Shown here: positions 1 to 64,000 of the stretch, piece by piece
Position numbering within the stretch: position 1 is the stretch's first letter
Layout of the letters: every line of letters starts with the position of its first letter
DNA from: a virus
DNA length: 64,000 nucleotides
Reading direction: 5' to 3' (one strand)
IMG/VR virus record: IMGVR_UViG_3300020057_001232
Span: 1-64,000 of that record
The notes under the pieces: model-generated
What the model saw: only the letters and a program-made list of their open reading frames with translations
Told to the model about the DNA's origin: nothing
Database searches by the model: none
Translations under genes and position numbers: made by a program

Positions 1-780
1 TCATTTTAAAAGTCTTCGTAGACTCTCATAAAGCTCTAGGGGAGGGCAAGCGGAAAGTCCGCTCATCTGACCGTCGTTCACTTCTATAAGTGTCCAAGAT
101 CCATCGGTTTTCTCTGCAATGTCGAGAACGAAGAAAGAGGCAGACTGAGAAACAATTTCGGCACATTGGTCGGCAAACGCTAAACCTTCGGGGGTCATCG
201 TGCCTATTTCTTCCGAAATGGTCCAATAGAAGCCGTAGGTCAAACGCTCTTTGCCGTAGTAGAAGAGTCGCCATTCGTTTGAAAACGGCAAATCGTTCAA
301 GCCGATTTCTAATTTTTTTAGATCTGCATATTCCCGTATCACTATTCCCTGAGTGCCAATGAGCGGATCTCGCATTAGTCTTGAGTAGACGGCGCTGCAA
401 GCGTCCCAATCTTTGGCAAACATCATCGTGTTCCAATCGAACTTACGAGAGTTTGTTCGCCCTTTTAAAATGTAAGGTCCGCCAGACTTCGGTACGTCTT
501 GAAGACGAAACCAAGACTTCGGCGTGAAGTCTACTACGTCGTAGTAATAGTCGAAGCTAGCGATGTAGTTGTGCTCACGGAGCGAGTTCACAAGTCTGCT
601 TCCTTGAGCAAGCAGATCCTTCTCTAGCTCTCGGTAGTAGGGAAGGGCAGAATATCTAGCGATAACAAGTCTTTCCTGCAAACCAACTCGACTGTCGGTC
701 ACGGGAAAGACTTGTTTAGCGATTTCCAATTCCTCTTTCGTGTCAACATCGGAACGAAAGAGGATGACTGGATTTTTCAC
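1..780 (-). CDS. ATP-grasp domain protein (R2K-like)
   Basis: NEWRLF, FFVLDIA and LIEVNDGQMSG match the ATP-grasp C-terminal motifs. Confidence 0.75.
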   Translation of the reverse strand: MKNPVILFRSDVDTKEELEIAKQVFPVTDSRVGLQERLVIARYSALPYYRELEKDLLAQGSRLVNSLREHNYIASFDYYYDVVDFTPKSWFRLQDVPKSGGPYILKGRTNSRKFDWNTMMFAKDWDACSAVYSRLMRDPLIGTQGIVIREYADLKKLEIGLNDLPFSNEWRLFYYGKERLTYGFYWTISEEIGTMTPEGLAFADQCAEIVSQSASFFVLDIAEKTDGSWTLIEVNDGQMSGLSACPPLELYESLRRLLK

Positions 781-2315
781 AGACGGGATTCCACGTAGTC
801 AAAGGTCTTCTGGCTTAGTCCGACGTGAGCCGCACCAACATCGACGACCACTTCTTTGAAGGCGTCACCGAGGCGTTCGGCTGAAGTCCTGACAACTTCC
901 TCTCTTGGTGTCATAAGACGGAGGTGGTTCTTCATGCTCCTAGCAGCGGTAGCAAGATCAGCCGCCGTAAGTTGAAGCGTGTCCGCAGCACCCATACGAT
1001 AGAGGGCTTCAAGCTTAGCACGCTCGACTACCTCACGAATGACGGCAGGGATCTGCCCGTCTAGTTCTACCGCTGCGGCGGAGACATCTTCATTTGGCGA
1101 CATTAGACCACGGGCGTAAAGCTTGAGAAGCTTCCCTGCGGCTTCTGTGTCGGGAGGGAGCACGCTGATAACCGCATCGAGACGACCTGGACGCAACATG
1201 GCTTTGTTGATCTTCTCAACATCGTTCGTAGTGAGGATCGTCATGATCTCGAAGCCCTTCGAGTCAACACCGTCGATGTTGTTAAGAACGTCGTCAACTT
1301 CCGCCGAGCGACCACCTGTGACCACACGGTCGATGTCTTCAGCGAAGATCACAGCCGGGCTATACTGACGTGCGAACAAGAGGGCGTCGGGAAGACCAAG
1401 CACACGGTCGAGATAGATGAACGTCCAACCGTTCTCAACGCATTTCTTTGCTGTGACGTTGGCAGTAAGGGTTTTCCCCGTACCGTATTTACCTTCGAGC
1501 AAGATACCTCGGCGAAGAGGGATACCGAACTTGCGGCACATCTCGGTCTTCTCAATAGGCGTAAAGATCGACGTTTGAACTTGGTGACGTACTTCCTCAG
1601 AAAAAATGAGGTCGTTCTCGTCGGTCTTCGAGAGATCGAGAAACTGCGGTGCGTACTCGAAGTCGAAGTTAAGTTCGCCGTCTTCCGTCGTGCGGATGCG
1701 GATAGCCTTTCCTTTATATACCGACTTCTCACGGACGTAGAGACGTACTTGATCGGCAATATACTTGATTTGCTCTTTATGCTTTTGCTTGACCTTACCG
1801 CTGATAGCGAAAACGATCTGACCGTTCTTACGGCTGTAGTTGGTCTGAAGGTCGCCTTCAACGCCGGGGATCTTGAATCCGCCCCAAACGACTTGTACAC
1901 TTTCGTTGTGGGAAACTTCAAGGTTGACCATGACCGGTGGACGTGGACCGAAGAAGCCTGGAGTAGGAGCTGCATGGTGCCAGCCGTAGATCTTACGGAG
2001 CGTCTCCATCAAAGCATAGCTGCCGTCGAGAGGGTGAGCGACGACCTCTTCGTGGATTGCGATGACTGTTTCTTCTTCTTCGATTTTGCGTTCGAGACAA
2101 GCAATCGCTTCTTCGTTCGTCATCGTCTCGGGGAGGGTGATTTGTGTACCTTCACGCCGAACACCAACGTCACGGAACTTGAACTCGCCATCCGCAGACG
2201 ACTTGTTGGCTTTCTCTTGGAGAAGCTTCAACATTTTCGCCATCGTTTCGACATTCACATCTGTTGCTGCGCTTGACTTCGCACGAATCTGCTGCGTCAT
2301 GTTCACTATCCTCAC
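777..2315 (-). CDS. AAA+ ATPase (FtsH/CDC48-like ATPase domain)
   Basis: Walker A GKYGTGKT, Walker B IFAEDID, second region of homology TTN...AMLRPGRLD. Confidence 0.85.
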   Translation of the reverse strand: MRIVNMTQQIRAKSSAATDVNVETMAKMLKLLQEKANKSSADGEFKFRDVGVRREGTQITLPETMTNEEAIACLERKIEEEETVIAIHEEVVAHPLDGSYALMETLRKIYGWHHAAPTPGFFGPRPPVMVNLEVSHNESVQVVWGGFKIPGVEGDLQTNYSRKNGQIVFAISGKVKQKHKEQIKYIADQVRLYVREKSVYKGKAIRIRTTEDGELNFDFEYAPQFLDLSKTDENDLIFSEEVRHQVQTSIFTPIEKTEMCRKFGIPLRRGILLEGKYGTGKTLTANVTAKKCVENGWTFIYLDRVLGLPDALLFARQYSPAVIFAEDIDRVVTGGRSAEVDDVLNNIDGVDSKGFEIMTILTTNDVEKINKAMLRPGRLDAVISVLPPDTEAAGKLLKLYARGLMSPNEDVSAAAVELDGQIPAVIREVVERAKLEALYRMGAADTLQLTAADLATAARSMKNHLRLMTPREEVVRTSAERLGDAFKEVVVDVGAAHVGLSQKTFDYVESRL

Positions 2316-2397
2316 TTGAAAAGTATAATTGAATGCTGGTGAACCACCGTAACAGCCAAAATAAAAGATGGCAACCTTGACTTCGTGGAAAAGCTAT

Positions 2398-2428
2398 TTG
2401 ACATCCTCCCCACGGCTAAAGCCGGGAG
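2398..2428 (-). mobile_element. Solo IS200/IS605-family right-end palindrome
   Basis: Reverse complement of CCCGGCTTTAGCCGTGGGGAGGATGTCAA, the same sequence as the element end at ~28383-28411. Confidence 0.7.
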
Positions 2429-2526
2429 GAGGAAAAAATATGCCATACCGTTAGGTTCGAGTCAGAGACCCGCCAGCATCTTTATCTACCGAGGTATTCC
2501 TACTAACCTTTTCGGAGATAAAGACG

Positions 2527-2811
2527 ATGCAAGAATCCTATTTCAAACTCAAAGACTTTCTCAAAAGTGAATCGCAGCGTTTCAAAGATGCCCGTAAAGA
2601 GGGTCACGCTAAAGACCACTACGAGCGCCAAAACTACCGCTACCACCACATCGCCTACTGCCTTATTCGTGGGCGTACCCTAGAGCAAATCGAAAACCAC
2701 AGGCTCAACCCACACCCCCAAAACTACAGCGAGTGCAACGAACGCTACCTTCAAAAAAGAGTTGCTGACATTCGCCTCGCCGTTGAGGAGGGTCGCTATG
2801 GAGCCGCTTGA
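2527..2811 (+). CDS. Conserved phage hypothetical protein
   Basis: GGAGA RBS; YRYHHIAYCLIRGRTLEQIE motif; overlaps the next gene. Confidence 0.6.
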   Translation: MQESYFKLKDFLKSESQRFKDARKEGHAKDHYERQNYRYHHIAYCLIRGRTLEQIENHRLNPHPQNYSECNERYLQKRVADIRLAVEEGRYGAA

Positions 2812-3097
2812 TAGGCTGTATGTCATCTCCAGACGTGATTTAGGGCGTGGAGCCCAAGCCGTCCAAAGTGCTCATGCGGTAGCTGAGTTCATGCTTCAGC
2901 ACCCAGGACGGTGGAAAAATCACACGCTTGTTCTACTGTCCGTAGATGATCTTGACGAGCTTGAAGTATTGCATAAAAAAGCAGCAGAAGAATTGCCAAC
3001 GGTGGTCTTCCTAGAACCTGACCTTGACTTTTCTTTCACCGCATTTGCTGCTGGTGGTGCGAGCACGTTGTTTCAACGCTTGTCACTCTTAAGATGA
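2798..3097 (+). CDS. Peptidyl-tRNA hydrolase Pth2-like protein
   Basis: LYVISRRDL..G.QAVQSAHA and FLEPDL...TA motifs; ATG at 2798 after GAGG. Confidence 0.7.
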   Translation: MEPLDRLYVISRRDLGRGAQAVQSAHAVAEFMLQHPGRWKNHTLVLLSVDDLDELEVLHKKAAEELPTVVFLEPDLDFSFTAFAAGGASTLFQRLSLLR

Positions 3098-3114
3098 GAC
3101 AGTAGACTGTGAGT

Positions 3115-3184
3115 GCTTCCGGTGCCCGAGGCTAGGCAGACGGTCTCTAAAACTGTCTTCGGGGTTCGAGTTCCCCCGGAGGCG
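3115..3184 (+). tRNA. tRNA with CUA (amber) anticodon, tRNA-Pyl-like geometry
   Basis: Acceptor GCTTCCG(G)/(C)CGGAGGC; D stem GCC/GGC; 6-bp anticodon stem GACGGT/ACTGTC around loop CTCTAAA; 3-nt variable loop; T loop TTCGAGT; no encoded CCA. Confidence 0.7.
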
Positions 3185-3188
3185 CTCC

Positions 3189-3647
3189 TCAGTAGAACAT
3201 ACCATATGCCAGCATCGGTATGTGTCGTTTCTTCTCATCATAACCTGAGAAGTGGAACGTCGGCGTCGTGTCGATCACTTCGTTTACGGTCAAAGTAAGT
3301 TCGAGATCGCCGAGCTTCAAGTACCATAAAAGAATTTCGAGGTACCCTTGAGTGCCGCCTTGCAGATAGCAGCGACCTTCCGTCTCTAGTTCGTTTTTTT
3401 CGTAATCAGAAAATTCCCACCCGAGCTTTGTAAGCGTATCCGCATGGTGTTCGGGGATCGTGGACTCTTCGTAGTCTTTACAGACTTCAGCGCCGAAGTC
3501 AAAACCGGTTTTAGTGACCGCCGTGAAGTACGCCTCCCTGACATCTGCGACGGGTTTATTAGACGTTACAAAAATATCTAGGTGCTGATTGTGACCATCC
3601 TTGGACCAATCTCCTAGTTGAAATTTGATAGTGTGCTCAGCGGACAT
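3189..3647 (-). CDS. Conserved phage hypothetical protein
   Basis: 152-aa ORF with GDWSKDGH N-terminal motif, coupled to its neighbours. Confidence 0.6.
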   Translation of the reverse strand: MSAEHTIKFQLGDWSKDGHNQHLDIFVTSNKPVADVREAYFTAVTKTGFDFGAEVCKDYEESTIPEHHADTLTKLGWEFSDYEKNELETEGRCYLQGGTQGYLEILLWYLKLGDLELTLTVNEVIDTTPTFHFSGYDEKKRHIPMLAYGMFY

Positions 3648-4149
3648 CGTAGTGGATTCCTTCTTGCGCTTGGAGGTCTAACTTTTTGAGCTGGGCGATG
3701 GTGCTTTCGGCACTAGTATGATGGATGCCGATGCCGCCACGCTTACGCCACTCCTCAATGGAGATCAACATGTCGTCGATTAGAATCGAGTCATAAGCGG
3801 CTAGGTTTTGTTTATAACGACGACGGCGATAGACGATGGGCTGGCTTTCACCAAACTTTGCATTAACCCACAGACGCTTTTCGTAGCGGGCTCTCAGCTC
3901 GTCGTGCGTGCTTGGTGCCGTCAAGAAGATCGGGTTGAGCTGTTGCAAAAACTGCCATAGTTGCTCCCCGTCCGGCATCAACTCAAGAGAAAGCCAAAAG
4001 TTTGGTATCCCTTTAAGGAGGTCCCACGCTTCGTGCTCAGGAACATTTGCAAAGGTCCGCTTTGTATGCTCGGTGAACTTCTTGTCGAAGTCGGCAATCA
4101 CACCATCCATGTCGCAGAAAATTGTATATGCCGCTAGACCTCGAAGCAT
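3637..4149 (-). CDS. HAD-family 5'(3')-deoxyribonucleotidase
   Basis: DMDGVIADF motif I, FLTAP motif II, ILIDD motif IV. Confidence 0.8.
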   Translation of the reverse strand: MLRGLAAYTIFCDMDGVIADFDKKFTEHTKRTFANVPEHEAWDLLKGIPNFWLSLELMPDGEQLWQFLQQLNPIFLTAPSTHDELRARYEKRLWVNAKFGESQPIVYRRRRYKQNLAAYDSILIDDMLISIEEWRKRGGIGIHHTSAESTIAQLKKLDLQAQEGIHYDVR

Positions 4150-4523
4150 CAATCATTACCCCCAGAACTACACGGACTAGAATCGTGCGAGCTGCAAGAG
4201 CTGTCCGGCGCACTCGACTCGAAAGAAGACGAGAAGCTAGGAGATGGATCGAAGTTACAGGGATCTGCCATCATCGGCGAAGCGACATCAAAAGACGGGT
4301 TGTCATCCTGCGATGCGTAAGGCTTAGTTGCCTTGCGGCGTGTCTGCGGTCGAGGCGTAGGCGCTGCTGTTTGGTGCAGACCTCGCCACTTTTGGCTGAA
4401 GTCGTCGTCCTCAGTTGTTGGTGCAGGGCTTGCGAGAAAAACCTCTAGAGTTTGACCTTTCCAAACTACACGTATGATGCCGTAAAGGATGAGTCCTCCT
4501 ACGATAGCCAAGAAAAGTTCCAC
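4149..4523 (-). CDS. Membrane-anchored hypothetical protein, Ser-rich tail
   Basis: N-terminal hydrophobic helix, low-complexity C-terminus. Confidence 0.5.
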   Translation of the reverse strand: MELFLAIVGGLILYGIIRVVWKGQTLEVFLASPAPTTEDDDFSQKWRGLHQTAAPTPRPQTRRKATKPYASQDDNPSFDVASPMMADPCNFDPSPSFSSSFESSAPDSSCSSHDSSPCSSGGND

Positions 4524-4567
4524 CGGGTTCCCTCCAAAAGTTAGGATTGTATGAAATTCACAATAGC

Positions 4568-4599
4568 AAAAAAGACCCCCCTTGCAAAGGGAGGTCTTT
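4568..4599. terminator. Intrinsic terminator
   Basis: AAAAAAGACCCCCC-TTGCAAA-GGGAGGTCTTT hairpin. Confidence 0.6.
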
Positions 4600-4656
4600 C
4601 ACTGAGAAAGGAACCAGCATTGTCAAGCTCAAGAAACAATAAAGGCAAAGCTTGAC

Positions 4657-4875
4657 TCAGACTGCTTTCTTGTAGGGTACTTCTTCGAGGCTTTCTTTCC
4701 GACTCTGCTGCTGCCCACAATGCGGGCAGCTCTTCTCTTCGGCGTTACAGTATCCCCAAGGGCGGTGTTTAGTTATGAAGAACATCCGAGGGTGCCAAAA
4801 ATGTCCGTTATCACAGTTATGTTGCACACGCTCAGTAGATCTTCGCAGCTTAGAGCCCGCACCTTGCATCGTTGA
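4657..4875 (-). CDS. Small Zn-ribbon-like hypothetical protein
   Basis: CDNGH and CPHCG motifs; start position uncertain. Confidence 0.4.
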   Translation of the reverse strand, partial: STMQGAGSKLRRSTERVQHNCDNGHFWHPRMFFITKHRPWGYCNAEEKSCPHCGQQQSRKESLEEVPYKKAV

Positions 4876-4899
4876 TGCAGGCATAGTACGGACCCCCAA

Positions 4900-5661
4900 T
4901 TATTCTGCGTCGTTGTTTAGAGCATCCATGACCACATCAGAGCCCTTGACTACTTCTGGCTCTTTTGGAGCAGGAGCCGAGCCAGATTGACGGTTGGGGA
5001 TATCAAGACCTTTCGACGGTTCTTGCTGACATGCGTACTGCGTAATCGTCGTTTTGAAGACGTTTAAGATGACCGGCAAGTCGGACTCAGCTACGTCAAC
5101 CGAGCTTTCGACTGCGGAGAAGTTATAGCACCAACGAACTTTCTCTTTGGTGGGACCGGTCAAGAGGACCGACACACGCTTGTTTGCACGGATGCGGTAA
5201 AGCTTCTCAGCGCCGTCGCCGGGGATCGACATTTGGAATTGACCCTTACCATTGACGAGCGTGTCGCCTGCATACCCACGGGAGTCCATCGAGACGATGT
5301 AGACTCGCATGTCGTTTTTCAGATCATCGAAGCCGACTTCAGCTTCGAACTTGACTTCGTAGTCTTCGTACCCTGCTTCGACAGCCTTATCCTTAAGGAT
5401 GGTAAGCTGCTGAGTGTAGAAGTCTTCCGAGTCAAGGTAGGTACGTCCGTCAACTTCCATATCGAAAGCTGATGCGACGTAGCCTCGAAGTTGGACCGGC
5501 TCGTGCTCACTAGGAGCGGTTTTTGCCCCTTGGTCCTTTTCTTCTTGCTCTGCTTTCTCTTTGGCGGCGAGATCGGAATCCGTGCCGCTCAGGTCGTTAC
5601 CACAAGCTGCGATGACATTCATGACCAAGATGACCAGTACCATTTTAATCGACGTTTTCAT
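4900..5661 (-). CDS. Putative lipoprotein
   Basis: Lipobox IAAC after a hydrophobic signal; GGAGG RBS. Confidence 0.65.
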   Translation of the reverse strand: MKTSIKMVLVILVMNVIAACGNDLSGTDSDLAAKEKAEQEEKDQGAKTAPSEHEPVQLRGYVASAFDMEVDGRTYLDSEDFYTQQLTILKDKAVEAGYEDYEVKFEAEVGFDDLKNDMRVYIVSMDSRGYAGDTLVNGKGQFQMSIPGDGAEKLYRIRANKRVSVLLTGPTKEKVRWCYNFSAVESSVDVAESDLPVILNVFKTTITQYACQQEPSKGLDIPNRQSGSAPAPKEPEVVKGSDVVMDALNNDAE

Positions 5662-5691
5662 TTGAGAACCTCCTCAGTGTTGTTAAATATA

Positions 5692-5718
5692 ACTTCGGCA
5701 GAGTTCGCAAAAACTTTA
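5692..5718 (-). promoter_or_regulatory. sigma28 (FliA)-type promoter
   Basis: TAAA-N15-GCCGAAGT, including the extended TAAAGTTT element. Confidence 0.6.
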
Positions 5719-5881
5719 GCATAAATCGTACAACCCCTTGATTTATATAGAAAGAGGCAAGCTCACTTCGAGCTTGCCCTTGCTGGTGCTAATTAAATGT
5801 GGTTAGAAAACAGCTAGTTAGGACGCAATCGTAACTAGCTGTTTTATCAAGGGAACGTTGAAAACCTACAGCTACCTAGCT

Positions 5882-7339
5882 TTAAGCCGACTGCAAGGGG
5901 TACTTGCTGCTGTAATGGGCGTGTGTTTCGAGCACTTCCTCAAACGTCCACTTCTTTGTGACTACCCCATTTAGAAAGACTGTTTTCAGCAGGTCTTGCT
6001 CTTCGGGAACGCTTCCGAAAGGCACGCAGCGGATTATGCCGTCAGCATCTTCGATGACTGAAAAGCGTCCTTCGAGTGATTTCTTGCCTGGATCAGTGAC
6101 GGGATCTTTCGAGACGCCCACCCACTCACCGTCGATTTCTGCGGCGGAACATTTGTACGCCATCTTGAGAAGGTCACGGTGGATCTTTTGGTGACGTTCG
6201 CCACCTTCACCGAAGGCGATGTTGTCGGCTGCCCAATAGCTGCGACACATCTCTTGAAGGATACACTCGAACATTTCCGAATTGATGCCGTCGCCCCAAA
6301 TCATGCGGACCTTCGGGTTGAGCATCTTGTATCCTTGCGGCGTCATCTCTGTACCGAAAGCCTCACCGAGAATCGTGAGGAGATCAATGACGACTTTCGG
6401 TGCGTACCCGGAGTCAGGACGAATCACCGTCACGCCGTTACGCTTTAAGATGGTCGCCTTCAACTCTTTACCAAAGATCTCTTTGCATGTGTGGTAGATG
6501 TCGTAGCTGTCCGACACCATAGCAATGAAGCCCTCTGGAAATTCTTCACACATGTTCTTGTAGGCTTTCGACTCTTTAGGTCTTGTCCACGAAGTCACCG
6601 TCATGTGGCACATAGCAGCGATGGAGTTTGACCACACCTTTTCGGTGTCGTAGTAAGCCATAAGCCAAGGGACCGAAAGGAGCGTATCGGAGCCCTTCGA
6701 GTTGAGTATGTATGCTGCTCCAACTCGTGCTGCCGATTGGTCACTCGAACTTCCCCGCTGACCAAAGTCATGGATTTTGTAATCCAAGCCGAGGGTGTGC
6801 CCGTTGGTGCGGAGCATGAAGCCGCCGACGAGACGGCGGTCGTGCCAACCTTTGGTTGCAGCCGTAGTGGTTGCCCAATTGTGAGAGAGTGATGTTTCAA
6901 CCGCTGTCGCTAGCCATTGAAATTCAGGGTCAGTTGCGTGTACTGTGAAGAGGGGAACATTCGCAGGGACGATGATGCCTTCCGGTAAGGCTTTGATTTC
7001 AAGCGGCAGAGCCCCTTTATGCTTCTCTAGAAGACTTCGAAACCCTTCTTCATCCACGATGTCGAGATCAAAGAAATGTTCTTTTAAAATTGGGAAACCC
7101 CAATCAAGCATCTCTTTGCTAATGACGTTGTTGCCACTGAAATTGACTAGATCTTCTTGCAAGCCAAAGAAAACCACTTTGTCGTACTTGCCGCCACGGG
7201 ACGAAAAGTAGTTGTAAATGTCGGTGATGCCTGGAGGCAGTTGCCTGTGAAAGCTATGCATGTAACTGTCCATTTGGAACAGGAACGGATATCTCGGACG
7301 ATACATTTCTAATGCAATCTGACTGCGGGTCTTACTCAT
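5882..7339 (-). CDS. nadV: Nicotinamide phosphoribosyltransferase
   Basis: DSY...H, HDFGQRG, VSDSYD, VIRPDSG, WGDG and KDPVTDPGKKS motifs. Confidence 0.9.
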   Translation of the reverse strand: MSKTRSQIALEMYRPRYPFLFQMDSYMHSFHRQLPPGITDIYNYFSSRGGKYDKVVFFGLQEDLVNFSGNNVISKEMLDWGFPILKEHFFDLDIVDEEGFRSLLEKHKGALPLEIKALPEGIIVPANVPLFTVHATDPEFQWLATAVETSLSHNWATTTAATKGWHDRRLVGGFMLRTNGHTLGLDYKIHDFGQRGSSSDQSAARVGAAYILNSKGSDTLLSVPWLMAYYDTEKVWSNSIAAMCHMTVTSWTRPKESKAYKNMCEEFPEGFIAMVSDSYDIYHTCKEIFGKELKATILKRNGVTVIRPDSGYAPKVVIDLLTILGEAFGTEMTPQGYKMLNPKVRMIWGDGINSEMFECILQEMCRSYWAADNIAFGEGGERHQKIHRDLLKMAYKCSAAEIDGEWVGVSKDPVTDPGKKSLEGRFSVIEDADGIIRCVPFGSVPEEQDLLKTVFLNGVVTKKWTFEEVLETHAHYSSKYPLQSA

Positions 7340-7761
7340 ATTACCTCCTTGATGTTGTTTACACGCTGCGCTTCTCTGCCTTCTTTTCTCAGGTACAGCG
7401 TGGAGCTTTTAAAATGCTTGCCGTATGTTTCTGAATCGTCGATGTGCAAATCTAAACCTACTTCTTGGCAGTATTCTGCTTTCGCGGAATCCCACAACTC
7501 GGGGCGCAGCCAACCGTGCCCACGCTCGTCCCAAGAGACCGTGATGCCTTGAGAAGCTCTGTAGTCGATGATCGAGCAGAAGTGCGTGTAATGAACACCT
7601 TCTACGAAGCCTGCTTTAGCAAGATCCCATAAGGCATAGCTCTTGGTGGGACCAGTGATAATGTGAACTTCATGATTTGCCTCTACGAGAGCTTTTGCAA
7701 CTGCGGCAAAAACCTGCGGGTGCTTGTCGATGACGCCGTGAACGTCCAAGCCAAATCGCAT
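7336..7761 (-). CDS. HAD-like hypothetical protein
   Basis: FGLDVHGV, IITG and LHIDD motifs. Confidence 0.55.
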   Translation of the reverse strand: MRFGLDVHGVIDKHPQVFAAVAKALVEANHEVHIITGPTKSYALWDLAKAGFVEGVHYTHFCSIIDYRASQGITVSWDERGHGWLRPELWDSAKAEYCQEVGLDLHIDDSETYGKHFKSSTLYLRKEGREAQRVNNIKEVI

Positions 7762-7762
7762 A

Positions 7763-9010
7763 TCAACCTCGACGCCACTTCTTGCCGTTTTTCCAGACGA
7801 AGTGATTGATGATGTGGAGATGGTCCTCGAAGATCTGCTCTTCAAGATAGCCTAAGTCTCCGATAGGAATCCATTTGGCTTCTGCTGCATCGTCAGCACC
7901 TTTGATGTAGGGGAAAGCCCCTAAGTCAGGTAGCTCGAAGTGAAAGGCTCTAGTGATAACGCGACCACGAGTTGAACGACGGGGATGACCAAATTCTTCG
8001 TCATCAGCCGCACACGCGATCAGTTCTCTTCTGGAGAGAGCAACTTTCTTTACTTTAGTCATCTGCTCTTTATGAAAGAAGTCGATGCTAGTCTCTTCCA
8101 TCAGCTCTCTGAGGGCGGCGTCGAACTTGTCTTCAAATTCACCGATGTAGCCACCTGGAAGAGCCCACTGACCTTTGCCTGGGTCTTCGCCTCGCCTTAC
8201 CATCAAAACGTGAGCGTTTTTTGTGACGACGGAGTCCACAGTGTTTTCGATGATAGGGTAAGGGTAACCCCCTTTTATAAAGCGCTTCTGAAGCACATGG
8301 AGGTGCTCACTTACAAGACTACGGCAACGCTCTGGGTGCTCTGTTTTGAAAGCTTCGAGATAAGCAGCGACCTGAAGTGGTACGTTCTTACGCCACTCGT
8401 AGCTTGCTGCACGCTCGCGCGCCTCTTTTAAGGTCTCGGACAGCAGAAACGTTTTGTTCTTAGGGTTACTAAGATCGAGAATATCGAAGTATTCGTTGTC
8501 GAGCATCTCCATAAAGTAGGAGTTGCGGATGTCAGTCGCCGACACACCTCTGGAGAAGCTTGCGGTGTCGATGAACTCCCACTGCGGGAACCAGTCTAGG
8601 TAGACAGAGGTATCATCTTTCTTATAGCCGATGATCCCAATTTTGAGGTCTTTAGGCGAACCACTGTCGTGGTCAGACCAACCAACGCTTTCGGGATAGA
8701 CCTTTTCCAAGATCGCTCTGACCTTGGTGTGGACTTCCGCTAGCCAGAAGGGGTTCTTGTAAGGATAGTCTCTGACTGCCGTAAACGTCATCCGACTGAG
8801 GTCTTCCTCGTCGAAGCATGGACGTGTCATCTCAACGCGCTCAGCGGTCGTCCACGGGTTGTACGTGTTGACGGCTTTCTTGTCTGAACCGTTGACGGCA
8901 ATAACATGCCGACCTAAGGCTAGGGCGCGGTCGATAATTTTCTTGTGGGCGTTGTGCAGCGGTTCGCCGCGATAAAGGAAGACAATAGCATCGAAGGCGT
9001 AGTCACGCAT
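7763..9010 (-). CDS. Bifunctional NMN adenylyltransferase / Nudix hydrolase (NadM-Nudix, NatV-like)
   Basis: R.EPLHNAH and SATDIR nucleotidyltransferase motifs; Nudix box GG...E....AALRELMEET; GADDA. Confidence 0.88.
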   Translation of the reverse strand: MRDYAFDAIVFLYRGEPLHNAHKKIIDRALALGRHVIAVNGSDKKAVNTYNPWTTAERVEMTRPCFDEEDLSRMTFTAVRDYPYKNPFWLAEVHTKVRAILEKVYPESVGWSDHDSGSPKDLKIGIIGYKKDDTSVYLDWFPQWEFIDTASFSRGVSATDIRNSYFMEMLDNEYFDILDLSNPKNKTFLLSETLKEARERAASYEWRKNVPLQVAAYLEAFKTEHPERCRSLVSEHLHVLQKRFIKGGYPYPIIENTVDSVVTKNAHVLMVRRGEDPGKGQWALPGGYIGEFEDKFDAALRELMEETSIDFFHKEQMTKVKKVALSRRELIACAADDEEFGHPRRSTRGRVITRAFHFELPDLGAFPYIKGADDAAEAKWIPIGDLGYLEEQIFEDHLHIINHFVWKNGKKWRRG

Positions 9011-9133
9011 CTTGTACCCTCTCTGGGTTTCTTTAGACTCTAGCGCACTTCTCTCAATGAGAAGGTTCACCCGCCAAACTCTTATGTATCTATCCTAAAC
9101 ACACCAGTATACAGAAAGCAAGAAAAATCTTTC

Positions 9134-9748
9134 TCAATTCACCAACACCTTGAGGGTCTTGGGTTCCCCGCCGCGAAGCATCGTCACCGTGAACTTGTCT
9201 TGGTGTTTTATTTGCTTCAAAAGCGTAATCGCTTGAGCTGGTGACGTAAGAGGTTTGCCGTCGAGCGCCGTAATTACGTCGCCGTCTTCTAGACCGGCTA
9301 AGTCGTAAACTGAGCCTGGGTCGAAGTTCCAGATTCGAAAGCCTGTCACCTGACCTTCTTTGTCGAAGACGGCGTCAGCCGTGGCTCCCATAACGACGAT
9401 CGTCAGCTCTTCTTCGGCGATGTACTTATGAACCTCACGGCTCATATGGATCTCGTCGCCTTTGATTTCCAAACCTTTGATAAGCTTTTCATTGGCTAAG
9501 TATTCGCCTGTGCGAAGTACCCGCTCGGCAGAGGGCGACGTAATAATTATCTCTTTAGCCGCTATCTTTTTTATGATCCAGCCATCTACAGGTTCGCCCA
9601 CACGCAGCGAAAGTACCTTGTCGCCAGATCGCACCGTGGCAATAGACGGATTACCCGTTATCGTTCCCACGAGAAAGATTTCCGCATGTGCTGCGGTTGA
9701 CAACGCAAAGAGGCACAGAAGTAGTCTACGCACAGCTCTACCCCACAT
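9134..9748 (-). CDS. GspC-like PDZ-domain protein
   Basis: Signal peptide, HR-like segment (LVGTI..., RVGEPVDGW), PDZ GFRI...GLEDGDVITALDG. Confidence 0.65.
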   Translation of the reverse strand: MWGRAVRRLLLCLFALSTAAHAEIFLVGTITGNPSIATVRSGDKVLSLRVGEPVDGWIIKKIAAKEIIITSPSAERVLRTGEYLANEKLIKGLEIKGDEIHMSREVHKYIAEEELTIVVMGATADAVFDKEGQVTGFRIWNFDPGSVYDLAGLEDGDVITALDGKPLTSPAQAITLLKQIKHQDKFTVTMLRGGEPKTLKVLVN

Positions 9749-9761
9749 GTTGAAACAGGTC

Positions 9762-10001
9762 TCAGTCTTCGTCTTCTTCTTCGTCCCAAGCTTCTTCAGC
9801 GAGGTCTTCGAGATCTTCTTCGTCGAGTTCAACAGGATCATCGTCGGCGTCGAGGTTGTCTAAATCCTCGTCTTCGTCGAAATCATCTTCGTCGTACTCT
9901 TCTTCGTCTGTTTCTTCCTCGTCTGTTTCTTCCTCGTCGTCCTCTTCGGGGTCGTCGAGGGGTCGAATATCCTCATCTTCGGTTTTGTATTTCGTAGGCA
10001 C
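9762..10001 (-). CDS. Highly acidic small protein
   Basis: About 51 of 79 residues are D/E; GGAGG RBS. Confidence 0.55.
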   Translation of the reverse strand: MPTKYKTEDEDIRPLDDPEEDDEEETDEEETDEEEYDEDDFDEDEDLDNLDADDDPVELDEEDLEDLAEEAWDEEEDED

Positions 10002-10213
10002 TAAGTAACCCTCCTGAAAGTTGCACAGAATCTTTCTGTGTCTTATTCTTTCTCAAACTCTTTATTAAGCTTGCCTACGAGCTTGTTTTTTGCCTCGATA
10101 AGCTCGGTGCGGCAGATGGCAACGACGAAACCAACGACGACACCTAAGCTAAATCCAACTAGACCTAAGATCATAAATTCTCCTGACTGGTTATTGGTAC
10201 CGTTCCATCATAC

Positions 10214-10252
10214 AAAAAAGAGGGAGGAGCACAAGCCTCTCCCTCTTTTTTT
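10214..10252. terminator. Bidirectional intrinsic terminator
   Basis: AAAAAAGAGGGAGG...CCTCTCCCTCTTTTTT. Confidence 0.6.
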
Positions 10253-10269
10253 AACCTGCTAAGGGAACC

Positions 10270-10884
10270 TCAGTCGGTGATAGCACGGGCAAGTGCTTCG
10301 CTGATCGTCATGTTGCCGAGATCTTCAGCAGTCATGGTGTCAACGATGTCGTACTTAGCGCCTTGGGAAACGAGGTCGTCGTCGAGGGACTTCAGGAACT
10401 TCGTAGCTCCGTCGTCGCCGCCGATTTGGACAAACTGCACGCCAAGCTCTTCGTCACGGTCCATTTTCTTGGACGCTTCGATGATAACACGCTTGACCTT
10501 AGCAGGATCGTTCGGAGCGCCGTCTGTTACAACGACGATAATTTCGCCGTTGGCTTTCGTCTCGTTTTGCGCCTTGCGCTTGAAGTAGCCGTTGAAAGCA
10601 TCTTCGAGAACTTCAGCAAGAGCCGTGGAGCCGTTTGGCTCTTCGGTTGTGAAGATCTGCTTCACTTTGTCGTCAAGCACGTTCTCATGCTTGTTGAACG
10701 TTCCTGCGAACGTGTAAAGCGTGATTCCGTCAGGATCAAGCTGTTGGATCTTACGAGCGACAGCTTCGGTGCCTTCCCGTGCTGCGTCCCAACGGCTTTT
10801 GCCGCCCGGTTGATCGGTTTCGCCCATCGAACCGCTGCGGTCAATGATAAGTGTGTAGTCACGATTGTCGAGTGCTGCGCTCAT
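10270..10884 (-). CDS. vWA domain protein
   Basis: MIDAS DRSGSM, ST.L and VVTDG motifs; paralog of 37788-38422. Confidence 0.8.
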   Translation of the reverse strand: MSAALDNRDYTLIIDRSGSMGETDQPGGKSRWDAAREGTEAVARKIQQLDPDGITLYTFAGTFNKHENVLDDKVKQIFTTEEPNGSTALAEVLEDAFNGYFKRKAQNETKANGEIIVVVTDGAPNDPAKVKRVIIEASKKMDRDEELGVQFVQIGGDDGATKFLKSLDDDLVSQGAKYDIVDTMTAEDLGNMTISEALARAITD

Positions 10885-10980
10885 AGGACCTGCCTCCAAA
10901 ATTGTATAACTGATTGTCTTGAGCAATCACCTTACCGAGCTGGATGCGAAACGCAAGAAGAAAACGAGCCTGCTTATTTT

Positions 10981-11556
10981 TTAGTCATCTGGGGAGACAT
11001 AAGACTTCCAGCTCTCTTTCCATGTACGTGTCAGACGGAACCTAACCGCCGTAGGGCGCTTTGGTTTCGATCTGAGCACCATGCCTGCCTCTTTAGGAGT
11101 CATGTTGTCCTTCTTGCCGTTGCATTGACGACAGCAGGTAACGAGGTTCGACCAAGAGTTGATCCGTCCATCCATGTTGAACTCCTTCGCACGAGAGCGC
11201 GGAATTACGTGATCTACGGTCAGATCCTTAGAGGCACCACAGTATTGGCACTCAAAGTCGTCCCTTAAAAAGACGTTCTGCGAAGTTAAGTTGATATTTT
11301 TGGAAAAAACCTTGTCGTGATCGGTCAGCTTGATAACTTCCGGCGCAATGTAGATACGGCTCGGCGTCCGCACGGCACGGTCAAGCTTACCGAAGGCATG
11401 TGTGGACCACGCCTCAATGTCATAACTGACCCATTGATGATCCATCACAAGTGCTTTCTTCTGAAAAAGAAGACGTAAAGCCCTCTCGACTGTCATCACG
11501 CACAGTGGGAAGCAATTACGGTTAAGCACGAGCACTTTGTCGGCAAGGATATCCAC
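10981..11556 (-). CDS. HNH endonuclease (McrA-like)
   Basis: VLVLN; RDDFECQYCG...LTVDHVIPRS...W.NLVTCC..CN..K. Confidence 0.85.
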   Translation of the reverse strand: MDILADKVLVLNRNCFPLCVMTVERALRLLFQKKALVMDHQWVSYDIEAWSTHAFGKLDRAVRTPSRIYIAPEVIKLTDHDKVFSKNINLTSQNVFLRDDFECQYCGASKDLTVDHVIPRSRAKEFNMDGRINSWSNLVTCCRQCNGKKDNMTPKEAGMVLRSKPKRPTAVRFRLTRTWKESWKSYVSPDD

Positions 11557-11768
11557 TAGTCTTTTTTGATAAGCACCACGATTACGTCTTTATCGCTGTA
11601 CTGCTTTGTGTGCGGCGTGTAGCGAACGTGATGAATCAACCTTTCTACAACAAAAATTCCTTTTTCACCGAGGTCTATCCAGTCACCCCTGTTGAGGGGC
11701 TGAGCCGGAACGTACCTGATGTTGACTTCTTCACCTTCGATTTCCAGAAACACCTTAGACTGTAGCAT
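11556..11768 (-). CDS. Hypothetical protein
   Basis: 70-aa ORF coupled to the HNH gene. Confidence 0.45.
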   Translation of the reverse strand: MLQSKVFLEIEGEEVNIRYVPAQPLNRGDWIDLGEKGIFVVERLIHHVRYTPHTKQYSDKDVIVVLIKKD

Positions 11769-11794
11769 ATATAAGCATTCCTTCAGCTAAATTT

Positions 11795-14700
11795 TTACCG
11801 TTCGTAAGACACCAGATCAAGAGCCTTAGAAGGCTTACGCACCGAAGGTACTGGTGCCGATTTCCACATCTCATCGGCTTGGTTCTCGATACTCGTCATG
11901 AGGGCATCTAAGCTCTTCCGACGCCCGTCCCACGGCGTCAGATCGCCGTACTTCAGACCGATCTCAAACTCCATCTCAATGGGGATAGCGAGGTTACAAT
12001 TCCAGTGGTCTTCGATGTACTTCTGCATATCCGCAACGAAGCACTGCTTCATAATCGGAAGTATCAGCCGCACGTCCTCTAACGGTGCTTGGACAAGGCA
12101 GGAGTCGTGGACGATGTTTTGAACTAGCCACCGGTCTTCAAGGTTATTGTCGAAGATATGCTGCATGAACGTAAACATGCCGATAGTGCCCGCATCTGAG
12201 CTTTGACCTTGGATCGAGCTGTTCATTGCCTTGCGGTCGGCATCAGTCTGAAACTTCCATTCGTTGAGGCTAAAGAGGTGATCTAGACGACGACGGCGAC
12301 CCATGAAGGTCTCGACGTAGCCTTTCTCTTTCGCAAGCTTTGGGATCTCTTTTAGATAAGTCTCAAGGTCAGGGAACGCCGAGAAGTAGGCTTTCATCTT
12401 CTCTTCCCCTTCCTCCGGCGACCATCCATTGCGTTGGCATAAAGTCTTCACGGTCATACCGAAAAGAAGCCCAAAAGTTATGCAATTTTTAGATGTTACG
12501 CCACCCGCAGTAAACGTGTGCGACGAGTCCGCAACCTCGATATCATATACTTTCTGTCTCTCCTCTTTCACTACTTTGCGAGTGACCGGAGCGAGGTACG
12601 CCTTGGTTTTGTAAAGCCAGTTAATGTCGTTGGCGACCTCGTTTCCTTCTTCCTCAGACCAAGCCTTTAGAGCAGCAAGGACGTATAGATTCTTGTCGAG
12701 CCAGTTATAGGTGATCTCAGTCAAACCGTTAGTAGTGATGCGAGTTCCAAACTTTACCTTCTCGTCGCCGATCTTAAAATATGTCCCTCGGCAGTCTGTC
12801 TTGTACTTCTCGCGCAGTCGGCGGAGTAATGCGTCTAAGCCGTAAATACCATCAAAACTACGGCAGTCGCTGACTGCCAATGCTTTCGTCTGTTTATTTG
12901 CGGAGACAAAACCTACGGTGCGTGCGAAGACGGCGGCATCGCGCACTCGCAGCCTAAGACCATAGTAGGTCCGTACTTCGCGCCCTACGGGGGTCGTGTG
13001 CTCCTCGGAGAAGAGGACGCTTACCATACCAAGATTGAAAAGAAGCTGCTGAATGTCCGTCATCAGCTTTTTAGATGCCGACATAACCACTACAGCATTG
13101 TTTTTGACTGTGCCGTCGCCCTCGAAGTAGGCACGCAGGAAGTTAATCACCTCTTCGCGTGTGGAGCGAAAAATGATGTCAGGCACACTCTTAGTAGAGG
13201 AGTAGCTCTTCTCTAATCCGACATGCTCAAGGTAGCGTCCAACCTTTGAAGGCAGTCTGCCAATACTGTTACCAGAGTAGGAGTAGTGCCGGTACCGTAG
13301 CTGATATCCAAAACATGATTCAACACAGTGCTGAAAATCGGCTAGAAGCTCTTGCGAGCCTTCTCTACTTGCTGCAAAAATCCAGTTCTGAGTATCGCCT
13401 TCAGCAACCATGTAGCCTAAGATACGAGCCAGAGCGGGGCTCATTTTCGTTGGGAGCTTTGGAACGTTCGCGTGGTGACGACTCCCCAACAAGGACTTGA
13501 GGCGTTTCTCAACTTGAGCCTCACTCTGAAGCGGCGTACCTGGGTTAAGTTTTTTGTAATCGTCGGTCGTCAGGTTATGGACCCTAAGATGCTGGTTTAG
13601 ATTGCCAAACTGTCCATCACAGATCCTGCAAAATACAGTCTCTGAAAAAAAGGTCTTTGGAGTAAGCTCCGCAATTTCCGGTGAAGTCTCCGCCCAAAGA
13701 CCTCCTTCGCGAGGAATTACTAGAAGATCGCCTTCCCTGATATCCTTCAGAGTAACTTCCGTAAGAGCGCAGTCGCGCCAAACGATGAGAGGATGATCGG
13801 CGTCTCCCTCAAGTGTGTTACCTAGCTCTGTCTCAATAACTACAGTGCTGTTCACCCACTTATGGTTCACGGCTAAAATGTCGGCGATGCCGTTGCGCGA
13901 CTTCACTTGCATACCAGCAAGCATCTGCACCCACTTCGAGTCGTCTTTGTCCCCAACAAGGTCTTCGATCTTTAGGACCCCTTTAGACGTGTAGAGAAGG
14001 GTTGAGCCTACGAGGCATTTAGCTGCTTGTCTCATTTCTTTAGATACCTTCTCCGCAGGCATCCCAAACATCAAACTAGCCGTTCGACGGTGAAGGTCGG
14101 CAAGCAAACCTGCCGCTGCAAAGTCTCCATCCGAGATCGAGTCGTCGTTGATCGCAGCCTCAATGAGCTTGGCGGATTCACTGAAGATGGAGATCAAGTT
14201 CTTGTCTTGGCTGAAAAGAGCTGCCCAACGGACTTCAGCGGTCTTGTAGTCACCTTGGATAAGACAGGTTCCGTTTGGAAACCGCATCGACGGCGGCTCC
14301 GCTTGGAACATGTTTTTCACCTCTTTAGCTAGCTTGATCTTACCTGCGGGGAGCTGCTGCAAGTTTGGATTTGAGCCGGAGTTGTGTATGCATATTTCAT
14401 TAGCTATGAAGTTGTGCTCGTCTTCGACCTCTAAGTCATAAACATTTACAGGCACATCTAGATACTCAATTTTAGTAACGATATGATTGCGTCGGATACC
14501 GTAAAATTCAAAAAGCGTCTTAAGTTTGCGGAAACCAATTTTGAGCCGTCTAGCCCCAGTATCAATGTCTGCGACTCGGCTAGCTTTAGCTATTACTCCA
14601 CGAGATAGGTAACCGTAGTCGCTGTACCTAAGTGCGACCGCTTTAAGATCCACACCAACATCTGAGCATTTTTTCTTAAATGTGGCGAAATCAGTTACGT

Positions 14701-17416
14701 GACTGTGTTCCACAGCATAAACTGGTCGTCCTTTAGAATAGGCTAGAGATTTTAAAATTTGCCATTTGGTAACTCTCTTGAACATGCCGTGGTTTTCACC
14801 GTGAAGTGCGTTCCTATCCGCAAGATGAGCCATCCGCAAATAGCCAAGCCTTTTCTCGACATACTCAGGATTTTGTGCCCGCTCCAGCATATGCTCTGCG
14901 GCGTGTGCGGCGTGTGCGGCGGCTGTCATACCTTGAAGGTTTTCAACTGCGTTATTAAGTTTATTACCGTCGATGTGATGCACATGCTCAGGCATGTCAC
15001 CATGGACTTCTCGGTAGATCAACCTGTGTTCTCTAATTTCCCGATCTCTCGAATGTAAACGCCCGTAGCCTGATGTTGTCGATCTTCCTAGAGCTAGTAA
15101 TGACTGGTTGACCACTAGATCTTTAGCTTGGACATAAGAACCGTCGATAAGACGGACTCTGTGCTCGGGTGTCACATCGAGATAGCCGACATGCTTCCTT
15201 CCCTGACCTAACCAGTGAATCCGTACAACCTTCTTAAACCCTGTTTTTCCAGCCCAAAGAACCTTCTTAACCCTAAGGTTAAGCTGATCGTCGTAGCAGT
15301 AGACTAGATCACCTTCCTTGATCGACTCTATAGGAAGCCCCTTTGGTGCTTTGGATACGTCTCTTACGCAGTCGATCAACGTGCCTTCGGCTACGCAAAG
15401 CCTGCCCGTGGCTGTCCCATGCAGGTTGTAGGAGGCACGAACCCGAGAGTCTATGCTGTCGCCTTTCGGGTTACGGATGAAACCTTCCATGCTGTCAAGG
15501 TACGCCGTGCCTAGCTTTTTCAGCTTGCGGTATTCGCTTTCAAGCTTGAGTGCATTGTCTTTAAAGATGGGCGTGCCGTCTTTGTCGTCCATCCGAACCG
15601 GAACGCCGTAGACGGAAGCATATTTCTCTTTGATCGTCGGCGTGTCTTTGTAGACAACGGGCAAGGCGTAGTTCTCTAAAAACCCAGAGTCGAGTTTGCC
15701 TTTTTTGGTCTTCTTCGAGAACTTAATCGGCTGAAGCTGCAAGAAATCTAAAAAGAACAACTCTTGTTGGTCTTGCTTGTTGAGGTCAAGCTTAGGTAGT
15801 TCTTCTTCCTCGTCGAAGCTCCAAAGGCTTTCATACTCGGCTGCGTTCTTAGACTTGCCACCAATCTCTTCTTTGTAACGCTTACGAAAGTCTAAAACTT
15901 CCGGCAGAGTTTGCAGATCGTTTTCAATTTCTTTAATACGGTTCCAAATCGGAGAGTCTTCGCTTTGGAGGTAGCCGAGGTGCTCAGGCTTTACCCAAAG
16001 ACCGTTGCATTCCATGACGGCGACGGCACGGCTAGCAGGGAAGTAGTAATGCTTCTGAAATTTGCGGAGAAGCTTTGCAGCTCCCTCAGGCTGAATCACA
16101 GATAGCTCTTGTTCTTTACGAGCTACAGCTTTGGTCAAGATCGTATCGGAGCCGCCGTAAGTATAAAGCTGATCGAGACGCAGCTCTTCAAGCGACCCGT
16201 CGCCTCTCTTCTCAAGGCTTTCTTCCTCAAAGAGGAAGTTAAACATTTCGACGCCTAAAGTTTTAAGCGAAAACGGTGAGCCTGAAAGCTGACCGGCTAA
16301 CTCTTTCCGGTTCTCGTCAAGCCAGTGCATCCCTAGCATCGTACACCACCACGGAATGCAGCCTTTCTTCTTAGGTATGATCTTCATCAACCCGTAGAGG
16401 ACCGAAAGGTCGAACTTGATGTTGTGACCAATGAACCACAAGATGTTGGTCTCTTCCGGCGTCGAGTTGATTAAGCCATTCATCCGCTCGGCGAGCTGCT
16501 TCTTCAGAACCGGATCGGCAAAGAGTGGCTTTTCCCTATGCTCGATAGGAAAGACCGTAGCCTCGCCGTGGACATGGCTAAATTGCCACGTCAAAAATTT
16601 GTTATTCCACACACGGTTCAGTCCTTCGGTTTCGGTGTCGAAGGCAACTGTGGACTTTTCTTTCAAACCACGCCGCAAAAAGTCTAAGTAGTCAAAAACA
16701 TCTTTGACTGTTTCAAGCGGGGTGATCTTTTTTATCTCGATTGGTTCAGGTAAAACTCTTTTCAACCTTGGCATGAAGTGGCTAGCCAAGTGTAAAGCGT
16801 CTTCCTTTAAGAAGCGGACGCTAGCGGGGGCTGCTACGACGGTTCCCGGTGCAATAGCCACAAAGACTTTAGTCGTGAAGCCACCTTCAAAGATCATCGT
16901 GAAGGTTTTACCACGTAAGTTTTGAAAGTTTTGCTCTTGCTTAGGCGGTAAGTCTTCCTTGTTAATGGCGTGATCGTACAAATTTTTGAAAACAGAAGCC
17001 CCAAATGCACACAACATTTCGGGTTGGTGAAAGAGAAGCTCCTTTAGAAAATGTGAAAAACACAAGTTAGCTTCGAAGACTGTCGGCTTTGCCTTTTCTA
17101 AGTATGCCCGGAAGGTTTTTGTGACATAATAAGGAACACTCAAAGCCGTTAGCTCTATGAAACTCGCAATGAAGACTTCGTGCATGATTTTGCCTGCGAT
17201 GTGGCAGGCAGGCGTGCGGAGGTCGGACTCGTCTTGGGTCACGTTGTCGGTGACGAAGAAGATCCGTGCTTTCGGACGACCAGTGAGGAAACCTTGCGAC
17301 GGCACCTGCTTACAGGTTTGAAACTGAGGGCAGTTGTCCTGTTTGCAGTTCGGCTCGCTAGTGGAGTGCTTCTTGCGAAGGCTTTTTGCAAATTCTTCAA
17401 CTTTCCAGTTAGCCAT
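11795..17416 (-). CDS. Family A DNA polymerase with N-terminal UDG-like domain, 3'-5' exonuclease and two inteins
   Basis: Exo motifs DTETEGL and HNIKFD; TATGRL|SGSNPNLQQ; motif A DYKTAEVR; motif B RQAAK|CITFGLLFG; motif C VHDS; Cys-containing UDG-4-like N-terminus. Confidence 0.9.
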   Translation of the reverse strand: MANWKVEEFAKSLRKKHSTSEPNCKQDNCPQFQTCKQVPSQGFLTGRPKARIFFVTDNVTQDESDLRTPACHIAGKIMHEVFIASFIELTALSVPYYVTKTFRAYLEKAKPTVFEANLCFSHFLKELLFHQPEMLCAFGASVFKNLYDHAINKEDLPPKQEQNFQNLRGKTFTMIFEGGFTTKVFVAIAPGTVVAAPASVRFLKEDALHLASHFMPRLKRVLPEPIEIKKITPLETVKDVFDYLDFLRRGLKEKSTVAFDTETEGLNRVWNNKFLTWQFSHVHGEATVFPIEHREKPLFADPVLKKQLAERMNGLINSTPEETNILWFIGHNIKFDLSVLYGLMKIIPKKKGCIPWWCTMLGMHWLDENRKELAGQLSGSPFSLKTLGVEMFNFLFEEESLEKRGDGSLEELRLDQLYTYGGSDTILTKAVARKEQELSVIQPEGAAKLLRKFQKHYYFPASRAVAVMECNGLWVKPEHLGYLQSEDSPIWNRIKEIENDLQTLPEVLDFRKRYKEEIGGKSKNAAEYESLWSFDEEEELPKLDLNKQDQQELFFLDFLQLQPIKFSKKTKKGKLDSGFLENYALPVVYKDTPTIKEKYASVYGVPVRMDDKDGTPIFKDNALKLESEYRKLKKLGTAYLDSMEGFIRNPKGDSIDSRVRASYNLHGTATGRLCVAEGTLIDCVRDVSKAPKGLPIESIKEGDLVYCYDDQLNLRVKKVLWAGKTGFKKVVRIHWLGQGRKHVGYLDVTPEHRVRLIDGSYVQAKDLVVNQSLLALGRSTTSGYGRLHSRDREIREHRLIYREVHGDMPEHVHHIDGNKLNNAVENLQGMTAAAHAAHAAEHMLERAQNPEYVEKRLGYLRMAHLADRNALHGENHGMFKRVTKWQILKSLAYSKGRPVYAVEHSHVTDFATFKKKCSDVGVDLKAVALRYSDYGYLSRGVIAKASRVADIDTGARRLKIGFRKLKTLFEFYGIRRNHIVTKIEYLDVPVNVYDLEVEDEHNFIANEICIHNSGSNPNLQQLPAGKIKLAKEVKNMFQAEPPSMRFPNGTCLIQGDYKTAEVRWAALFSQDKNLISIFSESAKLIEAAINDDSISDGDFAAAGLLADLHRRTASLMFGMPAEKVSKEMRQAAKCLVGSTLLYTSKGVLKIEDLVGDKDDSKWVQMLAGMQVKSRNGIADILAVNHKWVNSTVVIETELGNTLEGDADHPLIVWRDCALTEVTLKDIREGDLLVIPREGGLWAETSPEIAELTPKTFFSETVFCRICDGQFGNLNQHLRVHNLTTDDYKKLNPGTPLQSEAQVEKRLKSLLGSRHHANVPKLPTKMSPALARILGYMVAEGDTQNWIFAASREGSQELLADFQHCVESCFGYQLRYRHYSYSGNSIGRLPSKVGRYLEHVGLEKSYSSTKSVPDIIFRSTREEVINFLRAYFEGDGTVKNNAVVVMSASKKLMTDIQQLLFNLGMVSVLFSEEHTTPVGREVRTYYGLRLRVRDAAVFARTVGFVSANKQTKALAVSDCRSFDGIYGLDALLRRLREKYKTDCRGTYFKIGDEKVKFGTRITTNGLTEITYNWLDKNLYVLAALKAWSEEEGNEVANDINWLYKTKAYLAPVTRKVVKEERQKVYDIEVADSSHTFTAGGVTSKNCITFGLLFGMTVKTLCQRNGWSPEEGEEKMKAYFSAFPDLETYLKEIPKLAKEKGYVETFMGRRRRLDHLFSLNEWKFQTDADRKAMNSSIQGQSSDAGTIGMFTFMQHIFDNNLEDRWLVQNIVHDSCLVQAPLEDVRLILPIMKQCFVADMQKYIEDHWNCNLAIPIEMEFEIGLKYGDLTPWDGRRKSLDALMTSIENQADEMWKSAPVPSVRKPSKALDLVSYER
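12485..14017 (-). mobile_element. Intein 2 in the DNA polymerase (LAGLIDADG type, with a Zn-finger insert)
   Basis: Begins CLVGSTL, ends GVTSKN before Cys; LGYMVAEGD and FLRAYFEGDG blocks; CRIC...HLRVH insert. Confidence 0.85.
14381..15397 (-). mobile_element. Intein 1 in the DNA polymerase (HNH endonuclease type)
   Basis: Begins CVAEGTL, ends VYDLEV..EHNF...IHN before Ser; HHIDGNKLNN HNH motif. Confidence 0.88.
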
Positions 17417-17514
17417 CTGCTGGTACTCCGCTCTGAGGGTTGCAATCTGGTGTAGAGTGTCTTAGAGTCTACCTCAAGAACAATCGTGTGCCAATCTAAC
17501 TAACATCGAAAAGG

Positions 17515-17799
17515 GTGGACCCTATGCAGGGCAATGTTATCCAGATGCCGACCTATAGCCAATATACCGACCGTGCAACGGGCTGGAACGCCATCGCAGG
17601 CTCCGATGTGCAGCGCCAGCGCAAGATCACACGCTACATGCTGTGCGTAAATCATGCACCAAATACCGACGCCAAAGAGCGTGCTGTAGTGCTCGCAACT
17701 AAAAACACCAGAACGGATTGGCAGCTCTTCGCAAAAGGCAAACCTCGTGATATGGTCGTACTCTTCGAGAGTTTAGATTCCAACAACGAGCTGCGATGA
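17515..17799 (+). CDS. Hypothetical protein
   Basis: ORF directly upstream of the helicase on the same strand. Confidence 0.45.
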   Translation: MDPMQGNVIQMPTYSQYTDRATGWNAIAGSDVQRQRKITRYMLCVNHAPNTDAKERAVVLATKNTRTDWQLFAKGKPRDMVVLFESLDSNNELR

Positions 17800-17821
17800 T
17801 GGCACGCAGAAAGGTCTCTTC

Positions 17822-20482
17822 ATGCGTAAGTGGACGCACTACTTCCCTTTCCCTGAATTTCGTCCACATCAAGAAGAGACCCTCTTTCGCATAATTGATG
17901 CCTTAGAGAAGAAGCGTTTCGTTATCCTGCAAGCACCCTGCGGCTGCCACGCCAAAGGCACCCCCATTCTTCTCTACGACGGCAGCCTCAAAGCTGTAGA
18001 AGAGATCGTCGTCGGCGACGTTTTAGTCGGTCCTGACAGCACCCCAAGAAAGGTTCTAGCTCTCCACCGTGGTCGAGATGTTATGGCTAAGATCACGCCT
18101 CTCAAGGGCGAGCCTTTCGTCGTTAATCAAGGACATATCCTTTCGCTACAGCGGTACGGGATGAAAACCGACAGAAAACGCCGTGCAGATTGGGGCGGAG
18201 ATAACAGAGTTACAAACATCTCTGTTAAAGACTATCTACAAGAAAGCAACAATTTTAAGTACGTCAATAAGCTTTACCGTGTACCTGTTACGCACTGGAC
18301 ACCGGCTGCTCTTCCAATTCCACCTTATCTACTTGGTGTCTGGTTAGGTGACGGAACTTCTAACAAACCCGAAATAACAAATGCAGACGACGAAGTTCTA
18401 AGTGCATGGTCGGACTTTGGGGAAAGTTGGGGCTTATCACCTAAACGTGTATTGAACACGGCAAACTGTCCGCAGATTTATTTAAGTAAGGAGGACGCCC
18501 CGGTCAACAAGCTAGTGCAAACTTTAAAGTCTTTGCAAGTTTGGAAAAACAAACACATACCAGGGGCTTACCTCACCGCCTCAACTGAACAGCGACTAGA
18601 ACTACTTGCAGGTCTTATAGACACTGATGGTCACTGTAGTAGTAACACTTTCGACTTTATCTCAAGCAAGCCAGCACTAGCCGATGGTGTCGTTTTCCTG
18701 GCTCGCTCTCTAGGCTTGGCTGCATATTTAAAAATATGCCAAAAGCACTACGTAAAGGATGGTGTTAGAAGTGTTCCGAAAACGTACTACAGGGTCTCCA
18801 TAAGCGGTAACCGCGATATAGTTCCTTGCCGAGTCCTTCGTAAAACCGCTACTGAGCGGCTCCAACAAAAGAGTGTTCTCAGAACATCTTTCACCATCGA
18901 GTTGCTCCCAGAAGATGATTACTTCGGCTTTGAAGTAGACGGCGACCACCTCTACCTAATGGGTGATTTCACTGTCACACATAACAGCGGCAAAAGCTCG
19001 ACGGCGTTAGGCATCGCCCACTACTACGACTCGGCTTACTTAGCCACCGTTCAAAAGCAGCTCCAAGACCAATACGTAGAAGAATACCGAGAGGACATCG
19101 CCCTCCTTAAAGGTAAGTCTAACTATGTCTGTTCGCATTTCTCCAAAGCCCGGCGAGAAGTCAACTGTGCGTCGGCGTCGTGCGGTCTTAACGTCAGCGG
19201 GCGTAACGCCAAACTAGTGCGGGAAAACTGTGAAAGTAAGGGCTCGTGTGCTTACATCAACGCTAAAAACCACGCCATCGCTCACCCTAGGACGCTGCTT
19301 AACTTCAGCAACCTCTTAGCCTTCAGCAATATCGTGTTGGAAAACGGCGAAAAAATCTTACCGTTCCGCAAGATCTTGATCGTGGACGAAGGGCACAAGC
19401 TTGAAAGCGAGCTTTACAGCTTTGCAGAAATCAGCTTCACCGCTGGTATGTACGAAAAAGTGCAGGCGTTGTCAGAAGAACTCCACATGCAAATCCAAGA
19501 GTGGAGCAAGATAGGCACCGTCGAAAACTTGCCATCGCTGCCCTCCGTTAAGGTCTTTGCCGAAAACCTTTTAAAAGAAATCAACGAGTATCTTACCTCC
19601 GTAGGAGGCGTAGACGACCTCCCCGCCGACGAAGTGCGGCAAGTTCCTACGCTTAGGCAAGAAGCTGAGAAGATTTCGACCTTTTTAGCCGACGTAAGCA
19701 GCAAGACCGGCAACTGGAAGGTCAAACCTGCGGTCGGCGGCATCTCGGTCTGCCCTCTGCACGTTGACCATCTCCATCAAATGGCTTTCTCTACGGCTGA
19801 AAAAGTCTTGATAATGTCAGGCACAATTTTAGACCCTAAAACATTCGCCAAAAACTTAGGCATTAAAGAAGAAGACTACGAATACATCGAAGTGCCTTCT
19901 ACATTTCCACCGGAAAACAACATCATCATGAGCTACCCCGTAGGTAGCATGGCTCATCATAGCATCAAAGAGACGTTTCCACGGCTTGTCAAAGCTTTGA
20001 AGTTAATCGCCAAAAAGCACGCAAACGAAAAAGGTGTCATCCAAACTTTCAATTACCGCATCTCCGAGATGTTGCAAAAAGAGTTCGGCAAAGATCCCCG
20101 CTTTCTATTCCATACAAGAGAGACTGATAAAGCTGCGCTGTTAGATATTCATTTTAGATCCAAAGAACCCACGGTATTAGTCGGTCCTGGGTTTAAAGAA
20201 GGTGTAGACTTCAAAGGTCACCTTTGTACGTGGCAAGCTCTCTGCAAAATGCCGTGCCCTGACCTCAAAGATCCCATCGTAGCTGCAAGGCAACGCCTAG
20301 AAGCTGCTTGGTACGATCTTTTGGTGGCTATGGATATTATGCAGATGCTAGGTAGACCAGTGCGGTCTGAAACTGACAAAGCGTTTCAATACGTTTTAGA
20401 CAGTTACTTTCCAATCTTCTATAAAAGAAACCGTAGGCTCTTCCCTAAAGAATTGCAAAAGTCTGTCTTCATAGCGGAGTAG
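17822..20482 (+). CDS. DinG/XPD-family SF2 helicase with intein
   Basis: Q motif FRPHQ; Walker A APCG|SGKS; Fe-S Cys residues; DEGH; MSGT; EGVDF; QMLGRPVRSETD. Confidence 0.88.
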   Translation: MRKWTHYFPFPEFRPHQEETLFRIIDALEKKRFVILQAPCGCHAKGTPILLYDGSLKAVEEIVVGDVLVGPDSTPRKVLALHRGRDVMAKITPLKGEPFVVNQGHILSLQRYGMKTDRKRRADWGGDNRVTNISVKDYLQESNNFKYVNKLYRVPVTHWTPAALPIPPYLLGVWLGDGTSNKPEITNADDEVLSAWSDFGESWGLSPKRVLNTANCPQIYLSKEDAPVNKLVQTLKSLQVWKNKHIPGAYLTASTEQRLELLAGLIDTDGHCSSNTFDFISSKPALADGVVFLARSLGLAAYLKICQKHYVKDGVRSVPKTYYRVSISGNRDIVPCRVLRKTATERLQQKSVLRTSFTIELLPEDDYFGFEVDGDHLYLMGDFTVTHNSGKSSTALGIAHYYDSAYLATVQKQLQDQYVEEYREDIALLKGKSNYVCSHFSKARREVNCASASCGLNVSGRNAKLVRENCESKGSCAYINAKNHAIAHPRTLLNFSNLLAFSNIVLENGEKILPFRKILIVDEGHKLESELYSFAEISFTAGMYEKVQALSEELHMQIQEWSKIGTVENLPSLPSVKVFAENLLKEINEYLTSVGGVDDLPADEVRQVPTLRQEAEKISTFLADVSSKTGNWKVKPAVGGISVCPLHVDHLHQMAFSTAEKVLIMSGTILDPKTFAKNLGIKEEDYEYIEVPSTFPPENNIIMSYPVGSMAHHSIKETFPRLVKALKLIAKKHANEKGVIQTFNYRISEMLQKEFGKDPRFLFHTRETDKAALLDIHFRSKEPTVLVGPGFKEGVDFKGHLCTWQALCKMPCPDLKDPIVAARQRLEAAWYDLLVAMDIMQMLGRPVRSETDKAFQYVLDSYFPIFYKRNRRLFPKELQKSVFIAE
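17945..18985 (+). mobile_element. Intein in the helicase P-loop (LAGLIDADG type)
   Basis: CHAKGT...LGVWLGDG...LLAGLIDTDG...VTHN before Ser. Confidence 0.9.
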
Positions 20483-20487
20483 TTGAC

Positions 20488-20991
20488 GTGGGTAAGATAA
20501 TCGTTCTAATAAACGTTTTTTTGGGGGCATTCGCCTTAGCCTGCCTAACGTCCTTTTTCAAATTTGCTCCCGCTTACAGCGAAGTCCTCCAAGCTGCGAT
20601 CTTCTACGCCGAAGTTGCTTTAACACTCGGCATCCTCGTCCAAGGCTGTCTCTTCATATCAACGTTAGCACTCAGCCATGAAGACCTCTCTAACCAAACC
20701 GTTTTCCAGTCCATGGTCAGAAGGCTTACGACTTACCGTAACAGTAGAGCTTGCCTCTTTGGTCTGTGGTTTCTCATCACAATCTTAGCTCTAGTAGCTT
20801 CCGACTGGTGGCTTTTGAGCGTGGCAGTCGCTAGCCGTACCCTCAGTTGGCTCATCGACATCCATACGGAAATTCTCTATGAGAAAAGAGGTTTGGATCT
20901 GAAAAGCATCAAACAAGATCCCGCCATTAAATACCTTCTTGAAGACTACAAGAAAAAAGACCGTTCAAAATCTGAGAAAACTGAAGTCTAA
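20488..20991 (+). CDS. Membrane protein
   Basis: Three to four hydrophobic segments. Confidence 0.55.
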   Translation: MGKIIVLINVFLGAFALACLTSFFKFAPAYSEVLQAAIFYAEVALTLGILVQGCLFISTLALSHEDLSNQTVFQSMVRRLTTYRNSRACLFGLWFLITILALVASDWWLLSVAVASRTLSWLIDIHTEILYEKRGLDLKSIKQDPAIKYLLEDYKKKDRSKSEKTEV

Positions 20992-21044
20992 AAAGATTAC
21001 TAGTATGGACCTCTTTTACTTTTCGCTCAGCCGAGGGTGCCCTC

Positions 21045-21476
21045 TTGATCGTCCCCACAACCCGCTACGTCATCAAAGTCGAAGCGAAACAGACAATTCT
21101 CCGTAGCATCGCTAAAGGTCTGCTTAAAAAAGCAGCAGTCTCTTTGCTTGCTGTTGTTTTGTCCATGGCGGCGTCTAAGGCTCGGGCATCGGACTTCAAT
21201 TCGAAGCTAAGCACTTACGCCAAAGAGACTACGGCTACCATCTACGAAGAGGGTAACTACAAAGAGATCAAGATCGAAACATCCGGCACGAAAGACAAAT
21301 TCGATGTCGTAGTCAAGAATTTGGCGACTGAAGCCTTCATTACGCTCACGATCATCCCCGGCACCAAGACCAAAATCACGGAGAAAGCCTCCGGTGAAAT
21401 AGACTGGAAGACACGCCTTTGGGCAGATGCTCTTAAGACCTCTTGGGAAGACTCCGCTAAGGAGTTCGCCAAGTGA
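21045..21476 (+). CDS. Hypothetical protein
   Basis: 143-aa ORF overlapping the next start (GTGA). Confidence 0.5.
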   Translation: MIVPTTRYVIKVEAKQTILRSIAKGLLKKAAVSLLAVVLSMAASKARASDFNSKLSTYAKETTATIYEEGNYKEIKIETSGTKDKFDVVVKNLATEAFITLTIIPGTKTKITEKASGEIDWKTRLWADALKTSWEDSAKEFAK

Positions 21477-22954
21477 GGCTAGTTAAGCAGAAATACACCG
21501 TCGTCACGGCGGGGGTCTCAAGCGAAGTCATGGAGTCCATGTTCAAGTCTTACGAAGGCGAAGCGAAAGACTACGCAAGTAAGCTGCTCAAGGCTTGGAT
21601 ACCGGTCCTCTCCAATAAAGAGCAAGTCAAATGGGTTGCCAAAAGACTGCGGGCTTTCTGCGACCGTAAGTTTTTCAAAAAAGAAAACCCGCTCGCCGAC
21701 GACTACGTAGCACTCTACGATCTCTTCGGCAAATTCAGGGACACCAAAAAAGATGCCGAAGAGAGTAAGTTCAAAACTCTCAAAGCTCTGAAGTTCGCAC
21801 CCGACGCTACCCCAGAAGAAGCCGTCAATGCGATCAAGCAGGCTTTCAACGATGCCTTCGACAGAAGCAAGTCCAGTTTAGTGGACACTTCGTCAGGCGA
21901 GCCCGAGACCCTCATCAAATTCCCGAACGGCTACGAGTGGCAGATCTTGCCTGATTCTTCTTGTGGAAACGAAGGTGAAGCAATGCGTCATTGTGGGAAT
22001 TCGGATGGACATCCAGACGACAAGATGCTGTCGTTACGCGAGCCTGTGAAAAAAGGCGGCAAGCTTCTTTGGCGTCCGCATCTCACGTTTATCGTGAACA
22101 ACGGGTTGCTTACGCAGATGAAGGGCAAAGCAAATCAAAAGCCTGACAAGAAGTACCATCCATACATTATTGCCCTTTTGAAAGACCCCATCGTCGAAGG
22201 CATTATCGGTGGCGGCTTTGATCCGCATAATAACTTCGCGCTCAACGATCTCGCCAAAGAGACGCAGAAGAAGTTGATTTCTGAAAAGCCAGCGCTTGAT
22301 GACCTAGATGAGCACGAGTGGTCAGAAGGCAATATCAACATGCTTAAAGACTACATCCCAAAGATGTTCCGTCACAGTGGCAAGGGTGACGACCTGAAAG
22401 CCGAGTCCTACGATGACGCTCTTGACGAGTTTGTGCTCTTCGAGTCCACACTTGGCGAGAATTTCAAAGCTATGGTCCCACTCCTTGAAAGAGGAGATCT
22501 TGACCAAACGATGTTCGACCGGGGAGGGAAACAAGACGCCGACTTCATGGATAAGTACGTACAGACGGAGATCTTACCAAAAATCCCCAAAGCCGCTCTC
22601 ATGAGATTGTTCAAGAAGTATAAGGCGACTGACATCAAAGATCTGTCTAATAAACTAGAACCAGACTTTCTACGTTCGCTTTGGGAGGCAGGATTTAAAC
22701 TTGAGGCGTTCCACTCCGCAGTTCGTCGTTTTTTCAAGCATACCCCTTACCTTGAAGTAGATGAGCCTCTAACTGGAAAGTCCAAACTGCGGCTCGCCAT
22801 AGGCTTGGACTCGGTGATAGATGCGATGCAATCCAATAAGCACCACGTAAAGCCCACTCTCAAAACGTTTTGGGACATTGCCACATTAGAAGGCATCACC
22901 GACAAGTTCATTGACCTAGTAAAGGTCAGAGAATTTTTGGCTCACGGTGCTTGA
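21473..22954 (+). CDS. PcfJ-like domain protein, paralog of 34566-36164
   Basis: EGEAMRHCGN...LSLREP...QMKGKANQKP, shared with the paralog. Confidence 0.6.
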   Translation: MRLVKQKYTVVTAGVSSEVMESMFKSYEGEAKDYASKLLKAWIPVLSNKEQVKWVAKRLRAFCDRKFFKKENPLADDYVALYDLFGKFRDTKKDAEESKFKTLKALKFAPDATPEEAVNAIKQAFNDAFDRSKSSLVDTSSGEPETLIKFPNGYEWQILPDSSCGNEGEAMRHCGNSDGHPDDKMLSLREPVKKGGKLLWRPHLTFIVNNGLLTQMKGKANQKPDKKYHPYIIALLKDPIVEGIIGGGFDPHNNFALNDLAKETQKKLISEKPALDDLDEHEWSEGNINMLKDYIPKMFRHSGKGDDLKAESYDDALDEFVLFESTLGENFKAMVPLLERGDLDQTMFDRGGKQDADFMDKYVQTEILPKIPKAALMRLFKKYKATDIKDLSNKLEPDFLRSLWEAGFKLEAFHSAVRRFFKHTPYLEVDEPLTGKSKLRLAIGLDSVIDAMQSNKHHVKPTLKTFWDIATLEGITDKFIDLVKVREFLAHGA

Positions 22955-22979
22955 CTCCAATTCGGTTCTCTGGTGTAAT
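22951..22979 (+). promoter_or_regulatory. sigma70-like promoter for the ncRNA-RT unit
   Basis: TTGACT-N17-TGTAAT with a TG extension. Confidence 0.45.
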
Positions 22980-23004
22980 CACAGTACAGCAATCAAACAC
23001 ATCT

Positions 23005-23115
23005 TGGGTGTCGGGAAGAGGATAGAGACTTGCAGCGGTAGCGCTCGCCTAAGAAGCGACCCTACTTATGCCTCTCTCGCTTTAGCAGATCACTAAAGCA
23101 CCTTCCCGGCACCCA
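23005..23115 (+). ncRNA. Structured RNA upstream of the RT
   Basis: TGGGTGTCGGGAAG pairs with CTTCCCGGCACCCA (14 bp, one G-U); internal hairpins TCGC/GCGA and GCTTTAG/CTAAAGC. Confidence 0.6.
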
Positions 23116-23142
23116 TCTCCACTTTTAAGAAGCCATCGTCCA

Positions 23143-26124
23143 ATGTCTTCCGTTTTAGATATTTCTAACTCTCCCCATGGACGCCTAACTTCAGTCTCTT
23201 CGCTCTACCTCATCCTCACTAACCTTTTGACGCACGTCTTCAACGGAAACGACCAACGTCGTGCGCTGCCTGTTAGGTGGTATTTGTGGACTAGGCTCGA
23301 AGAGCATCCTGCCGTAAGAGCCAACGGTCGGAGACCTCTTTCTGAAGTCTTCGACAAACTTCACGTAGACACTCAAAAACTCGTCGTGAATATGATTATG
23401 CGCACTCCTTACGCATCGAGTTGGGGACTCATGGGCAAAGACCCTGACCCCGCTCTAGTCCCAGCTTTGAAGGCTTTCACGGAGGAAAAGAAGAAGAGCT
23501 TCCACGACGAAGGCTTTCCGACCCTACTTAAAGAATTTGCAGCTTCACATCCGCAGTTTTTTGTTGCTTTGAAAGACAAAAAGCAAGACGACGCCAAGAT
23601 GCAGCAGTGGGCTCTTAAAGAAATGGCTACCCATGGCTACGAACTGTTCTCTGTGAACAAACAAGCCGAAAAGTTGATCCCAATCATCCACGCCTTGCTT
23701 GATCTCAACCGTTTGACGATCCCTAACTTGGCGCGCAAAGATACTAGAGACCATCACTTGAGCCTCTTCAAGAGCGCCTTCATGGGCGTCGAAGTGGCGT
23801 TGCCGTGCTGCTTTGTGGAAGAGATGGCGACGAAGCATCTTGAGTTCAAGGACTTCTTTTCGACGGCAATTGTTTTTCAACTTCTCTACGAAGAGACTCA
23901 AGGCTCTTACTACTTGCCCAATCTGAAAAAGATAGGCTGGAATTTGGGCTTCCGTGGGTCACCACATGAGAACTACGACTACCTCCACCGTTACAACGGT
24001 CTCTTAGGTACTGATCCTATTTTCAGCTACCCGCAGATCGGCTACGAGCGCGTCGGTGAAGTTACCTCTGAGTTCTCCGCGCCGCCGAAGGTCAAGACTC
24101 CTAATGGTCCAACGCCTAAGTTCACTCAGAAGGCGACCATCTATCAGAACGGTACACAGGGTACGCACTCCTACCGCAACGTCGAAGCCCGCAAGATGGG
24201 GACCTACTTCGTCGATCTTGAGCACTTAAAACACCGTTTCAAAACAACCGAGATGTTGTCGTCCTACGATTTAGAGCTGCCGAACCTACCGCGCCAAATC
24301 CGTTTCATGTCGCCAATCAGTCAATATGATATGACGCTCAAGAACTCGGTTTTTAATGAGAAGGCACAACGTCGTGTTTTCTGTTCTCTACCTCAAAACC
24401 CTATCTTTAAGCCTGACACGTCGAAGTTTCAAAAGAGCATCGATAAGAGGTGGGAGCCGATCTTTGACCGCTACTTGGCTACCAACTTTTCGTTAGCTGG
24501 CTTAGCCGAAGTTGCCAAAGACGACTACACCCTATTCTACAAGCTGAAGCCTTCACTTGAAGCGTTCGCCAAAGTCTTAGCCAAAAAGAAGCAAGATCCA
24601 AATGCCCACGACTATGAAGTCACTACGAGCCGCCAGTTCGACACAGACGAAAGTCTCGACGAGCCTCATCACTACGAAGTAAGAGAGAAGCTCGAACGCT
24701 CCGACAAGAATCTCTATAGCCTATACCAAAGCTATTTACCGTCTTGGCTTGAAACCTTCTCCGACAAGACTAAGCTCAAAGAAGCCGCCTACGGCTTTTC
24801 ACCTATCAGAGTCTTCTTGGCTCAAGAACAACCAGGCAAAGGCAAACGTCGCACCTTATGCCAGTCGTCTATCGAGCAGAAACTCTTCGAAAAGATATCG
24901 AACAGGTTCTGCCAAGTGATCTTGCAAAAGATCAACATGGACCACTTAGACAATTCCATTTCTAATTACTTACCAGGGCAGTCAACCGCTCTATACACTA
25001 TGGAGCGGTTTAAGAAGTACGTCTCCAAAAGAGACGTGGACGTAGATGTCTTCAACCTAGATGTTAGGTCTTGCTTTGATTCTTTAAATTTGAAGCATAA
25101 GAATTTCTTAGAGTGTCTTGACCACGGGTTAGATAATGTTGGAGAGCTTCTCTCGCCAGAGGCTAGAAGCTTTTTAGAGTTGACGCTCAAAGGCTACCTC
25201 TACGGCAACTACGTAGAGACCAAGAAGTTCAAGTTCAAAGTCGATAAAGGAGTCAATCTAGAAGATGGAGCACTACCCACTGGCTTCGTTCTAGCTCCTA
25301 CCCTATGGCTGACCCTAACCTTGCCTTCGGTCGTCTCCCTAGCGAAGGATGTGGCTGCCAAGAAGGTTCTAGCGTTCGACCTCTGCGGTGATGACCTCTT
25401 TGGTCTATCGCCAGTAGGCTTATCGGCAGAAGACAAGACTGCCATCATCAAGCCCTACGTCGAGCTTGCACAGAAGCTCGACCTCAAGTTCCATTTCTTC
25501 AAAAACTACCGCGACGGCTTCTTGCCGATTGCGGAGAAGCACGTAGGTAAATTCAAGGACAACCCTTGGGTTGAGAAGTTTCCGTTGATGTCAGTGCCTC
25601 TCTACCACGCAGGAGCGATGCTCCACCGCCGCAGACTGGTGGAGACCGTAACTTCGTTCAACGACAACACAGCTATTCACAAAATCCGTATGGCTGTGGC
25701 AAAAAAGATCCGTGAAGGCGAGGCTCTCCTTACGGGAGCTAAGCTTGTTCTCTTCGGTGCTAGGTCTCCTACAATAGCTTTTGACCCTTATAAGTCGAAA
25801 GCCCTCAAAGTCGAGGAGGAGCAACCGTCACCCTTAGAGAGACGCCGAAAGACCATAGGAGACCTCCTTCACGGAGAACGCAAAGTGATTGTCTTCCACA
25901 AGCGCGACCGAAAACTAGTCTTGCAGAAGCACCCCAAGATCAAGTTCTTGTCCGACAACCGTATGCAAAAAGAAGCGAGGTTCAACATAATCAAGAACGA
26001 ACAAACCCATCGCCCGAAAACTGCCGAAAGTTCGGAAGCCCCCCAAGGGAGGGGGGAAGGGAAGGGGAGGGCATCCCCCCTATCAATACGTTTGTTCTGG
26101 GAAGTCCCAGAAGAAGTAGCATAA
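23143..26124 (+). CDS. Divergent reverse-transcriptase-fold protein with long N-terminal extension
   Basis: GKGKRRTL...QKL, LDVRSCFDSL, GALPTGFVLAP and LCGDDL occur in RT order and spacing. Confidence 0.75.
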   Translation: MSSVLDISNSPHGRLTSVSSLYLILTNLLTHVFNGNDQRRALPVRWYLWTRLEEHPAVRANGRRPLSEVFDKLHVDTQKLVVNMIMRTPYASSWGLMGKDPDPALVPALKAFTEEKKKSFHDEGFPTLLKEFAASHPQFFVALKDKKQDDAKMQQWALKEMATHGYELFSVNKQAEKLIPIIHALLDLNRLTIPNLARKDTRDHHLSLFKSAFMGVEVALPCCFVEEMATKHLEFKDFFSTAIVFQLLYEETQGSYYLPNLKKIGWNLGFRGSPHENYDYLHRYNGLLGTDPIFSYPQIGYERVGEVTSEFSAPPKVKTPNGPTPKFTQKATIYQNGTQGTHSYRNVEARKMGTYFVDLEHLKHRFKTTEMLSSYDLELPNLPRQIRFMSPISQYDMTLKNSVFNEKAQRRVFCSLPQNPIFKPDTSKFQKSIDKRWEPIFDRYLATNFSLAGLAEVAKDDYTLFYKLKPSLEAFAKVLAKKKQDPNAHDYEVTTSRQFDTDESLDEPHHYEVREKLERSDKNLYSLYQSYLPSWLETFSDKTKLKEAAYGFSPIRVFLAQEQPGKGKRRTLCQSSIEQKLFEKISNRFCQVILQKINMDHLDNSISNYLPGQSTALYTMERFKKYVSKRDVDVDVFNLDVRSCFDSLNLKHKNFLECLDHGLDNVGELLSPEARSFLELTLKGYLYGNYVETKKFKFKVDKGVNLEDGALPTGFVLAPTLWLTLTLPSVVSLAKDVAAKKVLAFDLCGDDLFGLSPVGLSAEDKTAIIKPYVELAQKLDLKFHFFKNYRDGFLPIAEKHVGKFKDNPWVEKFPLMSVPLYHAGAMLHRRRLVETVTSFNDNTAIHKIRMAVAKKIREGEALLTGAKLVLFGARSPTIAFDPYKSKALKVEEEQPSPLERRRKTIGDLLHGERKVIVFHKRDRKLVLQKHPKIKFLSDNRMQKEARFNIIKNEQTHRPKTAESSEAPQGRGEGKGRASPLSIRLFWEVPEEVA

Positions 26125-26169
26125 GCACCTTCCTGTGTATTACTCTTCCCCAATATCATTTAGGCAGGG

Positions 26170-27168
26170 GTGAACTACGTGCGGCGGGAGCGGCAAGATC
26201 TTACGGCGTCACAGCGCGATCAAATGCGGGGTATCCTTGAGGTATACGCAGAAGAAGTTGTTGAAGATGCTGCTGGTTGGAAGATCTGTTGCCCCTTCCA
26301 TAACGACAGCAGACCCTCTTGCACGGTCTTCTACGGCAGTGGGGTCTTTAGCTGTTTTTCATGCGGTGCTAAACAGAGCCCCGTCAAAGGTCTCATCAAG
26401 CTTGGCGTTCCCGAAGAGCACGTAAAAGACATCTTCGAAGTCAAAGAAGATGACTCCCAAATACGCCGTATCAAAAGCCTCCTCGAACTCGAAGAGCCAA
26501 CCCCGCCTAAGCAGCCGACCATAGGCATCATAGACAGAGAGCCGTGGGTACCCGGTTGGGCATTCCGTAAGATCCGCAGCGAGTTTCTACTTGAGCAACT
26601 AGATCTCAAACCCGAACTGGTACGGCTTTGGATTAGAAACAGACAGGGCAAGATCAACCAAGAGCGGTTCCAACGCCTGAGCCTTGCTTACACCGATCAT
26701 GCGCTCTTTCTCCGACTCAGCTCAGAGCAGAAAGTCAGAGTTTTCAACTCCCCAGGACTCCAACTCGCTGACCCCATCTTGCCCCCGTTTGGATTGCCGT
26801 CTTTCAAAGTGTCCAAAGCTCTAGCAGGCATCTTTATCGTAGAAGGTCCATACGATCTTCTACGCACAAGACAACATCTTTATGACTTAGGTATCAGTAA
26901 CCACTTCGCCGTCGTTGCATTGCTAGGAGTTAGCCAGTGGCAAAGTTTCTTAATAAAATATGAATTGAGACTACAATCGACCTGTGGTAATATCCCTTTA
27001 CTATTTGCCTTAGATAACGACGACGCAGGAAACGCTTTGCTTATCAAAGCACAGAAAGACCTTGCTAGATTGCAAGCCCCGTCCTTAGTCTTCCAGTACC
27101 CAGGAAAAGACCCTGGTGATCTGGATCTGCTTCCTTTTAAAAATTCTCTTTTAGATCTTGGATTTTGA
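26170..27168 (+). CDS. DnaG-type primase (CHC2 zinc finger + TOPRIM)
   Basis: CPFHND..PS...FSCFSCG; IVEGPYD; LDNDDAG; KDPGD. Confidence 0.82.
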   Translation: MNYVRRERQDLTASQRDQMRGILEVYAEEVVEDAAGWKICCPFHNDSRPSCTVFYGSGVFSCFSCGAKQSPVKGLIKLGVPEEHVKDIFEVKEDDSQIRRIKSLLELEEPTPPKQPTIGIIDREPWVPGWAFRKIRSEFLLEQLDLKPELVRLWIRNRQGKINQERFQRLSLAYTDHALFLRLSSEQKVRVFNSPGLQLADPILPPFGLPSFKVSKALAGIFIVEGPYDLLRTRQHLYDLGISNHFAVVALLGVSQWQSFLIKYELRLQSTCGNIPLLFALDNDDAGNALLIKAQKDLARLQAPSLVFQYPGKDPGDLDLLPFKNSLLDLGF

Positions 27169-27215
27169 GCCGTGAGTCGTTACGATCCCAGCAAACCATT
27201 TTGCGGAGAACGAGC

Positions 27216-27749
27216 ATGACTCATCTATTCGAGGTCCCCTTTATATTGACGTTGGTATCGACGAAGCATTCTGAAAGCAGGCTTCGCCGTGACCGTATGC
27301 GTGGTTACGCCGTAGAGCCGATTCACATCGGCGAGATCTTCGTCTTAGCTGGCTCTGCGGAGGTGGCAGGTGCAGACTACCGCTTCTTCCACACTAGCCC
27401 TGTGATGAAGGTAGACATTGAGAACAACGGATTTGTGCTCCATACGCTTAACAGTGTCTACCGGCTTGAGCCCGAGTTTCCGAACGTGGACATCACGAAA
27501 CTTGACACCTCTTTGGACATCGAGCTAGTTCAAAAAGTTTACGACACTTGCATTATGGCACATGGCACCCGACCGCTTTCGGAAGCGATTGAGGACATGT
27601 TGCTAGCTGAGTACGCAGGAACAGAGCTAGTCAAAGACGACGCTTTCGTTTCCGCCCTCGCAGCTCGTAGTCAACTCTGTGAACAACTCTTCATGCACTC
27701 TATGGCAACGGTTGCTATGGAGCGTGGGTCGAGGGATATGCTTAACTAA
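27216..27749 (+). CDS. Hypothetical protein
   Basis: GGAG RBS; FHTSPV...HTLNSVYRL small phage domain. Confidence 0.5.
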   Translation: MTHLFEVPFILTLVSTKHSESRLRRDRMRGYAVEPIHIGEIFVLAGSAEVAGADYRFFHTSPVMKVDIENNGFVLHTLNSVYRLEPEFPNVDITKLDTSLDIELVQKVYDTCIMAHGTRPLSEAIEDMLLAEYAGTELVKDDAFVSALAARSQLCEQLFMHSMATVAMERGSRDMLN

Positions 27750-27761
27750 GGAGGTTCTAAA

Positions 27762-28007
27762 GTGTTTGTTCTTGCTCGGGAAGACGTAGAGGCGGTCCTC
27801 AATGCACATGCGGTTGAGCCAACTACGGAACTTGTCGATTGGGTTTTTGAGGAAGCTAAGGCTAGGGTTGAAACGAAAGCTTCAGCCTTCGAAACCAAAG
27901 GCTACGACTTAGACGTAGCACTTGCTGAGGTCGAAGACTTCTACTTCGAGCAAAAGGTTTTCTTCGGGAACAAACGCTTTTGGAACCCACAACAAGATGT
28001 GAGTTGA
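27762..28007 (+). CDS. Hypothetical protein
   Basis: AAGGAGG RBS, 81-aa ORF. Confidence 0.55.
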   Translation: MFVLAREDVEAVLNAHAVEPTTELVDWVFEEAKARVETKASAFETKGYDLDVALAEVEDFYFEQKVFFGNKRFWNPQQDVS

Positions 28008-28016
28008 ACCTTTATC

Positions 28017-28411
28017 AAAACCCAGCGTAAAACCCCCGGCTTTAGCCGTGGGGATATAAGCGGGCATTAAACCTAAGATCAATATAGAACGTATTTTCTA
28101 TGATCCTAACCTATAATTTTAGAATTAAAGATTCCTCCACCAGGAAACTTCTTAAAAAGATGGCTTCTGATAAGCACTCAGGGGAGATGTATGAAATTAA
28201 AGAAAGATTTTCCACAGTAACTTGCTCGGCTTGTTTTAAAAAAACAGGTCCGAGTGGACTAAGAAACTGCGGAGTAAGAGAGTGGATATGCATTAATTGT
28301 AACTCTAGCCATGATAGAGATATAAATTCTGCAAAAAATATTCTCCGTTTCGGGCATGAAACGCTTAACTTAAAAGGAATCCCCCGGCTTTAGCCGTGGG
28401 GAGGATGTCAA
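28017..28411 (+). mobile_element. Internally deleted IS200/IS605-family (tnpB) element
   Basis: CCCCCGGCTTTAGCCGTGGGGA palindromes at both ends, 3' end TCAA, AT-rich interior; left boundary approximate. Confidence 0.75.
28100..28393 (+). pseudogene. tnpB: TnpB remnant (N-terminus fused to zinc ribbon / RuvC-III segment)
   Basis: TYNFRIKD joined to E..STVTCSAC...REWICINCNSSHDRDINSAKNIL; only 97 aa. Confidence 0.75.
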
Positions 28412-28807
28412 TAAAGACGGTTGGCTGCAATACTGCCCACCAACGGACTATCAAAAAGGGCACGACGCTGCCGTGCGGGAAGTTGTCGAATATATGCTTG
28501 AGGCAGAGGTCATGATCCCGATTGAAGACTGGATGCAAACAAAGAAACACCTCTCAGCGGTTACCGTGACGGCTCTCGCTGCCCAAATCGAGAAAAGGTT
28601 TTTAGGCATTGAACACAGCGATGAAGAGCTTTAAACGCCCTGCTTAATATTTCAGCATCAGTCAACGGCTGAAGCTTTTCCACGTCATATGTAGCTCTCT
28701 AGCATCATCAAACCGTACCGCTCCAACGGAGCAGTGCGGCTTTCACGTTTGGAATAGCTGTTGCAAGCAGGATCGAGCACAAAATTTCTAATGTAAGGAG
28801 TGCCCCG

Positions 28808-29254
28808 ATGCCTAAAGCACAGACAGCCCAGCAGAAGCTAGCTCCCATCATCGAAGATCTAGTGGATGTTGTTATTGAATTGATCGGTAAGAAGGTAGAG
28901 GAAGTGATCGAAAATGGAGAATTTAGTAGTGGCGGTAGCAGCAGAAGCTCATCAAGTTCTCGGAGGTCTCGAAGCAGTCAGTCTGATGAAGATAGCGGCG
29001 ACGATGATCGCATGGCTGGTGCTCGTGGGAGGGTCAAAGATCCCGAACATGACAGACGCTTGAAGGAAAACAGAGACGATGACGACGACAAGGATGATCG
29101 TCGCCACGAACGCACAGGTCAAGGTCGTGTCAGAGACCCGGAGACGGACAGACGCCTTAAGGGCAACCGGGGGGACGAAGACGATGATGACAGAGGCAGT
29201 TCAAGGAGTTCGTCTAGGAGTAGGGACAGAGAGAGGGAGTCGAGAGCCAACTGA
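28808..29254 (+). CDS. Low-complexity hydrophilic protein with two GRV(K/R)DPE.DRRLK.NR repeats
   Basis: AAGGAG RBS; internal repeat visible in the translation. Confidence 0.6.
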   Translation: MPKAQTAQQKLAPIIEDLVDVVIELIGKKVEEVIENGEFSSGGSSRSSSSSRRSRSSQSDEDSGDDDRMAGARGRVKDPEHDRRLKENRDDDDDKDDRRHERTGQGRVRDPETDRRLKGNRGDEDDDDRGSSRSSSRSRDRERESRAN

Positions 29255-29298
29255 AGAAGAGGACAACGGCTCAGCCGCTTTTCGATCCTGAGCCTTGT

Positions 29299-29553
29299 CT
29301 ACTTACTAGCTGTTAGCTCCCAAATTGCTCTTTTGATTTTCAAGAGCTGCTTTTCGAGGTCGCAGATTTTGGCATCTTGAGCAAGCATATACTCCAAAAC
29401 TTCAGGCATCAAAGCTGTTACGGCTTCGTCTGAGATAGTGCCCGAATTTTTAAGTGCCGCAATCTTAGCTATCATCGCTACAGGCGAGCCGCTCTTTAGC
29501 CTGTAAATTATCGGTTCTTCAGTTGCTTGTTCCGTTTCTTTTTTCTTAGCCAC
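29299..29553 (-). CDS. Hypothetical protein
   Basis: 84-aa ORF with RBS. Confidence 0.45.
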   Translation of the reverse strand: MAKKKETEQATEEPIIYRLKSGSPVAMIAKIAALKNSGTISDEAVTALMPEVLEYMLAQDAKICDLEKQLLKIKRAIWELTASK

Positions 29554-29661
29554 AAATCCCTCAATTCTAAAATAACCACATCCAGCTAAAGCTCATTCCA
29601 ATAAGTCGATGTCCGTGGTAGCTTTTCCTATACCATTACCCATAATAAAGGAGAAGCCCAA

Positions 29662-29952
29662 ATGGCAGAGGCGAAAGTTCTTTCCGATGTTGAAAAACAA
29701 AACGAAGCGATTGTAGATATCTGCCGAGAATTTGCGGTCTTCTTGAAAGGTAAGAATACGAGCTATTCGGGATCGGCATTCAGAGATGTAAGAGTTGGTG
29801 GAAAAGTAATCCCCGCCGACGATGCGATTAATGTAAGAATCGCCGACAAACTCAAGCGGCTTGAAAGCACAGACCCTAACTTCGACGGCGAAGATGCTTG
29901 GAAGGATCTGTGCGGTTATCTAATTATCAAGATGGCTTTGAAGAAACTTTAG
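29662..29952 (+). CDS. DUF1599/Nmad1-like protein
   Basis: KN.SY..S; VRIADKLKRL; D...DL.GY motifs. Confidence 0.7.
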   Translation: MAEAKVLSDVEKQNEAIVDICREFAVFLKGKNTSYSGSAFRDVRVGGKVIPADDAINVRIADKLKRLESTDPNFDGEDAWKDLCGYLIIKMALKKL

Positions 29953-29964
29953 TGGATAACTGGC

Positions 29965-30361
29965 TTAGTGAATGTTGTACCGTTCCATAACGATAAGCAC
30001 TGGCTTGAGCGGCTCCGTTATCTCTCACTTGTACCTGGAGATGTCGTCGGTTGGTAGGTGACGCATTAGTTTCTCCGTTTTGGTCATTAGCGGACTCGGC
30101 GTGCTGAGAGGTTCGCGCTCATGCAGGCTGGCGTTCGGCGGCGAGGAAGTTTTTCCTGGTGCTCCCCTTAGTCAGTCATTTGGGTATTGAGAAACCACTT
30201 ACACGCGAGGCTGACGCCTGACGCGTTGTTCACGTTGATCGTGCCGTTGGTCGTCACTGTGATGTTGTAGTTGACGCCGCCCGCAAGTGCAACCATGCGC
30301 CACCGCCGCCGAACGCAGAGCCGCTAAAGAGCAGAGCGAAAAGTAGGGCTAAGCGTTTCAT
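29965..30361 (-). pseudogene. Collapsed remnants of fibre-like genes
   Basis: RBS plus signal peptide MKRLALLFALLFSGSAFG joined out of frame to a beta-rich C-terminus; a further fragment ends ARRVR*. Confidence 0.4.
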
Positions 30362-30381
30362 AAAAGATATCTCCATGAAAA

Positions 30382-31320
30382 TTATGGACAGGTCGTGACG
30401 GATCGATCAGTGATCGAGGACAAGTTTCCTGCGATGAAGTTGAAGCCAATCCCTGCGGCGCCACCAGTGCAGTTTTTAATAACGATTGCTGATGTCGTCT
30501 TAATGACACGAATCCCGGTCCCTGTATTTCCTATCTGAACAATACCAGATGGGTCAGACAGTTTAGCGCAGGCACCGGTGATTGGACAGAAGACCAGAGC
30601 AGCGTTTCCACCACCGTCATTTGTCGCAAATAGTGCAAAATTATTATTATGTGTGATTGTCACCTGAGTTGCGTTAGCGGCGAATCCGCCACCCATGCCG
30701 CCGTCCAGAGAGCCAGATGCGCGTGCGATAGCTGTGGTATCAGGCGATAAAACCTCTTGGTAGGCGCCCTTCGTGTTTTTCAAGGTGCCGTTGACCGTGT
30801 GTGTCTGCGTTGAGCCCACCGGCCCAAGCGTCACCGCGCCTAAGTTCGACGCAACTATTGCATCCGTAAACAAAGATCCCGCGCCATCGCGAACCTGAAG
30901 CGTAAACTTGCCACCGTTGGAACCGTCCTTGTCGAACAGGATACGACCACGGCGGTTGCTGCCAGCGCCCTGGTCGGTGACGAAGCTAATAACGGAGCTA
31001 GCCGTTGCAGCGGTGCTGGTGTTTGCCAGCCCTAGCAGGTTAGTCGCTGTCGCAACTGGATCGGCGTCCGACTGTGTGACCGCGATGGAGCCGTTTGTCG
31101 TGTGAACCGATGCTGAGCCGCTAGCTCCAAACGTCCAAGCGCCTGGGGCTTCCACCGTTGTCGGCGTAAGCTTCAACACTGGTTTTGGGCTTCCACCTAT
31201 GTTGAGTGTAAAAATCATGTTCTTATTTAAGTTCGGACTGTCGATCAACTTGTCGCCAGGAGCGCCTACGGCGCTCCTGGCTAAAAGCGATGAGAAAAGA
31301 ATAGCTAAAACTTTACGCAT
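30382..31320 (-). CDS. Beta-rich fibre/adhesin-like protein with signal peptide
   Basis: G/T/S/N-rich; repeated G..TFG/LG....Q.H..NG units. Confidence 0.55.
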   Translation of the reverse strand: MRKVLAILFSSLLARSAVGAPGDKLIDSPNLNKNMIFTLNIGGSPKPVLKLTPTTVEAPGAWTFGASGSASVHTTNGSIAVTQSDADPVATATNLLGLANTSTAATASSVISFVTDQGAGSNRRGRILFDKDGSNGGKFTLQVRDGAGSLFTDAIVASNLGAVTLGPVGSTQTHTVNGTLKNTKGAYQEVLSPDTTAIARASGSLDGGMGGGFAANATQVTITHNNNFALFATNDGGGNAALVFCPITGACAKLSDPSGIVQIGNTGTGIRVIKTTSAIVIKNCTGGAAGIGFNFIAGNLSSITDRSVTTCP

Positions 31321-31371
31321 AGATGATCTCCCTAGGGTCTATTAGACTACAGGCAGTTAATCTCTGATTTG

Positions 31372-32532
31372 TTAGTTGTCTTTCGGCAAATCGAGCACAT
31401 ATTGCCAAGCTGGTCTCAGATATTCGACGGTGCGTTGACGGATGCTGTAGGACGGCTGGAAGCCGTTCGCTTGACTGTTTGCTTCAATGACGTAAGCAGG
31501 CTTCTTATACTTTGCGTAGAAGTGGTCGATGGAGGTTCCGTCTGTGGCATAGAGCAGTTCCCAACTTGTTCCAGGCTCGTAAAAACCGTTGCCTGAGTCA
31601 CGTTTGATTTTGCCTGCCATCGTGCGCCCGATCTCTTCAAAGCGACGACCTTGTTCGCCTTCCATGCGAGATCCGTTGCAACCTCTAGGATAGATAACGA
31701 TCTCGCTGAAGGTGTGGATGCTGATGTTGATGTCAGGCTTGATGGTCTCAAAGAGGTTTATCATCGCTTGTGTCTCAGGCTCTGAGCCCGCAGATGGACC
31801 TCTGTAGGTGTCAGAGTTTCGGCTTGTACTAGAACCGTTACAGACTCCCCAATTCTCGACGTAGTTTCTGTTCAAGTCTACGCCGTAGCCACCTCTTGTG
31901 TTCTTACGCCACATGCTTTCGCCTGCCCAAACTTTGGCGTTGCCATCCACGTTGAACATAGGAATGATCCAAATTTCGTTCGTTTGAAGCCACGTCTTTA
32001 CTTTGGGATCTGTTTCGTAATTGGTAAGCAAGTAGTCGATCATGTCGAGTGCGACTTCGGTCGTCATGACTTCACGGGCATGGTGCATGGCGTCAACGAG
32101 CACAACCTTCTTGGTCGAGCTTTTCATGATGACGTTTTCGGAAAGCTTCATTGCCCATATCAAGCGGTTCTCTAAAGAGCTGCCGACGATCACGGGTACG
32201 GCGAGGGCGGGGTAGCGGGAGGCGTAGTCTCTTAAGATGGCAGCCACTTCATCGGGCGTCTTGTATTGACCGTCCGGTGCTGCGAGGATTTGCGTGGAGA
32301 CCACGTTCGGTTCGATTTGATCTTTGAAGTATTGAGTGGCGTTGTCAGGCATCATGACCGAAACGGTCTTGTTTTCAAGGTCAACACCAACTACGTCGAA
32401 GCCTTGACTACGTAGGGATGTAGCCTTTTCTCTGACGCCGCTTTCGGCTTTTACTGTGACGACTGTATCTTTGGGTTGGGAAGAACACGACGCAAGGGCT
32501 AGAAACGAAGTAACCAACAGAGCTAAGCGCAT
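31372..32532 (-). CDS. M14 zinc carboxypeptidase lipoprotein
   Basis: HHARE, WRKN, GVDLNRNY, SEPET and HTFS motifs; lipobox LASC. Confidence 0.88.
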   Translation of the reverse strand: MRLALLVTSFLALASCSSQPKDTVVTVKAESGVREKATSLRSQGFDVVGVDLENKTVSVMMPDNATQYFKDQIEPNVVSTQILAAPDGQYKTPDEVAAILRDYASRYPALAVPVIVGSSLENRLIWAMKLSENVIMKSSTKKVVLVDAMHHAREVMTTEVALDMIDYLLTNYETDPKVKTWLQTNEIWIIPMFNVDGNAKVWAGESMWRKNTRGGYGVDLNRNYVENWGVCNGSSTSRNSDTYRGPSAGSEPETQAMINLFETIKPDINISIHTFSEIVIYPRGCNGSRMEGEQGRRFEEIGRTMAGKIKRDSGNGFYEPGTSWELLYATDGTSIDHFYAKYKKPAYVIEANSQANGFQPSYSIRQRTVEYLRPAWQYVLDLPKDN

Positions 32533-32645
32533 AAGACCTCCGAAGGGGTGAATGCAACTTAATCTGGAGAGTTAGTTGGCTAGCTGGTCAAAAAGAAAAA
32601 GCCTTACTGTGGAGTAAGGCTCTTACGTCGGCTATCAAGAGATAG

Positions 32646-33017
32646 TTACGGCTGTGTCACGGGAGAGATGGCAGGCTCAGCAGCAGTGGTCGCTTCAGCG
32701 GCTTTTTTAGCTGCTTCTTCGGCTGCTTCTTTTTTGCCTTCTTCTTTTGCCTTCGCAAGAGCATCAGCGGAACATGGTTGCGGCTCCTTCGGAGCGAACT
32801 TCGCAACTTTCTTCTTCGGCTTGACCTTGACCGGAGCCTTCTTGGCAACTTCAGGCTTCTTCACTTCGGCTTTTTTTGCCGGAGCTGGAGCAGGCTTCGG
32901 AGCAGGCTTAACTTCTTCAGCTTGGACCGGTTCGTCGGTCTTCGCTTCATCTTGCGTACAGCCACCTAGAGAGAAAGCTAACGCCACAACAGGAACAAGA
33001 ACTGTCTTCAAGAACAT
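32646..33017 (-). CDS. Lys/Ala/Pro-rich lipoprotein
   Basis: Lipobox LGGC; low-complexity body. Confidence 0.55.
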   Translation of the reverse strand: MFLKTVLVPVVALAFSLGGCTQDEAKTDEPVQAEEVKPAPKPAPAPAKKAEVKKPEVAKKAPVKVKPKKKVAKFAPKEPQPCSADALAKAKEEGKKEAAEEAAKKAAEATTAAEPAISPVTQP

Positions 33018-33103
33018 AGAAATGAACTCCTTTGCAAAGTGTAAAAGAGAGGGTAACGTAGCCGTCATTTTCCGTCAACGTGGGAGCTGATAGGAGGTGA
33101 GAA

Positions 33104-33367
33104 TTGTATTGGAAGCTTTACGGAGAACTTAATGCACCGAAAACTTGGGAGGTTTCGGAGGTGGTGAAAAATGAGGCAGGGTCTCTCCTGGGGGAATTTG
33201 AGACCTATAGGGATTGCCGCAAGTGGGTGCTGACAGAGCTTAGATCCCAACGACGCCAACTAGGAAAGTTGATGGAGAAGTGGAGTCAAGTTCCAGAAGA
33301 GTACAAAGAGTTAAGTATCCCGAAGGTTTTTAAACCAGATGTCCTCGTAGAAGCTCAAGTCCCCTAA
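33104..33367 (+). CDS. Hypothetical protein
   Basis: AGGAGG RBS. Confidence 0.45.
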   Translation: MYWKLYGELNAPKTWEVSEVVKNEAGSLLGEFETYRDCRKWVLTELRSQRRQLGKLMEKWSQVPEEYKELSIPKVFKPDVLVEAQVP

Positions 33368-33565
33368 GCTTTTTTCAATGACGGTCTTGTAGACGGCTTT
33401 GATTTTGGCAGCATCGACGTGCGGATAGTCTACACAGACACTCCGCACGGCATCGTCTTTAAAGTTCCTAGTCTCTTTTGCAACTAGTGTAGAAATCTTG
33501 TCAAAAAGACGATCAACACAATGTTGTAAATCATCTTCTATATTTTCCAATTCTTTTTTAGACAT
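33311..33565 (-). CDS. Hypothetical protein
   Basis: ORF with AAGGA RBS. Confidence 0.4.
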   Translation of the reverse strand: MSKKELENIEDDLQHCVDRLFDKISTLVAKETRNFKDDAVRSVCVDYPHVDAAKIKAVYKTVIEKSLGDLSFYEDIWFKNLRDT

Positions 33566-33930
33566 CTTTACTCTCTTCCTTCTTTGTAATTCAACCATTT
33601 AAAATATCGGTGTTTGCACGCAGGACACTGATGACAGAACCCTTGTAGGTCGTAGGTCCACTCCCAGCGGTGTCCACACTTCAAACATAGGTATTTGTCG
33701 GTCTTTTGCTTCACTGACGACCACCAAAAACCCTAGCTAGTCCAAGTATACATATTACCAGTACGATTAGGACGCAGGTCTTTAGCATCGCCACCTCCTA
33801 AACTTTGGTCATCTCACTGTTTTTTTTGAGCTTTGTAAGGGTGTAGCGTGTCTTGTGGAGCAAAGTCAAGAAGTAATCTATACTGGTGGTAAATAACTCA
33901 CAGAGTCGAGATTTAGTCGTGGAGGTGTGG

Positions 33931-34569
33931 ATGTTTGTAATTGACGGTCCTATCACAAACAAGACAGTTAGACGCCTATCACGCTATATCCGCAACCACG
34001 TAGAAGAGATCCTCCACGTTTACCTCAACACCCCAGGTGGCTGCACACGCTCGGCTCTCGCAATATTCGAGATGCTACGAACAATGTCAGAAGCACACGG
34101 TAGAACTGTTGTCGTTCAAGCAGTGGATGAAGTCTTCAGCGCCGGTCTTGTGATCTTCTTAGCGGGTGACCATCGTCTAGCTACGAACTATACAAGATTC
34201 TTGATCCATGAAGTCACGCTCGAAGAGCAACGACGCATGACGGCGAAGACCTACATGGCAACCGCAGGGGACCTCGAAAAAGAAACCGAGATCCTCTACA
34301 ACCTCATAAAGTCCCGCTGCAAGATGACGATGACGACCCTCAAGAAGAAGGTCAAAGCTGCACCTGAGAATGACTACATCTTCGATTGCGATGAAGCATT
34401 CAAGTACGGCATGGTCACACAGAAGGGGTTCGTCTACTTGCCTTCACCTGAAGCGCAAGAGATAGAAATCGAAATGGTCGAAGAACCGGCGTCAACGGCA
34501 GCAGTGACAGAAGTGCCTAAGGCTCCTAAAGAGAAGCCAGCGAAGGCAGCACGGAAGCGCAAGGCTTAA
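33931..34569 (+). CDS. ClpP-like serine protease
   Basis: LNTPGG, FSAG (catalytic Ser), FLIHE (catalytic His), EA..YG.V. Confidence 0.78.
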   Translation: MFVIDGPITNKTVRRLSRYIRNHVEEILHVYLNTPGGCTRSALAIFEMLRTMSEAHGRTVVVQAVDEVFSAGLVIFLAGDHRLATNYTRFLIHEVTLEEQRRMTAKTYMATAGDLEKETEILYNLIKSRCKMTMTTLKKKVKAAPENDYIFDCDEAFKYGMVTQKGFVYLPSPEAQEIEIEMVEEPASTAAVTEVPKAPKEKPAKAARKRKA

Positions 34570-36164
34570 TAGCTGTTGTTGCTCATGAACGATTCCCAAG
34601 CCGATTCCTCATCGTAATCGTTGAGGTCGTTTGGTCCGCTGTAGAGAAACGAGTTTCTTACGCTTGAGAAGTAGTACGAGTTAAGATCATTGTCTTCTTC
34701 TGTCATCTCGCCACTTGCGTAAGCTTTCAAGAAGTCCTTTTCAGAAATTGTCACGTAGATTGTTGCGTCGAAAAGGTGTTCGGCGTCATCCCAATTTACA
34801 TCTAGAACGTCATCGTGTTCCTCAAACGTAGGGTGAGTCATCTCTTTCTGAATGTGCTTATAGAGAGCGCTTTGAGCGCCGGACTCGCAACCGGAGGCTA
34901 CGGCACTATTGAGGTCGCCTTTCAAGTCATCAAGATTGCCGTCTTCAAGCTGTTCAGAGATTGCCGATAGCATACCTTTGACGTTGCTTTTCTCGATGGC
35001 GTCTACGAGCGCTTCAGCATCTTCAAGGTCAGCCGAAACTTTCTTTGCGAACTCTTTAAAGGCTCCTGGGTTCTTTTTAGAAAAAAAGTCTAGAATGTCC
35101 CAACGCTCGCTGTCGCCGAAAGACCCATAATCGACGTGGATCAAGTCGTGCTCGTCAAGGCGTTCGATATCGCTCACCAAGTCTGGAGACAATTCTTTGC
35201 CGAACTCGATGAGGTTCTTCCATTCATCAATAATGATCGAACCGTTCGGGCGGGTACCTTTTGCACCGCACTCTTTCAATACCTTCTCTTTGTTGTTACG
35301 GTAGTAGGTAACAAGATCAAGCTCGGGTTTCTTCTCGTAGAGATCTGCACGGTCTTCGTCGGTGAGGTCGCTTAAGGCAAAGTTCTTCTTCGCCTCGTAG
35401 CCGCCACCTTTGATGCCTTCTATATCGTCCTGCAATAAGAGTTCTTTAATGTAGGGATGAAGCTTCTTGTCGGGCTTTTCGTTTGCAAAGCCCTTCATCT
35501 CGCCGAGGCGACCCTCGTTTAGAATAAAGGTTGCGTGTGGCTTCCAAAGAGTTTCTTTGCCCTTTTTGACAGGCTCTCTCAAGGATAAGATTTCGTCCCC
35601 AGGCTTAACGGACGGTACGTTTCCGCAGTGACGCATCGACGCACCTTCTTTACTGCATGATCCGGCAGGAAGGAGTTGCCACTCCCAACCGTCCGGGAAC
35701 TTCACGAAGGTCTTGACGCCTTCTTCCTTTTCAAGGAGACGCTTTTCTTCTTTCTTTTTTTCTACGCTTGTTTGTTCAAAGTGCCTAAGCTTGGCGATGA
35801 GATCTTCATGCGAGATGTCAGAAGGGAACTTGAAGTTTAGTACGTCAGTGAAATTGTTAGTTTCGGCATTGCTGACGAAGTGAGCAAGCTCCCTGCGGAG
35901 GTGTACCGTTTGACTCTCTGTTTTTTTACGGCTTTTGGTTTCAAGGAGATATTTCTTAAACTGGCGTAAGAACCACATCACGCGGTCTTCCCGCTTCAGC
36001 ACGTCGGATGCCCATTTGACGACGACCTTGCAGGAATCCAAAAGGCTTTGATCGGCAGTGAAGTCTTGGACGACGCCTTGCTTGTCTAAGTTTTTAAACA
36101 TCTCTAAGTAACGACCGGTTCTACTAGCCGTTACGATGGTGTATTTACTTTTTACTACCCGCAT
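34566..36164 (-). CDS. PcfJ-like domain protein, paralog of 21473-22954
   Basis: EGASMRHCGN...ILSLREP...EMKGFANEKP. Confidence 0.6.
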   Translation of the reverse strand: MRVVKSKYTIVTASRTGRYLEMFKNLDKQGVVQDFTADQSLLDSCKVVVKWASDVLKREDRVMWFLRQFKKYLLETKSRKKTESQTVHLRRELAHFVSNAETNNFTDVLNFKFPSDISHEDLIAKLRHFEQTSVEKKKEEKRLLEKEEGVKTFVKFPDGWEWQLLPAGSCSKEGASMRHCGNVPSVKPGDEILSLREPVKKGKETLWKPHATFILNEGRLGEMKGFANEKPDKKLHPYIKELLLQDDIEGIKGGGYEAKKNFALSDLTDEDRADLYEKKPELDLVTYYRNNKEKVLKECGAKGTRPNGSIIIDEWKNLIEFGKELSPDLVSDIERLDEHDLIHVDYGSFGDSERWDILDFFSKKNPGAFKEFAKKVSADLEDAEALVDAIEKSNVKGMLSAISEQLEDGNLDDLKGDLNSAVASGCESGAQSALYKHIQKEMTHPTFEEHDDVLDVNWDDAEHLFDATIYVTISEKDFLKAYASGEMTEEDNDLNSYYFSSVRNSFLYSGPNDLNDYDEESAWESFMSNNSY

Positions 36165-36504
36165 TACCTATCCTTAAAAGCCTAAGACCCATTTTAGAAA
36201 GGACTTCAAAGTGAAGGCGACAAGTGCTTCGACAAACATCTGAACAAAAAACATACATCTTCCCCCTACGTCTTATAAGGTTGATTTCTTTTGAAAGAAA
36301 CACCTAATGTTTCCCCTAACAAATCTTGCACGCACTACGTCTCCACGTTTAACTGCTAAGGCAAGTAGCGATCCAAGTACAATGGCAGGGTTGTACAAGA
36401 AATATCGGTGTCATTATCGCAAGATTAAACTCAGCGAAAGACTTTTTACGACATTAAATACCCACTCTATCTTGTGGGGAGCTGCGGACAGATTCGGAGG
36501 TTTG

Positions 36505-36732
36505 ATGAAATTTTCAGCGAAAGTTACTCAAGTGCGTGGGGAGAGTAAGCAACTGACGCAACTTCTGGACGCCATTGATACTAAATACGCAGCCAGTTAT
36601 ATTAGCGAGAAAATGGCGGACCTGTTTGATGATTTCGCCTCTGAACACCAAGACATTTGGGATGCTCTCACCGAAGATGAGCAGCAGAAAGTTCGGGAGG
36701 AGTACAACAACGACCTCAAGGACAGGTTGTAA
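36505..36732 (+). CDS. Hypothetical protein
   Basis: GGAGG RBS before ATG at 36505. Confidence 0.45.
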   Translation: MKFSAKVTQVRGESKQLTQLLDAIDTKYAASYISEKMADLFDDFASEHQDIWDALTEDEQQKVREEYNNDLKDRL

Positions 36733-36771
36733 AGCAGCCTGAGGGGACTCCTTAATAACAGATTAGATGGC

Positions 36772-37422
36772 ATGTCCGTCCTTCGAAAGATCAAAAAGAA
36801 ATACGTCATCGCCTCCGTGAGATCACTTCTCGCTTGGAGGTTCGACCCTGACCTTTTCGTCGCTTGCCGAGATGCAGCAGTTGGCATCTTAAAGCGTGAA
36901 GGTATTAAGTACGACTTTCTCGGTGACCGTCATACCCCCGCAGGGCAAGAGCCAGGGGCAAAGATTCCCGGCGAAGGGTACAACTTGCACTCTCAGATCA
37001 AAGGCAACGATGACTGCCACGTCTCCTTTGCTACGGTCTCGGATCTTACTGAAGAAGACGAAGCCTTCATAAAAGAACACGAAGCACGGCTAAAGCCGAC
37101 GCTAAGAATTTCAGGTGTAAACTTTCTACCAACCCGAACGATCCCTTACCTTGTTCTTGATTTTACCTTCGATCCGAAGGTGGGAGAGCTAGCGGACTTG
37201 CTTTTGGAAAGGCTAGACAGTCGCTACAGCGATTGGCGGCATACGATGTACAAGACGCCGAGGCTTCACTGTTCACTCTTAGGCGTCAGTGTTGCCGACA
37301 AAGAAAAATTGGCAAAGCTGCTTCCCGAAATCAGGAAGCACTGCCACGTCGGCGAATCGACAAAGATGGGTCAGCTCTTTGTGTGGGACGACTTCCACAT
37401 CACGGAGAAGCAGCCGTTCTAA
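36772..37422 (+). CDS. 2H phosphoesterase family protein
   Basis: Two Hx(S/T) motifs, CHVSF and LHCSL. Confidence 0.55.
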   Translation: MSVLRKIKKKYVIASVRSLLAWRFDPDLFVACRDAAVGILKREGIKYDFLGDRHTPAGQEPGAKIPGEGYNLHSQIKGNDDCHVSFATVSDLTEEDEAFIKEHEARLKPTLRISGVNFLPTRTIPYLVLDFTFDPKVGELADLLLERLDSRYSDWRHTMYKTPRLHCSLLGVSVADKEKLAKLLPEIRKHCHVGESTKMGQLFVWDDFHITEKQPF

Positions 37423-37642
37423 ACTTGCTCGTGTTGTCGTAAAAGACAGTACCGGCAATCATGACCTTCGTCGGTGTCGTCTCAGACGGCAAATCACTCC
37501 ACACCATAGGATCGTCTAGGCATTCATGGTATGTACCGTCCGCCTTCGGCAATATGGTATGGACGTGGACGCTTAATGTGCCTTCTTTGACAATTTCGAG
37601 AGCTACCTCGATTTTGTGCTCAGAGCTGAATTTTGGCTGCAT
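37400..37642 (-). CDS. Hypothetical protein
   Basis: GGAGG RBS, sigma28-type promoter upstream. Confidence 0.5.
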   Translation of the reverse strand: MQPKFSSEHKIEVALEIVKEGTLSVHVHTILPKADGTYHECLDDPMVWSDLPSETTPTKVMIAGTVFYDNTSKFRTAASP

Positions 37643-37663
37643 AAGATTTCCTCCTTCCTTTGC

Positions 37664-37690
37664 TTATCGGCATCTTCTCGTTTTCCTTTA
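37664..37690 (-). promoter_or_regulatory. sigma28 (FliA)-type promoter
   Basis: Exact TAAA-N15-GCCGATAA. Confidence 0.7.
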
Positions 37691-37787
37691 GTTATTTCTA
37701 TAGCCAATTGTGTAACCCCTTGAACACAATAGAAAAGAAAAGAGCCACCAGTTACGGCGGCTCTAAGTGTCTAATTGTTAGACAGAC

Positions 37788-38422
37788 TTACTTGCTGTGC
37801 TTGTGCTCGCTTACGGCGGTGATTAGAACGTCCGTTAGGTTGCGGTCGCCCATCGCCGAGATCGGAATGGTGTCTACGATGTCGTACTTAGCTCCGAGCT
37901 TTTCGAGGTCATCGTCGAGCTTGGCGAGGAACGCCGTAGCCTTTGGATCTTGACCGACTTGGACGAAGGTCAGCGTCAGCTCGTTTGCTGACGTAACTTT
38001 CTTCGTAGCAGCGACGATGACACGAGCGACGGCTTCTTGATCGTCTGGCTCGCCGTCTGTCACCACCATGAGGTACTCACCGTTAGGTTGTGATTTGCCT
38101 TTAGCACGACGGTTGAAATAGTTGTCGAAGGCGTCTTGCAAAACACCTGCGAGGTTGGTGGAACCGCTTGGCTCCGTGCGGTTGAGAAGAGCCGTTGCCT
38201 TCTCGGCTGTGATATTGTCGTAGCGTTGTGGGTTATTGCTGAAGGTGTAAAGCGTCATTCCATCAGGGTCGATCTCGTGGAACTTCGCCGCCACTTGGAC
38301 GACGGTCTCTTGCGAGTAAGCCCAACGGGACTTGCCGCTTGGGGTGTCGTTGTAGGAGCCCATCGAACCACTACGGTCGAGGATCAAGGTGTAATCACGT
38401 TAGCTAAGACTGCATTCAACAT
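37788..38422 (-). CDS. vWA domain protein with an apparent 1-nt frameshift near the start
   Basis: DRSGSM and VTDG; paralog of 10270-10884; RBS and ATG at 38422 are out of frame with the gene body. Confidence 0.7.
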
Positions 38423-38451
38423 TTTCAAATCTCCAAAAAGTTAAGGGACAC

Positions 38452-39390
38452 TTAAGCACTGACTTCAGCAGTTACCTTGGGTGGAAAAGCAACCGATGCA
38501 ACTACCGAAAGAGCTAAGAGACCTCCGACGACCGCTAGCGACCACATCGTAGGTACATGATAGAAATCGACAACAAGCATCTTGATCCCGATGAAGCCCA
38601 AGACTAACACGAGAGCGTGCTTTAAGTAATGGAACATCGGCATAAGACCAGCTAATGCGAAGTAGAGTGACCGCAGCCCCAAGATCGCAAAGATGTTCGA
38701 CGTGAAAACGATGAAGGGATCTCTAGAAATTGCAATGACTGCCGGGATCGAGTCTACGGCAAACATCAAGTCTGACATCTCGATTACGATCAAACAGGCA
38801 AGAAGCGGTGTGCCGACCCTCTTAGCGTTTTCAATCGTGAACAGCTTGGCTCCGTCGTACTTATCCGTAAAGGGTAAGTAGCGTTTGAAGAATTTCAAAG
38901 CCACGTTGTCTTCTGGGTTGACTTCTTCGTCTTCACCTGACCTAGCCAATTTGTAGGCGGTGTAAACGAGAATAGCGCCGAAGACGTACATCAACCAATG
39001 GAAGTAGTCGAGCAGCGTCACGCCTACGGTGATGAAGAAAGCTCTTGCTACGAGGGCTCCTAAGATGCCCCAAAACAGAACTTTGTGCCGCAGCTTGTCT
39101 TCCACTTTGAAGAAGCTAAACACGACGAGGAAAACGAAAAGGTTGTCAACCGACAACGACTTTTCGAGAATGTAAGCGGTAAGAAATTCACTTGCTGGCT
39201 TAGAGCCTTCTAAGTTGTAGACGAGACCAGCAAAGCCTAAAGCTAAAGCAACCCAAAAGGCGGTCCAGCCTAATGACTCTTTAAACCCTATTTTGTGGTC
39301 CTTCTTGTTGAAGAGACCGAGGTCCAAAAGAAGCATACCCAACACGAAACCTAAAAAGCCTACCCACGCCCACCACGGATGCGATTCCAT
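38452..39390 (-). CDS. terC: TerC/Alx family membrane protein
   Basis: EKSLSVDNLFVF, DLMFAVDSIPA and FTSNIFAILGLRSLYF motifs. Confidence 0.92.
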   Translation of the reverse strand: MESHPWWAWVGFLGFVLGMLLLDLGLFNKKDHKIGFKESLGWTAFWVALALGFAGLVYNLEGSKPASEFLTAYILEKSLSVDNLFVFLVVFSFFKVEDKLRHKVLFWGILGALVARAFFITVGVTLLDYFHWLMYVFGAILVYTAYKLARSGEDEEVNPEDNVALKFFKRYLPFTDKYDGAKLFTIENAKRVGTPLLACLIVIEMSDLMFAVDSIPAVIAISRDPFIVFTSNIFAILGLRSLYFALAGLMPMFHYLKHALVLVLGFIGIKMLVVDFYHVPTMWSLAVVGGLLALSVVASVAFPPKVTAEVSA

Positions 39391-39483
39391 ACTTGTCCTC
39401 CTGAAAGTTTGTAGGCATACTGACAGGTAGAAAACCCAGTGGCAACACTTTTCGCACCCAGCACTTTCAAAGCGGGACTTGTT

Positions 39484-40044
39484 ATGTATTGGACAGAATT
39501 TAACTACCGATCTGGACCACAACCTGACTTGACCAAGATTGGTACAAACACGGTTACGGTTCTTAAAAATGTTCTTGATCCTAGTATCCACAAAGCCCTC
39601 AAGCGTTACGTCAACGCCTTGAAAGCTGAGAAAGATACGGCGATGTATTTCGACGAGCAGTGGCAAGGGCGTTGGACAAAGAACAACGATCCCATCATGT
39701 GTTGGGCACATGACCTCCTTACGCCAGTGATCTACTCACGTCTGAAGGTTTCCGTGAAACCGTCTTATAACTTTCTGTCCTGCTACGGCGTCGGCGGCAA
39801 TGTGCCGAAGCACAAAGATAGACCTCAGTGCAAATACACACTCGACTACATGGTGGATCAAAGCGAAGGCTTGAAGTGGGAGCTGTTTGTAGAAGGCAAT
39901 CCCGTTCTTCTTGAGGAGAACGACTGCGTTATCTACTCAGGCACCGACATGTTGCATTGGCGCAATCCTTTGCCTGATGGGCACCACGCTAGTCTTATCT
40001 TCTTCCACTACGTCGATTCGACATTCCGAACGGGACTTGAATGA
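39484..40044 (+). CDS. 2OG-Fe(II) oxygenase
   Basis: HKDRPQC (HxD), distal HWR, IFFHYV. Confidence 0.75.
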   Translation: MYWTEFNYRSGPQPDLTKIGTNTVTVLKNVLDPSIHKALKRYVNALKAEKDTAMYFDEQWQGRWTKNNDPIMCWAHDLLTPVIYSRLKVSVKPSYNFLSCYGVGGNVPKHKDRPQCKYTLDYMVDQSEGLKWELFVEGNPVLLEENDCVIYSGTDMLHWRNPLPDGHHASLIFFHYVDSTFRTGLE

Positions 40045-40316
40045 AGACATATAAAATCAAATGGTGGCGTGAACCTGAAGGCGTGCTCCACGAAGAAGTG
40101 GTCGTCGATCACGGCTACTACGCACAGAGCGACCGGTTTTTCTTTGAGTACGAAGATGGGGGGATGAAAGAGGTAGCTCTTTGGTCGCATTGTTCCCTCG
40201 AACTCGGAGCTGACTGGAGAGAACTTCAGCGGGAACGAGCAAGCTTTGCACCTCACACCTTAGGCAATGAAGTCTTTGAAGACAGAGAGCCTGTCAAACT
40301 CGTGGTGGAGGACTAA
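40041..40316 (+). CDS. Hypothetical protein, paralog of 40876-41112
   Basis: DG..(K/R)E......C.L.LG.DW pattern shared with the paralog. Confidence 0.55.
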   Translation: MKTYKIKWWREPEGVLHEEVVVDHGYYAQSDRFFFEYEDGGMKEVALWSHCSLELGADWRELQRERASFAPHTLGNEVFEDREPVKLVVED

Positions 40317-40318
40317 GT

Positions 40319-40879
40319 GTGGAGGTAACTAGACACATCGCCACCTTTCGCAGTGCGCTTTCGAAGGAAGAGTGCAGCGCCGTCGCTAATGCCTTAGAGG
40401 CGTCAGGACGGTGGGAGAAAAGCCGAACGGGGAACAACCTCGACACTAACTACCGTTCCAACAAGCAAGTACACCTCACGCAGTTAGCTAATTATGATCC
40501 AGCTACGTACAAAGTGTTTGATGATATGATCTTCCACGCACTTACCAAAGCCGTAACTGAGTACCAAAGAGCTTACGCCAGCCACAGCTTCGTCCTCAGC
40601 GACGAAGGCTACAGCGTTCTTCGCTACGAAGAAGCGGAAGAGTATAAAGTCCATTCCGACAGTGGACCGGAGAACAAAAGACTTGTGTCGGCTTTACTCT
40701 ACTTAAACGACTCTTTCACTGGAGGCGAAACAAATTTCCCTCTGCAAAACTTCAAGGTCAAACCTGAGACTGGTATGATCTGTTTATTTCCTAGTATTTT
40801 CACCCATCCTCACGCCTCTCTGCCCGTCGAGTCAGGAGTCAAGTATGTGGTCGTCACTTGGTATAGGGGATTTCCATGA
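40319..40879 (+). CDS. Prolyl-4-hydroxylase-like 2OG-Fe(II) oxygenase
   Basis: HSD, YLND.F.GGET.F, FPS...H...PV.SG.KY...W. Confidence 0.85.
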   Translation: MEVTRHIATFRSALSKEECSAVANALEASGRWEKSRTGNNLDTNYRSNKQVHLTQLANYDPATYKVFDDMIFHALTKAVTEYQRAYASHSFVLSDEGYSVLRYEEAEEYKVHSDSGPENKRLVSALLYLNDSFTGGETNFPLQNFKVKPETGMICLFPSIFTHPHASLPVESGVKYVVVTWYRGFP

Positions 40880-41112
40880 ACGGTTACGTACTACGCTGGA
40901 AACGCTTCCTTTTTTGGCAAAAGAAAAAGGTTTGCGGACACGCCTACGACAAAGATACGGACAAGATGGTCCTCTATCTAATGGATGGGTCGATCAGAGA
41001 GATTAAGAAGTTCCATAATTGCGAACTAGCCCTTGGAATTGATTGGGTTCTTGTCACAAAGCAAGACATGGAGAAGGCAAGTGGTCAGTCTATCCCTGTT
41101 AGACCAGAGTGA
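40876..41112 (+). CDS. Hypothetical protein, paralog of 40041-40316
   Basis: Shared LG.DW motif. Confidence 0.55.
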   Translation: MNGYVLRWKRFLFWQKKKVCGHAYDKDTDKMVLYLMDGSIREIKKFHNCELALGIDWVLVTKQDMEKASGQSIPVRPE

Positions 41113-41145
41113 GATTTACTGTTTTAGCTACCGCTTCGAGGGATT

Positions 41146-43260
41146 ATGACGACCTCTTATATTTCTCCAAACACTCTTAAGCCTGCACGGTTCGGTGAGA
41201 TTTACACCGACCGCAACATTAAGCTTGTCGGGCGAGCACGTTGGAATACGGGTACGAATCAGGTGCAAACCGATTCGCTTAGTATCCACACCACACCTAT
41301 CAACGGCGGCTCGGCAGCGGTTTCGGATATCCCCAACGGGACTTACAACCTATCTGCCATCGGCTCGTCCCTTTGGGCAAAGTTCAGGCGTACCTCAGGC
41401 TCGACGACGGTCGCTCTAATCGACATCGTAGAGTTCACCGTAGGTACGCAGCCGACGCCTAGAGAAGATTGGGTTCAAATTTTCTATCGCAGTGCGACGA
41501 CCACAATCGTCAGCATGTACGGTCACGTCATCGCTCCTGGTCCTGCTTACACCCGTATCGGTGTGCAGATGGGTAACGGCATCTATGACTTCATCGTTGG
41601 ACCCTCTGGCAGTCCTTATGCGACTCACAACGACATCCAAGCCGCTATCACTGATGCCGTAGACGGCAACCGGATCTTGATTCTCGAAGGTACCTACTCT
41701 GTAGCTACCGCTCAGAACCCTGCCGTAGATGCTACGGCAGCTATCTCATGGTCAGGCAAAAGCTTGACTTTGGAAGGTGAAGGCTTCAACACAGTGTTGG
41801 TCAACGGCGGTGCGATGACTCGTGCCTTCGCCGTGCAAAGCACTTCGGCGACACTGACAGCCGCACTTGGTAACGGTAGTCGCATCATCAATCTTACAGT
41901 CTCGGGTTTCACTCAAGGCGTAGCCTTTTTAGCTCAGACCTTCGGTATCCGCTATTGTAACGTAGATGTTTGGCAGATCAACAACGCCACCTACACTGAT
42001 CCAGTGGTTACTGGAACGGGCACTTCGGAGAACAACAAAGTACGGTTGCGGGTTCAAAGCGCTGCTCTCTCGCCGACGATCCTGACTCAAGAGTACAACC
42101 TTTCAAACTCTAGAGTTCGTGGGAACACCGACTACGACTTTCAAGCGAAGGTCAGAGTTGGCATTGCAAACAGCATCGGCAGGATTAAGCTCCCGGTCTA
42201 CACGACGACGACTCGAACGGCAGCGACGGGTCTTGAGGAAGGTGAAGTCTTTTGGGATACGACATCGAAAACGTTGGAAGTCAGAGATACGTCAACCTTT
42301 GTCAGCTTAGCTCCATTACCTATCGGAAGTATTATTTCCATGGGTGGCGTCTTTACCGCCGTCAACAACGGTGGTTCTTACGCTGAAGCGACGACATTTG
42401 TCGGCGTAACAATTCCGGCTAACTACAAGCTTTGTGATGGAACTCTCATCAACGAAACACGGTCACCTCTGAACACACGGTACATGCCGCTGCTTACAGA
42501 TGACAGGTTTTTGCAGGGTAACAGTGCTGGCGGTCTTTTCGCACCGACGAGTCCGACGTTTAACTTGTCGGATTTGAGCCACACTCACCCTCATCCACAC
42601 AGTCACCCTTTGGCGAGCCACACTCACCCTCATCCACACACGCACAACATGCCGCACGTCCACCCCGTCACAGGAACGTCGGGACCAACGAACTTGACCA
42701 TTACGGCAACGGCTGGACCTGCGGGAACACACAGTCACTCGTTCCCCCACAATCACCCCATTCCGTCTCACAGGCACCGTTGGATGTACCGAGTTTTCCG
42801 TGGTGACGGACACATCCAGTTCAACACTTGGAGTCCTTCAGGTGGTATCGGTGTTGTTGCCGGGAGTACCCCCTTTGCTGCCGATACCCCAACTGAAGGC
42901 TTAGCGGTCGCACCTAACCGAGGTAACCTCTTTGTTCACGATTTAGGAGCCAACACGGAAAGTGCAGGCAGTGGAAGTACAGGAAACCCAAGTAACCCCG
43001 CTACGATGGCTACGATGCCTGCTGGAGCACACACTCACACCGTCACCGTAACAGACACGCCGCACACCCACTCCGTTGGCTCTTACATAACAAACGCCTC
43101 GCCGACGACTGTTACTGCCGACGTAAACACGGCTGCAACTGGTGCGGCTCCTGGCTCAACGGGCACCGAGTCAGCTCCCCTCACAGGACCGTCTTTGCCG
43201 ACCACCTTCGACCGGCGTCCGCGCTACTTAGGTGTCCGCTACTACATGCGTATCTTTTAA
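41146..43260 (+). CDS. Tail fibre protein (collar domain and HxH needle)
   Basis: PIGSII...YKLCDG...MP.L..RFL.G collar; many HxH motifs; C-terminal RPRY..VRY.MRI. Confidence 0.8.
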   Translation: MTTSYISPNTLKPARFGEIYTDRNIKLVGRARWNTGTNQVQTDSLSIHTTPINGGSAAVSDIPNGTYNLSAIGSSLWAKFRRTSGSTTVALIDIVEFTVGTQPTPREDWVQIFYRSATTTIVSMYGHVIAPGPAYTRIGVQMGNGIYDFIVGPSGSPYATHNDIQAAITDAVDGNRILILEGTYSVATAQNPAVDATAAISWSGKSLTLEGEGFNTVLVNGGAMTRAFAVQSTSATLTAALGNGSRIINLTVSGFTQGVAFLAQTFGIRYCNVDVWQINNATYTDPVVTGTGTSENNKVRLRVQSAALSPTILTQEYNLSNSRVRGNTDYDFQAKVRVGIANSIGRIKLPVYTTTTRTAATGLEEGEVFWDTTSKTLEVRDTSTFVSLAPLPIGSIISMGGVFTAVNNGGSYAEATTFVGVTIPANYKLCDGTLINETRSPLNTRYMPLLTDDRFLQGNSAGGLFAPTSPTFNLSDLSHTHPHPHSHPLASHTHPHPHTHNMPHVHPVTGTSGPTNLTITATAGPAGTHSHSFPHNHPIPSHRHRWMYRVFRGDGHIQFNTWSPSGGIGVVAGSTPFAADTPTEGLAVAPNRGNLFVHDLGANTESAGSGSTGNPSNPATMATMPAGAHTHTVTVTDTPHTHSVGSYITNASPTTVTADVNTAATGAAPGSTGTESAPLTGPSLPTTFDRRPRYLGVRYYMRIF
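42576..42639 (+). repeat. Direct repeat encoding SHTHPHPH twice
   Basis: GAGCCACACTCACCCTCATCCACAC occurs twice. Confidence 0.75.
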
Positions 43261-43282
43261 TACTATAGACGTATCTTCTAAA

Positions 43283-43311
43283 AGAAAAAGGCTCCTCTCG
43301 GAGCCTTTTCT
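43283..43311. terminator. Intrinsic terminator
   Basis: AGAAAAAGGCTCC-TCTC-GGAGCCTTTTCT. Confidence 0.65.
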
Positions 43312-43453
43312 GCCACTTCTTTTTTAGCTTAAAGCATTGGAAGCGTCTCAGTCGTGAAGCCACGGCACCTACCCCTTTGTCAAGACAGGGGTTGACAGGA
43401 TTTGCGAGATGATAGAAGATATTGGTCTCTCTATGAATGGTAAGGAGCTGCTG

Positions 43454-43696
43454 ATGACTACGGAAATCCAAGATAAAATTATCGTCTGCGTATCTGGTGA
43501 AGATATGCACATCGACTATAATGATTTCGGCTTGTCTTTTGACTCGACTGATGGTCAAGTATTGGAAGCAATTGCCCCACTAGTACAAGAGCGTTTCAGT
43601 GTTGATCTCGGACATCCTGGTTCATGGCTCTATAAAACACGTAAGGCAACGAACAGCCGAAATATTTACGTGATTCCGAACTCCACAGCGGGTTAA
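43454..43696 (+). CDS. Putative ubiquitin-like (beta-grasp) protein
   Basis: 80 aa, AAGGAG RBS, beta-beta-alpha-beta pattern, C-terminus ...YVIPNSTAG ending in Gly. Confidence 0.55.
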   Translation: MTTEIQDKIIVCVSGEDMHIDYNDFGLSFDSTDGQVLEAIAPLVQERFSVDLGHPGSWLYKTRKATNSRNIYVIPNSTAG

Positions 43697-43719
43697 ACCC
43701 CGACCGACTCCATCTTGGA

Positions 43720-43750
43720 GCCCCGCTGTCACCAAGACAGCGGGGTTTTT
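43720..43750 (+). terminator. Terminator/attenuator between the Ubl and TROVE-like genes
   Basis: CCCCGCTGTC-ACCAA-GACAGCGGGG-TTTTT. Confidence 0.65.
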
Positions 43751-43783
43751 GTTATTAACGTTTGTTATCGGAGGTATACAGCC

Positions 43784-45415
43784 ATGACAGAACATAAGCT
43801 CGGCTACTTGAACGATCAAGACCGCCTAAAAATCTACAACACGCTTATCAGTGGTTGTATGCACCTTTGGAGTAAGAACAAACTTCAAGATGGTTCTACC
43901 ATTGATGTAAAAGGCAAAGACGGTAAGACGGTTAAGCAAAAGCTAGAAGACCGCCTTACACCTGTGCTCGAAAGCTTCTCGAAGCTTGCCGAGAGCGACC
44001 CTTTGTTTCTTGCCCACTTCACTAGCTATGCCGTGAAGAAGCTAGATGCGAAGGACTTACGTGTAGTTGCGACATTTGCTTCGACTCTTTCGGACGCAGA
44101 TGGGACGCCCTTTTCCCCTGGAAGCGAATTTAAGAAGCCCAACTGGCGTCTTATCGGGCAAGCAGCTTTCCAGACATTGGACCCTAAGCTTGCTCTACGT
44201 GTTGTGCAACTCGCAAACAGAAAAATGAAGTTCGGTATCAAAGCTGAAGCAACGCACTATTCTAAGTCGCTACGATCAGCAGTGAGGAAATACCTTCGTT
44301 ACCGTGAAGCAAACCCAAAGATGATCGAAGGAATTGTTCGGACAGGTCTCACGAAAACGTACCGTAACCTTTACCGTTGGGCTCGTATTCAGCCTTCGGC
44401 TGAAGCGGCTACGTTTCTTGCTTGGGAGCAGAAAGACGGCTCTGTGAAAGAGGCGGACTTTAAGCAGAACAAGCTTACGTTCGCAGGTTTGTCGGAAGTT
44501 GAAATTGCAGAGAAGATCCGTGCGGAGCGTTTGACGCCGCAGCGTGCTCTCGGTGCGCTCGGGGACAAGATCTCACCCGTTATCGCAGCAGCCGTTCTTG
44601 AGCAGGCTTCGGGCGACCAAGCCGTTATTTTGACAAACTTGTTTGAGGAGCAAGGTCTTCTTAAGAATGTGGAAGTGAAGAAGGTCTACGAAGAGAAGAT
44701 CAAGACGGCAAAAAACGCTTTGGACCGTGTGGATAGAATCAAAGCGGAGCTGTCTGAAGAAACTAAGACGGCGTTGAAGGACAGTAGAAGTGAGACAAGA
44801 AAGGCAAACATTGAAGACTTCGGTCGTGTGTTCGTCCACGTCGATACGTCGCCGTCGATGGCTAACGCTCTCGAAATTGCGAAAGAGTACGGAGCTACCA
44901 TTTCCGAGTTCGTTAAGAACCCAGAGCAGAACTTCTTTTGGGGCTCGTTTGACTCTGCGGGGAAGGTCTTCCCTAACCCACAAAAGTTTACGAAGGACGG
45001 CTTTAAGTTAGCTCTCTACGGGCAGAAAATTGGTGGCTACGGGACGGATTGTCTAGCTCTCTACAAGACAGCTCGTCAGAAAGGTTGTTCAGTTGACATC
45101 TACATCACGGACCAAGATCACAACGGCAAGCTTATCGGTATGACAATTGATGAATGCCGCAGAGAAGGTTTGACTGATCCGCAAGTCGCAGTGATCGTGG
45201 ACGTTCATGGTCGTCAAGACGGGATTCTAAAGCGTGAGCTAGAGAAGGCTGGTATTCCTGTTACCGTGCTTACGGCGAAAGAGCTTGGCGAAAGTGCGCT
45301 CGTAACGCAGGCGGTGAACGTAGCGATGAAGGGGCAGATCGCCGTCCTTGAAGAGATCCTCTCTACAGGGCTACTCGACTTGCCGAAGTGGTGGTACGCC
45401 GTTAAGAGTGCCTAA
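43784..45415 (+). CDS. TROVE/Ro60-like helical protein with C-terminal vWA domain
   Basis: LAESDPLFLAHF N-terminal motif; MIDAS VDTSPSM, GTDC and ITDQ. Confidence 0.6.
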   Translation: MTEHKLGYLNDQDRLKIYNTLISGCMHLWSKNKLQDGSTIDVKGKDGKTVKQKLEDRLTPVLESFSKLAESDPLFLAHFTSYAVKKLDAKDLRVVATFASTLSDADGTPFSPGSEFKKPNWRLIGQAAFQTLDPKLALRVVQLANRKMKFGIKAEATHYSKSLRSAVRKYLRYREANPKMIEGIVRTGLTKTYRNLYRWARIQPSAEAATFLAWEQKDGSVKEADFKQNKLTFAGLSEVEIAEKIRAERLTPQRALGALGDKISPVIAAAVLEQASGDQAVILTNLFEEQGLLKNVEVKKVYEEKIKTAKNALDRVDRIKAELSEETKTALKDSRSETRKANIEDFGRVFVHVDTSPSMANALEIAKEYGATISEFVKNPEQNFFWGSFDSAGKVFPNPQKFTKDGFKLALYGQKIGGYGTDCLALYKTARQKGCSVDIYITDQDHNGKLIGMTIDECRREGLTDPQVAVIVDVHGRQDGILKRELEKAGIPVTVLTAKELGESALVTQAVNVAMKGQIAVLEEILSTGLLDLPKWWYAVKSA

Positions 45416-45421
45416 GAACTG

Positions 45422-45453
45422 AGAAGGCTGTGTCATTGCACAGCCTTCTTTTT
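45422..45453. terminator. Intrinsic terminator
   Basis: AGAAGGCTGTG-TCATTG-CACAGCCTTCTTTTT. Confidence 0.7.
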
Positions 45454-45469
45454 CAATTGTAGTTGCATA

Positions 45470-46027
45470 TCACTCTTCGTGCGGTAAAAATGGGGATTCG
45501 TTTTTAAACCATTCTAAGGTTTCGCCATCTTCTTCATCTGACTCTTCTAGGGTGAATGCTTGAGAAAAGTCGATGCTCTCGTGCTCGGATAGTGAAGTCC
45601 ACCCATGCCCATCCCACACTTCTAAATTCCTCGCTGGAATACCCTTAGTGAGAAACCAAGCTTTACTGCCGCCTGCGTCTTTCGTTCCTAGCTCGTCCTC
45701 TTTTAGATCTTCTTTTTTAACTTTGGACGTACTCACGACAACGGGTACGTACAGATCTGTTAGGGGGTGGTCTGAGTTGTGGTTAGCGAAGTCTTCAGCT
45801 TTAGACATCCAAAAACGAACGCCATCAAAGTCTGTTAAAAACACTTTGCCTTTGGCGTGGAAGTCATAGCTAGGACTACCGATGGATCGGGTAGAGTTAG
45901 GCTTTAAGCCGTGCTGAGCAATGCTTTCAAGCCGGTTGGCGTAGGTGACGTGATACACCAAGATCTCGTCTTTTAGATCAGAAAGAACTTTGTACTTTCG
46001 GTAAACGTCTTTTGCTAAATTTCTCAT
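45470..46027 (-). CDS. ADP-ribosyltransferase-fold protein (Tpt1/KptA-like)
   Basis: YHVT...LESI...GLKP, VFLT and IP..NL motifs. Confidence 0.6.
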   Translation of the reverse strand: MRNLAKDVYRKYKVLSDLKDEILVYHVTYANRLESIAQHGLKPNSTRSIGSPSYDFHAKGKVFLTDFDGVRFWMSKAEDFANHNSDHPLTDLYVPVVVSTSKVKKEDLKEDELGTKDAGGSKAWFLTKGIPARNLEVWDGHGWTSLSEHESIDFSQAFTLEESDEEDGETLEWFKNESPFLPHEE

Positions 46028-46047
46028 GCAGAGAATCTTTTCTGACC

Positions 46048-46878
46048 TTAGCTCTTATCGTCAACCATGCGGACTTTATGGACAGTAGGTTTGTCTTTCG
46101 GACCTTTTGTGTGGTCCATAACCCACGTCCAGTTGGTGATGCAGTAAGTTCCTTCCCGGTCTTTGCCTAGCTTGTCGGTACCGATAGACCGCCAATGACC
46201 TCTGACCGAGAAGCGGTGGCTGAAGTCGATGGTGCGTCCTAAAGCTTCGTACTCTCGCACTTCGGACTTTGGGCAGACGTGGATAATGCGACGGACTGTG
46301 TGAAAGCGCTTGCCTTGACCAGTACCAATTTTGATCTTTTCCCTGACCTTCTCGACGCCATCACGTTCCCGCTCAAGACGCTTGAAGATGTTTTGAGTCA
46401 GAAGTCCGAACGTGTTCGTATTGATGACCATGATGGTCGGAGCGGAGTTCTCATGCACGATCTCCATTAAAGCATAGTAACAATACTTCTTCGGCTCGAT
46501 CTCCCATACCATCACACAGAGCGTGTTAGCGGGCGTTTCTCCAGGTCTAGCTACAGTGATTTTTCCGCCGAGAATTTCGTAAGAGAAGACGGGGAAAGGT
46601 GCGTCTATCTCAGGGTAAATCAAAGTGTTGCACTGCTCGCAGGTTGTACTTCCGTCTGCGTTGATGGTGGCAGTATGGGACTTGTGCGCTTCAGCCGTTT
46701 CTGGTAGCCATCGCGGCTCGTCGTGCTTAGGCGTAAAGACAAAAACTTCGCACCGCTCGACTTGTTTCCAGAAGTGCTCTTCTAATGTGTTCTGTCCTAA
46801 AGGCTTAGACTTCTCGCTGTCTACGTAGCGAACGCCTTGCTTCTTTACGACTTCGATCATTTGTTTGAAATATTTCAT
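46048..46878 (-). CDS. Conserved phage hypothetical protein
   Basis: C-terminal VRGHWR...WV..H.KGP motif. Confidence 0.6.
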   Translation of the reverse strand: MKYFKQMIEVVKKQGVRYVDSEKSKPLGQNTLEEHFWKQVERCEVFVFTPKHDEPRWLPETAEAHKSHTATINADGSTTCEQCNTLIYPEIDAPFPVFSYEILGGKITVARPGETPANTLCVMVWEIEPKKYCYYALMEIVHENSAPTIMVINTNTFGLLTQNIFKRLERERDGVEKVREKIKIGTGQGKRFHTVRRIIHVCPKSEVREYEALGRTIDFSHRFSVRGHWRSIGTDKLGKDREGTYCITNWTWVMDHTKGPKDKPTVHKVRMVDDKS

Positions 46879-46886
46879 AGCACTCC

Positions 46887-47339
46887 TCAGTCTTCGTAAT
46901 CGTCAAGGTTCCAATTCTGAGGCGGCGTCCAGCCATGCTCTTGCGCCGTTTTTGCCCACTGAGGGTAGACGGGCTTCTTGCCGAGAACGTGACGGATGCG
47001 GTTTTTAGAGTCTTCTGTTTCAGCCACCTCAACCAAATTCAGCTCGTTGATGAGGATCATGATGCTGTTGTGGGAATTACTCATGTAGCACCGACCGAGG
47101 GCGTCGATGGCGTACACTGTGGGAAGTTCCCACCCTATGTGTTTGAGTTCTCCGTGTGTACGTAAAGGCAACACAGGAACTTCGCTATCGTCGTTGACGG
47201 CAAATTCTAGGTCGGAGTCGTTTTGTACCGAAAACCTAAACTGGTTGCGAACGATGTCACCTTCAAGGTTTTCCGCCGTGTACCGGCGCATTGCCTTGAA
47301 TCCTTCTGGTGCTTTGTAGTGGGGGTCAAAAACAATCAT
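46887..47339 (-). CDS. Hypothetical protein
   Basis: AAGGAGG RBS, 150 aa. Confidence 0.5.
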   Translation of the reverse strand: MIVFDPHYKAPEGFKAMRRYTAENLEGDIVRNQFRFSVQNDSDLEFAVNDDSEVPVLPLRTHGELKHIGWELPTVYAIDALGRCYMSNSHNSIMILINELNLVEVAETEDSKNRIRHVLGKKPVYPQWAKTAQEHGWTPPQNWNLDDYED

Positions 47340-47340
47340 G

Positions 47341-47544
47341 TCAAACCTCCTTCACACTGTAAGCTTTGCACTTTTTGCACCGTATTGATTTCACTGTGGC
47401 GTCAGCCCTCAGACAACCCCACCAGCCGGAAGGTGTGCAGACAGGACGAAGTGCGCCGTCATGAAAAGTCAGCACATGCATCCGGTTAGTACGGATTGCC
47501 GTCCCTGCCGAGTCTTTGTGCTTACTGCCTAATACGAGCTTCAT
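47341..47544 (-). CDS. Small Cys-containing hypothetical protein
   Basis: H...C...CKKC pattern. Confidence 0.4.
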   Translation of the reverse strand: MKLVLGSKHKDSAGTAIRTNRMHVLTFHDGALRPVCTPSGWWGCLRADATVKSIRCKKCKAYSVKEV

Positions 47545-47598
47545 ATTGTCCCCTGTATCAAGCGAGACGAAGCAGGGCTTCGTCTCGCCGTCTGCTTC

Positions 47599-48552
47599 TT
47601 AGAGATTGTTGAAGGCATCGGTCAAGTTAAAGGTCGCCTTCTTGCCTGCCGTCACCAATGCTTTTTCCATAGCATTGAGGCGGTCTTCGAGTTCTGCCGT
47701 GCGACCGGACAAGTCCGCTTGATAAGCACGAACACGGGCACGGAGGTTTTTGGCTTCGACTTCACGGTTGTCGATTTTGGCTTTGCTGTCTTCGTTGTCG
47801 TGAAATTTTTTACGAGCACCTTTGTCCATTTTGATGACTTCTTGACGGAAGGTTTCGAGACGGCTGTTCATCTCTTCATAGACGGCATCTTGAACCGCTT
47901 CGTTCGTTGACGGTTCGTTGTAAGCGGGCACGGCATAGACTCGGCAAGTGTCGCCAGGCAAGATGTTGGCGATAGCTTCAAGCTTCTTAATTTGGTCCGT
48001 GTGGTGGTCAGGCACGTAATAGATACCGCTACCACTCTTGTAGGGAACGCCGAAGCATTCGGTGTCGATGACAGCCCGCAGCAGCGCTCCGATTTCGGCA
48101 CTGTCGGAGGTCTTCTGCATACGGCGGTAAGTGTCCAAGATGGAAGCGTTGAACGGTGATTCTGCGCCGAAGGTCACAACGCCGGAGCCTTTTTGCAGGG
48201 TGACGATCACTTCTTTGGTGATGTCATAGTCAGGCACGCCGTCCTGCTTTTCGTACACAGGAAGGATGACGGCGACGACCATGCGCTCTTTCACATCTTC
48301 GAGGCGGCGATAGAAACGCTCGCCTTCGTCTTTCTTAAGAACCTTACGGAGAGCCCGCAGCAAGCTTGCTTTGTAGTCGTTGCGCTTCATGAGGTCAACG
48401 AACGTGCGGGGCGTCTTCGAGTTCGTCTTCTGACCGGGTGCTTGGGCTTGTGCGAGTTTGCCGAGAGCTGCGAGGTGCTTCTCGACGGTGGCACGATCAA
48501 GCTCGGTGTTGCTTTTGATGGTCCAGTGGACGAGTTTGCCTTTGAGTTGCAT
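47599..48552 (-). CDS. Hypothetical protein co-transcribed with the AAA ATPase
   Basis: G.LV.W N-terminus, SG.G.YYVP motif, coiled-coil C-terminus. Confidence 0.6.
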   Translation of the reverse strand: MQLKGKLVHWTIKSNTELDRATVEKHLAALGKLAQAQAPGQKTNSKTPRTFVDLMKRNDYKASLLRALRKVLKKDEGERFYRRLEDVKERMVVAVILPVYEKQDGVPDYDITKEVIVTLQKGSGVVTFGAESPFNASILDTYRRMQKTSDSAEIGALLRAVIDTECFGVPYKSGSGIYYVPDHHTDQIKKLEAIANILPGDTCRVYAVPAYNEPSTNEAVQDAVYEEMNSRLETFRQEVIKMDKGARKKFHDNEDSKAKIDNREVEAKNLRARVRAYQADLSGRTAELEDRLNAMEKALVTAGKKATFNLTDAFNNL

Positions 48553-48576
48553 GATAGTCTCCTCAGTGTTTATAAA

Positions 48577-49611
48577 TTAAAATTCGATTTTTTCTTCTTC
48601 TTTGGTTTTGCCGAGCAGTACCCGCTCCAAGATGCCTTTGACGACGGCTTGGCTTTCTTCGTCGATCCGGCTCAGGAGAATGGAGTCAGCACTCGTCAGA
48701 AGGATGTCGTTGGTATCTTTCGCCGTCAAAGTGCCCTTCTTACGTTTGCTCCTATCGACGTGGCGAAGTAGCATTTGAACCCAATCCTCAAGCTGACGAA
48801 GACCCATTGGTTCAGGCAACTCTTGGCGGAAGAAGCCTTGACGGATGAGGTTTGCGACTTTGACCATCTCCTCTGCGAGCTGCGGCGTGGCTTTCATCCG
48901 TGGGTAACGCTCTGTCAACACGTTTTGCTCGGTGAGCGACGGCAAGTAATCGACGATGTAGATCCGAGCCCGTGTAAGCGTTGCGTAGTTCATCAACTGA
49001 GCACCGGGGTACAGGTGGCGGAAGCTGCTCATTGCACCGACCGTGTTGGCAGTGGCGATGATGCGGAAGTTTTCGTGGGCGACAAGATACTCGTGCCCTT
49101 TCTCTTTCAGCATGAGCTTACGGCGTGGCGAATGCGACTGAACAGGCTCCAAAACATCGTTGAAGGCTGCGAGGATACCGGGATTCACCATGTCGATTTC
49201 GTCGATGATGAGCCACCACCCCTCCCGCATAGCTTTAGGGAGAATGCCGTCCGTCCAAACGGTAGAGCCGTTCATGACAGTGTAACAACCAACAAGCTCG
49301 CTTACGGTCAACGTCTCACCGGCAGGGGCAGCGATGCAGGGTTGGTTGATCCTAGCAGCGATCTGCTTAGCGATGGAGGTCTTGCCCGTACCGGCGTGAC
49401 CGGAAAGGATAACGAAGCGGTCTTCTTTGATGTCAGAAGCAATGTCGAACGTCTTCGGGTGCCATTGGTAAGCAGGGTTGATAGAGGGGACGTTCAAAAG
49501 AGAGTCTCCCGTAGGAGCCCTAACCTCAAACGATACCTCTTCGATCTCGACGTGCATAGCCGGTGCCTGGGTCTCTGTCTTGCGTTGTACGTTGACTTTA
49601 CTTTGTGCCAT
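48577..49611 (-). CDS. MoxR-class AAA+ ATPase (CbbQ/NirQ/CobS-like)
   Basis: GHAGTGKT, W.DG.L..AMREG, IIDEID, FRIIATANT. Confidence 0.85.
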   Translation of the reverse strand: MAQSKVNVQRKTETQAPAMHVEIEEVSFEVRAPTGDSLLNVPSINPAYQWHPKTFDIASDIKEDRFVILSGHAGTGKTSIAKQIAARINQPCIAAPAGETLTVSELVGCYTVMNGSTVWTDGILPKAMREGWWLIIDEIDMVNPGILAAFNDVLEPVQSHSPRRKLMLKEKGHEYLVAHENFRIIATANTVGAMSSFRHLYPGAQLMNYATLTRARIYIVDYLPSLTEQNVLTERYPRMKATPQLAEEMVKVANLIRQGFFRQELPEPMGLRQLEDWVQMLLRHVDRSKRKKGTLTAKDTNDILLTSADSILLSRIDEESQAVVKGILERVLLGKTKEEEKIEF

Positions 49612-49637
49612 GTCGTTTCGCCCCCCTGTTACTCTTC

Positions 49638-49664
49638 TCTTCGGCATCCGGTGGCAAACCTTTA
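49638..49664 (-). promoter_or_regulatory. sigma28 (FliA)-type promoter
   Basis: TAAA-N15-GCCGAAGA. Confidence 0.55.
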
Positions 49665-49792
49665 GGAGGAAAATGCAAAGTACACAAGTGTTTTTATTTA
49701 AGTCCTTGAAAATCAAAGGGTTATAAGAAATAACTTTATTTATTTAAATATCTAGCCGATAAGACCCCTAGTCAGCAAGAAGGAGTCATTGA

Positions 49793-51688
49793 ATGCGTTT
49801 CTTCGAATCCAGCCTTGAGCGAATCGCCCGGATCATTACCCAACAGTACGGGGTTCAAATCCTGTTTGAGGGTTCGCAGGCGTATACGAACGGCAAGAAG
49901 ATCGTTTTGCCTGCCCTTCCTAAGGAAGGTGTTGACGCTGAGTTCGCCTCTGACATCCAAGGCTACCTCGATCACGAAGCTGCCCATTGCATCTTCAGTG
50001 ACTTCACGGTCATGCACAAAATCAAGTCGCAGTATCACCACTACCTCTCCAACCACTGCGAAGACGCCCGCATCGAAGTCCTCATGGTGAAGAAGTATTC
50101 CGGTTGCTCTTTGCACCTCGATCCCCTCAACGACAAGTGGAACAAAATCACTATCGCTAAGTGGGATACCTTAGACCGTCTAACCCGTGCCGCTCTCACC
50201 GTCCGTGCGATCATGGAAGGTCACTCGCCTACCATCGACGCCGACCTCTTGCCGCTTTTCACTTCCAAAGTCATGGTGCTCTCGAAGCTCTTGCGTAAGG
50301 CTGCCACTACGCTTCAAGTCATTAAGATCTGCGGTGCCATCATCAAAGAGTTCGACTCGCAAGTTGGTGAGCAAGAGAAGCAAAAGCAGGAAAAGAAAGA
50401 AGAGAAAAAGAAGCAAAAGCAGAAGCAAGAAGAAGGCAAAGGCGAAAAAAGCGAAAGCGGTAAAGGCAAATCCGAAGATCAAGACGGCAAAGCCGGTGAA
50501 GGTCAAGGCGAGAAAGACGACGGCGAAGGTAAAGACGACGACAAAAAAGACGGCGAAGCCGGTGGCGAAGGTAAACCTGAAGGTGAGTCGAAGGACGGCA
50601 AGGGTGAACAAGGCAAAGCTAGCGGAGTGTCTGCCGCAGAAGAGAAAGAGCTTCTCAACGAGTCCCCCGCACCTGCCAACAATGGTCAAGTGCAGTCCCG
50701 TGAAATGAATAAGTTCGAACCGTCGTCGGAAGCTACCGATATCCATTCGTTCATGGACAAAGAGATCAAAGAAAAAATCGAGGAGCAGAAACCAGCCGCT
50801 ACTCGTAGCTACGATTTTGAAAACGTGGCGCACGTACCAGCGTCTACGGCAGAAGATGTTTTGTACGACCGCACCAAAGACGGTCCAAAAGTTCGCCCAG
50901 AGTACCAAGCTCTTAAGCGTGAAATTAACAGCTCGATTACCAAAACCGTAATTGAGCTAGAGCGCATGTTGAAGGTCAAAGAGAACGCACGGACTGTGTT
51001 CGATCAAGAACGTGGGGCTTTAAATCGTGCTCGTCTCCATTCGCTTATTACTGACCCCAACTTCAGAAGACCGTTCACAGCGAAGACACGAGTCGAAACG
51101 ACCAACGTCTCCATCATGTTCCTTTGCGACGTTTCCGGCTCTATGCGTGAGGGGGATAAAATGGAAAGGTTGCGTGAGACCGTTGCCATTCTCGGCGAGT
51201 CCCTTAAGCAGCTCCGCATTGAATTTGAAGTCATCGGCTTCACCACCGGCACGACAACGAAGTTCCCGAGCTACGACGCTCGCTTAACTCGCCACGAGAG
51301 TCTTCAGCACTATCTCTACAAGTCGTTCGAGAGCGAAGATATGGCTCCGATCATCAACATGACGCCGATGGGTTGTAACTGCGACGGTGAAAGCCTGCGT
51401 TTCGCTGCCCGCCGTCTCTCGGAACGTCGGACTAAGCGTAAGATCATGTTTGTGCTCTCGGACGGGTTCCCTAATCCGTCATGCGGCGGTACCCGCATCA
51501 GAGCCGTTTGGAATGCCGACTTGAAAAAAGCCGTCGCTGAAGTCTCGAAGTTCGGAATAGAAGTGGTGGGCTTCGGCATCCTCACAGACGCCGTAAAGAA
51601 CTTTTACAAAGACTACGTGGTCATCCAAGATGTAACTTCGCTGCTTACCGCAGTGCGGACTAAACTTCGCAAAATCCTCACCGCCTAG
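49793..51688 (+). CDS. CobT-like protein (HExxH domain, charged linker, vWA)
   Basis: AYTNG, DHEAAH, EDARIE; G/K/E/D-rich linker; DVSGSM and LSDG. Confidence 0.8.
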   Translation: MRFFESSLERIARIITQQYGVQILFEGSQAYTNGKKIVLPALPKEGVDAEFASDIQGYLDHEAAHCIFSDFTVMHKIKSQYHHYLSNHCEDARIEVLMVKKYSGCSLHLDPLNDKWNKITIAKWDTLDRLTRAALTVRAIMEGHSPTIDADLLPLFTSKVMVLSKLLRKAATTLQVIKICGAIIKEFDSQVGEQEKQKQEKKEEKKKQKQKQEEGKGEKSESGKGKSEDQDGKAGEGQGEKDDGEGKDDDKKDGEAGGEGKPEGESKDGKGEQGKASGVSAAEEKELLNESPAPANNGQVQSREMNKFEPSSEATDIHSFMDKEIKEKIEEQKPAATRSYDFENVAHVPASTAEDVLYDRTKDGPKVRPEYQALKREINSSITKTVIELERMLKVKENARTVFDQERGALNRARLHSLITDPNFRRPFTAKTRVETTNVSIMFLCDVSGSMREGDKMERLRETVAILGESLKQLRIEFEVIGFTTGTTTKFPSYDARLTRHESLQHYLYKSFESEDMAPIINMTPMGCNCDGESLRFAARRLSERRTKRKIMFVLSDGFPNPSCGGTRIRAVWNADLKKAVAEVSKFGIEVVGFGILTDAVKNFYKDYVVIQDVTSLLTAVRTKLRKILTA

Positions 51689-51692
51689 GAGC

Positions 51693-51959
51693 TTGCGAAT
51701 GCGCCGATACCAAATTCAAATCGAGATCCACGATGAAAATGGGGATCTCGTCCGCATCGAGTATTCCAACTACTCGTCGAGCGACATTCTAACCGAGGAA
51801 GAAATCCTATCGCTGCACATTCCGATGGTCAAAGAAACCGTCGAGGTGCCAAAAAATGGTTACTTCCAGCTTGCGTTCGTCGAAGTCAAAGAAGTCTTCC
51901 GTGTTTACAAAGTTGGCAGAGATGGCTTTGAGGTTCATCCGGCTGAGGAATTTTCTTGA
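51693..51959 (+). CDS. Hypothetical protein
   Basis: ORF directly after the CobT-like gene. Confidence 0.45.
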   Translation: MRMRRYQIQIEIHDENGDLVRIEYSNYSSSDILTEEEILSLHIPMVKETVEVPKNGYFQLAFVEVKEVFRVYKVGRDGFEVHPAEEFS

Positions 51960-52442
51960 GCTTGCCTGCTTGCTTCGGCTTCATCGTACCGTGTCCGTCG
52001 ATCTCAGCCCAATCTCCGGTCTCATCGTTCACGACGAAGCCAGGGATTCTCATTTGTTCCATGTCATGCCAAATATGAGCACTATCTCGAAACGGCAGCT
52101 CTAGCTCGTTACGATTACGTTTGCCGTTGACCCTCGTCGATGACATAGGGACAAACTCAATATGTCCTAGAAAGTGCGTGTAGACGATCCCCATGTCGGC
52201 TACCATGTTGTAGTCACCCATTCCCCGCCAACGAATTTCCAGACGGGGCAAAGGAAGTCCGAGGTTCTCTTTCACGGTCAATGTGCGGAGGTGACGCCAC
52301 CTCTATTCGTCTCTGTAAGCGGCGTTTTCTTTTTCCGCTGCGAGTCGTGCGACTTCGTTTTCTAGCTCGTTGATTTTGTCGTTGAGCCGCTCTGTAACGG
52401 ATGCCATAAGCACCTCCTTTTGTTGGAGGTACAAAGCTACCA

Positions 52443-53189
52443 TCAACCACCAGTGCGGTCAAAGACTGGATAGTTGCCGATGTCGTCGCCGAAGAAAGCT
52501 TGCGGCTGCGACGGGGTTTGACTAAGCCGTCCCTCTTTATCTTCTATGCACGTCTTAACGGAAGCGTAAACATCCCGCCAAGTCGCCACAGGCGTAGCTA
52601 AGGTCTCCACCAAACACGTATCCCAATAGGTGTAGACTTCTTCCGAGCCGCACCCAAAGGATGTTCTGTCTTTCGAGGCAGCAGTCAAAATTATTCTGTT
52701 TGGTTTACGCATGAGCGGTTCAGAGAAAATTCCCGAGTAGCAAGCTGAAATAAGAACGACGGTGGGTCTAGTGCCGCACGTTGCGTCAAGAATGGATGCA
52801 TAGGTCGAAGGGTTCAAACCCGTCTGACCTCTGATGTAGAACTCGCTGCGAGAGCCGTGGGAAGTAATGAAAGCAAAACAGGCGTCCCACGCTCCTAAGT
52901 TGAGATCGGTGAATGCCTGCCTGAAGTTTGCGACAGAGGTTGCCCGCACACCGTTGGTCTGTTGGCTGCTCGACCTCGAAAGCTGCAAGACGTTTTCAGG
53001 TGCAAGACCATCTGCACCCAACAACTCGGCGACTTTCTTTCTTGCATTGTCGAAAGCATTAATGGAGTCGTCGCCTGTCATAAGGACGGCTTTCCAGTTA
53101 AAAAAGCCTCGACTCTCTTGTAAATTGCTAGGATCTGATTGTGCTCCACAGCCTGTCAAAAATAGTAACGCAACGAGCACAACTTTCAT
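52443..53189 (-). CDS. Peptidase C13-like lipoprotein (caspase-hemoglobinase fold)
   Basis: TSHG, ISACYSG and DRTSFGC motifs; lipobox LTGC. Confidence 0.8.
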   Translation of the reverse strand: MKVVLVALLFLTGCGAQSDPSNLQESRGFFNWKAVLMTGDDSINAFDNARKKVAELLGADGLAPENVLQLSRSSSQQTNGVRATSVANFRQAFTDLNLGAWDACFAFITSHGSRSEFYIRGQTGLNPSTYASILDATCGTRPTVVLISACYSGIFSEPLMRKPNRIILTAASKDRTSFGCGSEEVYTYWDTCLVETLATPVATWRDVYASVKTCIEDKEGRLSQTPSQPQAFFGDDIGNYPVFDRTGG

Positions 53190-53191
53190 AA

Positions 53192-53851
53192 CTACTCCCT
53201 ATAAGGGTTCTGTGGGCAGATAGTGATAAGAAGATCTGAACTAAGGATACCATGTTCTTTGTTGCCGACGAAGTAACAGGGGACATCTAGTTTAAAACCC
53301 TTACCAGTGAACATAAGAACTAGACGGTTGATAAATGCGAAGAGTGTGTAGCGCCATCCAGGTATAATATTCTTAAGCAGAGACGGCTCGATGATGGTGA
53401 TGCCGCATTCTTTATAGACCTGCATCGTGGACTCGGTGCAGTAGAGCCGACTAGGGTCTGAGTAGTTGAAGTCGTAGTCTTCATCCAACTCTAAATACTC
53501 TTCGATTTTGTTATGGAGCTTTGTTTCGATCTCAGGCGTGAGATCTTTGTAGCGGAGAACCATGAACTTTTCGTACTGACAAAAGTCTAACCAGTCGATC
53601 ATACGATAAAGAAGCGAACCACGATCATTGATTTCAAAGACGAAGATCTCGTCGCCTTTCATGATTACCATGGCGGCGTGTGAGTATTCACTTTTGCTAA
53701 GTCTAGATACAATCGTACTGAACGGGATGCCGAAGGGACCGTCTGTGTAGCTCTCCCGGACGAGGATGTCCCCTGACTTAAGTCCTAGTTCTTTTAGAAA
53801 GGAAACGATCTTTTTTCTGTTTTTTACTTCCCAAGTTCTTACGGCACTCAT
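53192..53851 (-). CDS. Permuted papain-like NlpC/P60 (YiiX/YaeF) protein
   Basis: GDIL, YSHA, YD.....LYCTE. Confidence 0.75.
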   Translation of the reverse strand: MSAVRTWEVKNRKKIVSFLKELGLKSGDILVRESYTDGPFGIPFSTIVSRLSKSEYSHAAMVIMKGDEIFVFEINDRGSLLYRMIDWLDFCQYEKFMVLRYKDLTPEIETKLHNKIEEYLELDEDYDFNYSDPSRLYCTESTMQVYKECGITIIEPSLLKNIIPGWRYTLFAFINRLVLMFTGKGFKLDVPCYFVGNKEHGILSSDLLITICPQNPYRE

Positions 53852-54117
53852 ATAGCGAAACCCTCGTTTGTTTCTCATTGAAACTAAAGCGAGGGTTTTT
53901 GCAGGGAGTGGGACTAAATCACCGCTGCGGCTTTAACGAGCTGGCTAAGAAGCTTGCCGTCTTCGGTCTTCATAAACCCACCTCCCCAACTGGCGGAATG
54001 ACCGACGCAGATAATGCGGTAGGTCTTTCGATTGCCGTTCCAATCACTTACAGGAGTTTTTTCCGCTGAGGAAGACAATTCGGCTTGACGTAGGCTTCTT
54101 TTTTTGGTCTCATAGAC

Positions 54118-54255
54118 GTGAGGTGGTCCCCTCAGCTTACGTTTACAAGCAAAAGTAGCTCACTTGGTAGAGCAAGACTCGTTCAAAGTTTAGGTAATCG
54201 GTTCAACTCCGATCTATTGCAACAATATAAAACGTAGACAACTTGGACCACCTAC
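54118..54255 (+). ncRNA. Y-RNA-like structured RNA enclosing a tRNA-like domain
   Basis: AGGTGGTCC/GGACCACCT and TACGTTT/AAACGTA outer helices around a cloverleaf; TTGACG upstream; terminator downstream. Confidence 0.5.
54149..54221 (+). tRNA. Atypical tRNA-like cloverleaf (TTC at the anticodon position)
   Basis: GCAAAAG/CTATTGC acceptor with an A-A mismatch; GCTC/GAGC D arm; ATCGG-TTCAACT-CCGAT T arm; G33; no CCA. Confidence 0.6.
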
Positions 54256-54261
54256 TCTCAT

Positions 54262-54287
54262 AACCCGCACGAGCGGGTTTTTCTTTT
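54262..54287 (+). terminator. Intrinsic terminator
   Basis: AACCCGC-ACGA-GCGGGTTTTTCTTTT. Confidence 0.65.
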
Positions 54288-54296
54288 GGTGAAAGC

Positions 54297-55157
54297 ATGT
54301 TGAATTTTACAGCACTAGCCAAACCCGTAAGAGTCGTTGTCCCGATTCTCAACCGCTCTTTTACTTACAACAAGAAGCTTTACAAAATAGGTGTAGACGA
54401 TGGCTGGTGGCAGGTGGAGCTTCAAGGCAATAAAGCGACGGCTATTGAAACACATCTATGGACCGACCCCCCTCGGAATGCTTTACGGGGGGTTAGTTAC
54501 GGCACGAGAGTTGTTTTTTCACATTTTGAAGTGGCTCGCCGCAAATATTCGCTGGACGTTATAGCCCCTCTTGAATTTCCTAATGTTGAAACTTTCGCAA
54601 GTATTTTCGTCATGGTGTGGGAAGATAACCGCACCTACTACGTGATGCCTTGCTACGCAGACTTCAAGACGGTCTACATCAAAGATCTCCTTGACGACAA
54701 TTTAACCCTTGAAAACGTGAAAGAGATAACTCCCGAGCTGCGGACAGTGTTTCTTTTTCATGCACTTGAACGCATCGAGATTCGCAAAAAGCTCGAAGAG
54801 CTTGAGAAGATCAAACATGAAGAGGAAATGAAACAGACCGTAGAAGGTCGCCTTCGGTTTGCCTTTGATCGCTCTGGAGCTACGATCACTGAGTATCACG
54901 TAGGCAATGGTCGCATTGAGGTGACATGGAGCGTTCCGGGAGCAGGCAGTTTCAACTCTGTCCTCGATGACAAAACCTTTATGGTCCTCGAAGCGGGCTA
55001 CTGTATGTCAGGAGATGACCGTCGTCACAACGTCACAAGTATGGTAAAGACGGCGGAAGACTACCACGCACGCCGTCTCGTCCATAGAACTCGTGGTCGC
55101 ACGTTCGACCGCACCTTAGACCCTCACGAGGAACGTGATTATGACTACGACGATTAA
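54297..55157 (+). CDS. Hypothetical protein heading the JAB-E1 operon
   Basis: C-terminal VLEAGYCMSGDD with a candidate conserved Cys; coupled to the JAB gene. Confidence 0.6.
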   Translation: MLNFTALAKPVRVVVPILNRSFTYNKKLYKIGVDDGWWQVELQGNKATAIETHLWTDPPRNALRGVSYGTRVVFSHFEVARRKYSLDVIAPLEFPNVETFASIFVMVWEDNRTYYVMPCYADFKTVYIKDLLDDNLTLENVKEITPELRTVFLFHALERIEIRKKLEELEKIKHEEEMKQTVEGRLRFAFDRSGATITEYHVGNGRIEVTWSVPGAGSFNSVLDDKTFMVLEAGYCMSGDDRRHNVTSMVKTAEDYHARRLVHRTRGRTFDRTLDPHEERDYDYDD

Positions 55158-55632
55158 TGATATGCCGACTTTTCACCGAGAGAGCAGCCTCGTCACGTAC
55201 TCTTCTCTGCCGCAAATTCTGCGGAAGAAGGTGTCGCTAAGCTTAGGCACGCCGGGAACCGTAGAGTTCGACTTCTTAGAAGTGTGGGAGTTCTTCAAAA
55301 AAGTGAAGACGCACGACGACTACGAGTTCTCCAATTGGCAGTTTTTCCACGTCCACCCTCCCGGACTTAACTGTGCGTCGGGGCTTGATATCGAATGTGC
55401 TAAGGGTCTAGCTTTAGCTTTCGGTCACCCGCTCTACTTCAGCATTGTGACCTTTGGAGCCAACGCCGAAGAACGCACGGTAACAAGCTTCGTCGCTTCG
55501 CCAAGCGGGCTAGAGCAGCTCTCTCCTACGAGTAACATCAATTACTTGAAGGCTTCTTATTTAAGCAAGTCAGAAGCCGAAGATCTATATTGGATGAGTT
55601 ACACAAGCGGGGAAGATTTGTGTCAGAAATAA
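55141..55632 (+). CDS. JAB/MPN metalloprotease (deubiquitinase-like)
   Basis: JAMM motif HVHP......S..D. Confidence 0.7.
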   Translation: MTTTINDMPTFHRESSLVTYSSLPQILRKKVSLSLGTPGTVEFDFLEVWEFFKKVKTHDDYEFSNWQFFHVHPPGLNCASGLDIECAKGLALAFGHPLYFSIVTFGANAEERTVTSFVASPSGLEQLSPTSNINYLKASYLSKSEAEDLYWMSYTSGEDLCQK

Positions 55633-56207
55633 ACAAAGTTACAGTGCTTGGTCTAGGAGCAATCGGTAGCAATCTTCTTCTACAGTTAGCTAAAACACTT
55701 CCAGATTTGCAGTATGTCGGCATCGACTACGACAAAGTGGAAGTGCGTAACATTGGTCCGCAAGCTTACATGACGGAACACGTAAATGCACCTAAGGCAA
55801 AAGCTTTAGCAGCAGTTATTGCAAGATATGCAAGACGTGCTCGCTACCAAGCTGTAGATAAGAAACTTACTGAAGTCTACAAGCCGGAACCGAACGAACT
55901 CGTCCTTGATTGCTTTGACAACACAGCTTCTAGAAAGCTGACAACCGTCGAAGGTCATGTGCTCCATGTCGGCTTTTCCCCTTTCTATTCGGCGGAAGCT
56001 ATATGGTCGCCGCACTTTGAGCCAGCGGGGGATGTTCCCGCTGATGCTCCCGACATCTGTACGATGGCTGGTGCTACACCCTTCATCCACTTCGTTGTAA
56101 ACGCGGCAGCTTTACTTGTCGTAAATTTTGTCTTGAACGGAATCAAGAGAGACCTTATAGTGATCGGATCAATCCAAAACGGTTTTAACTTGAGGTATCT
56201 ATCTTGA
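55620..56207 (+). CDS. ThiF/E1-family adenylyltransferase
   Basis: GLGAIGS, DYDKVEVRN..Q, K..A, DCFDN..SR, candidate catalytic Cys in DICT. Confidence 0.85.
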   Translation: MSEINKVTVLGLGAIGSNLLLQLAKTLPDLQYVGIDYDKVEVRNIGPQAYMTEHVNAPKAKALAAVIARYARRARYQAVDKKLTEVYKPEPNELVLDCFDNTASRKLTTVEGHVLHVGFSPFYSAEAIWSPHFEPAGDVPADAPDICTMAGATPFIHFVVNAAALLVVNFVLNGIKRDLIVIGSIQNGFNLRYLS

Positions 56208-56608
56208 CGACATATTGGTCGGATGTTGACAGGTTCAACGAAATTTACAAGCTACCTAGACCTGTCAAACCGACTAATCCAGCGAACGACCGTTTGGACT
56301 TCTTTAAGCAAATTCTTTTAGAAGAAGTCGAAGAAGTTGAAGCGATCAAGGCTAAAACCGATCCTCTTGAGCGGTTGACAGATCTTGGCGATTGGCTTGC
56401 GGACATCATCGTCTACTGCTCAACGGAGGCTCGCCGCCATGGTCTCCCCATTGAAAAGATCCTCGATGTAATAATGCAGTCGAATTTTTCCAAGCTCGGT
56501 GCAGATGGGAAAACGATCTACGACGAGCGAGGTAAGGTTCTCAAGGGACCTAACTACTGGAAACCAGAACCGTCTATCCAAAAACTTATAGAGAAGGAGT
56601 TGGCATGA
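56204..56608 (+). CDS. MazG-like (PRA-PH) NTP pyrophosphohydrolase
   Basis: EEVEE, D.LAD.IVY, SNFSKL...GKVLKGPNY. Confidence 0.82.
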   Translation: MTTYWSDVDRFNEIYKLPRPVKPTNPANDRLDFFKQILLEEVEEVEAIKAKTDPLERLTDLGDWLADIIVYCSTEARRHGLPIEKILDVIMQSNFSKLGADGKTIYDERGKVLKGPNYWKPEPSIQKLIEKELA

Positions 56609-56964
56609 AGTTCAAGTTGATTTTAGCATTTATGGTTCTTGTGGTCGGCGTTGGCGTCTGTGGATACTTCTACAGCTACGTCTTTGCCCGCACCGTCGTC
56701 GGTGAGATCGTAGACGTAAAACATGCAGGTGCCACAGGCTTTGCGGTGAATCGTGAAATCGCTTTTTCCATGGCAGTAGCCGTTAAAGACGGAACATCCG
56801 GCGAGATCGTTACCGCAAGCACGGAAGACCGCCAATGGGCGGTTGCTAAAGCAGGCATGTGCGCTGAAGCTAAATTCTTCCCGTATCCGCCGTGGGATCT
56901 TGAGAAGTCTGGAACGTATTATAATGCTCGACTGGTAAAGTTGAGTGAGTGTCCGGCGAAGTGA
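56605..56964 (+). CDS. Membrane-anchored hypothetical protein
   Basis: N-terminal transmembrane helix; EDRQWAV...C...FFPYPPW. Confidence 0.55.
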   Translation: MKFKLILAFMVLVVGVGVCGYFYSYVFARTVVGEIVDVKHAGATGFAVNREIAFSMAVAVKDGTSGEIVTASTEDRQWAVAKAGMCAEAKFFPYPPWDLEKSGTYYNARLVKLSECPAK

Positions 56965-57967
56965 CCGCAGCGGCAACGTCAGGACTTTGCCACTTCTTGA
57001 CGCTGCCTTTGACCCAAACAAGTCGCAGCTCTTTTCGCCCCTCGCCACAATACCGCCAACCTAAATGGGCAGCGGAAGACCAACTATCGTCTTGATAGTT
57101 TTTGTCTTTTAGCCAGTTGTAACCGATGAGCATGATCTTAGCTTGGCTGAGGTCTTTGTCTGCTCGTAGGATTTCCTTGCCGCTAGCAGATTTCAATCGA
57201 ACTTCGTTTACGAACTCTCTGATATCAGGTTTGCCGCTGTGGAGATAAGCGACGGTGTTGAGCATGATAGGTACGTGGTAGACGTAGAAGTCTTGTCCTA
57301 CGATTGTCTTCTCTTCGGGGTGGTCAACCAAGAACTCCATCTTCTTGTAGCCTTTGCCTTTGAAGGCGTCCGACAAACGGATCTCTTTGTCTTTAGGCAC
57401 CGTTTTAAACGTGTAACAGCGGTTGTAGTTTTTGTCGATCCAAGCAAAGAAGATTACGCTGTCGTCGGGTGTGGCGTTAGGGTAGCCGCCTTTGACACGG
57501 TGATGAGCAGGGATCTTGTTGAAAGGTCCGATGTAATACCAAAAGCTGTTTAACTCGTCTCCGTCATCGTCTTTGATGTAGGAAGGCAATTGCACGAAGC
57601 CGCTCGCGAACTCCGGCATGTCGGCAAAGCGTAGCTTGTCGAGGCACACCTTCTTGAACTTCTCAAAGAAGCGGTCTTCGAAGAGGTGAACTTTTTCGTC
57701 GCCGTAAGCATCGTAGCAACAAAGCACGTTGGCGAAGAAAATGCCTACGTCAGTGAAGAAAAGTTTCCCAAACAACATCTCGATCATCATGACGAGCTGC
57801 GGTCTCTTCTCTTCCACCTCGTACTTGCCCGTTCTTACGTGATCTACAAGCTTCTTCGTCAAGTAGTTGACACACCCTTTTGACGGGACCAGATCCCGCA
57901 TTAGCGATTTCCAGTCAGGCTCCCGCTGCTCTTTCAAGATCTCAGGCAAAAACTTAGTAACCCGCAA
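56870..57967 (-). CDS. Conserved phage hypothetical protein
   Basis: 365 aa; C-terminal H..WR.CG.GR.....WV resembles 46048-46878. Confidence 0.55.
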   Translation of the reverse strand: MRVTKFLPEILKEQREPDWKSLMRDLVPSKGCVNYLTKKLVDHVRTGKYEVEEKRPQLVMMIEMLFGKLFFTDVGIFFANVLCCYDAYGDEKVHLFEDRFFEKFKKVCLDKLRFADMPEFASGFVQLPSYIKDDDGDELNSFWYYIGPFNKIPAHHRVKGGYPNATPDDSVIFFAWIDKNYNRCYTFKTVPKDKEIRLSDAFKGKGYKKMEFLVDHPEEKTIVGQDFYVYHVPIMLNTVAYLHSGKPDIREFVNEVRLKSASGKEILRADKDLSQAKIMLIGYNWLKDKNYQDDSWSSAAHLGWRYCGEGRKELRLVWVKGSVKKWQSPDVAAAVTSPDTHSTLPVEHYNTFQTSQDPTADTGRI

Positions 57968-58070
57968 GACGTAACCTCCAAAGCTTGTTGGCTTCTTCTA
58001 ACATACCTAGCCTGCCTAAGCCCTTAAAAAATAACACCTCTTATAAATCAGGTGGTTAAGTTATTTACTC

Positions 58071-58097
58071 TAAAGCTTACAATAAAGATGCCGATAC
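58071..58097 (+). promoter_or_regulatory. sigma28 (FliA)-type promoter
   Basis: TAAA-N15-GCCGATAC. Confidence 0.6.
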
Positions 58098-58154
58098 AAT
58101 AATAGGCATTTACAATATTATTAAAGGGGTTCTTATAATCCATTTACCGAAATT

Positions 58155-58196
58155 CGGCGTAAAGCCCCTAGCTTTAGCTATGGGGATATAAGCCGT
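58155..58196 (+). mobile_element. Solo IS200/IS605-family left-end palindrome
   Basis: CGGCGTAAAGCCCCTAGCTTTAGCTATGGGGATATAAGCCG resembles 28025-28063. Confidence 0.65.
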
Positions 58197-58209
58197 CCTA
58201 GTTCACAAC

Positions 58210-58785
58210 TTGCTCTTTTTCTACACACAGCCCCCGATGTTTGATCGAAAGCAAACTTGGGACTACATCAAAAACCAGTGTACAGGCGAGCGGACCTTCA
58301 GCTTGAAGGGTCGCACGCCGGAGTCGCTTTTGCGGCTTGTAACAGCTTGGCATCGAGATCTAGCACACGACAGGCAGTTAAAGTCATTAGGCATTAGAAA
58401 AGATGCGAAATGGGAACCTTCCGGCATAGGAGCGTTCGAGAAACAAACGGGCTCCATTGAAGAGAACAATTATAAGCTGATCCAGATAAAGGAAATCACC
58501 TCTTATAAAGGGCTTGCAGAAGAAGGCAGACGCATGAAGCACTGCGTCAGAAGCTACGCCCAATCATGTATCGACGGCAGACGAGCCATATTTTCTTTCG
58601 TCCGAGCCGACCTCTGGAATGCAGCAGAGGGGAAAAACAGCTTGACGTTAGAGGTAGACCTCAATGTCCGCAGCATCTGTCAGATCCGTGGCTTTGAAAA
58701 CCGCAAGCCGCTAAGTAGCGAAATGAAGTTCATTCAGGAATGGGCTCAAGTAGAACGCTTAACTGTATCGAGATATCTTTCATGA
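58210..58785 (+). CDS. PcfJ-like domain protein, possibly 5'-truncated
   Basis: L.EEGRRMKHCVRSY, IFS, TLEV, QIRG..NR. Confidence 0.75.
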   Translation: MLFFYTQPPMFDRKQTWDYIKNQCTGERTFSLKGRTPESLLRLVTAWHRDLAHDRQLKSLGIRKDAKWEPSGIGAFEKQTGSIEENNYKLIQIKEITSYKGLAEEGRRMKHCVRSYAQSCIDGRRAIFSFVRADLWNAAEGKNSLTLEVDLNVRSICQIRGFENRKPLSSEMKFIQEWAQVERLTVSRYLS

Positions 58786-58921
58786 GAAAGAAGATCTTCT
58801 TTTGACATTAAAGGACACGGTTTATTCATATAGCGGTTCATAAACCGTGGGTTTGACTATCTAAAAAAGTATAAAATATAGGGGCAACTTATATTTTCAT
58901 ATGTTTTGATAGGAGGCTCTA

Positions 58922-60259
58922 ATGAAGTTCTATTCCCTTTTATTTGCGGTCTTGATGACCGCCTCAGGATGTGTAACTACACCCGACGAAAAGCCCACGA
59001 CGGCGAGCAACCGCCCTCGACACCGACCTGGAAAACCTTCCGTCTCGGCTGCGGCAACTACGACGAAACTAGTGGCTGCATCTTTAGTAATGAACAAGGG
59101 TTCGAAAAGCTCGCAGCCGCTTTCCGTGCTCTCGGTTCAAGATCAGTCCGGGACGGTGGACGGCTGGAGCAAGTACATCGAGTTCACGCCGGTCTCGACA
59201 GGCTTAACGGCGAACTTTATCTTCAATGTCCCCGCAGGTGTTACGCCTACGGCGTTGACAGTTAAAACAAACTACAAAGGACGCCGAAAAGGATCTCAAC
59301 TGTGGGGTTGGAAACTTTATAATTTTACAACTGGAACTTGGGTAACTGTAGGTGACAACACGCCTGCCGCATCTTGGACGTGGACACCGATGTCCTTTCC
59401 TGTACCGGCTCCGCTTAGCCGCTTTATGAATGCCTCACGGCAGATAAAACTACGCTTCGACACCTTTTCAGGCGTAGACCTTTGCGACATTGATTACCTC
59501 GTAATTGAAGCGACAACGGATGTTGTGCCACCGCCTCCACCTCCACCCTCAGGTACTTGGTGGAAACCAACACCTGGGATCAAGTGGCAGATGCAATATA
59601 CGGGCACCATTGACATCAACGTAAATGCGCCCGTTTACTTCCTAGATACGTTCTTCTCGTCTAAGACCTTGATCGACCAAGTTAAGGCTAAAGGACGCAA
59701 AGTCATTTGCTACATCAATGGCGGCAGTTGGGAAAGCTACGCCCCTGACGCTGCCAGTTTCCCGGCTTCTGTGATCGGTAAGGGAGTCAGCGGGTGGGCG
59801 GACGAGAAGTTTATCGACATTAGGCAGGTCGATATTCTTTGGGCGATTATGCTTAAGAGAATCGACATGGCGCAGCAGAAAGGCTGCGACGGCTTCTACC
59901 ACGATTGGGCTCACATCTTCACCGAGGACACGGGCTTTCCGATCACGGCAGCGGACCAAATCAAGTGGAACACGCTTTTCGCCACCGAAGGTCACAAGCG
60001 AAACATGAGTGTGGGGCTTATCAATGATCTTTTACAAGTAAAAGAGCTTGTAAACTTGTACGATTGGGGCATGATTGAGTCTTGCAATGTATACAACGAG
60101 TGTGCTTACGAGAACCCCTTCATCGCCCAAAACAAAGCGGTCTTCGCCCTTGAGTATCAAGGCGATCCCGCCGCCGTCTGTCCGAAGCTGAACGCTTTGA
60201 ACTTTGACGGGCAGTACAAGCACCTACTTTTAGACGCCTGGAAACAAGACTGTAGATAA
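58922..60259 (+). CDS. GH114 endo-alpha-1,4-polygalactosaminidase-like lipoprotein
   Basis: WQMQY, ICYINGGSWE, KGCDG, ESC..YNEC and KAVFALEY motifs; lipobox ASGC; poly-Pro linker. Confidence 0.82.
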   Translation: MKFYSLLFAVLMTASGCVTTPDEKPTTASNRPRHRPGKPSVSAAATTTKLVAASLVMNKGSKSSQPLSVLSVQDQSGTVDGWSKYIEFTPVSTGLTANFIFNVPAGVTPTALTVKTNYKGRRKGSQLWGWKLYNFTTGTWVTVGDNTPAASWTWTPMSFPVPAPLSRFMNASRQIKLRFDTFSGVDLCDIDYLVIEATTDVVPPPPPPPSGTWWKPTPGIKWQMQYTGTIDINVNAPVYFLDTFFSSKTLIDQVKAKGRKVICYINGGSWESYAPDAASFPASVIGKGVSGWADEKFIDIRQVDILWAIMLKRIDMAQQKGCDGFYHDWAHIFTEDTGFPITAADQIKWNTLFATEGHKRNMSVGLINDLLQVKELVNLYDWGMIESCNVYNECAYENPFIAQNKAVFALEYQGDPAAVCPKLNALNFDGQYKHLLLDAWKQDCR

Positions 60260-60377
60260 GTATTGATCTTTTAGACGCCGCATTGACCCTAGATCAATGC
60301 GGCGTTTAACTTTAATCCTCTTTGAGGTAAGCTGTCCCCTTCAGAAACCCAGCGAAGCGGTAAAAAAGGTTCAAGAC

Positions 60378-61373
60378 ATGAGAGAAAAGATCTTTCAAGC
60401 CGTCATCGGCTCACATCTTTATGGAACAAGCCGTCCGCAGAGTGACGAAGACTTTTTAGGAGTTTACTTGCCTACGGCGGAAGATCTTTGTTCGATGCAG
60501 AGCCCTCCCGGTGAAATCAGCGAGAACGTCAAACTGACCGAAGGGCGACGTAATTCTGCGGGTGATGTTGACAGCAAATTCTTCAGTGTCAAACGCTTCT
60601 TCGAGCTAGCTCTGCAAGGTCAAACAACTGCTATCGAGCTGTTCTTTGTCCCTGACGAATTAGTAACGATCAAGACACCTCTTTGGGACGAGATCAAAGC
60701 GCACCGCAGTCTCTTCTTGTCGAAACAAAGCGTAGCTCCGTTTGTGGGCTTTTGCCGTTCGCAAGCGGGCAAAGCTACGCTTAAAGGTCAGAACTTAAAG
60801 CAGCTCCAAAAGCTGATAAAGGCTCTTGAAGCGTTGACCGAGAACGACAAGAAAAGAAAGATCATGAGCTTTGTCGATATGGACGACGTTTCGGCGGCAG
60901 AAGCACTAGGGGAGGGAGCCATGCTTTTTGGTATGGAGTTCCCGGTCTTCTTAGATCAGAACGGCATCTTCCATTTGGTCGTCTGCAACAACCGTAAACT
61001 CACCATAAACAACACGGCGGAATCGTGGCTGACGACAGCTCGTATTCTAGAAGAACGCTACGGCACAAGGGTTCGGACGGCGGCTGACACCCACTACGAT
61101 TACAAGTCGCTTTACCATGCGTTTAGAATCGCTGGCGAAGCTGAAGAGCTTTTGGTCGAGGGGCGCTTGAGCTTGCCGAGACCACAGCAGGAGTTGGAGT
61201 TTTTAATGGCGCTACGTGCGGAGACTTTTGCCCCCGACTACATGGAGCAGTTAGAAGCCTGTATTGCCAAAGTCGAAGCACTCAAAAGCAAAAGCTCTTT
61301 GCCTGATAAGCCTGACTACGACGCCGTTGGAAAACTCTGCATTGACTTACACCGTAAACTTTTTAACGCTTGA
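60378..61373 (+). CDS. Pol-beta superfamily nucleotidyltransferase (RlaP/YcgL-like)
   Basis: GSHLYG.....SDED..GVY; YD.K..YHA.R. Confidence 0.8.
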   Translation: MREKIFQAVIGSHLYGTSRPQSDEDFLGVYLPTAEDLCSMQSPPGEISENVKLTEGRRNSAGDVDSKFFSVKRFFELALQGQTTAIELFFVPDELVTIKTPLWDEIKAHRSLFLSKQSVAPFVGFCRSQAGKATLKGQNLKQLQKLIKALEALTENDKKRKIMSFVDMDDVSAAEALGEGAMLFGMEFPVFLDQNGIFHLVVCNNRKLTINNTAESWLTTARILEERYGTRVRTAADTHYDYKSLYHAFRIAGEAEELLVEGRLSLPRPQQELEFLMALRAETFAPDYMEQLEACIAKVEALKSKSSLPDKPDYDAVGKLCIDLHRKLFNA

Positions 61374-61382
61374 GGATTTACA

Positions 61383-61961
61383 ATGACTATAGCCGATGCT
61401 GTGTTTGACCCAAACGTAAGACCTAAGCTCCGCTGTGAAGAGACTTGGAAACATGTAGCTAAGATCCTAGCTCCTAAAGTTTCGGAGTGGGCAGGTGAAG
61501 AAGTTCTAGAAGGTGAAAGCTTCGAAGACGAAATATTTCAAATTTTAGACGACGCCTTCAGCTTAGATGGTTTCAAGCTTGCCAAAGAGTTCGATGACCT
61601 CGGCTATGAAGCCGACTTAGATCTTGTAGAAATTTTAAACGAAGTAGAATACCTCGCCATGAATTTTAAGGCGAAGCAGGAACAGGCGTGGGTAGTTCAC
61701 TTCGGAGCCAAAGCCAAACTGCTAGTCGGAGCCGTTGTCAAAGTTAAGCATAGACACGACGACCAAGTGGGCACCATCGTTGAGATCGACAAAAAGCGGG
61801 GATACTACACCGTACAAATAGACGCTTTAGGGCACGGTGTTCAAAAAGTAGGCAGCCGAACGGTTGGCTGCAATTACGCTTTTGAAGAAGTGGAGAAGTG
61901 GAATGCAGAGCTACAAAATGGAGATACCGTTTCTAGCACAAAGCCCGGAGCAAGCCCATGA
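61383..61961 (+). CDS. Hypothetical protein
   Basis: 192-aa ORF with GAGG RBS. Confidence 0.55.
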   Translation: MTIADAVFDPNVRPKLRCEETWKHVAKILAPKVSEWAGEEVLEGESFEDEIFQILDDAFSLDGFKLAKEFDDLGYEADLDLVEILNEVEYLAMNFKAKQEQAWVVHFGAKAKLLVGAVVKVKHRHDDQVGTIVEIDKKRGYYTVQIDALGHGVQKVGSRTVGCNYAFEEVEKWNAELQNGDTVSSTKPGASP

Positions 61962-62082
61962 AGCTCATGGAGAAGCTGGCGATACTCTGCCGGAGTTCGC
62001 TCTCGGAAGCGTCAACACCTGACCGTTTCGTCGTCAGCGACTACGACGGCAACCTCATAAATCCTGAGTTCCACGAAGAGTT

Positions 62083-62376
62083 TTAGTTGCGTAGAGAGCG
62101 CTCGACAATCTTATAGCTCTCCGCTAACTCAAGCGACTCTTCGGTGACATCAGGATAAGTCCAAAGCTTCTGCTTCTCAAGATATGTGAAGTAGGGGTGC
62201 TCGTCTTCGATATATTTTTTAGCATCGTCGTAATCAATGAAAACTTCTTCTACGTCGGAAAAGCCGTAGGGGAGGTCTTTTACTACGATGTAAACTGTGT
62301 CGATTCTCAAGTTGTCTTTAGTGTATTCTTTAGCTGCACTTCCCAATCTACCACCCAATCCTTTCGTAACAGACAA
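62083..62376 (-). CDS. Hypothetical protein
   Basis: ORF downstream of DHFR; start uncertain. Confidence 0.4.
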   Translation of the reverse strand: MSVTKGLGGRLGSAAKEYTKDNLRIDTVYIVVKDLPYGFSDVEEVFIDYDDAKKYIEDEHPYFTYLEKQKLWTYPDVTEESLELAESYKIVERSLRN

Positions 62377-62830
62377 CTCGGTAATCTAGACCGGCGTCTT
62401 CCCCTTGTTCAATTACTGTCTGGTGCCATTTCTTTTCATCTACCACAGGAAAGAATGTATCACCAGCAAAGCTTTGCTCGACATGCGTCAAAGTCATAGA
62501 ACCGGCGACATCTAAAGCTTCCTTGTAGAGACCTTCGCCACCAATTACGAAACAGTCGAAGGCACATAACTTCAAGGCGTCGTAGAAGCTAGAAGCTGTC
62601 TCGACGCCATCAACTAAACCTTGCTTAGACGTAACTACAATATTTCTACGATTGGGTAGTGGTCTGCCGATAGACTCGAAAGTCATACGACCCATGACAA
62701 CGGTGGAACCCTTAGTCAGCTCTTTAAAGCGTTTGAGGTCTTTAGGCATGTACCATGGAAGCTTTCCAGCAATGCCGATGGCACGGTTGCTGGCAACCGC
62801 AGCTACAATTTTAATTGGGAGGTGAAGCAT
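62348..62830 (-). CDS. folA: Dihydrofolate reductase
   Basis: IG..GKLPW..P.DL.RFK..T, MGR.TFESIGRPLPNRRN, IGG, GDTFFP. Confidence 0.93.
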   Translation of the reverse strand: MLHLPIKIVAAVASNRAIGIAGKLPWYMPKDLKRFKELTKGSTVVMGRMTFESIGRPLPNRRNIVVTSKQGLVDGVETASSFYDALKLCAFDCFVIGGEGLYKEALDVAGSMTLTHVEQSFAGDTFFPVVDEKKWHQTVIEQGEDAGLDYRVVCYERIGW

Positions 62831-62845
62831 ACTGTCAGGTTACGA

Positions 62846-63190
62846 TCAGCGGCTTTTTTTCGCAAGATGTTTAACGAGGTTTTTGATCTTGATACGTGGA
62901 CGCTTTTCTAGTGCCACTACAATTTCAATCTCTTCTCCGGACGTGCTTGAATAAACACGGTGGACTACGGAATGATCGACGACCGACACTCGCCACTGGT
63001 CCACTTCTTCGAGTTTCTTTTTTCCAACGACAAGGTTGCGAGTTGTCCCTTCGCTGATCGACGCTTCGATGCCTTTAACGGCAAGGGCTCTTACAAGGAT
63101 TCTGTCGATGAGGGCAGTAACGTCCTTTTCGTATTCACGTCTTTCGTCCGTGCTTGGGAAACGGTACTTACTGAGAACTTTGTGCATCAT
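62846..63190 (-). CDS. Hypothetical protein
   Basis: ORF coupled (ATGA overlap) to the upstream peptidase gene. Confidence 0.5.
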   Translation of the reverse strand: MMHKVLSKYRFPSTDERREYEKDVTALIDRILVRALAVKGIEASISEGTTRNLVVGKKKLEEVDQWRVSVVDHSVVHRVYSSTSGEEIEIVVALEKRPRIKIKNLVKHLAKKSR

Positions 63191-63999
63191 TGGTCAACTC
63201 GGTACATAAAAAAGTAATCGTCCATCACTTCCGCTGCGGGATATCCCCGCCACATCGGCGTGTGACCATATTCGTCATCCGTCAATTGGCTGACTTCGGT
63301 GGCGAGATCCCTGAATGTAGCTAGGGGCTTTTCAGTGGTGAATTTTTCTACAGTCTGCCTAAACGTGTACGTAAACGACCCACCCCGAGCACTACCTAAA
63401 TCTTGGGAGTTTTCATTTTGCTTAGACGCAGAGAAGATGAAAGCTTGCTTGTAGAGAGTGTTCGCTTGCTCTTGTAGCGGCTCTTCGATGGTTTCTGCTA
63501 TGAGAGGGTGCGAACCCGTTTCGGAGTCGGGCTCAGTGACAATTGCGTCACCGTTGCCGTCAACGAAAGAGCCGGACAGGCAGGAGTCGAGCATGACGAT
63601 CAAGCGGTCGAAAGGCTCGGTGCGGACTTCAGCGATGGCAGCGATGACTTCCCTGAAGGTAAACGAGCGGTCGTCCGCCAAAAGGATACCTCTGTTGCCG
63701 TGCCCGCTGAAGTAGAAGAGAAAGCTGTCAGCTTCTCTAGCTTCTTGTTTTACAAGATCGAAGATTTCGCTTGTTGATGCGTTGGCGTCGATGGCGACGT
63801 TGAAGTGGTATTCCGGCTTTGAGAAGAGCGTATTCAGCTCTCTGATGTCGGTAGGTACCCCGGCTAAGCCGTTGGGGGCACCTATGAGGACAGCACGGTT
63901 GTTACCACCGCCGTCGTACCCTAAGCCGTTTAAGGACGACGTTGAAGGTGGTTGTCCGCAGCCTGCTAGAACAAGAACGCTGAGAATAAGCTTTTTCAT
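63187..63999 (-). CDS. Caspase-family (C14) peptidase lipoprotein
   Basis: YFSGHG and LDSCLSG catalytic dyad; lipobox LAGC. Confidence 0.8.
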   Translation of the reverse strand: MKKLILSVLVLAGCGQPPSTSSLNGLGYDGGGNNRAVLIGAPNGLAGVPTDIRELNTLFSKPEYHFNVAIDANASTSEIFDLVKQEAREADSFLFYFSGHGNRGILLADDRSFTFREVIAAIAEVRTEPFDRLIVMLDSCLSGSFVDGNGDAIVTEPDSETGSHPLIAETIEEPLQEQANTLYKQAFIFSASKQNENSQDLGSARGGSFTYTFRQTVEKFTTEKPLATFRDLATEVSQLTDDEYGHTPMWRGYPAAEVMDDYFFMYRVDQ

Positions 64000-64000
64000 A

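What the first reader, a model, noticed from the sequence alone, without database searches (positions are those of the whole stretch)
22951..26124. Large divergent reverse transcriptase (CGDD) with a cognate-looking structured ncRNA in a jumbo-type phage
Seen: the 993-aa ORF has RT blocks in order: GKGKRRTL (~aa 565), LDVRSCFD (~aa 640, aromatic steric-gate residue kept), LPTGFVLAP, and LCGDD (~aa 748) instead of YADD. About 550 aa of unrecognised sequence precede them. Directly upstream are a TTGACT-N17-TGTAAT promoter and a ~110-nt RNA (23005-23115) closed by a 14-bp inverted repeat with two internal hairpins. Known: an ncRNA with paired ends ahead of an RT is the layout of retrons (a1/a2 arms) and of several defence-associated RTs. 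However, the retron NAxxH and VTG signatures are missing, no group II intron domain V is visible, and GDD is more typical of viral RdRPs. Inference: a new ncRNA-templated RT class carried by a phage, with the N-terminal half acting as effector or protein primer, possibly for phage-phage competition or counter-defence.
Basis: partly seen in the sequence, partly recalled or inferred. Interest (0 to 1): 0.87.

Follow-up and report, generated by a model that had tools for sequence, protein, structure and literature searches.

The report
Rare RT-like polymerase beside phage primase
A large uncultured phage carries an intact gene for a very rare relative of reverse transcriptases that always sits among the phage's DNA-copying genes next to its primase, while the folded RNA in front of it is real but is not shared by related phages.

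Summary
The 993-aa ORF (23143-26124) is a real gene under purifying selection. With a 22-row alignment AlphaFold2 gives pLDDT 78. Residues 442-850 match reverse transcriptases first (R2, DRT2, LINE-1, DGR, group II intron RTs, Z 16-14.6) and viral RdRPs second (Z up to 11.8). All RT motifs are present. Motif C is xGDD in 22 of 22 members and the aromatic steric gate is kept in 22 of 22.

The family is tiny: 17 relatives among 1.84 billion representatives. It matches no retron, DRT or Abi model. The N-terminal 440 aa match nothing.

In every contig that reaches far enough, the gene lies in the phage replication module beside a DnaG-type primase, the only such primase found in either phage record searched.

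The upstream RNA (23005-23115) is strongly folded (z -4.75). No comparable element lies upstream of the four homologues checked. Two equally folded elements lie elsewhere in this window.

Best reading: a replication- or repair-linked RT-fold DNA polymerase, not a retron-like system. This scan found the same family before on other DNA (e1-5869344, e1-5869349).

The parts
22951..22979 (+). Promoter-like TTGACT-N17-TGTAAT, overlapping the stop codon of the upstream gene
   Evidence: Read. It does not pass the consensus scan (G at position 2 of the -10), and such sites are not enriched over shuffles. Function is inferred only.
23005..23115 (+). Structured RNA element: a 14-bp closing stem (one G-U pair) with two internal hairpins. 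Probably the 5' leader of the RT-like mRNA.
   Evidence: z -4.75; third of 8518 windows. In a related strain the changes lie in a hairpin loop (23053) and outside the fold (22998), none in a stem. No such element lies upstream of relatives.
23143..24462 (+). N-terminal domain (aa 1-440) of the RT-like protein: mostly helical plus a beta-rich part, with no known family
   Evidence: Model pLDDT is mostly 75-96. No hit in Pfam, PHROGs, PADLOC, NCBIfam or PDB sequences. The ESM Atlas gave no usable hit. The domain is conserved across the family.
24466..25692 (+). RT-type polymerase domain (aa 442-850). Motifs: RT1 GKGKRRTL 24835-24858, RT2a SNYLPGQS 24961-24984, A LDVRSCFD 25057-25080, B LPTGFVLAP 25273-25299, C LCGDD 25381-25395, D FHFFKNY 25489-25509, E YHAG 25603-25614.
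   Evidence: VIA-align Z is 16.0-12 to solved RTs over model 442-850 and Foldseek E is 1.6e-7 downward. Invariant residues are N638, D640, G714, G749, D750, D751, H784, K787, P819 and H822.
25693..26124 (+). Poorly conserved C-terminal tail, including a G-rich run at about 26040-26075
   Evidence: pLDDT is under 50 from aa 837. The tail does not align across the family. Contigs of public runs break at 26044-26078.
26170..27168 (+). DnaG-type primase (CHC2 zinc ribbon plus Toprim), the conserved neighbour of the RT-like gene
   Evidence: Pfam. Homologues lie downstream of the RT-like gene in L002, L003, L004, L005 and L007 and in G001. It is the only Toprim_2 match in G000 and in G001.
17822..20482 (+). 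Rad3/DinG-type helicase interrupted by an intein (context: replication module)
   Evidence: Pfam Helicase_C_2, Hom_end_hint and Hom_end. A homologue lies upstream in L002.
11795..17416 (-). Family A DNA polymerase with 3'-5' exonuclease and two inteins (context: replication module)
   Evidence: Pfam. PolA also lies next to the RT-like gene in L007 and about 3 kb from it in G001.

Best explanation
The ORF encodes an active polymerase of the reverse-transcriptase fold. It has fingers with an N-terminal extension, RT2a and RT3a insertions, and a palm with xGDD. A family-specific 440-aa N-terminal domain precedes the RT domain.

The gene is a lineage-wide component of the replication gene cluster of a small clade of uncultured large (jumbo-type) phages. 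It is inherited together with the phage's only DnaG-type primase.

The kept aromatic steric gate indicates that the enzyme makes DNA. I think it most likely acts on replication or repair intermediates. Examples are extending short RNA primers laid down by the neighbouring primase, or RNA-templated or gap-filling synthesis at breaks. I think it less likely that it makes a retron-style satellite DNA.

The folded RNA at 23005-23115 is most simply a phage-specific 5' leader (stability, processing or translation control) of this gene's mRNA.

Shown: the fold, the motifs, the rarity, the synteny, purifying selection and the stability of the RNA. Inferred: dNTP use, catalytic activity, the link to priming or repair, and the leader role.
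For: - Fold: the AF2 model has pLDDT 78.4 and pTM 0.68. RTs rank first in VIA-align (R2 16.0, DRT2 15.1, LINE-1 14.8, DGR 14.8, group II 14.6), above RdRPs (up to 11.8). Foldseek gives the same picture.
- Sequence: weak RVT_1 hits in 16 of 18 members and the generic PADLOC RT model in 20 of 22.
- Catalytic residues are invariant in 22 of 22 rows. The aromatic gate and xGDD are each in 22 of 22.
- Real gene: a related strain shows 9 synonymous against 4 non-synonymous codon changes.
- Synteny: a primase homologue lies downstream in 5 of the 6 metagenomic or viral loci L002-L007. The sixth, L006, ends after a clamp-loader gene.
- Specificity of the link: of the 80 loci kept from a primase-profile scan, only the 2 with a full-length primase at 35% identity or more (L009, L010) hold an RT-family gene. 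None of the other 78 does.
- PolA, helicase or clamp loader lie nearby in the window, L002, L006, L007 and G001.
- The primase is the only Toprim_2 match in G000 and in G001.
- Pairwise identities of the RT-like protein and of the primase rise and fall together (r 0.78 over 10 non-independent pairs of 5 phages).
- There are no DGR repeats and no group II intron or other Rfam RNA.
Against: - There is no biochemical or expression evidence of any kind.
- Synteny among related phages may be inherited gene order without a functional link.
- Other phage-borne RTs (UG27, AbiP2) are thought to act in conflicts, and RT plus DnaG-type primase pairs are described for Class 3 UG/Abi RTs UG6, UG24 and UG29 (PMC9226505, passages). 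The pairing therefore does not by itself mean replication.
- In G001 the gene is in at least five frame pieces with one in-frame TGA. That record's PolA also carries two in-frame TGA, so this is ambiguous.
- The stable RNA directly upstream remains compatible with a template role in this one phage.
- The thumb is poorly modelled (pLDDT under 50 from aa 837).
Confidence: 0.45

Rival explanations
1. Conflict system. The phage-borne RT makes non-genomic DNA, either untemplated and protein-primed or templated by an RNA. This would counter host defences or exclude competing phages, as is suspected for UG27 and AbiP2 and is known for bacterial DRTs.
For: - The structural neighbours include DRT2, DRT9, AbiK, AbiA and DRT4.
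- Phage-encoded UG27 with a candidate ncRNA, and RT plus DnaG-primase pairings in UG6, UG24 and UG29, are in print (PMC9226505).
- A large accessory domain is fused to the RT, as in many UG/Abi RTs.
Against: - No member matches any retron, DRT or Abi model in PADLOC at E up to 1 (0 of 22).
- The gene is not patchy. It is found with every close primase and sits inside the replication cluster, not in a variable island.
- No hydrolase or other effector gene is conserved beside it.
- The accessory domain is N-terminal here, not C-terminal.
Confidence: 0.3
2. The RNA at 23005-23115 is the cognate template or scaffold of the RT, and the enzyme copies part of it in the manner of a retron or DRT2.
For: - The RNA is real and exceptionally stable, favours the + strand, and lies directly upstream on the same strand.
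- The two changes near it in a related strain spare the stems.
- DRT2 and DRT9, which use upstream ncRNAs, are among the best structural matches.
Against: - No comparable fold lies upstream of the homologues in the 4 loci checked (best z -3.0, MFE no lower than about -24 kcal/mol).
- There is no sequence similarity, no copy in IMG/VR and no Rfam hit.
- Two other elements of the same style lie far from any RT.
- At 111 nt it is short for a retron ncRNA, and the long hairpin precedes the short one. The typical retron size and hairpin order are recalled.
- NAxxH and VTG occur at scattered, non-aligned positions in only 3 and 4 of 22 members and not in the window's protein.
Confidence: 0.1
3. A domesticated or decaying remnant of a mobile retroelement (group II intron or non-LTR type) with no present role for the phage.
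For: - The closest folds are group II intron and non-LTR RTs, and RT2a and RT3a-type insertions are present.
- An 11-nt direct repeat flanks the gene.
- A TnpB fragment lies 2 kb away.
Against: - There is no intron RNA, and no maturase or endonuclease domain was detected.
- The catalytic residues are invariant and selection is purifying.
- The same position is kept across phages only 22-35% identical.
- The 11-nt repeat is at chance level: three exact repeats of 11-12 nt occur in 3.35 kb, and my own arithmetic expects about 1.3.
Confidence: 0.05
4. The enzyme is functionally an RNA polymerase (RdRP-like), as the GDD motif might suggest.
For: - Motif C is GDD.
- The nearest neighbours by ESM Atlas features are viral RdRP clusters, at score 0.92 but with only 116-133 of 256 shared features.
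- HCV NS5B and other RdRPs appear among the fold matches.
Against: - Motif A is the RT type, D-x4-[FY]-[DEP], with an aromatic gate in 22 of 22 members. Motif B is P-x-G-x3-S-P, not SGxxxT. The RT and RdRP motif consensuses used here are recalled.
- Only RVT_1 was matched by 16 of 18 members, and no RdRP Pfam family was matched at E up to 1.
- RTs outrank RdRPs by about 4 Z units.
- The Atlas feature counts are below the level typical of true family hits.
Confidence: 0.05

Closest known systems
Group II intron and non-LTR retroelement RTs (GsI-IIC RT, R2, LINE-1 ORF2p RT domain)
   Same: These are the best or near-best fold matches over aa 442-850 (R2 Z 16.0, LINE-1 14.8, group II 14.6). Motifs RT1-7 are present, with an N-terminal extension and RT2a and RT3a-like insertions.
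   Different: There is no intron RNA and no maturase or endonuclease domain. Motif C is xGDD instead of YxDD. A 440-aa N-terminal domain of unknown family is present. The gene sits at a fixed place in a phage replication module.
Class 2 UG/Abi RTs with an upstream ncRNA (DRT2/UG2, DRT9/UG28)
   Same: High structural similarity (DRT2 Z 15.1, DRT9 14.0). This phage has a structured RNA directly upstream.
   Different: No PADLOC DRT model is matched. The RNA is not shared by relatives. The protein is twice as long, and the context is phage replication, not a defence island.
UG27, a phage-encoded Class 2 UG/Abi RT with a predicted three-stem-loop ncRNA (Mestre et al. 2022, PMC9226505; section 29 read in full, other passages)
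   Same: An RT of unknown role carried by uncultured tailed phages, with a candidate structured RNA nearby.
   Different: UG27 comes with two partner protein clusters and occurs in gut phages in thousands of copies. This family has about 20 known sequences, from microbial-mat and other environmental metagenomes, and its partner is a primase.
Class 3 UG/Abi RTs linked to DnaG-type primases (UG6, UG24, UG29; PMC9226505, passages)
   Same: An RT is associated with a CHC2 zinc finger plus Toprim primase, as a separate gene (UG6, UG24) or fused (UG29).
   Different: Those carry or neighbour C-N hydrolase or phosphohydrolase domains. None was detected here. Here the primase is the phage's only one, and no PADLOC DRT model is matched.
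G2L4, a group II intron-like RT domesticated for DNA repair (PDB 9d4s, 9d5x)
   Same: It is the top Foldseek hit (E 1.6e-7). It is an RT working on DNA transactions and not as a retroelement; this role is recalled, as only the PDB titles were seen.
   Different: It scores only Z 10.8 in VIA-align, has no N-terminal 440-aa domain and is cellular, not phage-borne.
Retrons (Ec86/Eco1, Eco2, Eco7, Eco8)
   Same: An RNA with paired ends lies ahead of an RT on the same strand. Fold matches are at Z 9.7-12.3.
   Different: No aligned NAxxH or VTG motif, no retron model hit, no conserved ncRNA and no effector gene.

Membership tests
Reverse transcriptase / RT-like right-hand polymerase superfamily | Fingers-palm fold with motifs A, B and C in order and catalytic Asp residues | tested here: met
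   The model matches solved RTs at Z 16.0-12 over aa 442-850 and Foldseek E 1.6e-7. D640, D750 and D751 are invariant.
Reverse transcriptase / RT-like right-hand polymerase superfamily | Pfam RVT_1 above the gathering score | tested here: not met
   The window's protein scores 14.8 bits against a cut-off of 29.6 (E 0.023). 16 of 18 members hit weakly, best E 2.2e-5.
Reverse transcriptase / RT-like right-hand polymerase superfamily | RNA-templated DNA synthesis | not testable with these tools
   This needs an enzyme assay. The aromatic gate in 22 of 22 members only suggests dNTP use.
Retron | RT with NAxxH and VTG signatures | tested here: not met
Neither occurs in the window's protein. Elsewhere they occur at non-aligned positions (NAxxH in 3 of 22, VTG in 4 of 22).
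Retron | Conserved msr-msd ncRNA with a1/a2 arms next to the RT | tested here: not met
   A 14-bp-closed RNA exists in this window only. None lies upstream of the homologues in L002, L003, L004 and L007.
Retron | Match to retron RT profiles | tested here: not met
   0 of 22 members match a PADLOC retron model at E up to 1.
UG/Abi defence RTs (DRT1-9, AbiA, AbiK, AbiP2) | Match to group profiles | tested here: not met
   0 of 22 members match any DRT or Abi model of PADLOC-DB 2.0.0. Only the generic Cas-associated RT model is hit (20 of 22). Which UG groups that library covers was not checked, and the paper's supplementary tables were closed.
UG/Abi defence RTs (DRT1-9, AbiA, AbiK, AbiP2) | Placement inside the UG/Abi clade of an RT phylogeny | not tested
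   No reference RT sequences could be obtained.
UG27 (phage-borne) | RT together with protein clusters 337 and 346 and an ncRNA between the RT and cluster 336 | not tested
   The defining profiles are in supplements that I could not see. The neighbours here are a primase and an unknown 493-aa protein.
Class 3 UG/Abi with DnaG-type primase (UG6, UG24, UG29) | C-N hydrolase or phosphohydrolase domain fused or adjacent | tested here: not met
   No such Pfam domain is in any of 18 members or in the neighbours scanned.
Class 3 UG/Abi with DnaG-type primase (UG6, UG24, UG29) | DnaG-type primase fused or adjacent | tested here: met
   Primase at 26170-27168, conserved in relatives.
Group II intron RT | Intron RNA domains around the ORF, and a maturase (X) domain | tested here: not met
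   No Rfam match in 20-30 kb at E up to 1 apart from a chance GABA3 hit, and none at gathering score in the window. No maturase Pfam hit.
Diversity-generating retroelement | Template and variable repeat pair near the RT | tested here: not met
   No direct repeat of 40 nt or more in 12000-36000.
Viral RdRP | Motif A D-x4-D and motif B SGxxxT; RdRP Pfam families | tested here: not met
   Motifs A and B are of the RT type. No RdRP family is hit at E up to 1. The motif definitions are recalled.

The most novel reading that the evidence does not exclude
An RT-fold polymerase is a core replisome or repair factor of a jumbo-phage lineage. It would work hand in hand with the phage's DnaG-type primase, for instance as a Pol-alpha-like enzyme that extends RNA primers with DNA, or as an RNA-templated patching enzyme. 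That would be a reverse-transcriptase relative recruited into the replication of a double-stranded DNA virus. In this particular phage the structured leader could additionally serve as its RNA partner.
Probability: 0.3. Interest if true: 0.9.

Novelty: new variant of a known kind. Interest (0 to 1): 0.62.

Why it matters
Prokaryotic RT relatives known so far are retroelements, defence enzymes or, rarely, repair enzymes. This would be a lineage fixed inside a phage replication module, co-inherited with the only primase, with an RdRP-like GDD catalytic loop on an RT scaffold and a 440-aa domain of unknown family. It would widen the known uses of the RT fold, and it is a tractable biochemical target. 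It also bears on how RT and RdRP palms relate. The negative result matters too: a stable RNA ahead of an RT is not enough to call a retron-like system.

Tried and rejected
- Single-sequence AlphaFold2 failed (pLDDT 32).
- Word-based homologue searches returned only the query or one extra member.
- PDB sequence searches with the protein and with the profile found nothing at E up to 10.
- tblastn against 50,697 phage records found nothing at E up to 1.
- The nearest isolated-phage primase is only 27% identical (Vibrio phage phi 3).
- The single-protein primase scan of IMG/VR found no relative.
The ESM Atlas gave no usable hit for it, so nothing can be said about whether its fold is new.
- An RT phylogeny was not possible: no reference RT sequences could be brought in.
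- Complex prediction of the N-terminal domain with the primase returned 'no answer' (score 0.00). This is no evidence either way.
- No RNA holder was listed among the public runs, so expression and transcript ends could not be examined. The runs that hold the DNA are microbial-mat metagenomes kept as contigs.
- I considered the 11-nt direct repeat flanking the gene (AAGCACCTTCC at 23096 and 26123) as a target-site duplication and rejected it as chance.
- Downstream intergenic regions of the homologues show scattered hairpins (L007 z -4.95, L004 z -3.3) but no common element.
- The fragmentation of the gene in G001 cannot be read as decay, because that record's PolA is also interrupted.
- Literature searches listed no paper on an xGDD RT-like family in phage replication modules. 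These four searches are the only basis for calling it undescribed. The supplements of PMC9226505 (group profiles and tables) were closed and could bear on that claim.

Full report
THE OBSERVATION

The ORF 23143..26124 (+) is open for 993 codons. It carries the reported motifs at the reported places:
- GKGKRRTL, aa 565-572
- LDVRSCFD, aa 639-646
- LPTGFVLAP, aa 711-719
- LCGDD, aa 747-751

The inverted repeat 23005-23018 / 23102-23115 is 14 nt long with one mismatch. That mismatch is a G-U pair on the + strand. The fold has this closing stem and two internal hairpins at -52.5 kcal/mol. Its z-score is -4.75, and none of 200 shuffles folds as well. The opposite strand is less exceptional (z -2.89). 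Among 8518 sliding 120-nt windows of the 64 kb, both strands, this is the third most structured locus after correction for G+C.

The promoter-like TTGACT-N17-TGTAAT is present at 22951-22979. It has G at the second position of the -10 hexamer, so the consensus scan does not list it. Promoter-like sites in the region are no commoner than in shuffles (9 found, 9.1 expected).

IS THE GENE REAL?

Contigs of a related strain (run X5) differ from the window at 14 positions inside the ORF. They affect 13 codons, 9 synonymously and 4 not. Another run shows a net 3-nt, in-frame deletion. This is the pattern of a gene under purifying selection.

WHAT THE PROTEIN IS

Sequence libraries barely see it:
- Pfam RVT_1 at E 0.023, below the cut-off
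- no meaningful match in PHROGs (one chance-level hit, E 0.42, to a family of unknown function) and none in PADLOC or NCBIfam
- no PDB sequence match at E up to 10, with the protein or with the family profile
- no match in 50,697 phage records

An exhaustive HMMER search of 1.84 billion representatives found 17 relatives, 12 of them at E up to 1e-30. A word-based search added one more. The family is therefore very rare.

In the alignment the invariant residues are N638, D640, G714, G749, D750, D751, H784, K787, P819 and H822. These correspond to motifs A, B, C, D and E of an RT-type palm. Across the family:
- 16 of 18 members hit RVT_1 weakly.
- 20 of 22 hit PADLOC's generic Cas-associated RT model, and none hits a retron, DRT or Abi model.
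- All 22 have xGDD in motif C and none has YxDD.
- All 22 keep an aromatic residue at the steric-gate place of motif A.

The single-sequence model failed (pLDDT 32). With the 22-row alignment, AlphaFold2 gave pLDDT 78.4 and pTM 0.68 for aa 1-870.

Foldseek against the PDB puts these first, at E 1.6e-7 to about 3e-5: G2L4, DRT2, DRT9, GsI-IIC RT, retrons, LINE-1 ORF2p, R2 and DGR RT. HCV NS5B is mixed in.

The Foldseek-independent VIA-align search of 48,161 chains gives:
- R2: Z 16.0
- DRT2: 15.1
- LINE-1: 14.8
- DGR RT: 14.8
- group II intron RT: 14.6
- DRT9: 14.0
- best RdRP (VSV L): 11.8
- AbiK: 11.1
- AbiA: 10.9
- G2L4: 10.8

All of these align to model residues about 442-850. BFVD gives a mixture of phage and giant-virus RTs and RNA-virus RdRPs. 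ESM Atlas features for aa 540-870 point to RdRP clusters at 0.92, but with only 116-133 of 256 shared features. The tool's own guidance treats that as a lead only.

The domain is thus an RT-type right-hand polymerase. It is roughly equidistant from group II, non-LTR, DGR and Class 2 UG RTs, with an RdRP-like GDD loop.

The first 440 residues are confidently modelled, mostly helical with a beta-rich part. They have no match by any sequence method. I could not search them separately by structure, so I make no claim about whether their fold is new.

CONTEXT

The window is the first 64 kb of a 118-kb virus record with 49% estimated completeness. The gene lies in a replication cluster:
- family A DNA polymerase with two inteins, 11795-17416, minus strand
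- Rad3/DinG-type helicase with an intein, 17822-20482
- two small ORFs
- a 493-aa protein of no family
- the RT-like gene
- 45 nt later, a DnaG-type primase, 26170-27168

Related loci came from IMG/VR and JGI metagenomes. A primase homologue (33-46% identity by tblastn) lies downstream of the RT-like gene in L002, L003, L004, L005 and L007. It is adjacent in three of these and about 3.4 kb away in L002 and L003. L006 ends after a clamp-loader gene. L007 has PolA divergently upstream, and L002 has the helicase homologue upstream.

I then scanned IMG/VR with a primase profile and kept 80 loci. An HMM of the RT-like family was run over all six frames of every locus held, 88 in all. Among the 80 primase loci it hit only L009, which is the L002 contig, and L010. 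It hit none of the other 78. Those 78 have primase matches that are partial or at most 28% identical.

L010 belongs to a 236-kb record, G001, at 87% completeness. There the RT-like gene is in at least five frame pieces with one in-frame TGA. That record's PolA also has two in-frame TGA and a second frame piece. I read this as assembly quality or recoding, not as specific decay.

In G000 and in G001 the neighbouring primase is the only Toprim_2 match. G001 has a DnaB-type helicase elsewhere. No RVT_1-type RT was found in either record. That search also missed the RT-like gene itself, so it would detect only canonical RTs.

Pairwise identities of the RT-like proteins (22-40%) and of the primases (31-46%) track each other: r is 0.78 over 10 pairs of 5 phages, and the pairs are not independent.

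The gene therefore behaves as a long-standing member of the replication cluster of this phage clade, not as a patchy accessory gene.

THE RNA

I found no sequence similarity to the flanks of any homologue (blastn-short and nhmmer). I found no comparably stable fold in the regions upstream of the gene in L002, L003, L004 and L007. The best z there is -3.0, and no MFE is below about -24 kcal/mol, against -50 here. Downstream gaps show unrelated hairpins. A pattern for the two arms finds no copy in IMG/VR. Rfam finds nothing.

Within this window there are two other multi-hairpin elements closed by long stems: 5731-5850 (z -4.93) and about 650-790 on the minus strand (z -6.79). Neither is near an RT. 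Other first-stage notes on this genome also list several structured RNAs (I did not check them).

In strain X5 the only changes in or near the element are G>A plus one inserted A at 23053, in a hairpin loop, and C>A at 22998, outside the fold. That is compatible with a conserved structure, but it is far too little for covariation.

The element is therefore real. 'Cognate template of the RT' is not supported. A phage-specific 5' leader of the mRNA is the more economical reading.

OTHER READINGS TESTED
- There is no DGR-type repeat of 40 nt or more within 12-36 kb.
- There is no group II intron RNA.
- The 11-nt repeat that brackets the gene, a lead from note e1-6164012, is one of three exact 11-12-nt repeats in 3.35 kb. 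My own arithmetic expects about 1.3 by chance. The gene occupies the same place in distant relatives, so a recent insertion is unlikely.
- A complex prediction of the N-terminal domain with the primase gave no answer and counts neither way.

COMPARISON WITH WHAT IS KNOWN

Of Mestre et al. 2022 (PMC9226505) I read section 29 in full and passages elsewhere. The paper describes UG27, a Class 2 UG/Abi RT carried by thousands of gut phages with a predicted three-stem-loop ncRNA. It also describes Class 3 groups UG6, UG24 and UG29, which are linked or fused to DnaG-type primases and to C-N hydrolase or phosphohydrolase domains. Phage-borne RTs of unknown role and RT-primase pairings are therefore both precedented.

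This family differs from them in these ways:
- It matches none of the defence RT profiles at hand.
- Its accessory domain is N-terminal.
- It has xGDD in motif C.
- It lacks a hydrolase.
- It is paired with the phage's only primase inside the replication cluster.

Of the DRT7, DRT9, DRT10 and DRT1 papers I saw only listings and abstract openings. The crAss epsilon and jumbo-phage papers turned out not to be relevant (passages). Four literature searches listed nothing on this family. Supplements were closed.

The scan has met this family before on other DNA (e1-5869344 and e1-5869349, the 907-aa member). Those follow-ups reached the same reading. My tests were run before I saw them.

VERDICT

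Best explanation (0.45): a replication- or repair-linked RT-fold DNA polymerase that works in the neighbourhood of the primase.

Main rival (0.30): a conflict enzyme that makes non-genomic DNA.

Novelty: new variant of a known kind. Interest: 0.62.

Noticed in passing
window 5731-5850 (+) and about 650-790 (-): Two further multi-hairpin RNA-like elements closed by long stems (z -4.93 and -6.79). They are the two most structured loci of the window. The first is intergenic between minus-strand genes, and the second lies at a gene junction.
   Followed up: partly
window 3115-3185 (+): ARAGORN calls a tRNA with anticodon CTA (labelled Pyl), which would be an amber-suppressor-like tRNA. Rfam's tRNA model does not reach its gathering score there. 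The region is among the more structured windows.
   Followed up: partly
window 11795-17416 (-) and 17822-20482 (+): The DNA polymerase carries two inteins (one with HNH, one with LAGLIDADG). The helicase carries one intein with a homing endonuclease.
   Followed up: no
window 28100-28393 (+): A 97-aa ORF matches only the Cas12f1-like/TnpB TNB zinc-ribbon domain (E 5.9e-12). It looks like a TnpB remnant 2 kb downstream of the primase.
   Followed up: partly
window 26040-26075 (+): A G-rich run between C tracts lies in the non-conserved 3' end of the RT-like ORF. Contigs of public runs break or are skipped there (26044-26078).
   Followed up: no
window 23096-23106 and 26123-26133: An exact 11-nt direct repeat, AAGCACCTTCC, lies in the 3' arm of the RNA and across the stop codon of the ORF. 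It was judged to be at chance level.
   Followed up: yes
G001 (record of L010): 78053-81198 (-) and 84197-85009 (+): In this 236-kb relative both the RT-like gene and PolA contain in-frame TGA codons and frame changes. The cause could be stop-codon recoding, a poor assembly or a decaying provirus.
   Followed up: partly
window 5882-9070 (-), 38452-39711 (-), 48577-51688, 58922-60259 (+): Auxiliary genes typical of large phages: NAMPT plus an NMNAT-NUDIX fusion (NAD salvage), TerC, an AAA_5 ATPase next to a CobT-like VWA protein, and a GH114 glycosidase. An M14 carboxypeptidase lies at 31372-32532 and a ClpP-like protease at 33886-34569.
   Followed up: no
L007 7891-8011: The 121-nt gap between the RT-like gene and the primase in this distant relative folds into three hairpins (z -4.95). 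It is unrelated in sequence to the window's element.
   Followed up: no
window 21473-22954 (+): The 493-aa protein directly upstream has no Pfam family and no homologue in the related loci. It is specific to this phage.
   Followed up: partly

Follow-up and report, generated by a model that had tools for sequence, protein, structure and literature searches.

The region 54085-54287 (+ strand) of the window, the 64-kb stretch of viral DNA analysed here, carries a tRNA cloverleaf enclosed in a longer stem and raises the question of whether this is a tRNA gene or, as an initial annotation proposed, a Y-RNA-like tRNA mimic that partners a TROVE-like protein encoded at 43784. The cloverleaf (54149-54221, +) was called as tRNA-Glu (uuc) by ARAGORN and matched the Rfam tRNA model at 51.4 bits (E=4.1e-8) against a gathering score of 29, the sole gathering-level match within the window. 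A 7-bp acceptor, a canonical T loop and G18 G19 were kept, with the body in the order acceptor, D, anticodon, T. The anticodon loop is C32 G33 U34 U35 C36 A37 A38 (CGUUCAA), in which G33 is real, acceptor pair 5-68 is an A·A flagged 'v' in the cmscan alignment, positions 15/48 are C/A and form no Levitt pair, and the 3' end has a discriminator A followed by ACA, CCA not being encoded. G33, the acceptor mismatch and the lack of CCA had all been read correctly in the initial annotation, as had the outer helices described below and the terminator.

The frame around the cloverleaf

Two helices enclose the cloverleaf. The outer one, P1, is a perfect 9-bp pairing of AGGUGGUCC (54121-54129, +) with GGACCACCU (54245-54253, +) that was recovered in the fold, in duplex folding, by covariation and by RNAalifold on an unfitted alignment, while the inner one, P2, comprises 8 bp between UUACGUUU (54137-54144, +) and AAACGUAG (54230-54237, +) and was seen in the fold and the duplex. 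Between them lies an internal loop with CCUCAGC on the 5' side (54130-54136, +; duplex folding of 27 copies gave a 4-nt C[C/A]NN as the norm) and ACAACUU on the 3' side (54238-54244, +; the norm in a loop tally of 27 copies is ACUU). P2 is followed by the motif ACAAGC (54145-54150, +), identified from aligned copies, whose GC forms the 5' side of acceptor pairs 1 and 2. The 146-nt stretch folded with a minimum free energy of -36.7 kcal/mol relative to -28.55 +/- 3.2 for shuffled sequences (n=200, z=-2.55, one shuffle doing as well).

An intrinsic terminator consisting of a 7-bp GC-rich hairpin (54262-54279) and a T run was called at 54262-54287 (+) and ends 10 nt before an ATG at 54297. Similar hairpins were also located 3' of the RNA in L024/L036 and L005. 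The sequence TTGACG is present at 54085-54090 (+), approximately 30 nt 5' of P1, where it reads as a possible -35 hexamer; it was treated as a lead only, because a sigma-70 promoter scan of 53700-54500 called none. As judged from sequence, the 133-nt element 54121-54253 is a candidate ncRNA gene that would be transcribed as a discrete RNA. A blastn search of 53900-56300 against plasmids gave zero matches, and the sequencing runs listed as matching the stretch were five DNA runs from microbial-mat metagenomes, with no RNA run among them.

A covarying family with variable tRNA-like bodies

A covariance model was built from seven unpermuted copies and used in a cmsearch over 37 sources. There were 33 matches, 28 of them to the full model, and removal of one false frame and two duplicates gave 25 distinct framed copies, so that related loci from phages and metagenomes hold no fewer than 25 distinct copies with P1 and P2. 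Changes on both sides were observed in 9/9 P1 and 9/9 P2 family pairs, i.e., all 18 pairs covary, and 95.0% of paired cells on the cmsearch alignment were complementary compared to 58.1% when shuffled and 31-44% when slid. RNAalifold recovered P1, P2 and all four tRNA arms from an unfitted MAFFT alignment, with compensatory changes in 31 of the 38 pairs. Cognate 5' and 3' frame strands formed duplexes with a mean of -24.3 kcal/mol (n=27) against -8.0 +/- 3.5 for non-cognate pairings (n=702), none of which reached the -23.0 kcal/mol of the window frame. The frame is therefore beyond chance, since it recurs with compensatory changes in relatives and the window fold has a z of -2.55.

Conservation within the frame, which in order consists of P1, the internal loop (5' C[C/A]NN, 3' ACUU), P2, ACAAGC and the tRNA-like body, was found in the two sides of the loop and in ACAAGC, and these motifs were conserved independently of the body. 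The 3' loop was exactly ACUU in 13 of 27 copies, and nine more ended in ACUU or CUU with extra bases. ACAAGC was identical in 7/7 aligned unpermuted copies and was also found in permuted copies, with the variants ACATGC (L016:2160) and ACACGC (L028:7886). P1 covaries freely, and the likeness of GGUCC/UUGGACC in the window copy to the metazoan Ro site, on which the initial annotation had drawn, does not fall in the conserved part.

The bodies held by this frame are either normal cloverleaves with varying anticodons or have the permuted order T-arm, closed acceptor, D-arm seen in YrlA. The permuted order was observed in framed relatives from L004, L021, L024, L026, L028 and L044, in which the frame enters at the position of the variable loop and not in place of the anticodon stem. 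Partial bodies with no anticodon arm were found at L003:3136, L003:3480 and L031. Anticodon arms, where present, retained a 5-bp stem and in most cases a 7-nt loop (6 nt for the 'anticodon' loop of L028:7558), and the triplets include UUC, CAG, UAG, ACG, GUC and UAU, with CAU in the second copy of the window record. 'Leu' anticodons were present on bodies without a long variable arm, G33 recurred in L024 (loop CGAUUAA), and CCA was encoded after the discriminator in two relatives (L028:7558 and L026:750). Up to eight framed copies were arrayed in one locus. Ordinary tRNAs of the same records matched model positions 30-105 only and were without the frame.

Several candidates were set aside. A full-length cmsearch match at L034:333-467 is a genuine tRNA-Ala with CCA present and AT-rich flanks, the candidate copy at L043:7845 resembles coding sequence, and an ARAGORN tRNA-Pyl call at 3115-3185 was unsupported by Rfam or the tRNA part of model R1. 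Pattern scans of viral contigs returned seven stretches, four of which (L045, L047, L049 and L051) were chance or tRNA-cluster matches from records without a Ro60-like gene, with no frame in a duplex scan whose sensitivity is limited, as it missed real copies in L050 and L048 that were recognised by eye.

Infernal gave the tRNA score above for the window copy (53900-54450) and no match at E<=10 to Rfam YrlA or Y_RNA, so the covariance-model check suggested in the initial annotation came out for the tRNA part only. Y_RNA also had no match at E<=1 across nine related loci. Permuted relatives matched YrlA at 25-34 bits, far below the gathering score of 69; five such matches scored 26.9-33.9 bits (E 0.001-0.11), three of the five spanning the whole model, and one permuted copy had an E of 9.6e-5 in a small search. 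These YrlA matches come mainly from the T and D arms, and a caveat in PMC4201824 is that tRNAs in tandem may imitate such arms.

The Ro60-like protein and its gene neighbourhood

The protein encoded at 43784-45415 (+), described as TROVE-like in the initial annotation, is best regarded as a probable divergent Ro60, as one profile match and a mediocre structural model (pLDDT 63) show. A profile of eight homologues searched against the PDB had human RO60 as its sole match (E=3.1e-6). Rows 1-12 of the Foldseek search were all Ro60 (E 4.6e-8 to 3.7e-5, at TM scores of just 0.23-0.34), the phiLo Ro60 being the top structural match. Ro60 chains alone aligned in VIA over 350-361 residues with a Z of 11.8-12.1 and an rmsd of 8.6-9.5 A, and the vWA domain alone gave a Z of 12.5. 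In the model, helical repeats lead into a vWA domain bearing a DxSxS MIDAS, and the protein can be superposed on Ro60, at a low TM (0.28-0.34) and an rmsd of ~9 A over the two domains. Family profiles were less informative: Pfam TROVE matched 0/8 aligned proteins (window and seven homologues) and 0/32 representatives at the thresholds used, vWA_Ro60 matched one of the eight at E 0.11 and, at E<=0.001, eight of the 32 representatives, a single one of which passed the cut-off, and Pfam and NCBIfam searches of the window protein gave noise only. A phmmer search against the PDB gave just matches of E=0.45 to the phiLo TROVE protein. Known Ro60 forms a closed ring whose rim binds Y RNA and whose hole takes up RNA ends.

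Upstream of this gene is a small 95-aa protein (43409-43696, +) with a translation ending in ...IPNSTAG, presumed from its sequence to be a ubiquitin-like modifier. AG-ended homologues were located 5' of the Ro60-like gene or fused to it in frame in L007, L009/L010, L036, L004 and L050, and N-terminal fusions to the Ro60-like protein occurred in four of 150 among the representatives listed. Downstream of the RNA are three further genes. The first (54297-55157, +) encodes a 286-aa protein of no known family that belongs to a group of 26 proteins including the window's own. Its AF2 model (pLDDT 87) has two OB-like barrels, a long helix and a C-terminal domain that contains an invariant Cys236 and is weakly RWD/E2-like. 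The names OB and E2/RWD-like are tentative, because all VIA matches were below Z 8 (5.7-6.6), and Foldseek returned nothing at E<=0.001 for this model. A scan of viral contigs with the single protein was empty, whereas alignment-based scans did find relatives. The second gene (55135-55632, +) encodes a JAB/JAMM peptidase in which HVHPPGLNCASGLD fits HxHx7Sx2D, which we take to be the JAB/JAMM motif and to identify the product, Pfam having no match to it. The third (55590-56207, +) encodes an E1-like ThiF adenylyltransferase (Pfam ThiF, 8.1e-12; NCBIfam ThiF and PRTRC_ThiF, both below cut-offs). Weak NCBIfam matches in the cassette were to PRTRC_ThiF and 6A-MBL cap2_3. An RlaP-family RNA-repair nucleotidyltransferase is encoded 6 kb downstream.

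The small AG-ended gene, the Ro60-like gene, the RNA, the 286-aa gene, JAB and E1 are contiguous in relatives, and the two halves seen in the window thus belong to a single module that an 8.7-kb block interrupts, in agreement with the proposal that the RNA links the two halves of a ubiquitin-like module. Homologues of the Ro60-like protein, JAB and E1 were present in 16, 21 and 18 of 40 loci, respectively. Framed copies were within ~2 kb of the Ro60-like gene in 9/9 distinct loci having the relevant flank (L003, L004, L007, L009, L016, L026, L028, L035 and L036), and an independently found virus record (G001) has three copies 0.7-1.3 kb 5' of a Ro60-like gene (E=7e-205). The tie between the RNA and the protein at 43784 thus stood as a conserved gene neighbourhood. 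The L004 RNA is placed between the genes for the small protein and the Ro60-like protein; in the window, RNA and Ro60-like gene are 8.7 kb apart. Adjacency is frequent but not obligatory, because distant copies and arrays exist: a second framed copy is present ~66 kb away in the window's record (L044:7601-7745), and in a complete 253-kb phage another array sits ~75 kb from the Ro60 locus, amid ordinary tRNAs, the 10.6 kb examined there being free of any Ro60-like gene. Of 19 loci that extend 1.5 kb or more 5' of the 286-aa gene, six had no Ro60-like gene in the stretch examined, and a tblastn search of the remainder of the 118-kb record turned up no further Ro60-like, 286-aa, JAB or E1 gene. 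A position leading the JAB-E1 operon, as the initial annotation had it, is not general, since copies elsewhere are 5' of the Ro60-like gene, arrayed or distant.

Comparison with Y RNAs and alternative explanations

YrlA RNAs (RF02553) are known from Salmonella, Mycobacterium and mycobacteriophages, are bound and stabilised by Ro60/Rsr and are modified by TruB/DusA. YrlA and the window family share a terminal 5'/3' stem with an internal loop (protein-binding in YrlA) joined to a tRNA-like domain, frequent proximity to a Ro60 gene and several copies per locus, and the permuted relatives also share its arm order. The YrlA Rfam consensus has AcUuG just 5' of the 3' strand of the terminal stem, where the window family has ACUU followed by G. 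Unlike YrlA, the family adds helix P2 and the invariant ACAAGC, the window copy is unpermuted with a full anticodon arm and a 7-bp acceptor, the frame of the permuted copies does not replace the anticodon stem, and neither the window copy (no match) nor its relatives reach the YrlA gathering score. The GGUCCGA/UUGAC bulged helix of metazoan Y RNA (RF00019) is absent as well; the window copy has GGUCC, and only the 3' CUUG is shared.

Y RNAs are encoded beside Ro60 in bacteria and phages (Chen 2014, PMC4201824; phiLo, PMC12135203) and mimic tRNA. The Ro-binding module of YrlA carries a 5' strand motif GNCGAAN0-1G (CGAA) in the text of PMC4201824, which is absent from the window family (5' loop CCUCAGC here, C[C/A]NN in the family). 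That account takes YrlAs to lie within about 4 kb of a Ro60 orthologue, compared to 8.7 kb for the window copy and ~2 kb in the nine related loci and G001, and its 355 putative YrlAs, which include phage and longer-acceptor ones, could include RNAs of the window type. D. radiodurans Yrn1, by its description in PMC4201824, has the unpermuted order D, anticodon-like, T inside a two-stranded, Ro-binding stem as does the window RNA, but its D features are incomplete and a V arm is missing, where the window RNA has a complete cloverleaf and acceptor stem. Thermus phage phiLo (PDB 9L5Y, 9KOP) likewise has a phage Ro60 with adjoining Y-RNA-like Yrl1/Yrl2 of stem-bulge-stem form, although these were chosen by the CGAA motif, and neither the term 'tRNA-like' in the main text nor a ubiquitin-like cassette was encountered in the available text of PMC12135203.

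Architecture, covariation, family and Ro60-like neighbourhood place the window RNA in a previously undescribed Y-RNA-like family of large phages. The framed, covarying family and its permuted relatives support the proposal of a Y-RNA-like tRNA mimic over an ordinary tRNA gene. That the RNA is the Y-RNA-like partner of the Ro60-like protein 43784-45415 was considered the probable reading, at about 70%, with RNA binding by this protein and the role of the tRNA-like module both being predictions. P1, the C[C/A]NN/ACUU loop and P2 would form the predicted docking site for the phage Ro60-like protein, while the tRNA-like module may recruit or occupy a tRNA-binding factor by presenting the shape of a tRNA, modelled on Y RNAs that tether Ro60 to other proteins. 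The resulting RNP would act with the AG-ended protein, the 286-aa protein, JAB and the E1 module, whose likely task is processing or conjugation of the small protein that is encoded ahead of Ro60 or fused to it.

A panel of tRNA decoys is an alternative that appears unlikely, in which the mimics soak up or sense tRNA-targeting defences such as anticodon nucleases, the frame guards against exonucleases, and Ro60 is dispensable or just stabilising. Anticodon stems that are kept while the triplets vary, arrays of up to eight copies with some among phage tRNA genes, a G33 (window and L024) that would spoil decoding but not shape, and the RlaP-family gene downstream would all be expected of such a panel. 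Some copies (L003:3136, L003:3480 and L031) have no anticodon arm, however, the scanned parts of the window yielded no anticodon nuclease, RNA ligase or kinase/phosphatase, and the invariant ACAAGC, the ACUU and the tie to Ro60 are left unexplained. A decoy is also compatible with the Y-RNA-like reading and does not exclude it.

Some Ubl/E1 pairs, TtuB/TtuC and Urm1/Uba4 among them, feed into the thiolation of tRNA, and the s2U34 anticodons include UUC. It is conceivable, though improbable, that the RNA is a substrate or cofactor of E1 chemistry, either through a sulfur relay of the AG-ended protein and E1 that thiolates it or with the 286-aa OB protein as its true partner. These thiolation pairs and the UUC of the window copy fit such a role, as do an E1 gene within 1.4 kb of the RNA, an AG-ended gene within 11 kb, and the likeness of the OB-like barrels to OB/S1 domains that bind RNA (Z about 6). 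The fold matches of the 286-aa protein are nevertheless all below Z 8, anticodons differ among relatives, no thiouridine synthetase (PP-loop) was found in the scanned window proteins, and both the JAB peptidase and the fusion between AG-ended protein and Ro60 suggest that proteins are processed or conjugated.

A working tRNA-Glu with an odd precursor, in which P1 and P2 form a processing stem and RNase P and 3' trimming free a 73-nt tRNA that gains CCA and is charged, was judged very improbable. The window RNA resembles ordinary phage tRNA genes in a cloverleaf scoring well above the Rfam threshold, in genomes that also hold tRNA clusters, and it keeps the acceptor length, T loop and G18 G19 of a tRNA, but U33 is near-universal in tRNAs and here is G33, the acceptor is not fully paired (A·A at 5-68), 15/48 is not a Levitt pair, CCA is not encoded and a covarying two-helix frame surrounds the body. 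The genuine tRNAs of the same record are frameless, conservation of the frame motifs does not depend on the body, the permuted relatives would need circularisation to yield a tRNA, and the 'Leu' relatives lack the class II long variable arm expected for tRNA-Leu. Processing of this kind is not foreign to Y RNAs, as the text of PMC4201824 describes M. smegmatis YrlA that is cleaved by RNase P in vivo and acquires CCA, and two relatives (L028:7558 and L026:750) encode CCA. A cis leader or attenuator, with the structured RNA and terminator setting read-through into the 286-aa/JAB/E1 operon, can largely be dismissed, as the RNA and terminator directly precede the 286-aa gene in the window and in L005, L007, L008, L016 and L024/L036 but copies are 5' of the Ro60-like gene instead in L004, L026, L035 and G001, are on the opposite strand 2-4 kb from the 286-aa gene in L028, and occur in arrays and at a distance, and the fold of the 146-nt stretch had no alternative anti-terminator pairing.

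The partnership with the Ro60-like protein may extend to the rest of the cassette. Ubl/E1/JAB cassettes of bacteria and viruses include PRTRC, CBASS Cap2/Cap3 and Bil, with which the window shares an E1-like ThiF, a JAMM peptidase and a small protein with a small-residue-plus-Gly C-terminus. A literature search found no paper coupling such a cassette to Ro60 and Y-like RNAs, the sole co-mention found being an Asgard-virus preprint that lists Ro60 and E1-like genes in one virus, unlinked. A speculative extension, held as a long shot, is an RNA-scaffolded ubiquitin-like system in which Ro60 comes with, or is fused to, its own AG-ended modifier and carries a panel of framed tRNA mimics, one isoacceptor each; the tRNA-like module would dock the OB-domain/E2-like 286-aa protein, the RNA would direct conjugation or deconjugation by E1 and JAB, and the system as a whole would intercept or sense host defences that attack tRNA. 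In its boldest form the adenylated C-terminal Gly would be transferred onto the 3' end of the mimic.

For the question of what the tRNA-like half of bacterial Y RNAs does, the family described here offers natural variation, as one predicted docking frame carries whole, permuted and partial bodies, varied anticodon arms and arrays of up to eight copies. The family is tied to a Ro60 clade unrecognised by Pfam and to an AG-protein/E1/JAB cassette in which the AG-ended protein is fused to Ro60 in some phages. Its RNAs and proteins form a set that bears on how an RNA lacking CGAA is recognised by Ro60, on the reason for this type of tRNA mimicry in phages and on whether ubiquitin-like chemistry regulates a Ro RNP. 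It also serves as a warning for annotation, in that Y-like RNAs may lie behind the labels 'tRNA-Glu', 'tRNA-Leu' and 'tRNA-???' given in such phages.

Structure of the framed RNA and its recurrence in related loci

A tRNA cloverleaf on the plus strand (54149-54221), labelled tRNA-Glu (uuc) by ARAGORN, was the sole RNA match at gathering level when the 64-kb window was scanned with Rfam (tRNA model, 51.4 bits, E=4.1e-8, gathering 29). Its anticodon loop (CGUUCAA) places a G at position 33, acceptor pair 5-68 is A·A, and ACA takes the place of CCA after the discriminator A. The cloverleaf is enclosed on the same strand by a helix, P2 (UUACGUUU, 54137-54144, with AAACGUAG, 54230-54237), and by an outermost helix, P1 (AGGUGGUCC, 54121-54129, with GGACCACCU, 54245-54253), which are separated by a 7x7 internal loop (CCUCAGC / ACAACUU). 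Folding of the 146-nt stretch gave z = -2.55 relative to shuffles, with 1 of 200 shuffles equally good. TTGACG was read at 54085-54090 (+), near which a sigma-70 scan called no promoter, and a terminator-like hairpin with a T run was called downstream (hairpin 54262-54279, +), ending 10 nt short of the ATG that opens the following gene. From this terminator and from where TTGACG lies, a discrete transcript of about 135-165 nt may be expected. As the irregular cloverleaf, both outer helices, TTGACG and the terminator were all found, the initial annotation had described the element correctly throughout.

The next gene, in a window that sits in a 118-kb IMG/VR provirus record, encodes a 286-aa protein (54297-55157) with 26 protein matches at 36-46% identity, its own included, and the alignment of these was used to gather 40 loci from genomes, viral contigs and metagenomes. 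Reading of these sequences showed the same layout recurring upstream of the 286-aa genes: an outer stem, an internal loop with C[C/A]NN on the 5' side and ACUU on the 3' side, a second stem of 8-11 bp, a nearly invariant ACAAGC, a tRNA-like body and the return strands. Folded as duplexes, the 5' and 3' segments of the frame showed this layout in 26 of 27 tabulated copies; the mean was -24.3 kcal/mol for cognate duplexes and -8.0 +/- 3.5 for 702 non-cognate pairings, none of which reached the -23.0 kcal/mol of the window duplex. The frame strands are thus specific to their own copy.

Applied to seven unpermuted copies in an unfitted MAFFT alignment, RNAalifold recovered P1, P2 and all four tRNA arms, with compensatory changes in 31 of 38 pairs. 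The covariance model built from this alignment (R1) gave 33 matches over 37 sources, 28 of them to the whole model. One of these (L034:333) was rejected as a genuine tRNA-Ala with chance flanks and two counted as duplicates since L036 and L024 are the same locus, leaving 25 distinct framed copies plus one truncated by a contig end. Paired cells made up 95.0% of the R1 alignment, a value measured on an alignment fitted to the model itself, compared to 58.1% after shuffling and 31-44% after sliding, and changes on both sides were seen in 9/9 P1 and 9/9 P2 pairs. Ordinary tRNAs of the same records matched model positions 30-105 alone and therefore lack the frame. The outer helices, whose absence from homologues the initial annotation had considered, are kept and covary across the family, where they are the most conserved structural feature. 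What these comparisons show for the family is a conserved frame of two covarying helices, with invariant loop motifs, that encloses a tRNA-shaped body.

The AAG within ACAAGC (54145-54150) is complementary to the CUU within ACUU (54241-54245), and a tertiary or alternative pairing of the two is possible; because neither motif varies, this pairing is beyond the reach of covariation. One locus (L035) carries ACUC with no matching change in ACAAGC. In locus L034, the site directly before the 286-aa gene that holds the Y-like RNA in other loci is taken up by a genuine tRNA-Ala and tRNA-Lys (L034:362-437 and 691-766), with CCA and no frame. An ARAGORN call of tRNA-Pyl (cta) at 3115-3185 (+) was supported neither at Rfam gathering level nor by the tRNA part of R1 and is therefore probably false.

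Variation of the tRNA-like bodies and tandem arrays

Unpermuted copies are full cloverleaves whose 'anticodons' differ, being UUC in the window, CAG in L007, UAG in L016, ACG in L009 and both GUC and UAU in L026, while the anticodon loop of L028 has 6 nt. Bacterial tRNA-Leu has a long variable arm; the two 'Leu' bodies of the family have none and so are not true tRNA-Leu. In many other copies the body is permuted, with a T arm, an acceptor-like stem closed by a loop and a D arm, usually followed by an anticodon-like arm, and a few hold a partial tRNA body. Tandem copies were frequent (eight in L026, at least four in each of L003 and L028), and their spacers of only about 20-30 nt imply that the copies would be co-transcribed and then processed.

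The provirus record has a second copy outside the window (L044:7601-7745, minus strand, or C1:111601-111745 of the record), permuted in the order T arm, closed acceptor, D arm and anticodon arm with CAU. It is preceded by a perfect TTGACA and labelled by ARAGORN as a 99-nt tRNA-Met, and no Ro60-like gene lies nearby. A short distance before P1, both copies of the record carry ACGT(T)AGGCTT (window 54092-54097; L044:7761-7756, minus strand, 17 nt after TTGACA), which may be a common promoter element.

The Ro60-like protein and the linked gene cassette

Homologues in the related loci were found for only four of the 21 proteins encoded between 41 and 62 kb of the window, namely the 286-aa protein (40/40 loci), the protein at 55135-55632 (21 of 40), the ThiF/E1 protein at 55590-56207 (18 of 40) and the protein at 43715-45415 (16 of 40, 43-57% identity), which likely starts at 43784. 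The last was not recognised in Pfam or NCBIfam scans. An eight-homologue profile had exactly one match in the PDB at E<=1, human RO60 (E=3.1e-6), and a DxSxS MIDAS motif is visible in the alignment. With an AlphaFold model of pLDDT 63, Foldseek rows 1-12 were all Ro60 (phage phiLo, human, Xenopus and Deinococcus; E 4.6e-8 to 3.7e-5), with low TM values of 0.23-0.34. In VIA-align the vWA domain gave Z 12.5, and over 350-361 residues, covering helical and vWA parts, only Ro60 chains aligned (Z 11.8-12.1, rmsd 8.6-9.5 A). Relatives numbered 424 at E<=0.001 among 1.84 billion representatives; of 32 representatives scanned, eight matched the Pfam Ro60-type vWA model at E<=0.001, one of them above cut-off, and none matched Pfam TROVE. 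Judged from these profile and model comparisons, the protein described initially as TROVE-like is Ro60-like by architecture and distant homology and lies outside Pfam TROVE.

In all nine distinct loci whose sequence covers the relevant flank, framed copies and the Ro60-like gene were no more than about 2 kb apart, the copies lying downstream in L003, L007, L009, L016, L028 and L036 and upstream in L004, L026 and L035; L006, L022, L023 and L025, where the gene is at a contig end and the upstream side is missing, were outside this count. A motif scan of IMG/VR led independently to G001, a 59-kb virus record in which three copies precede a Ro60-like gene (E=7e-205) by 0.7-1.3 kb and a 286-aa gene follows that gene 2.4 kb downstream. 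Four other records from the scan, with no Ro60-like gene, were discarded as chance matches or tRNA clusters. The RNA and the Ro60-like gene are thus linked across the family, although three distances speak against a strict link: 8.7 kb for the window copy, about 66 kb for the second copy of the record and about 75 kb for a second array in G006, a complete 253-kb phage with terminal repeats. In that array (L048:2600-9500) framed RNAs are interspersed with ordinary tRNA genes, which places framed mimics in jumbo-phage tRNA regions. Also counting against a strict link, 6 of the 19 loci whose sequence extends at least 1.5 kb before the 286-aa gene had no Ro60-like gene in the stretch covered.

A 95-aa protein (43409-43696) ends in IPNSTAG, and all of its homologues have an AG C-terminus. 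Its gene closely precedes the Ro60-like gene in L007, L004 and L050, with the RNA gene between the two in L004, and is fused in frame to the Ro60-like N-terminus in L036 (L036:293-2125) and L009/L010 (L010:1459-3270) and in 4 of the 150 representatives listed. The fusion is reminiscent of ubiquitin-fusion precursors and suggests processing by the JAB peptidase; the 165-aa protein (55135-55632) has an exact HxHx7Sx2D JAMM motif, and the gene after it is ThiF-like. The model of the 286-aa protein was confident (pLDDT 87) but no clear structural relative was found; matches of residues 9-122 to OB-like barrels (Z 6.0-6.6) and of residues 181-261 to the RWD/E2-like FANCL central domain (Z 5.7-5.9) were below the reliable level. 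Its invariant residues include Cys236 and His244.

In relatives the AG-ended, Ro60-like, RNA, 286-aa, JAB and E1 genes adjoin one another. The window differs by a block of 8.7 kb (45470-53878) between the first two and the others; nothing corresponding to it was seen in any of the related loci, and it has the look of an insertion that divided the module. It includes genes for a CobS/MoxR-like AAA+ protein (48577-49716, minus strand) and a CobT-like vWA protein (49793-51688, plus strand), a weak DUF6744 match, a C13 caspase-like peptidase, a YiiX-like C92 peptidase and unknowns.

Other genes nearby included one for a nucleotidyltransferase of the RlaP family (RNA repair pathway; 60297-61373), which lies 6 kb downstream of the RNA, followed by one for a protein with a weak MutS2/Smr-associated SH3 match (61383-61961); no RNA ligase was seen in the scanned parts of the window. 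A 1075-aa ORF with a LAGLIDADG domain (L042:1054-4281, minus strand, or C1:65054-68281 of the record) is probably an intein-containing gene and lies near DHFR (window 62348-62830), SprT-like and caspase-like genes, a set typical of large phage.

Relation to Y RNAs and proposed working

The closest known RNAs are YrlA, D. radiodurans Yrn1 and the Yrl RNAs of phage phiLo. YrlA is defined (Chen 2014, PMC4201824) by the order T arm, acceptor-like stem-loop and D arm, which the permuted copies have in common with it, and five of these matched Rfam YrlA below threshold (26.9-33.9 bits, E 0.001-0.11, gathering 69), three over the whole model. Yrn1 has the unpermuted order of the window copy. The window copy itself matched neither Rfam YrlA nor Y_RNA at E<=10. 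Unlike these relatives, the family lacks the CGAA or GGUCCGA motif, has P2 as an additional helix as well as the ACAAGC and ACUU motifs, bears complete cloverleaves and permuted bodies in one frame, forms arrays of up to eight copies, is coupled to the AG-ended protein/E1/JAB cassette and goes with a Ro60 clade that escapes Pfam. No family in Rfam 15 captures the frame, and full-text literature searches gave no description of such RNAs or cassette, although the phage YrlAs listed in the supplements of Chen 2014 might include RNAs of this kind; the nearest item was a preprint that mentions Ro60 along with E1-like genes in a single archaeal virus.

We regard the feature as real and infer its function from context. 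By analogy with Y RNA biology, as described in Chen 2014 (PMC4201824) and the phiLo paper (PMC12135203), the P1/loop/P2 module would dock the Ro60-like protein while the tRNA-like module would engage a tRNA-binding partner or substrate. The anticodon arms are well kept yet varied, which suggests that resemblance to particular tRNAs is important, so that the decoy or sensor reading, raised initially as a decoy for anticodon nucleases, stays alive as an addition to Ro60 docking rather than as its rival.
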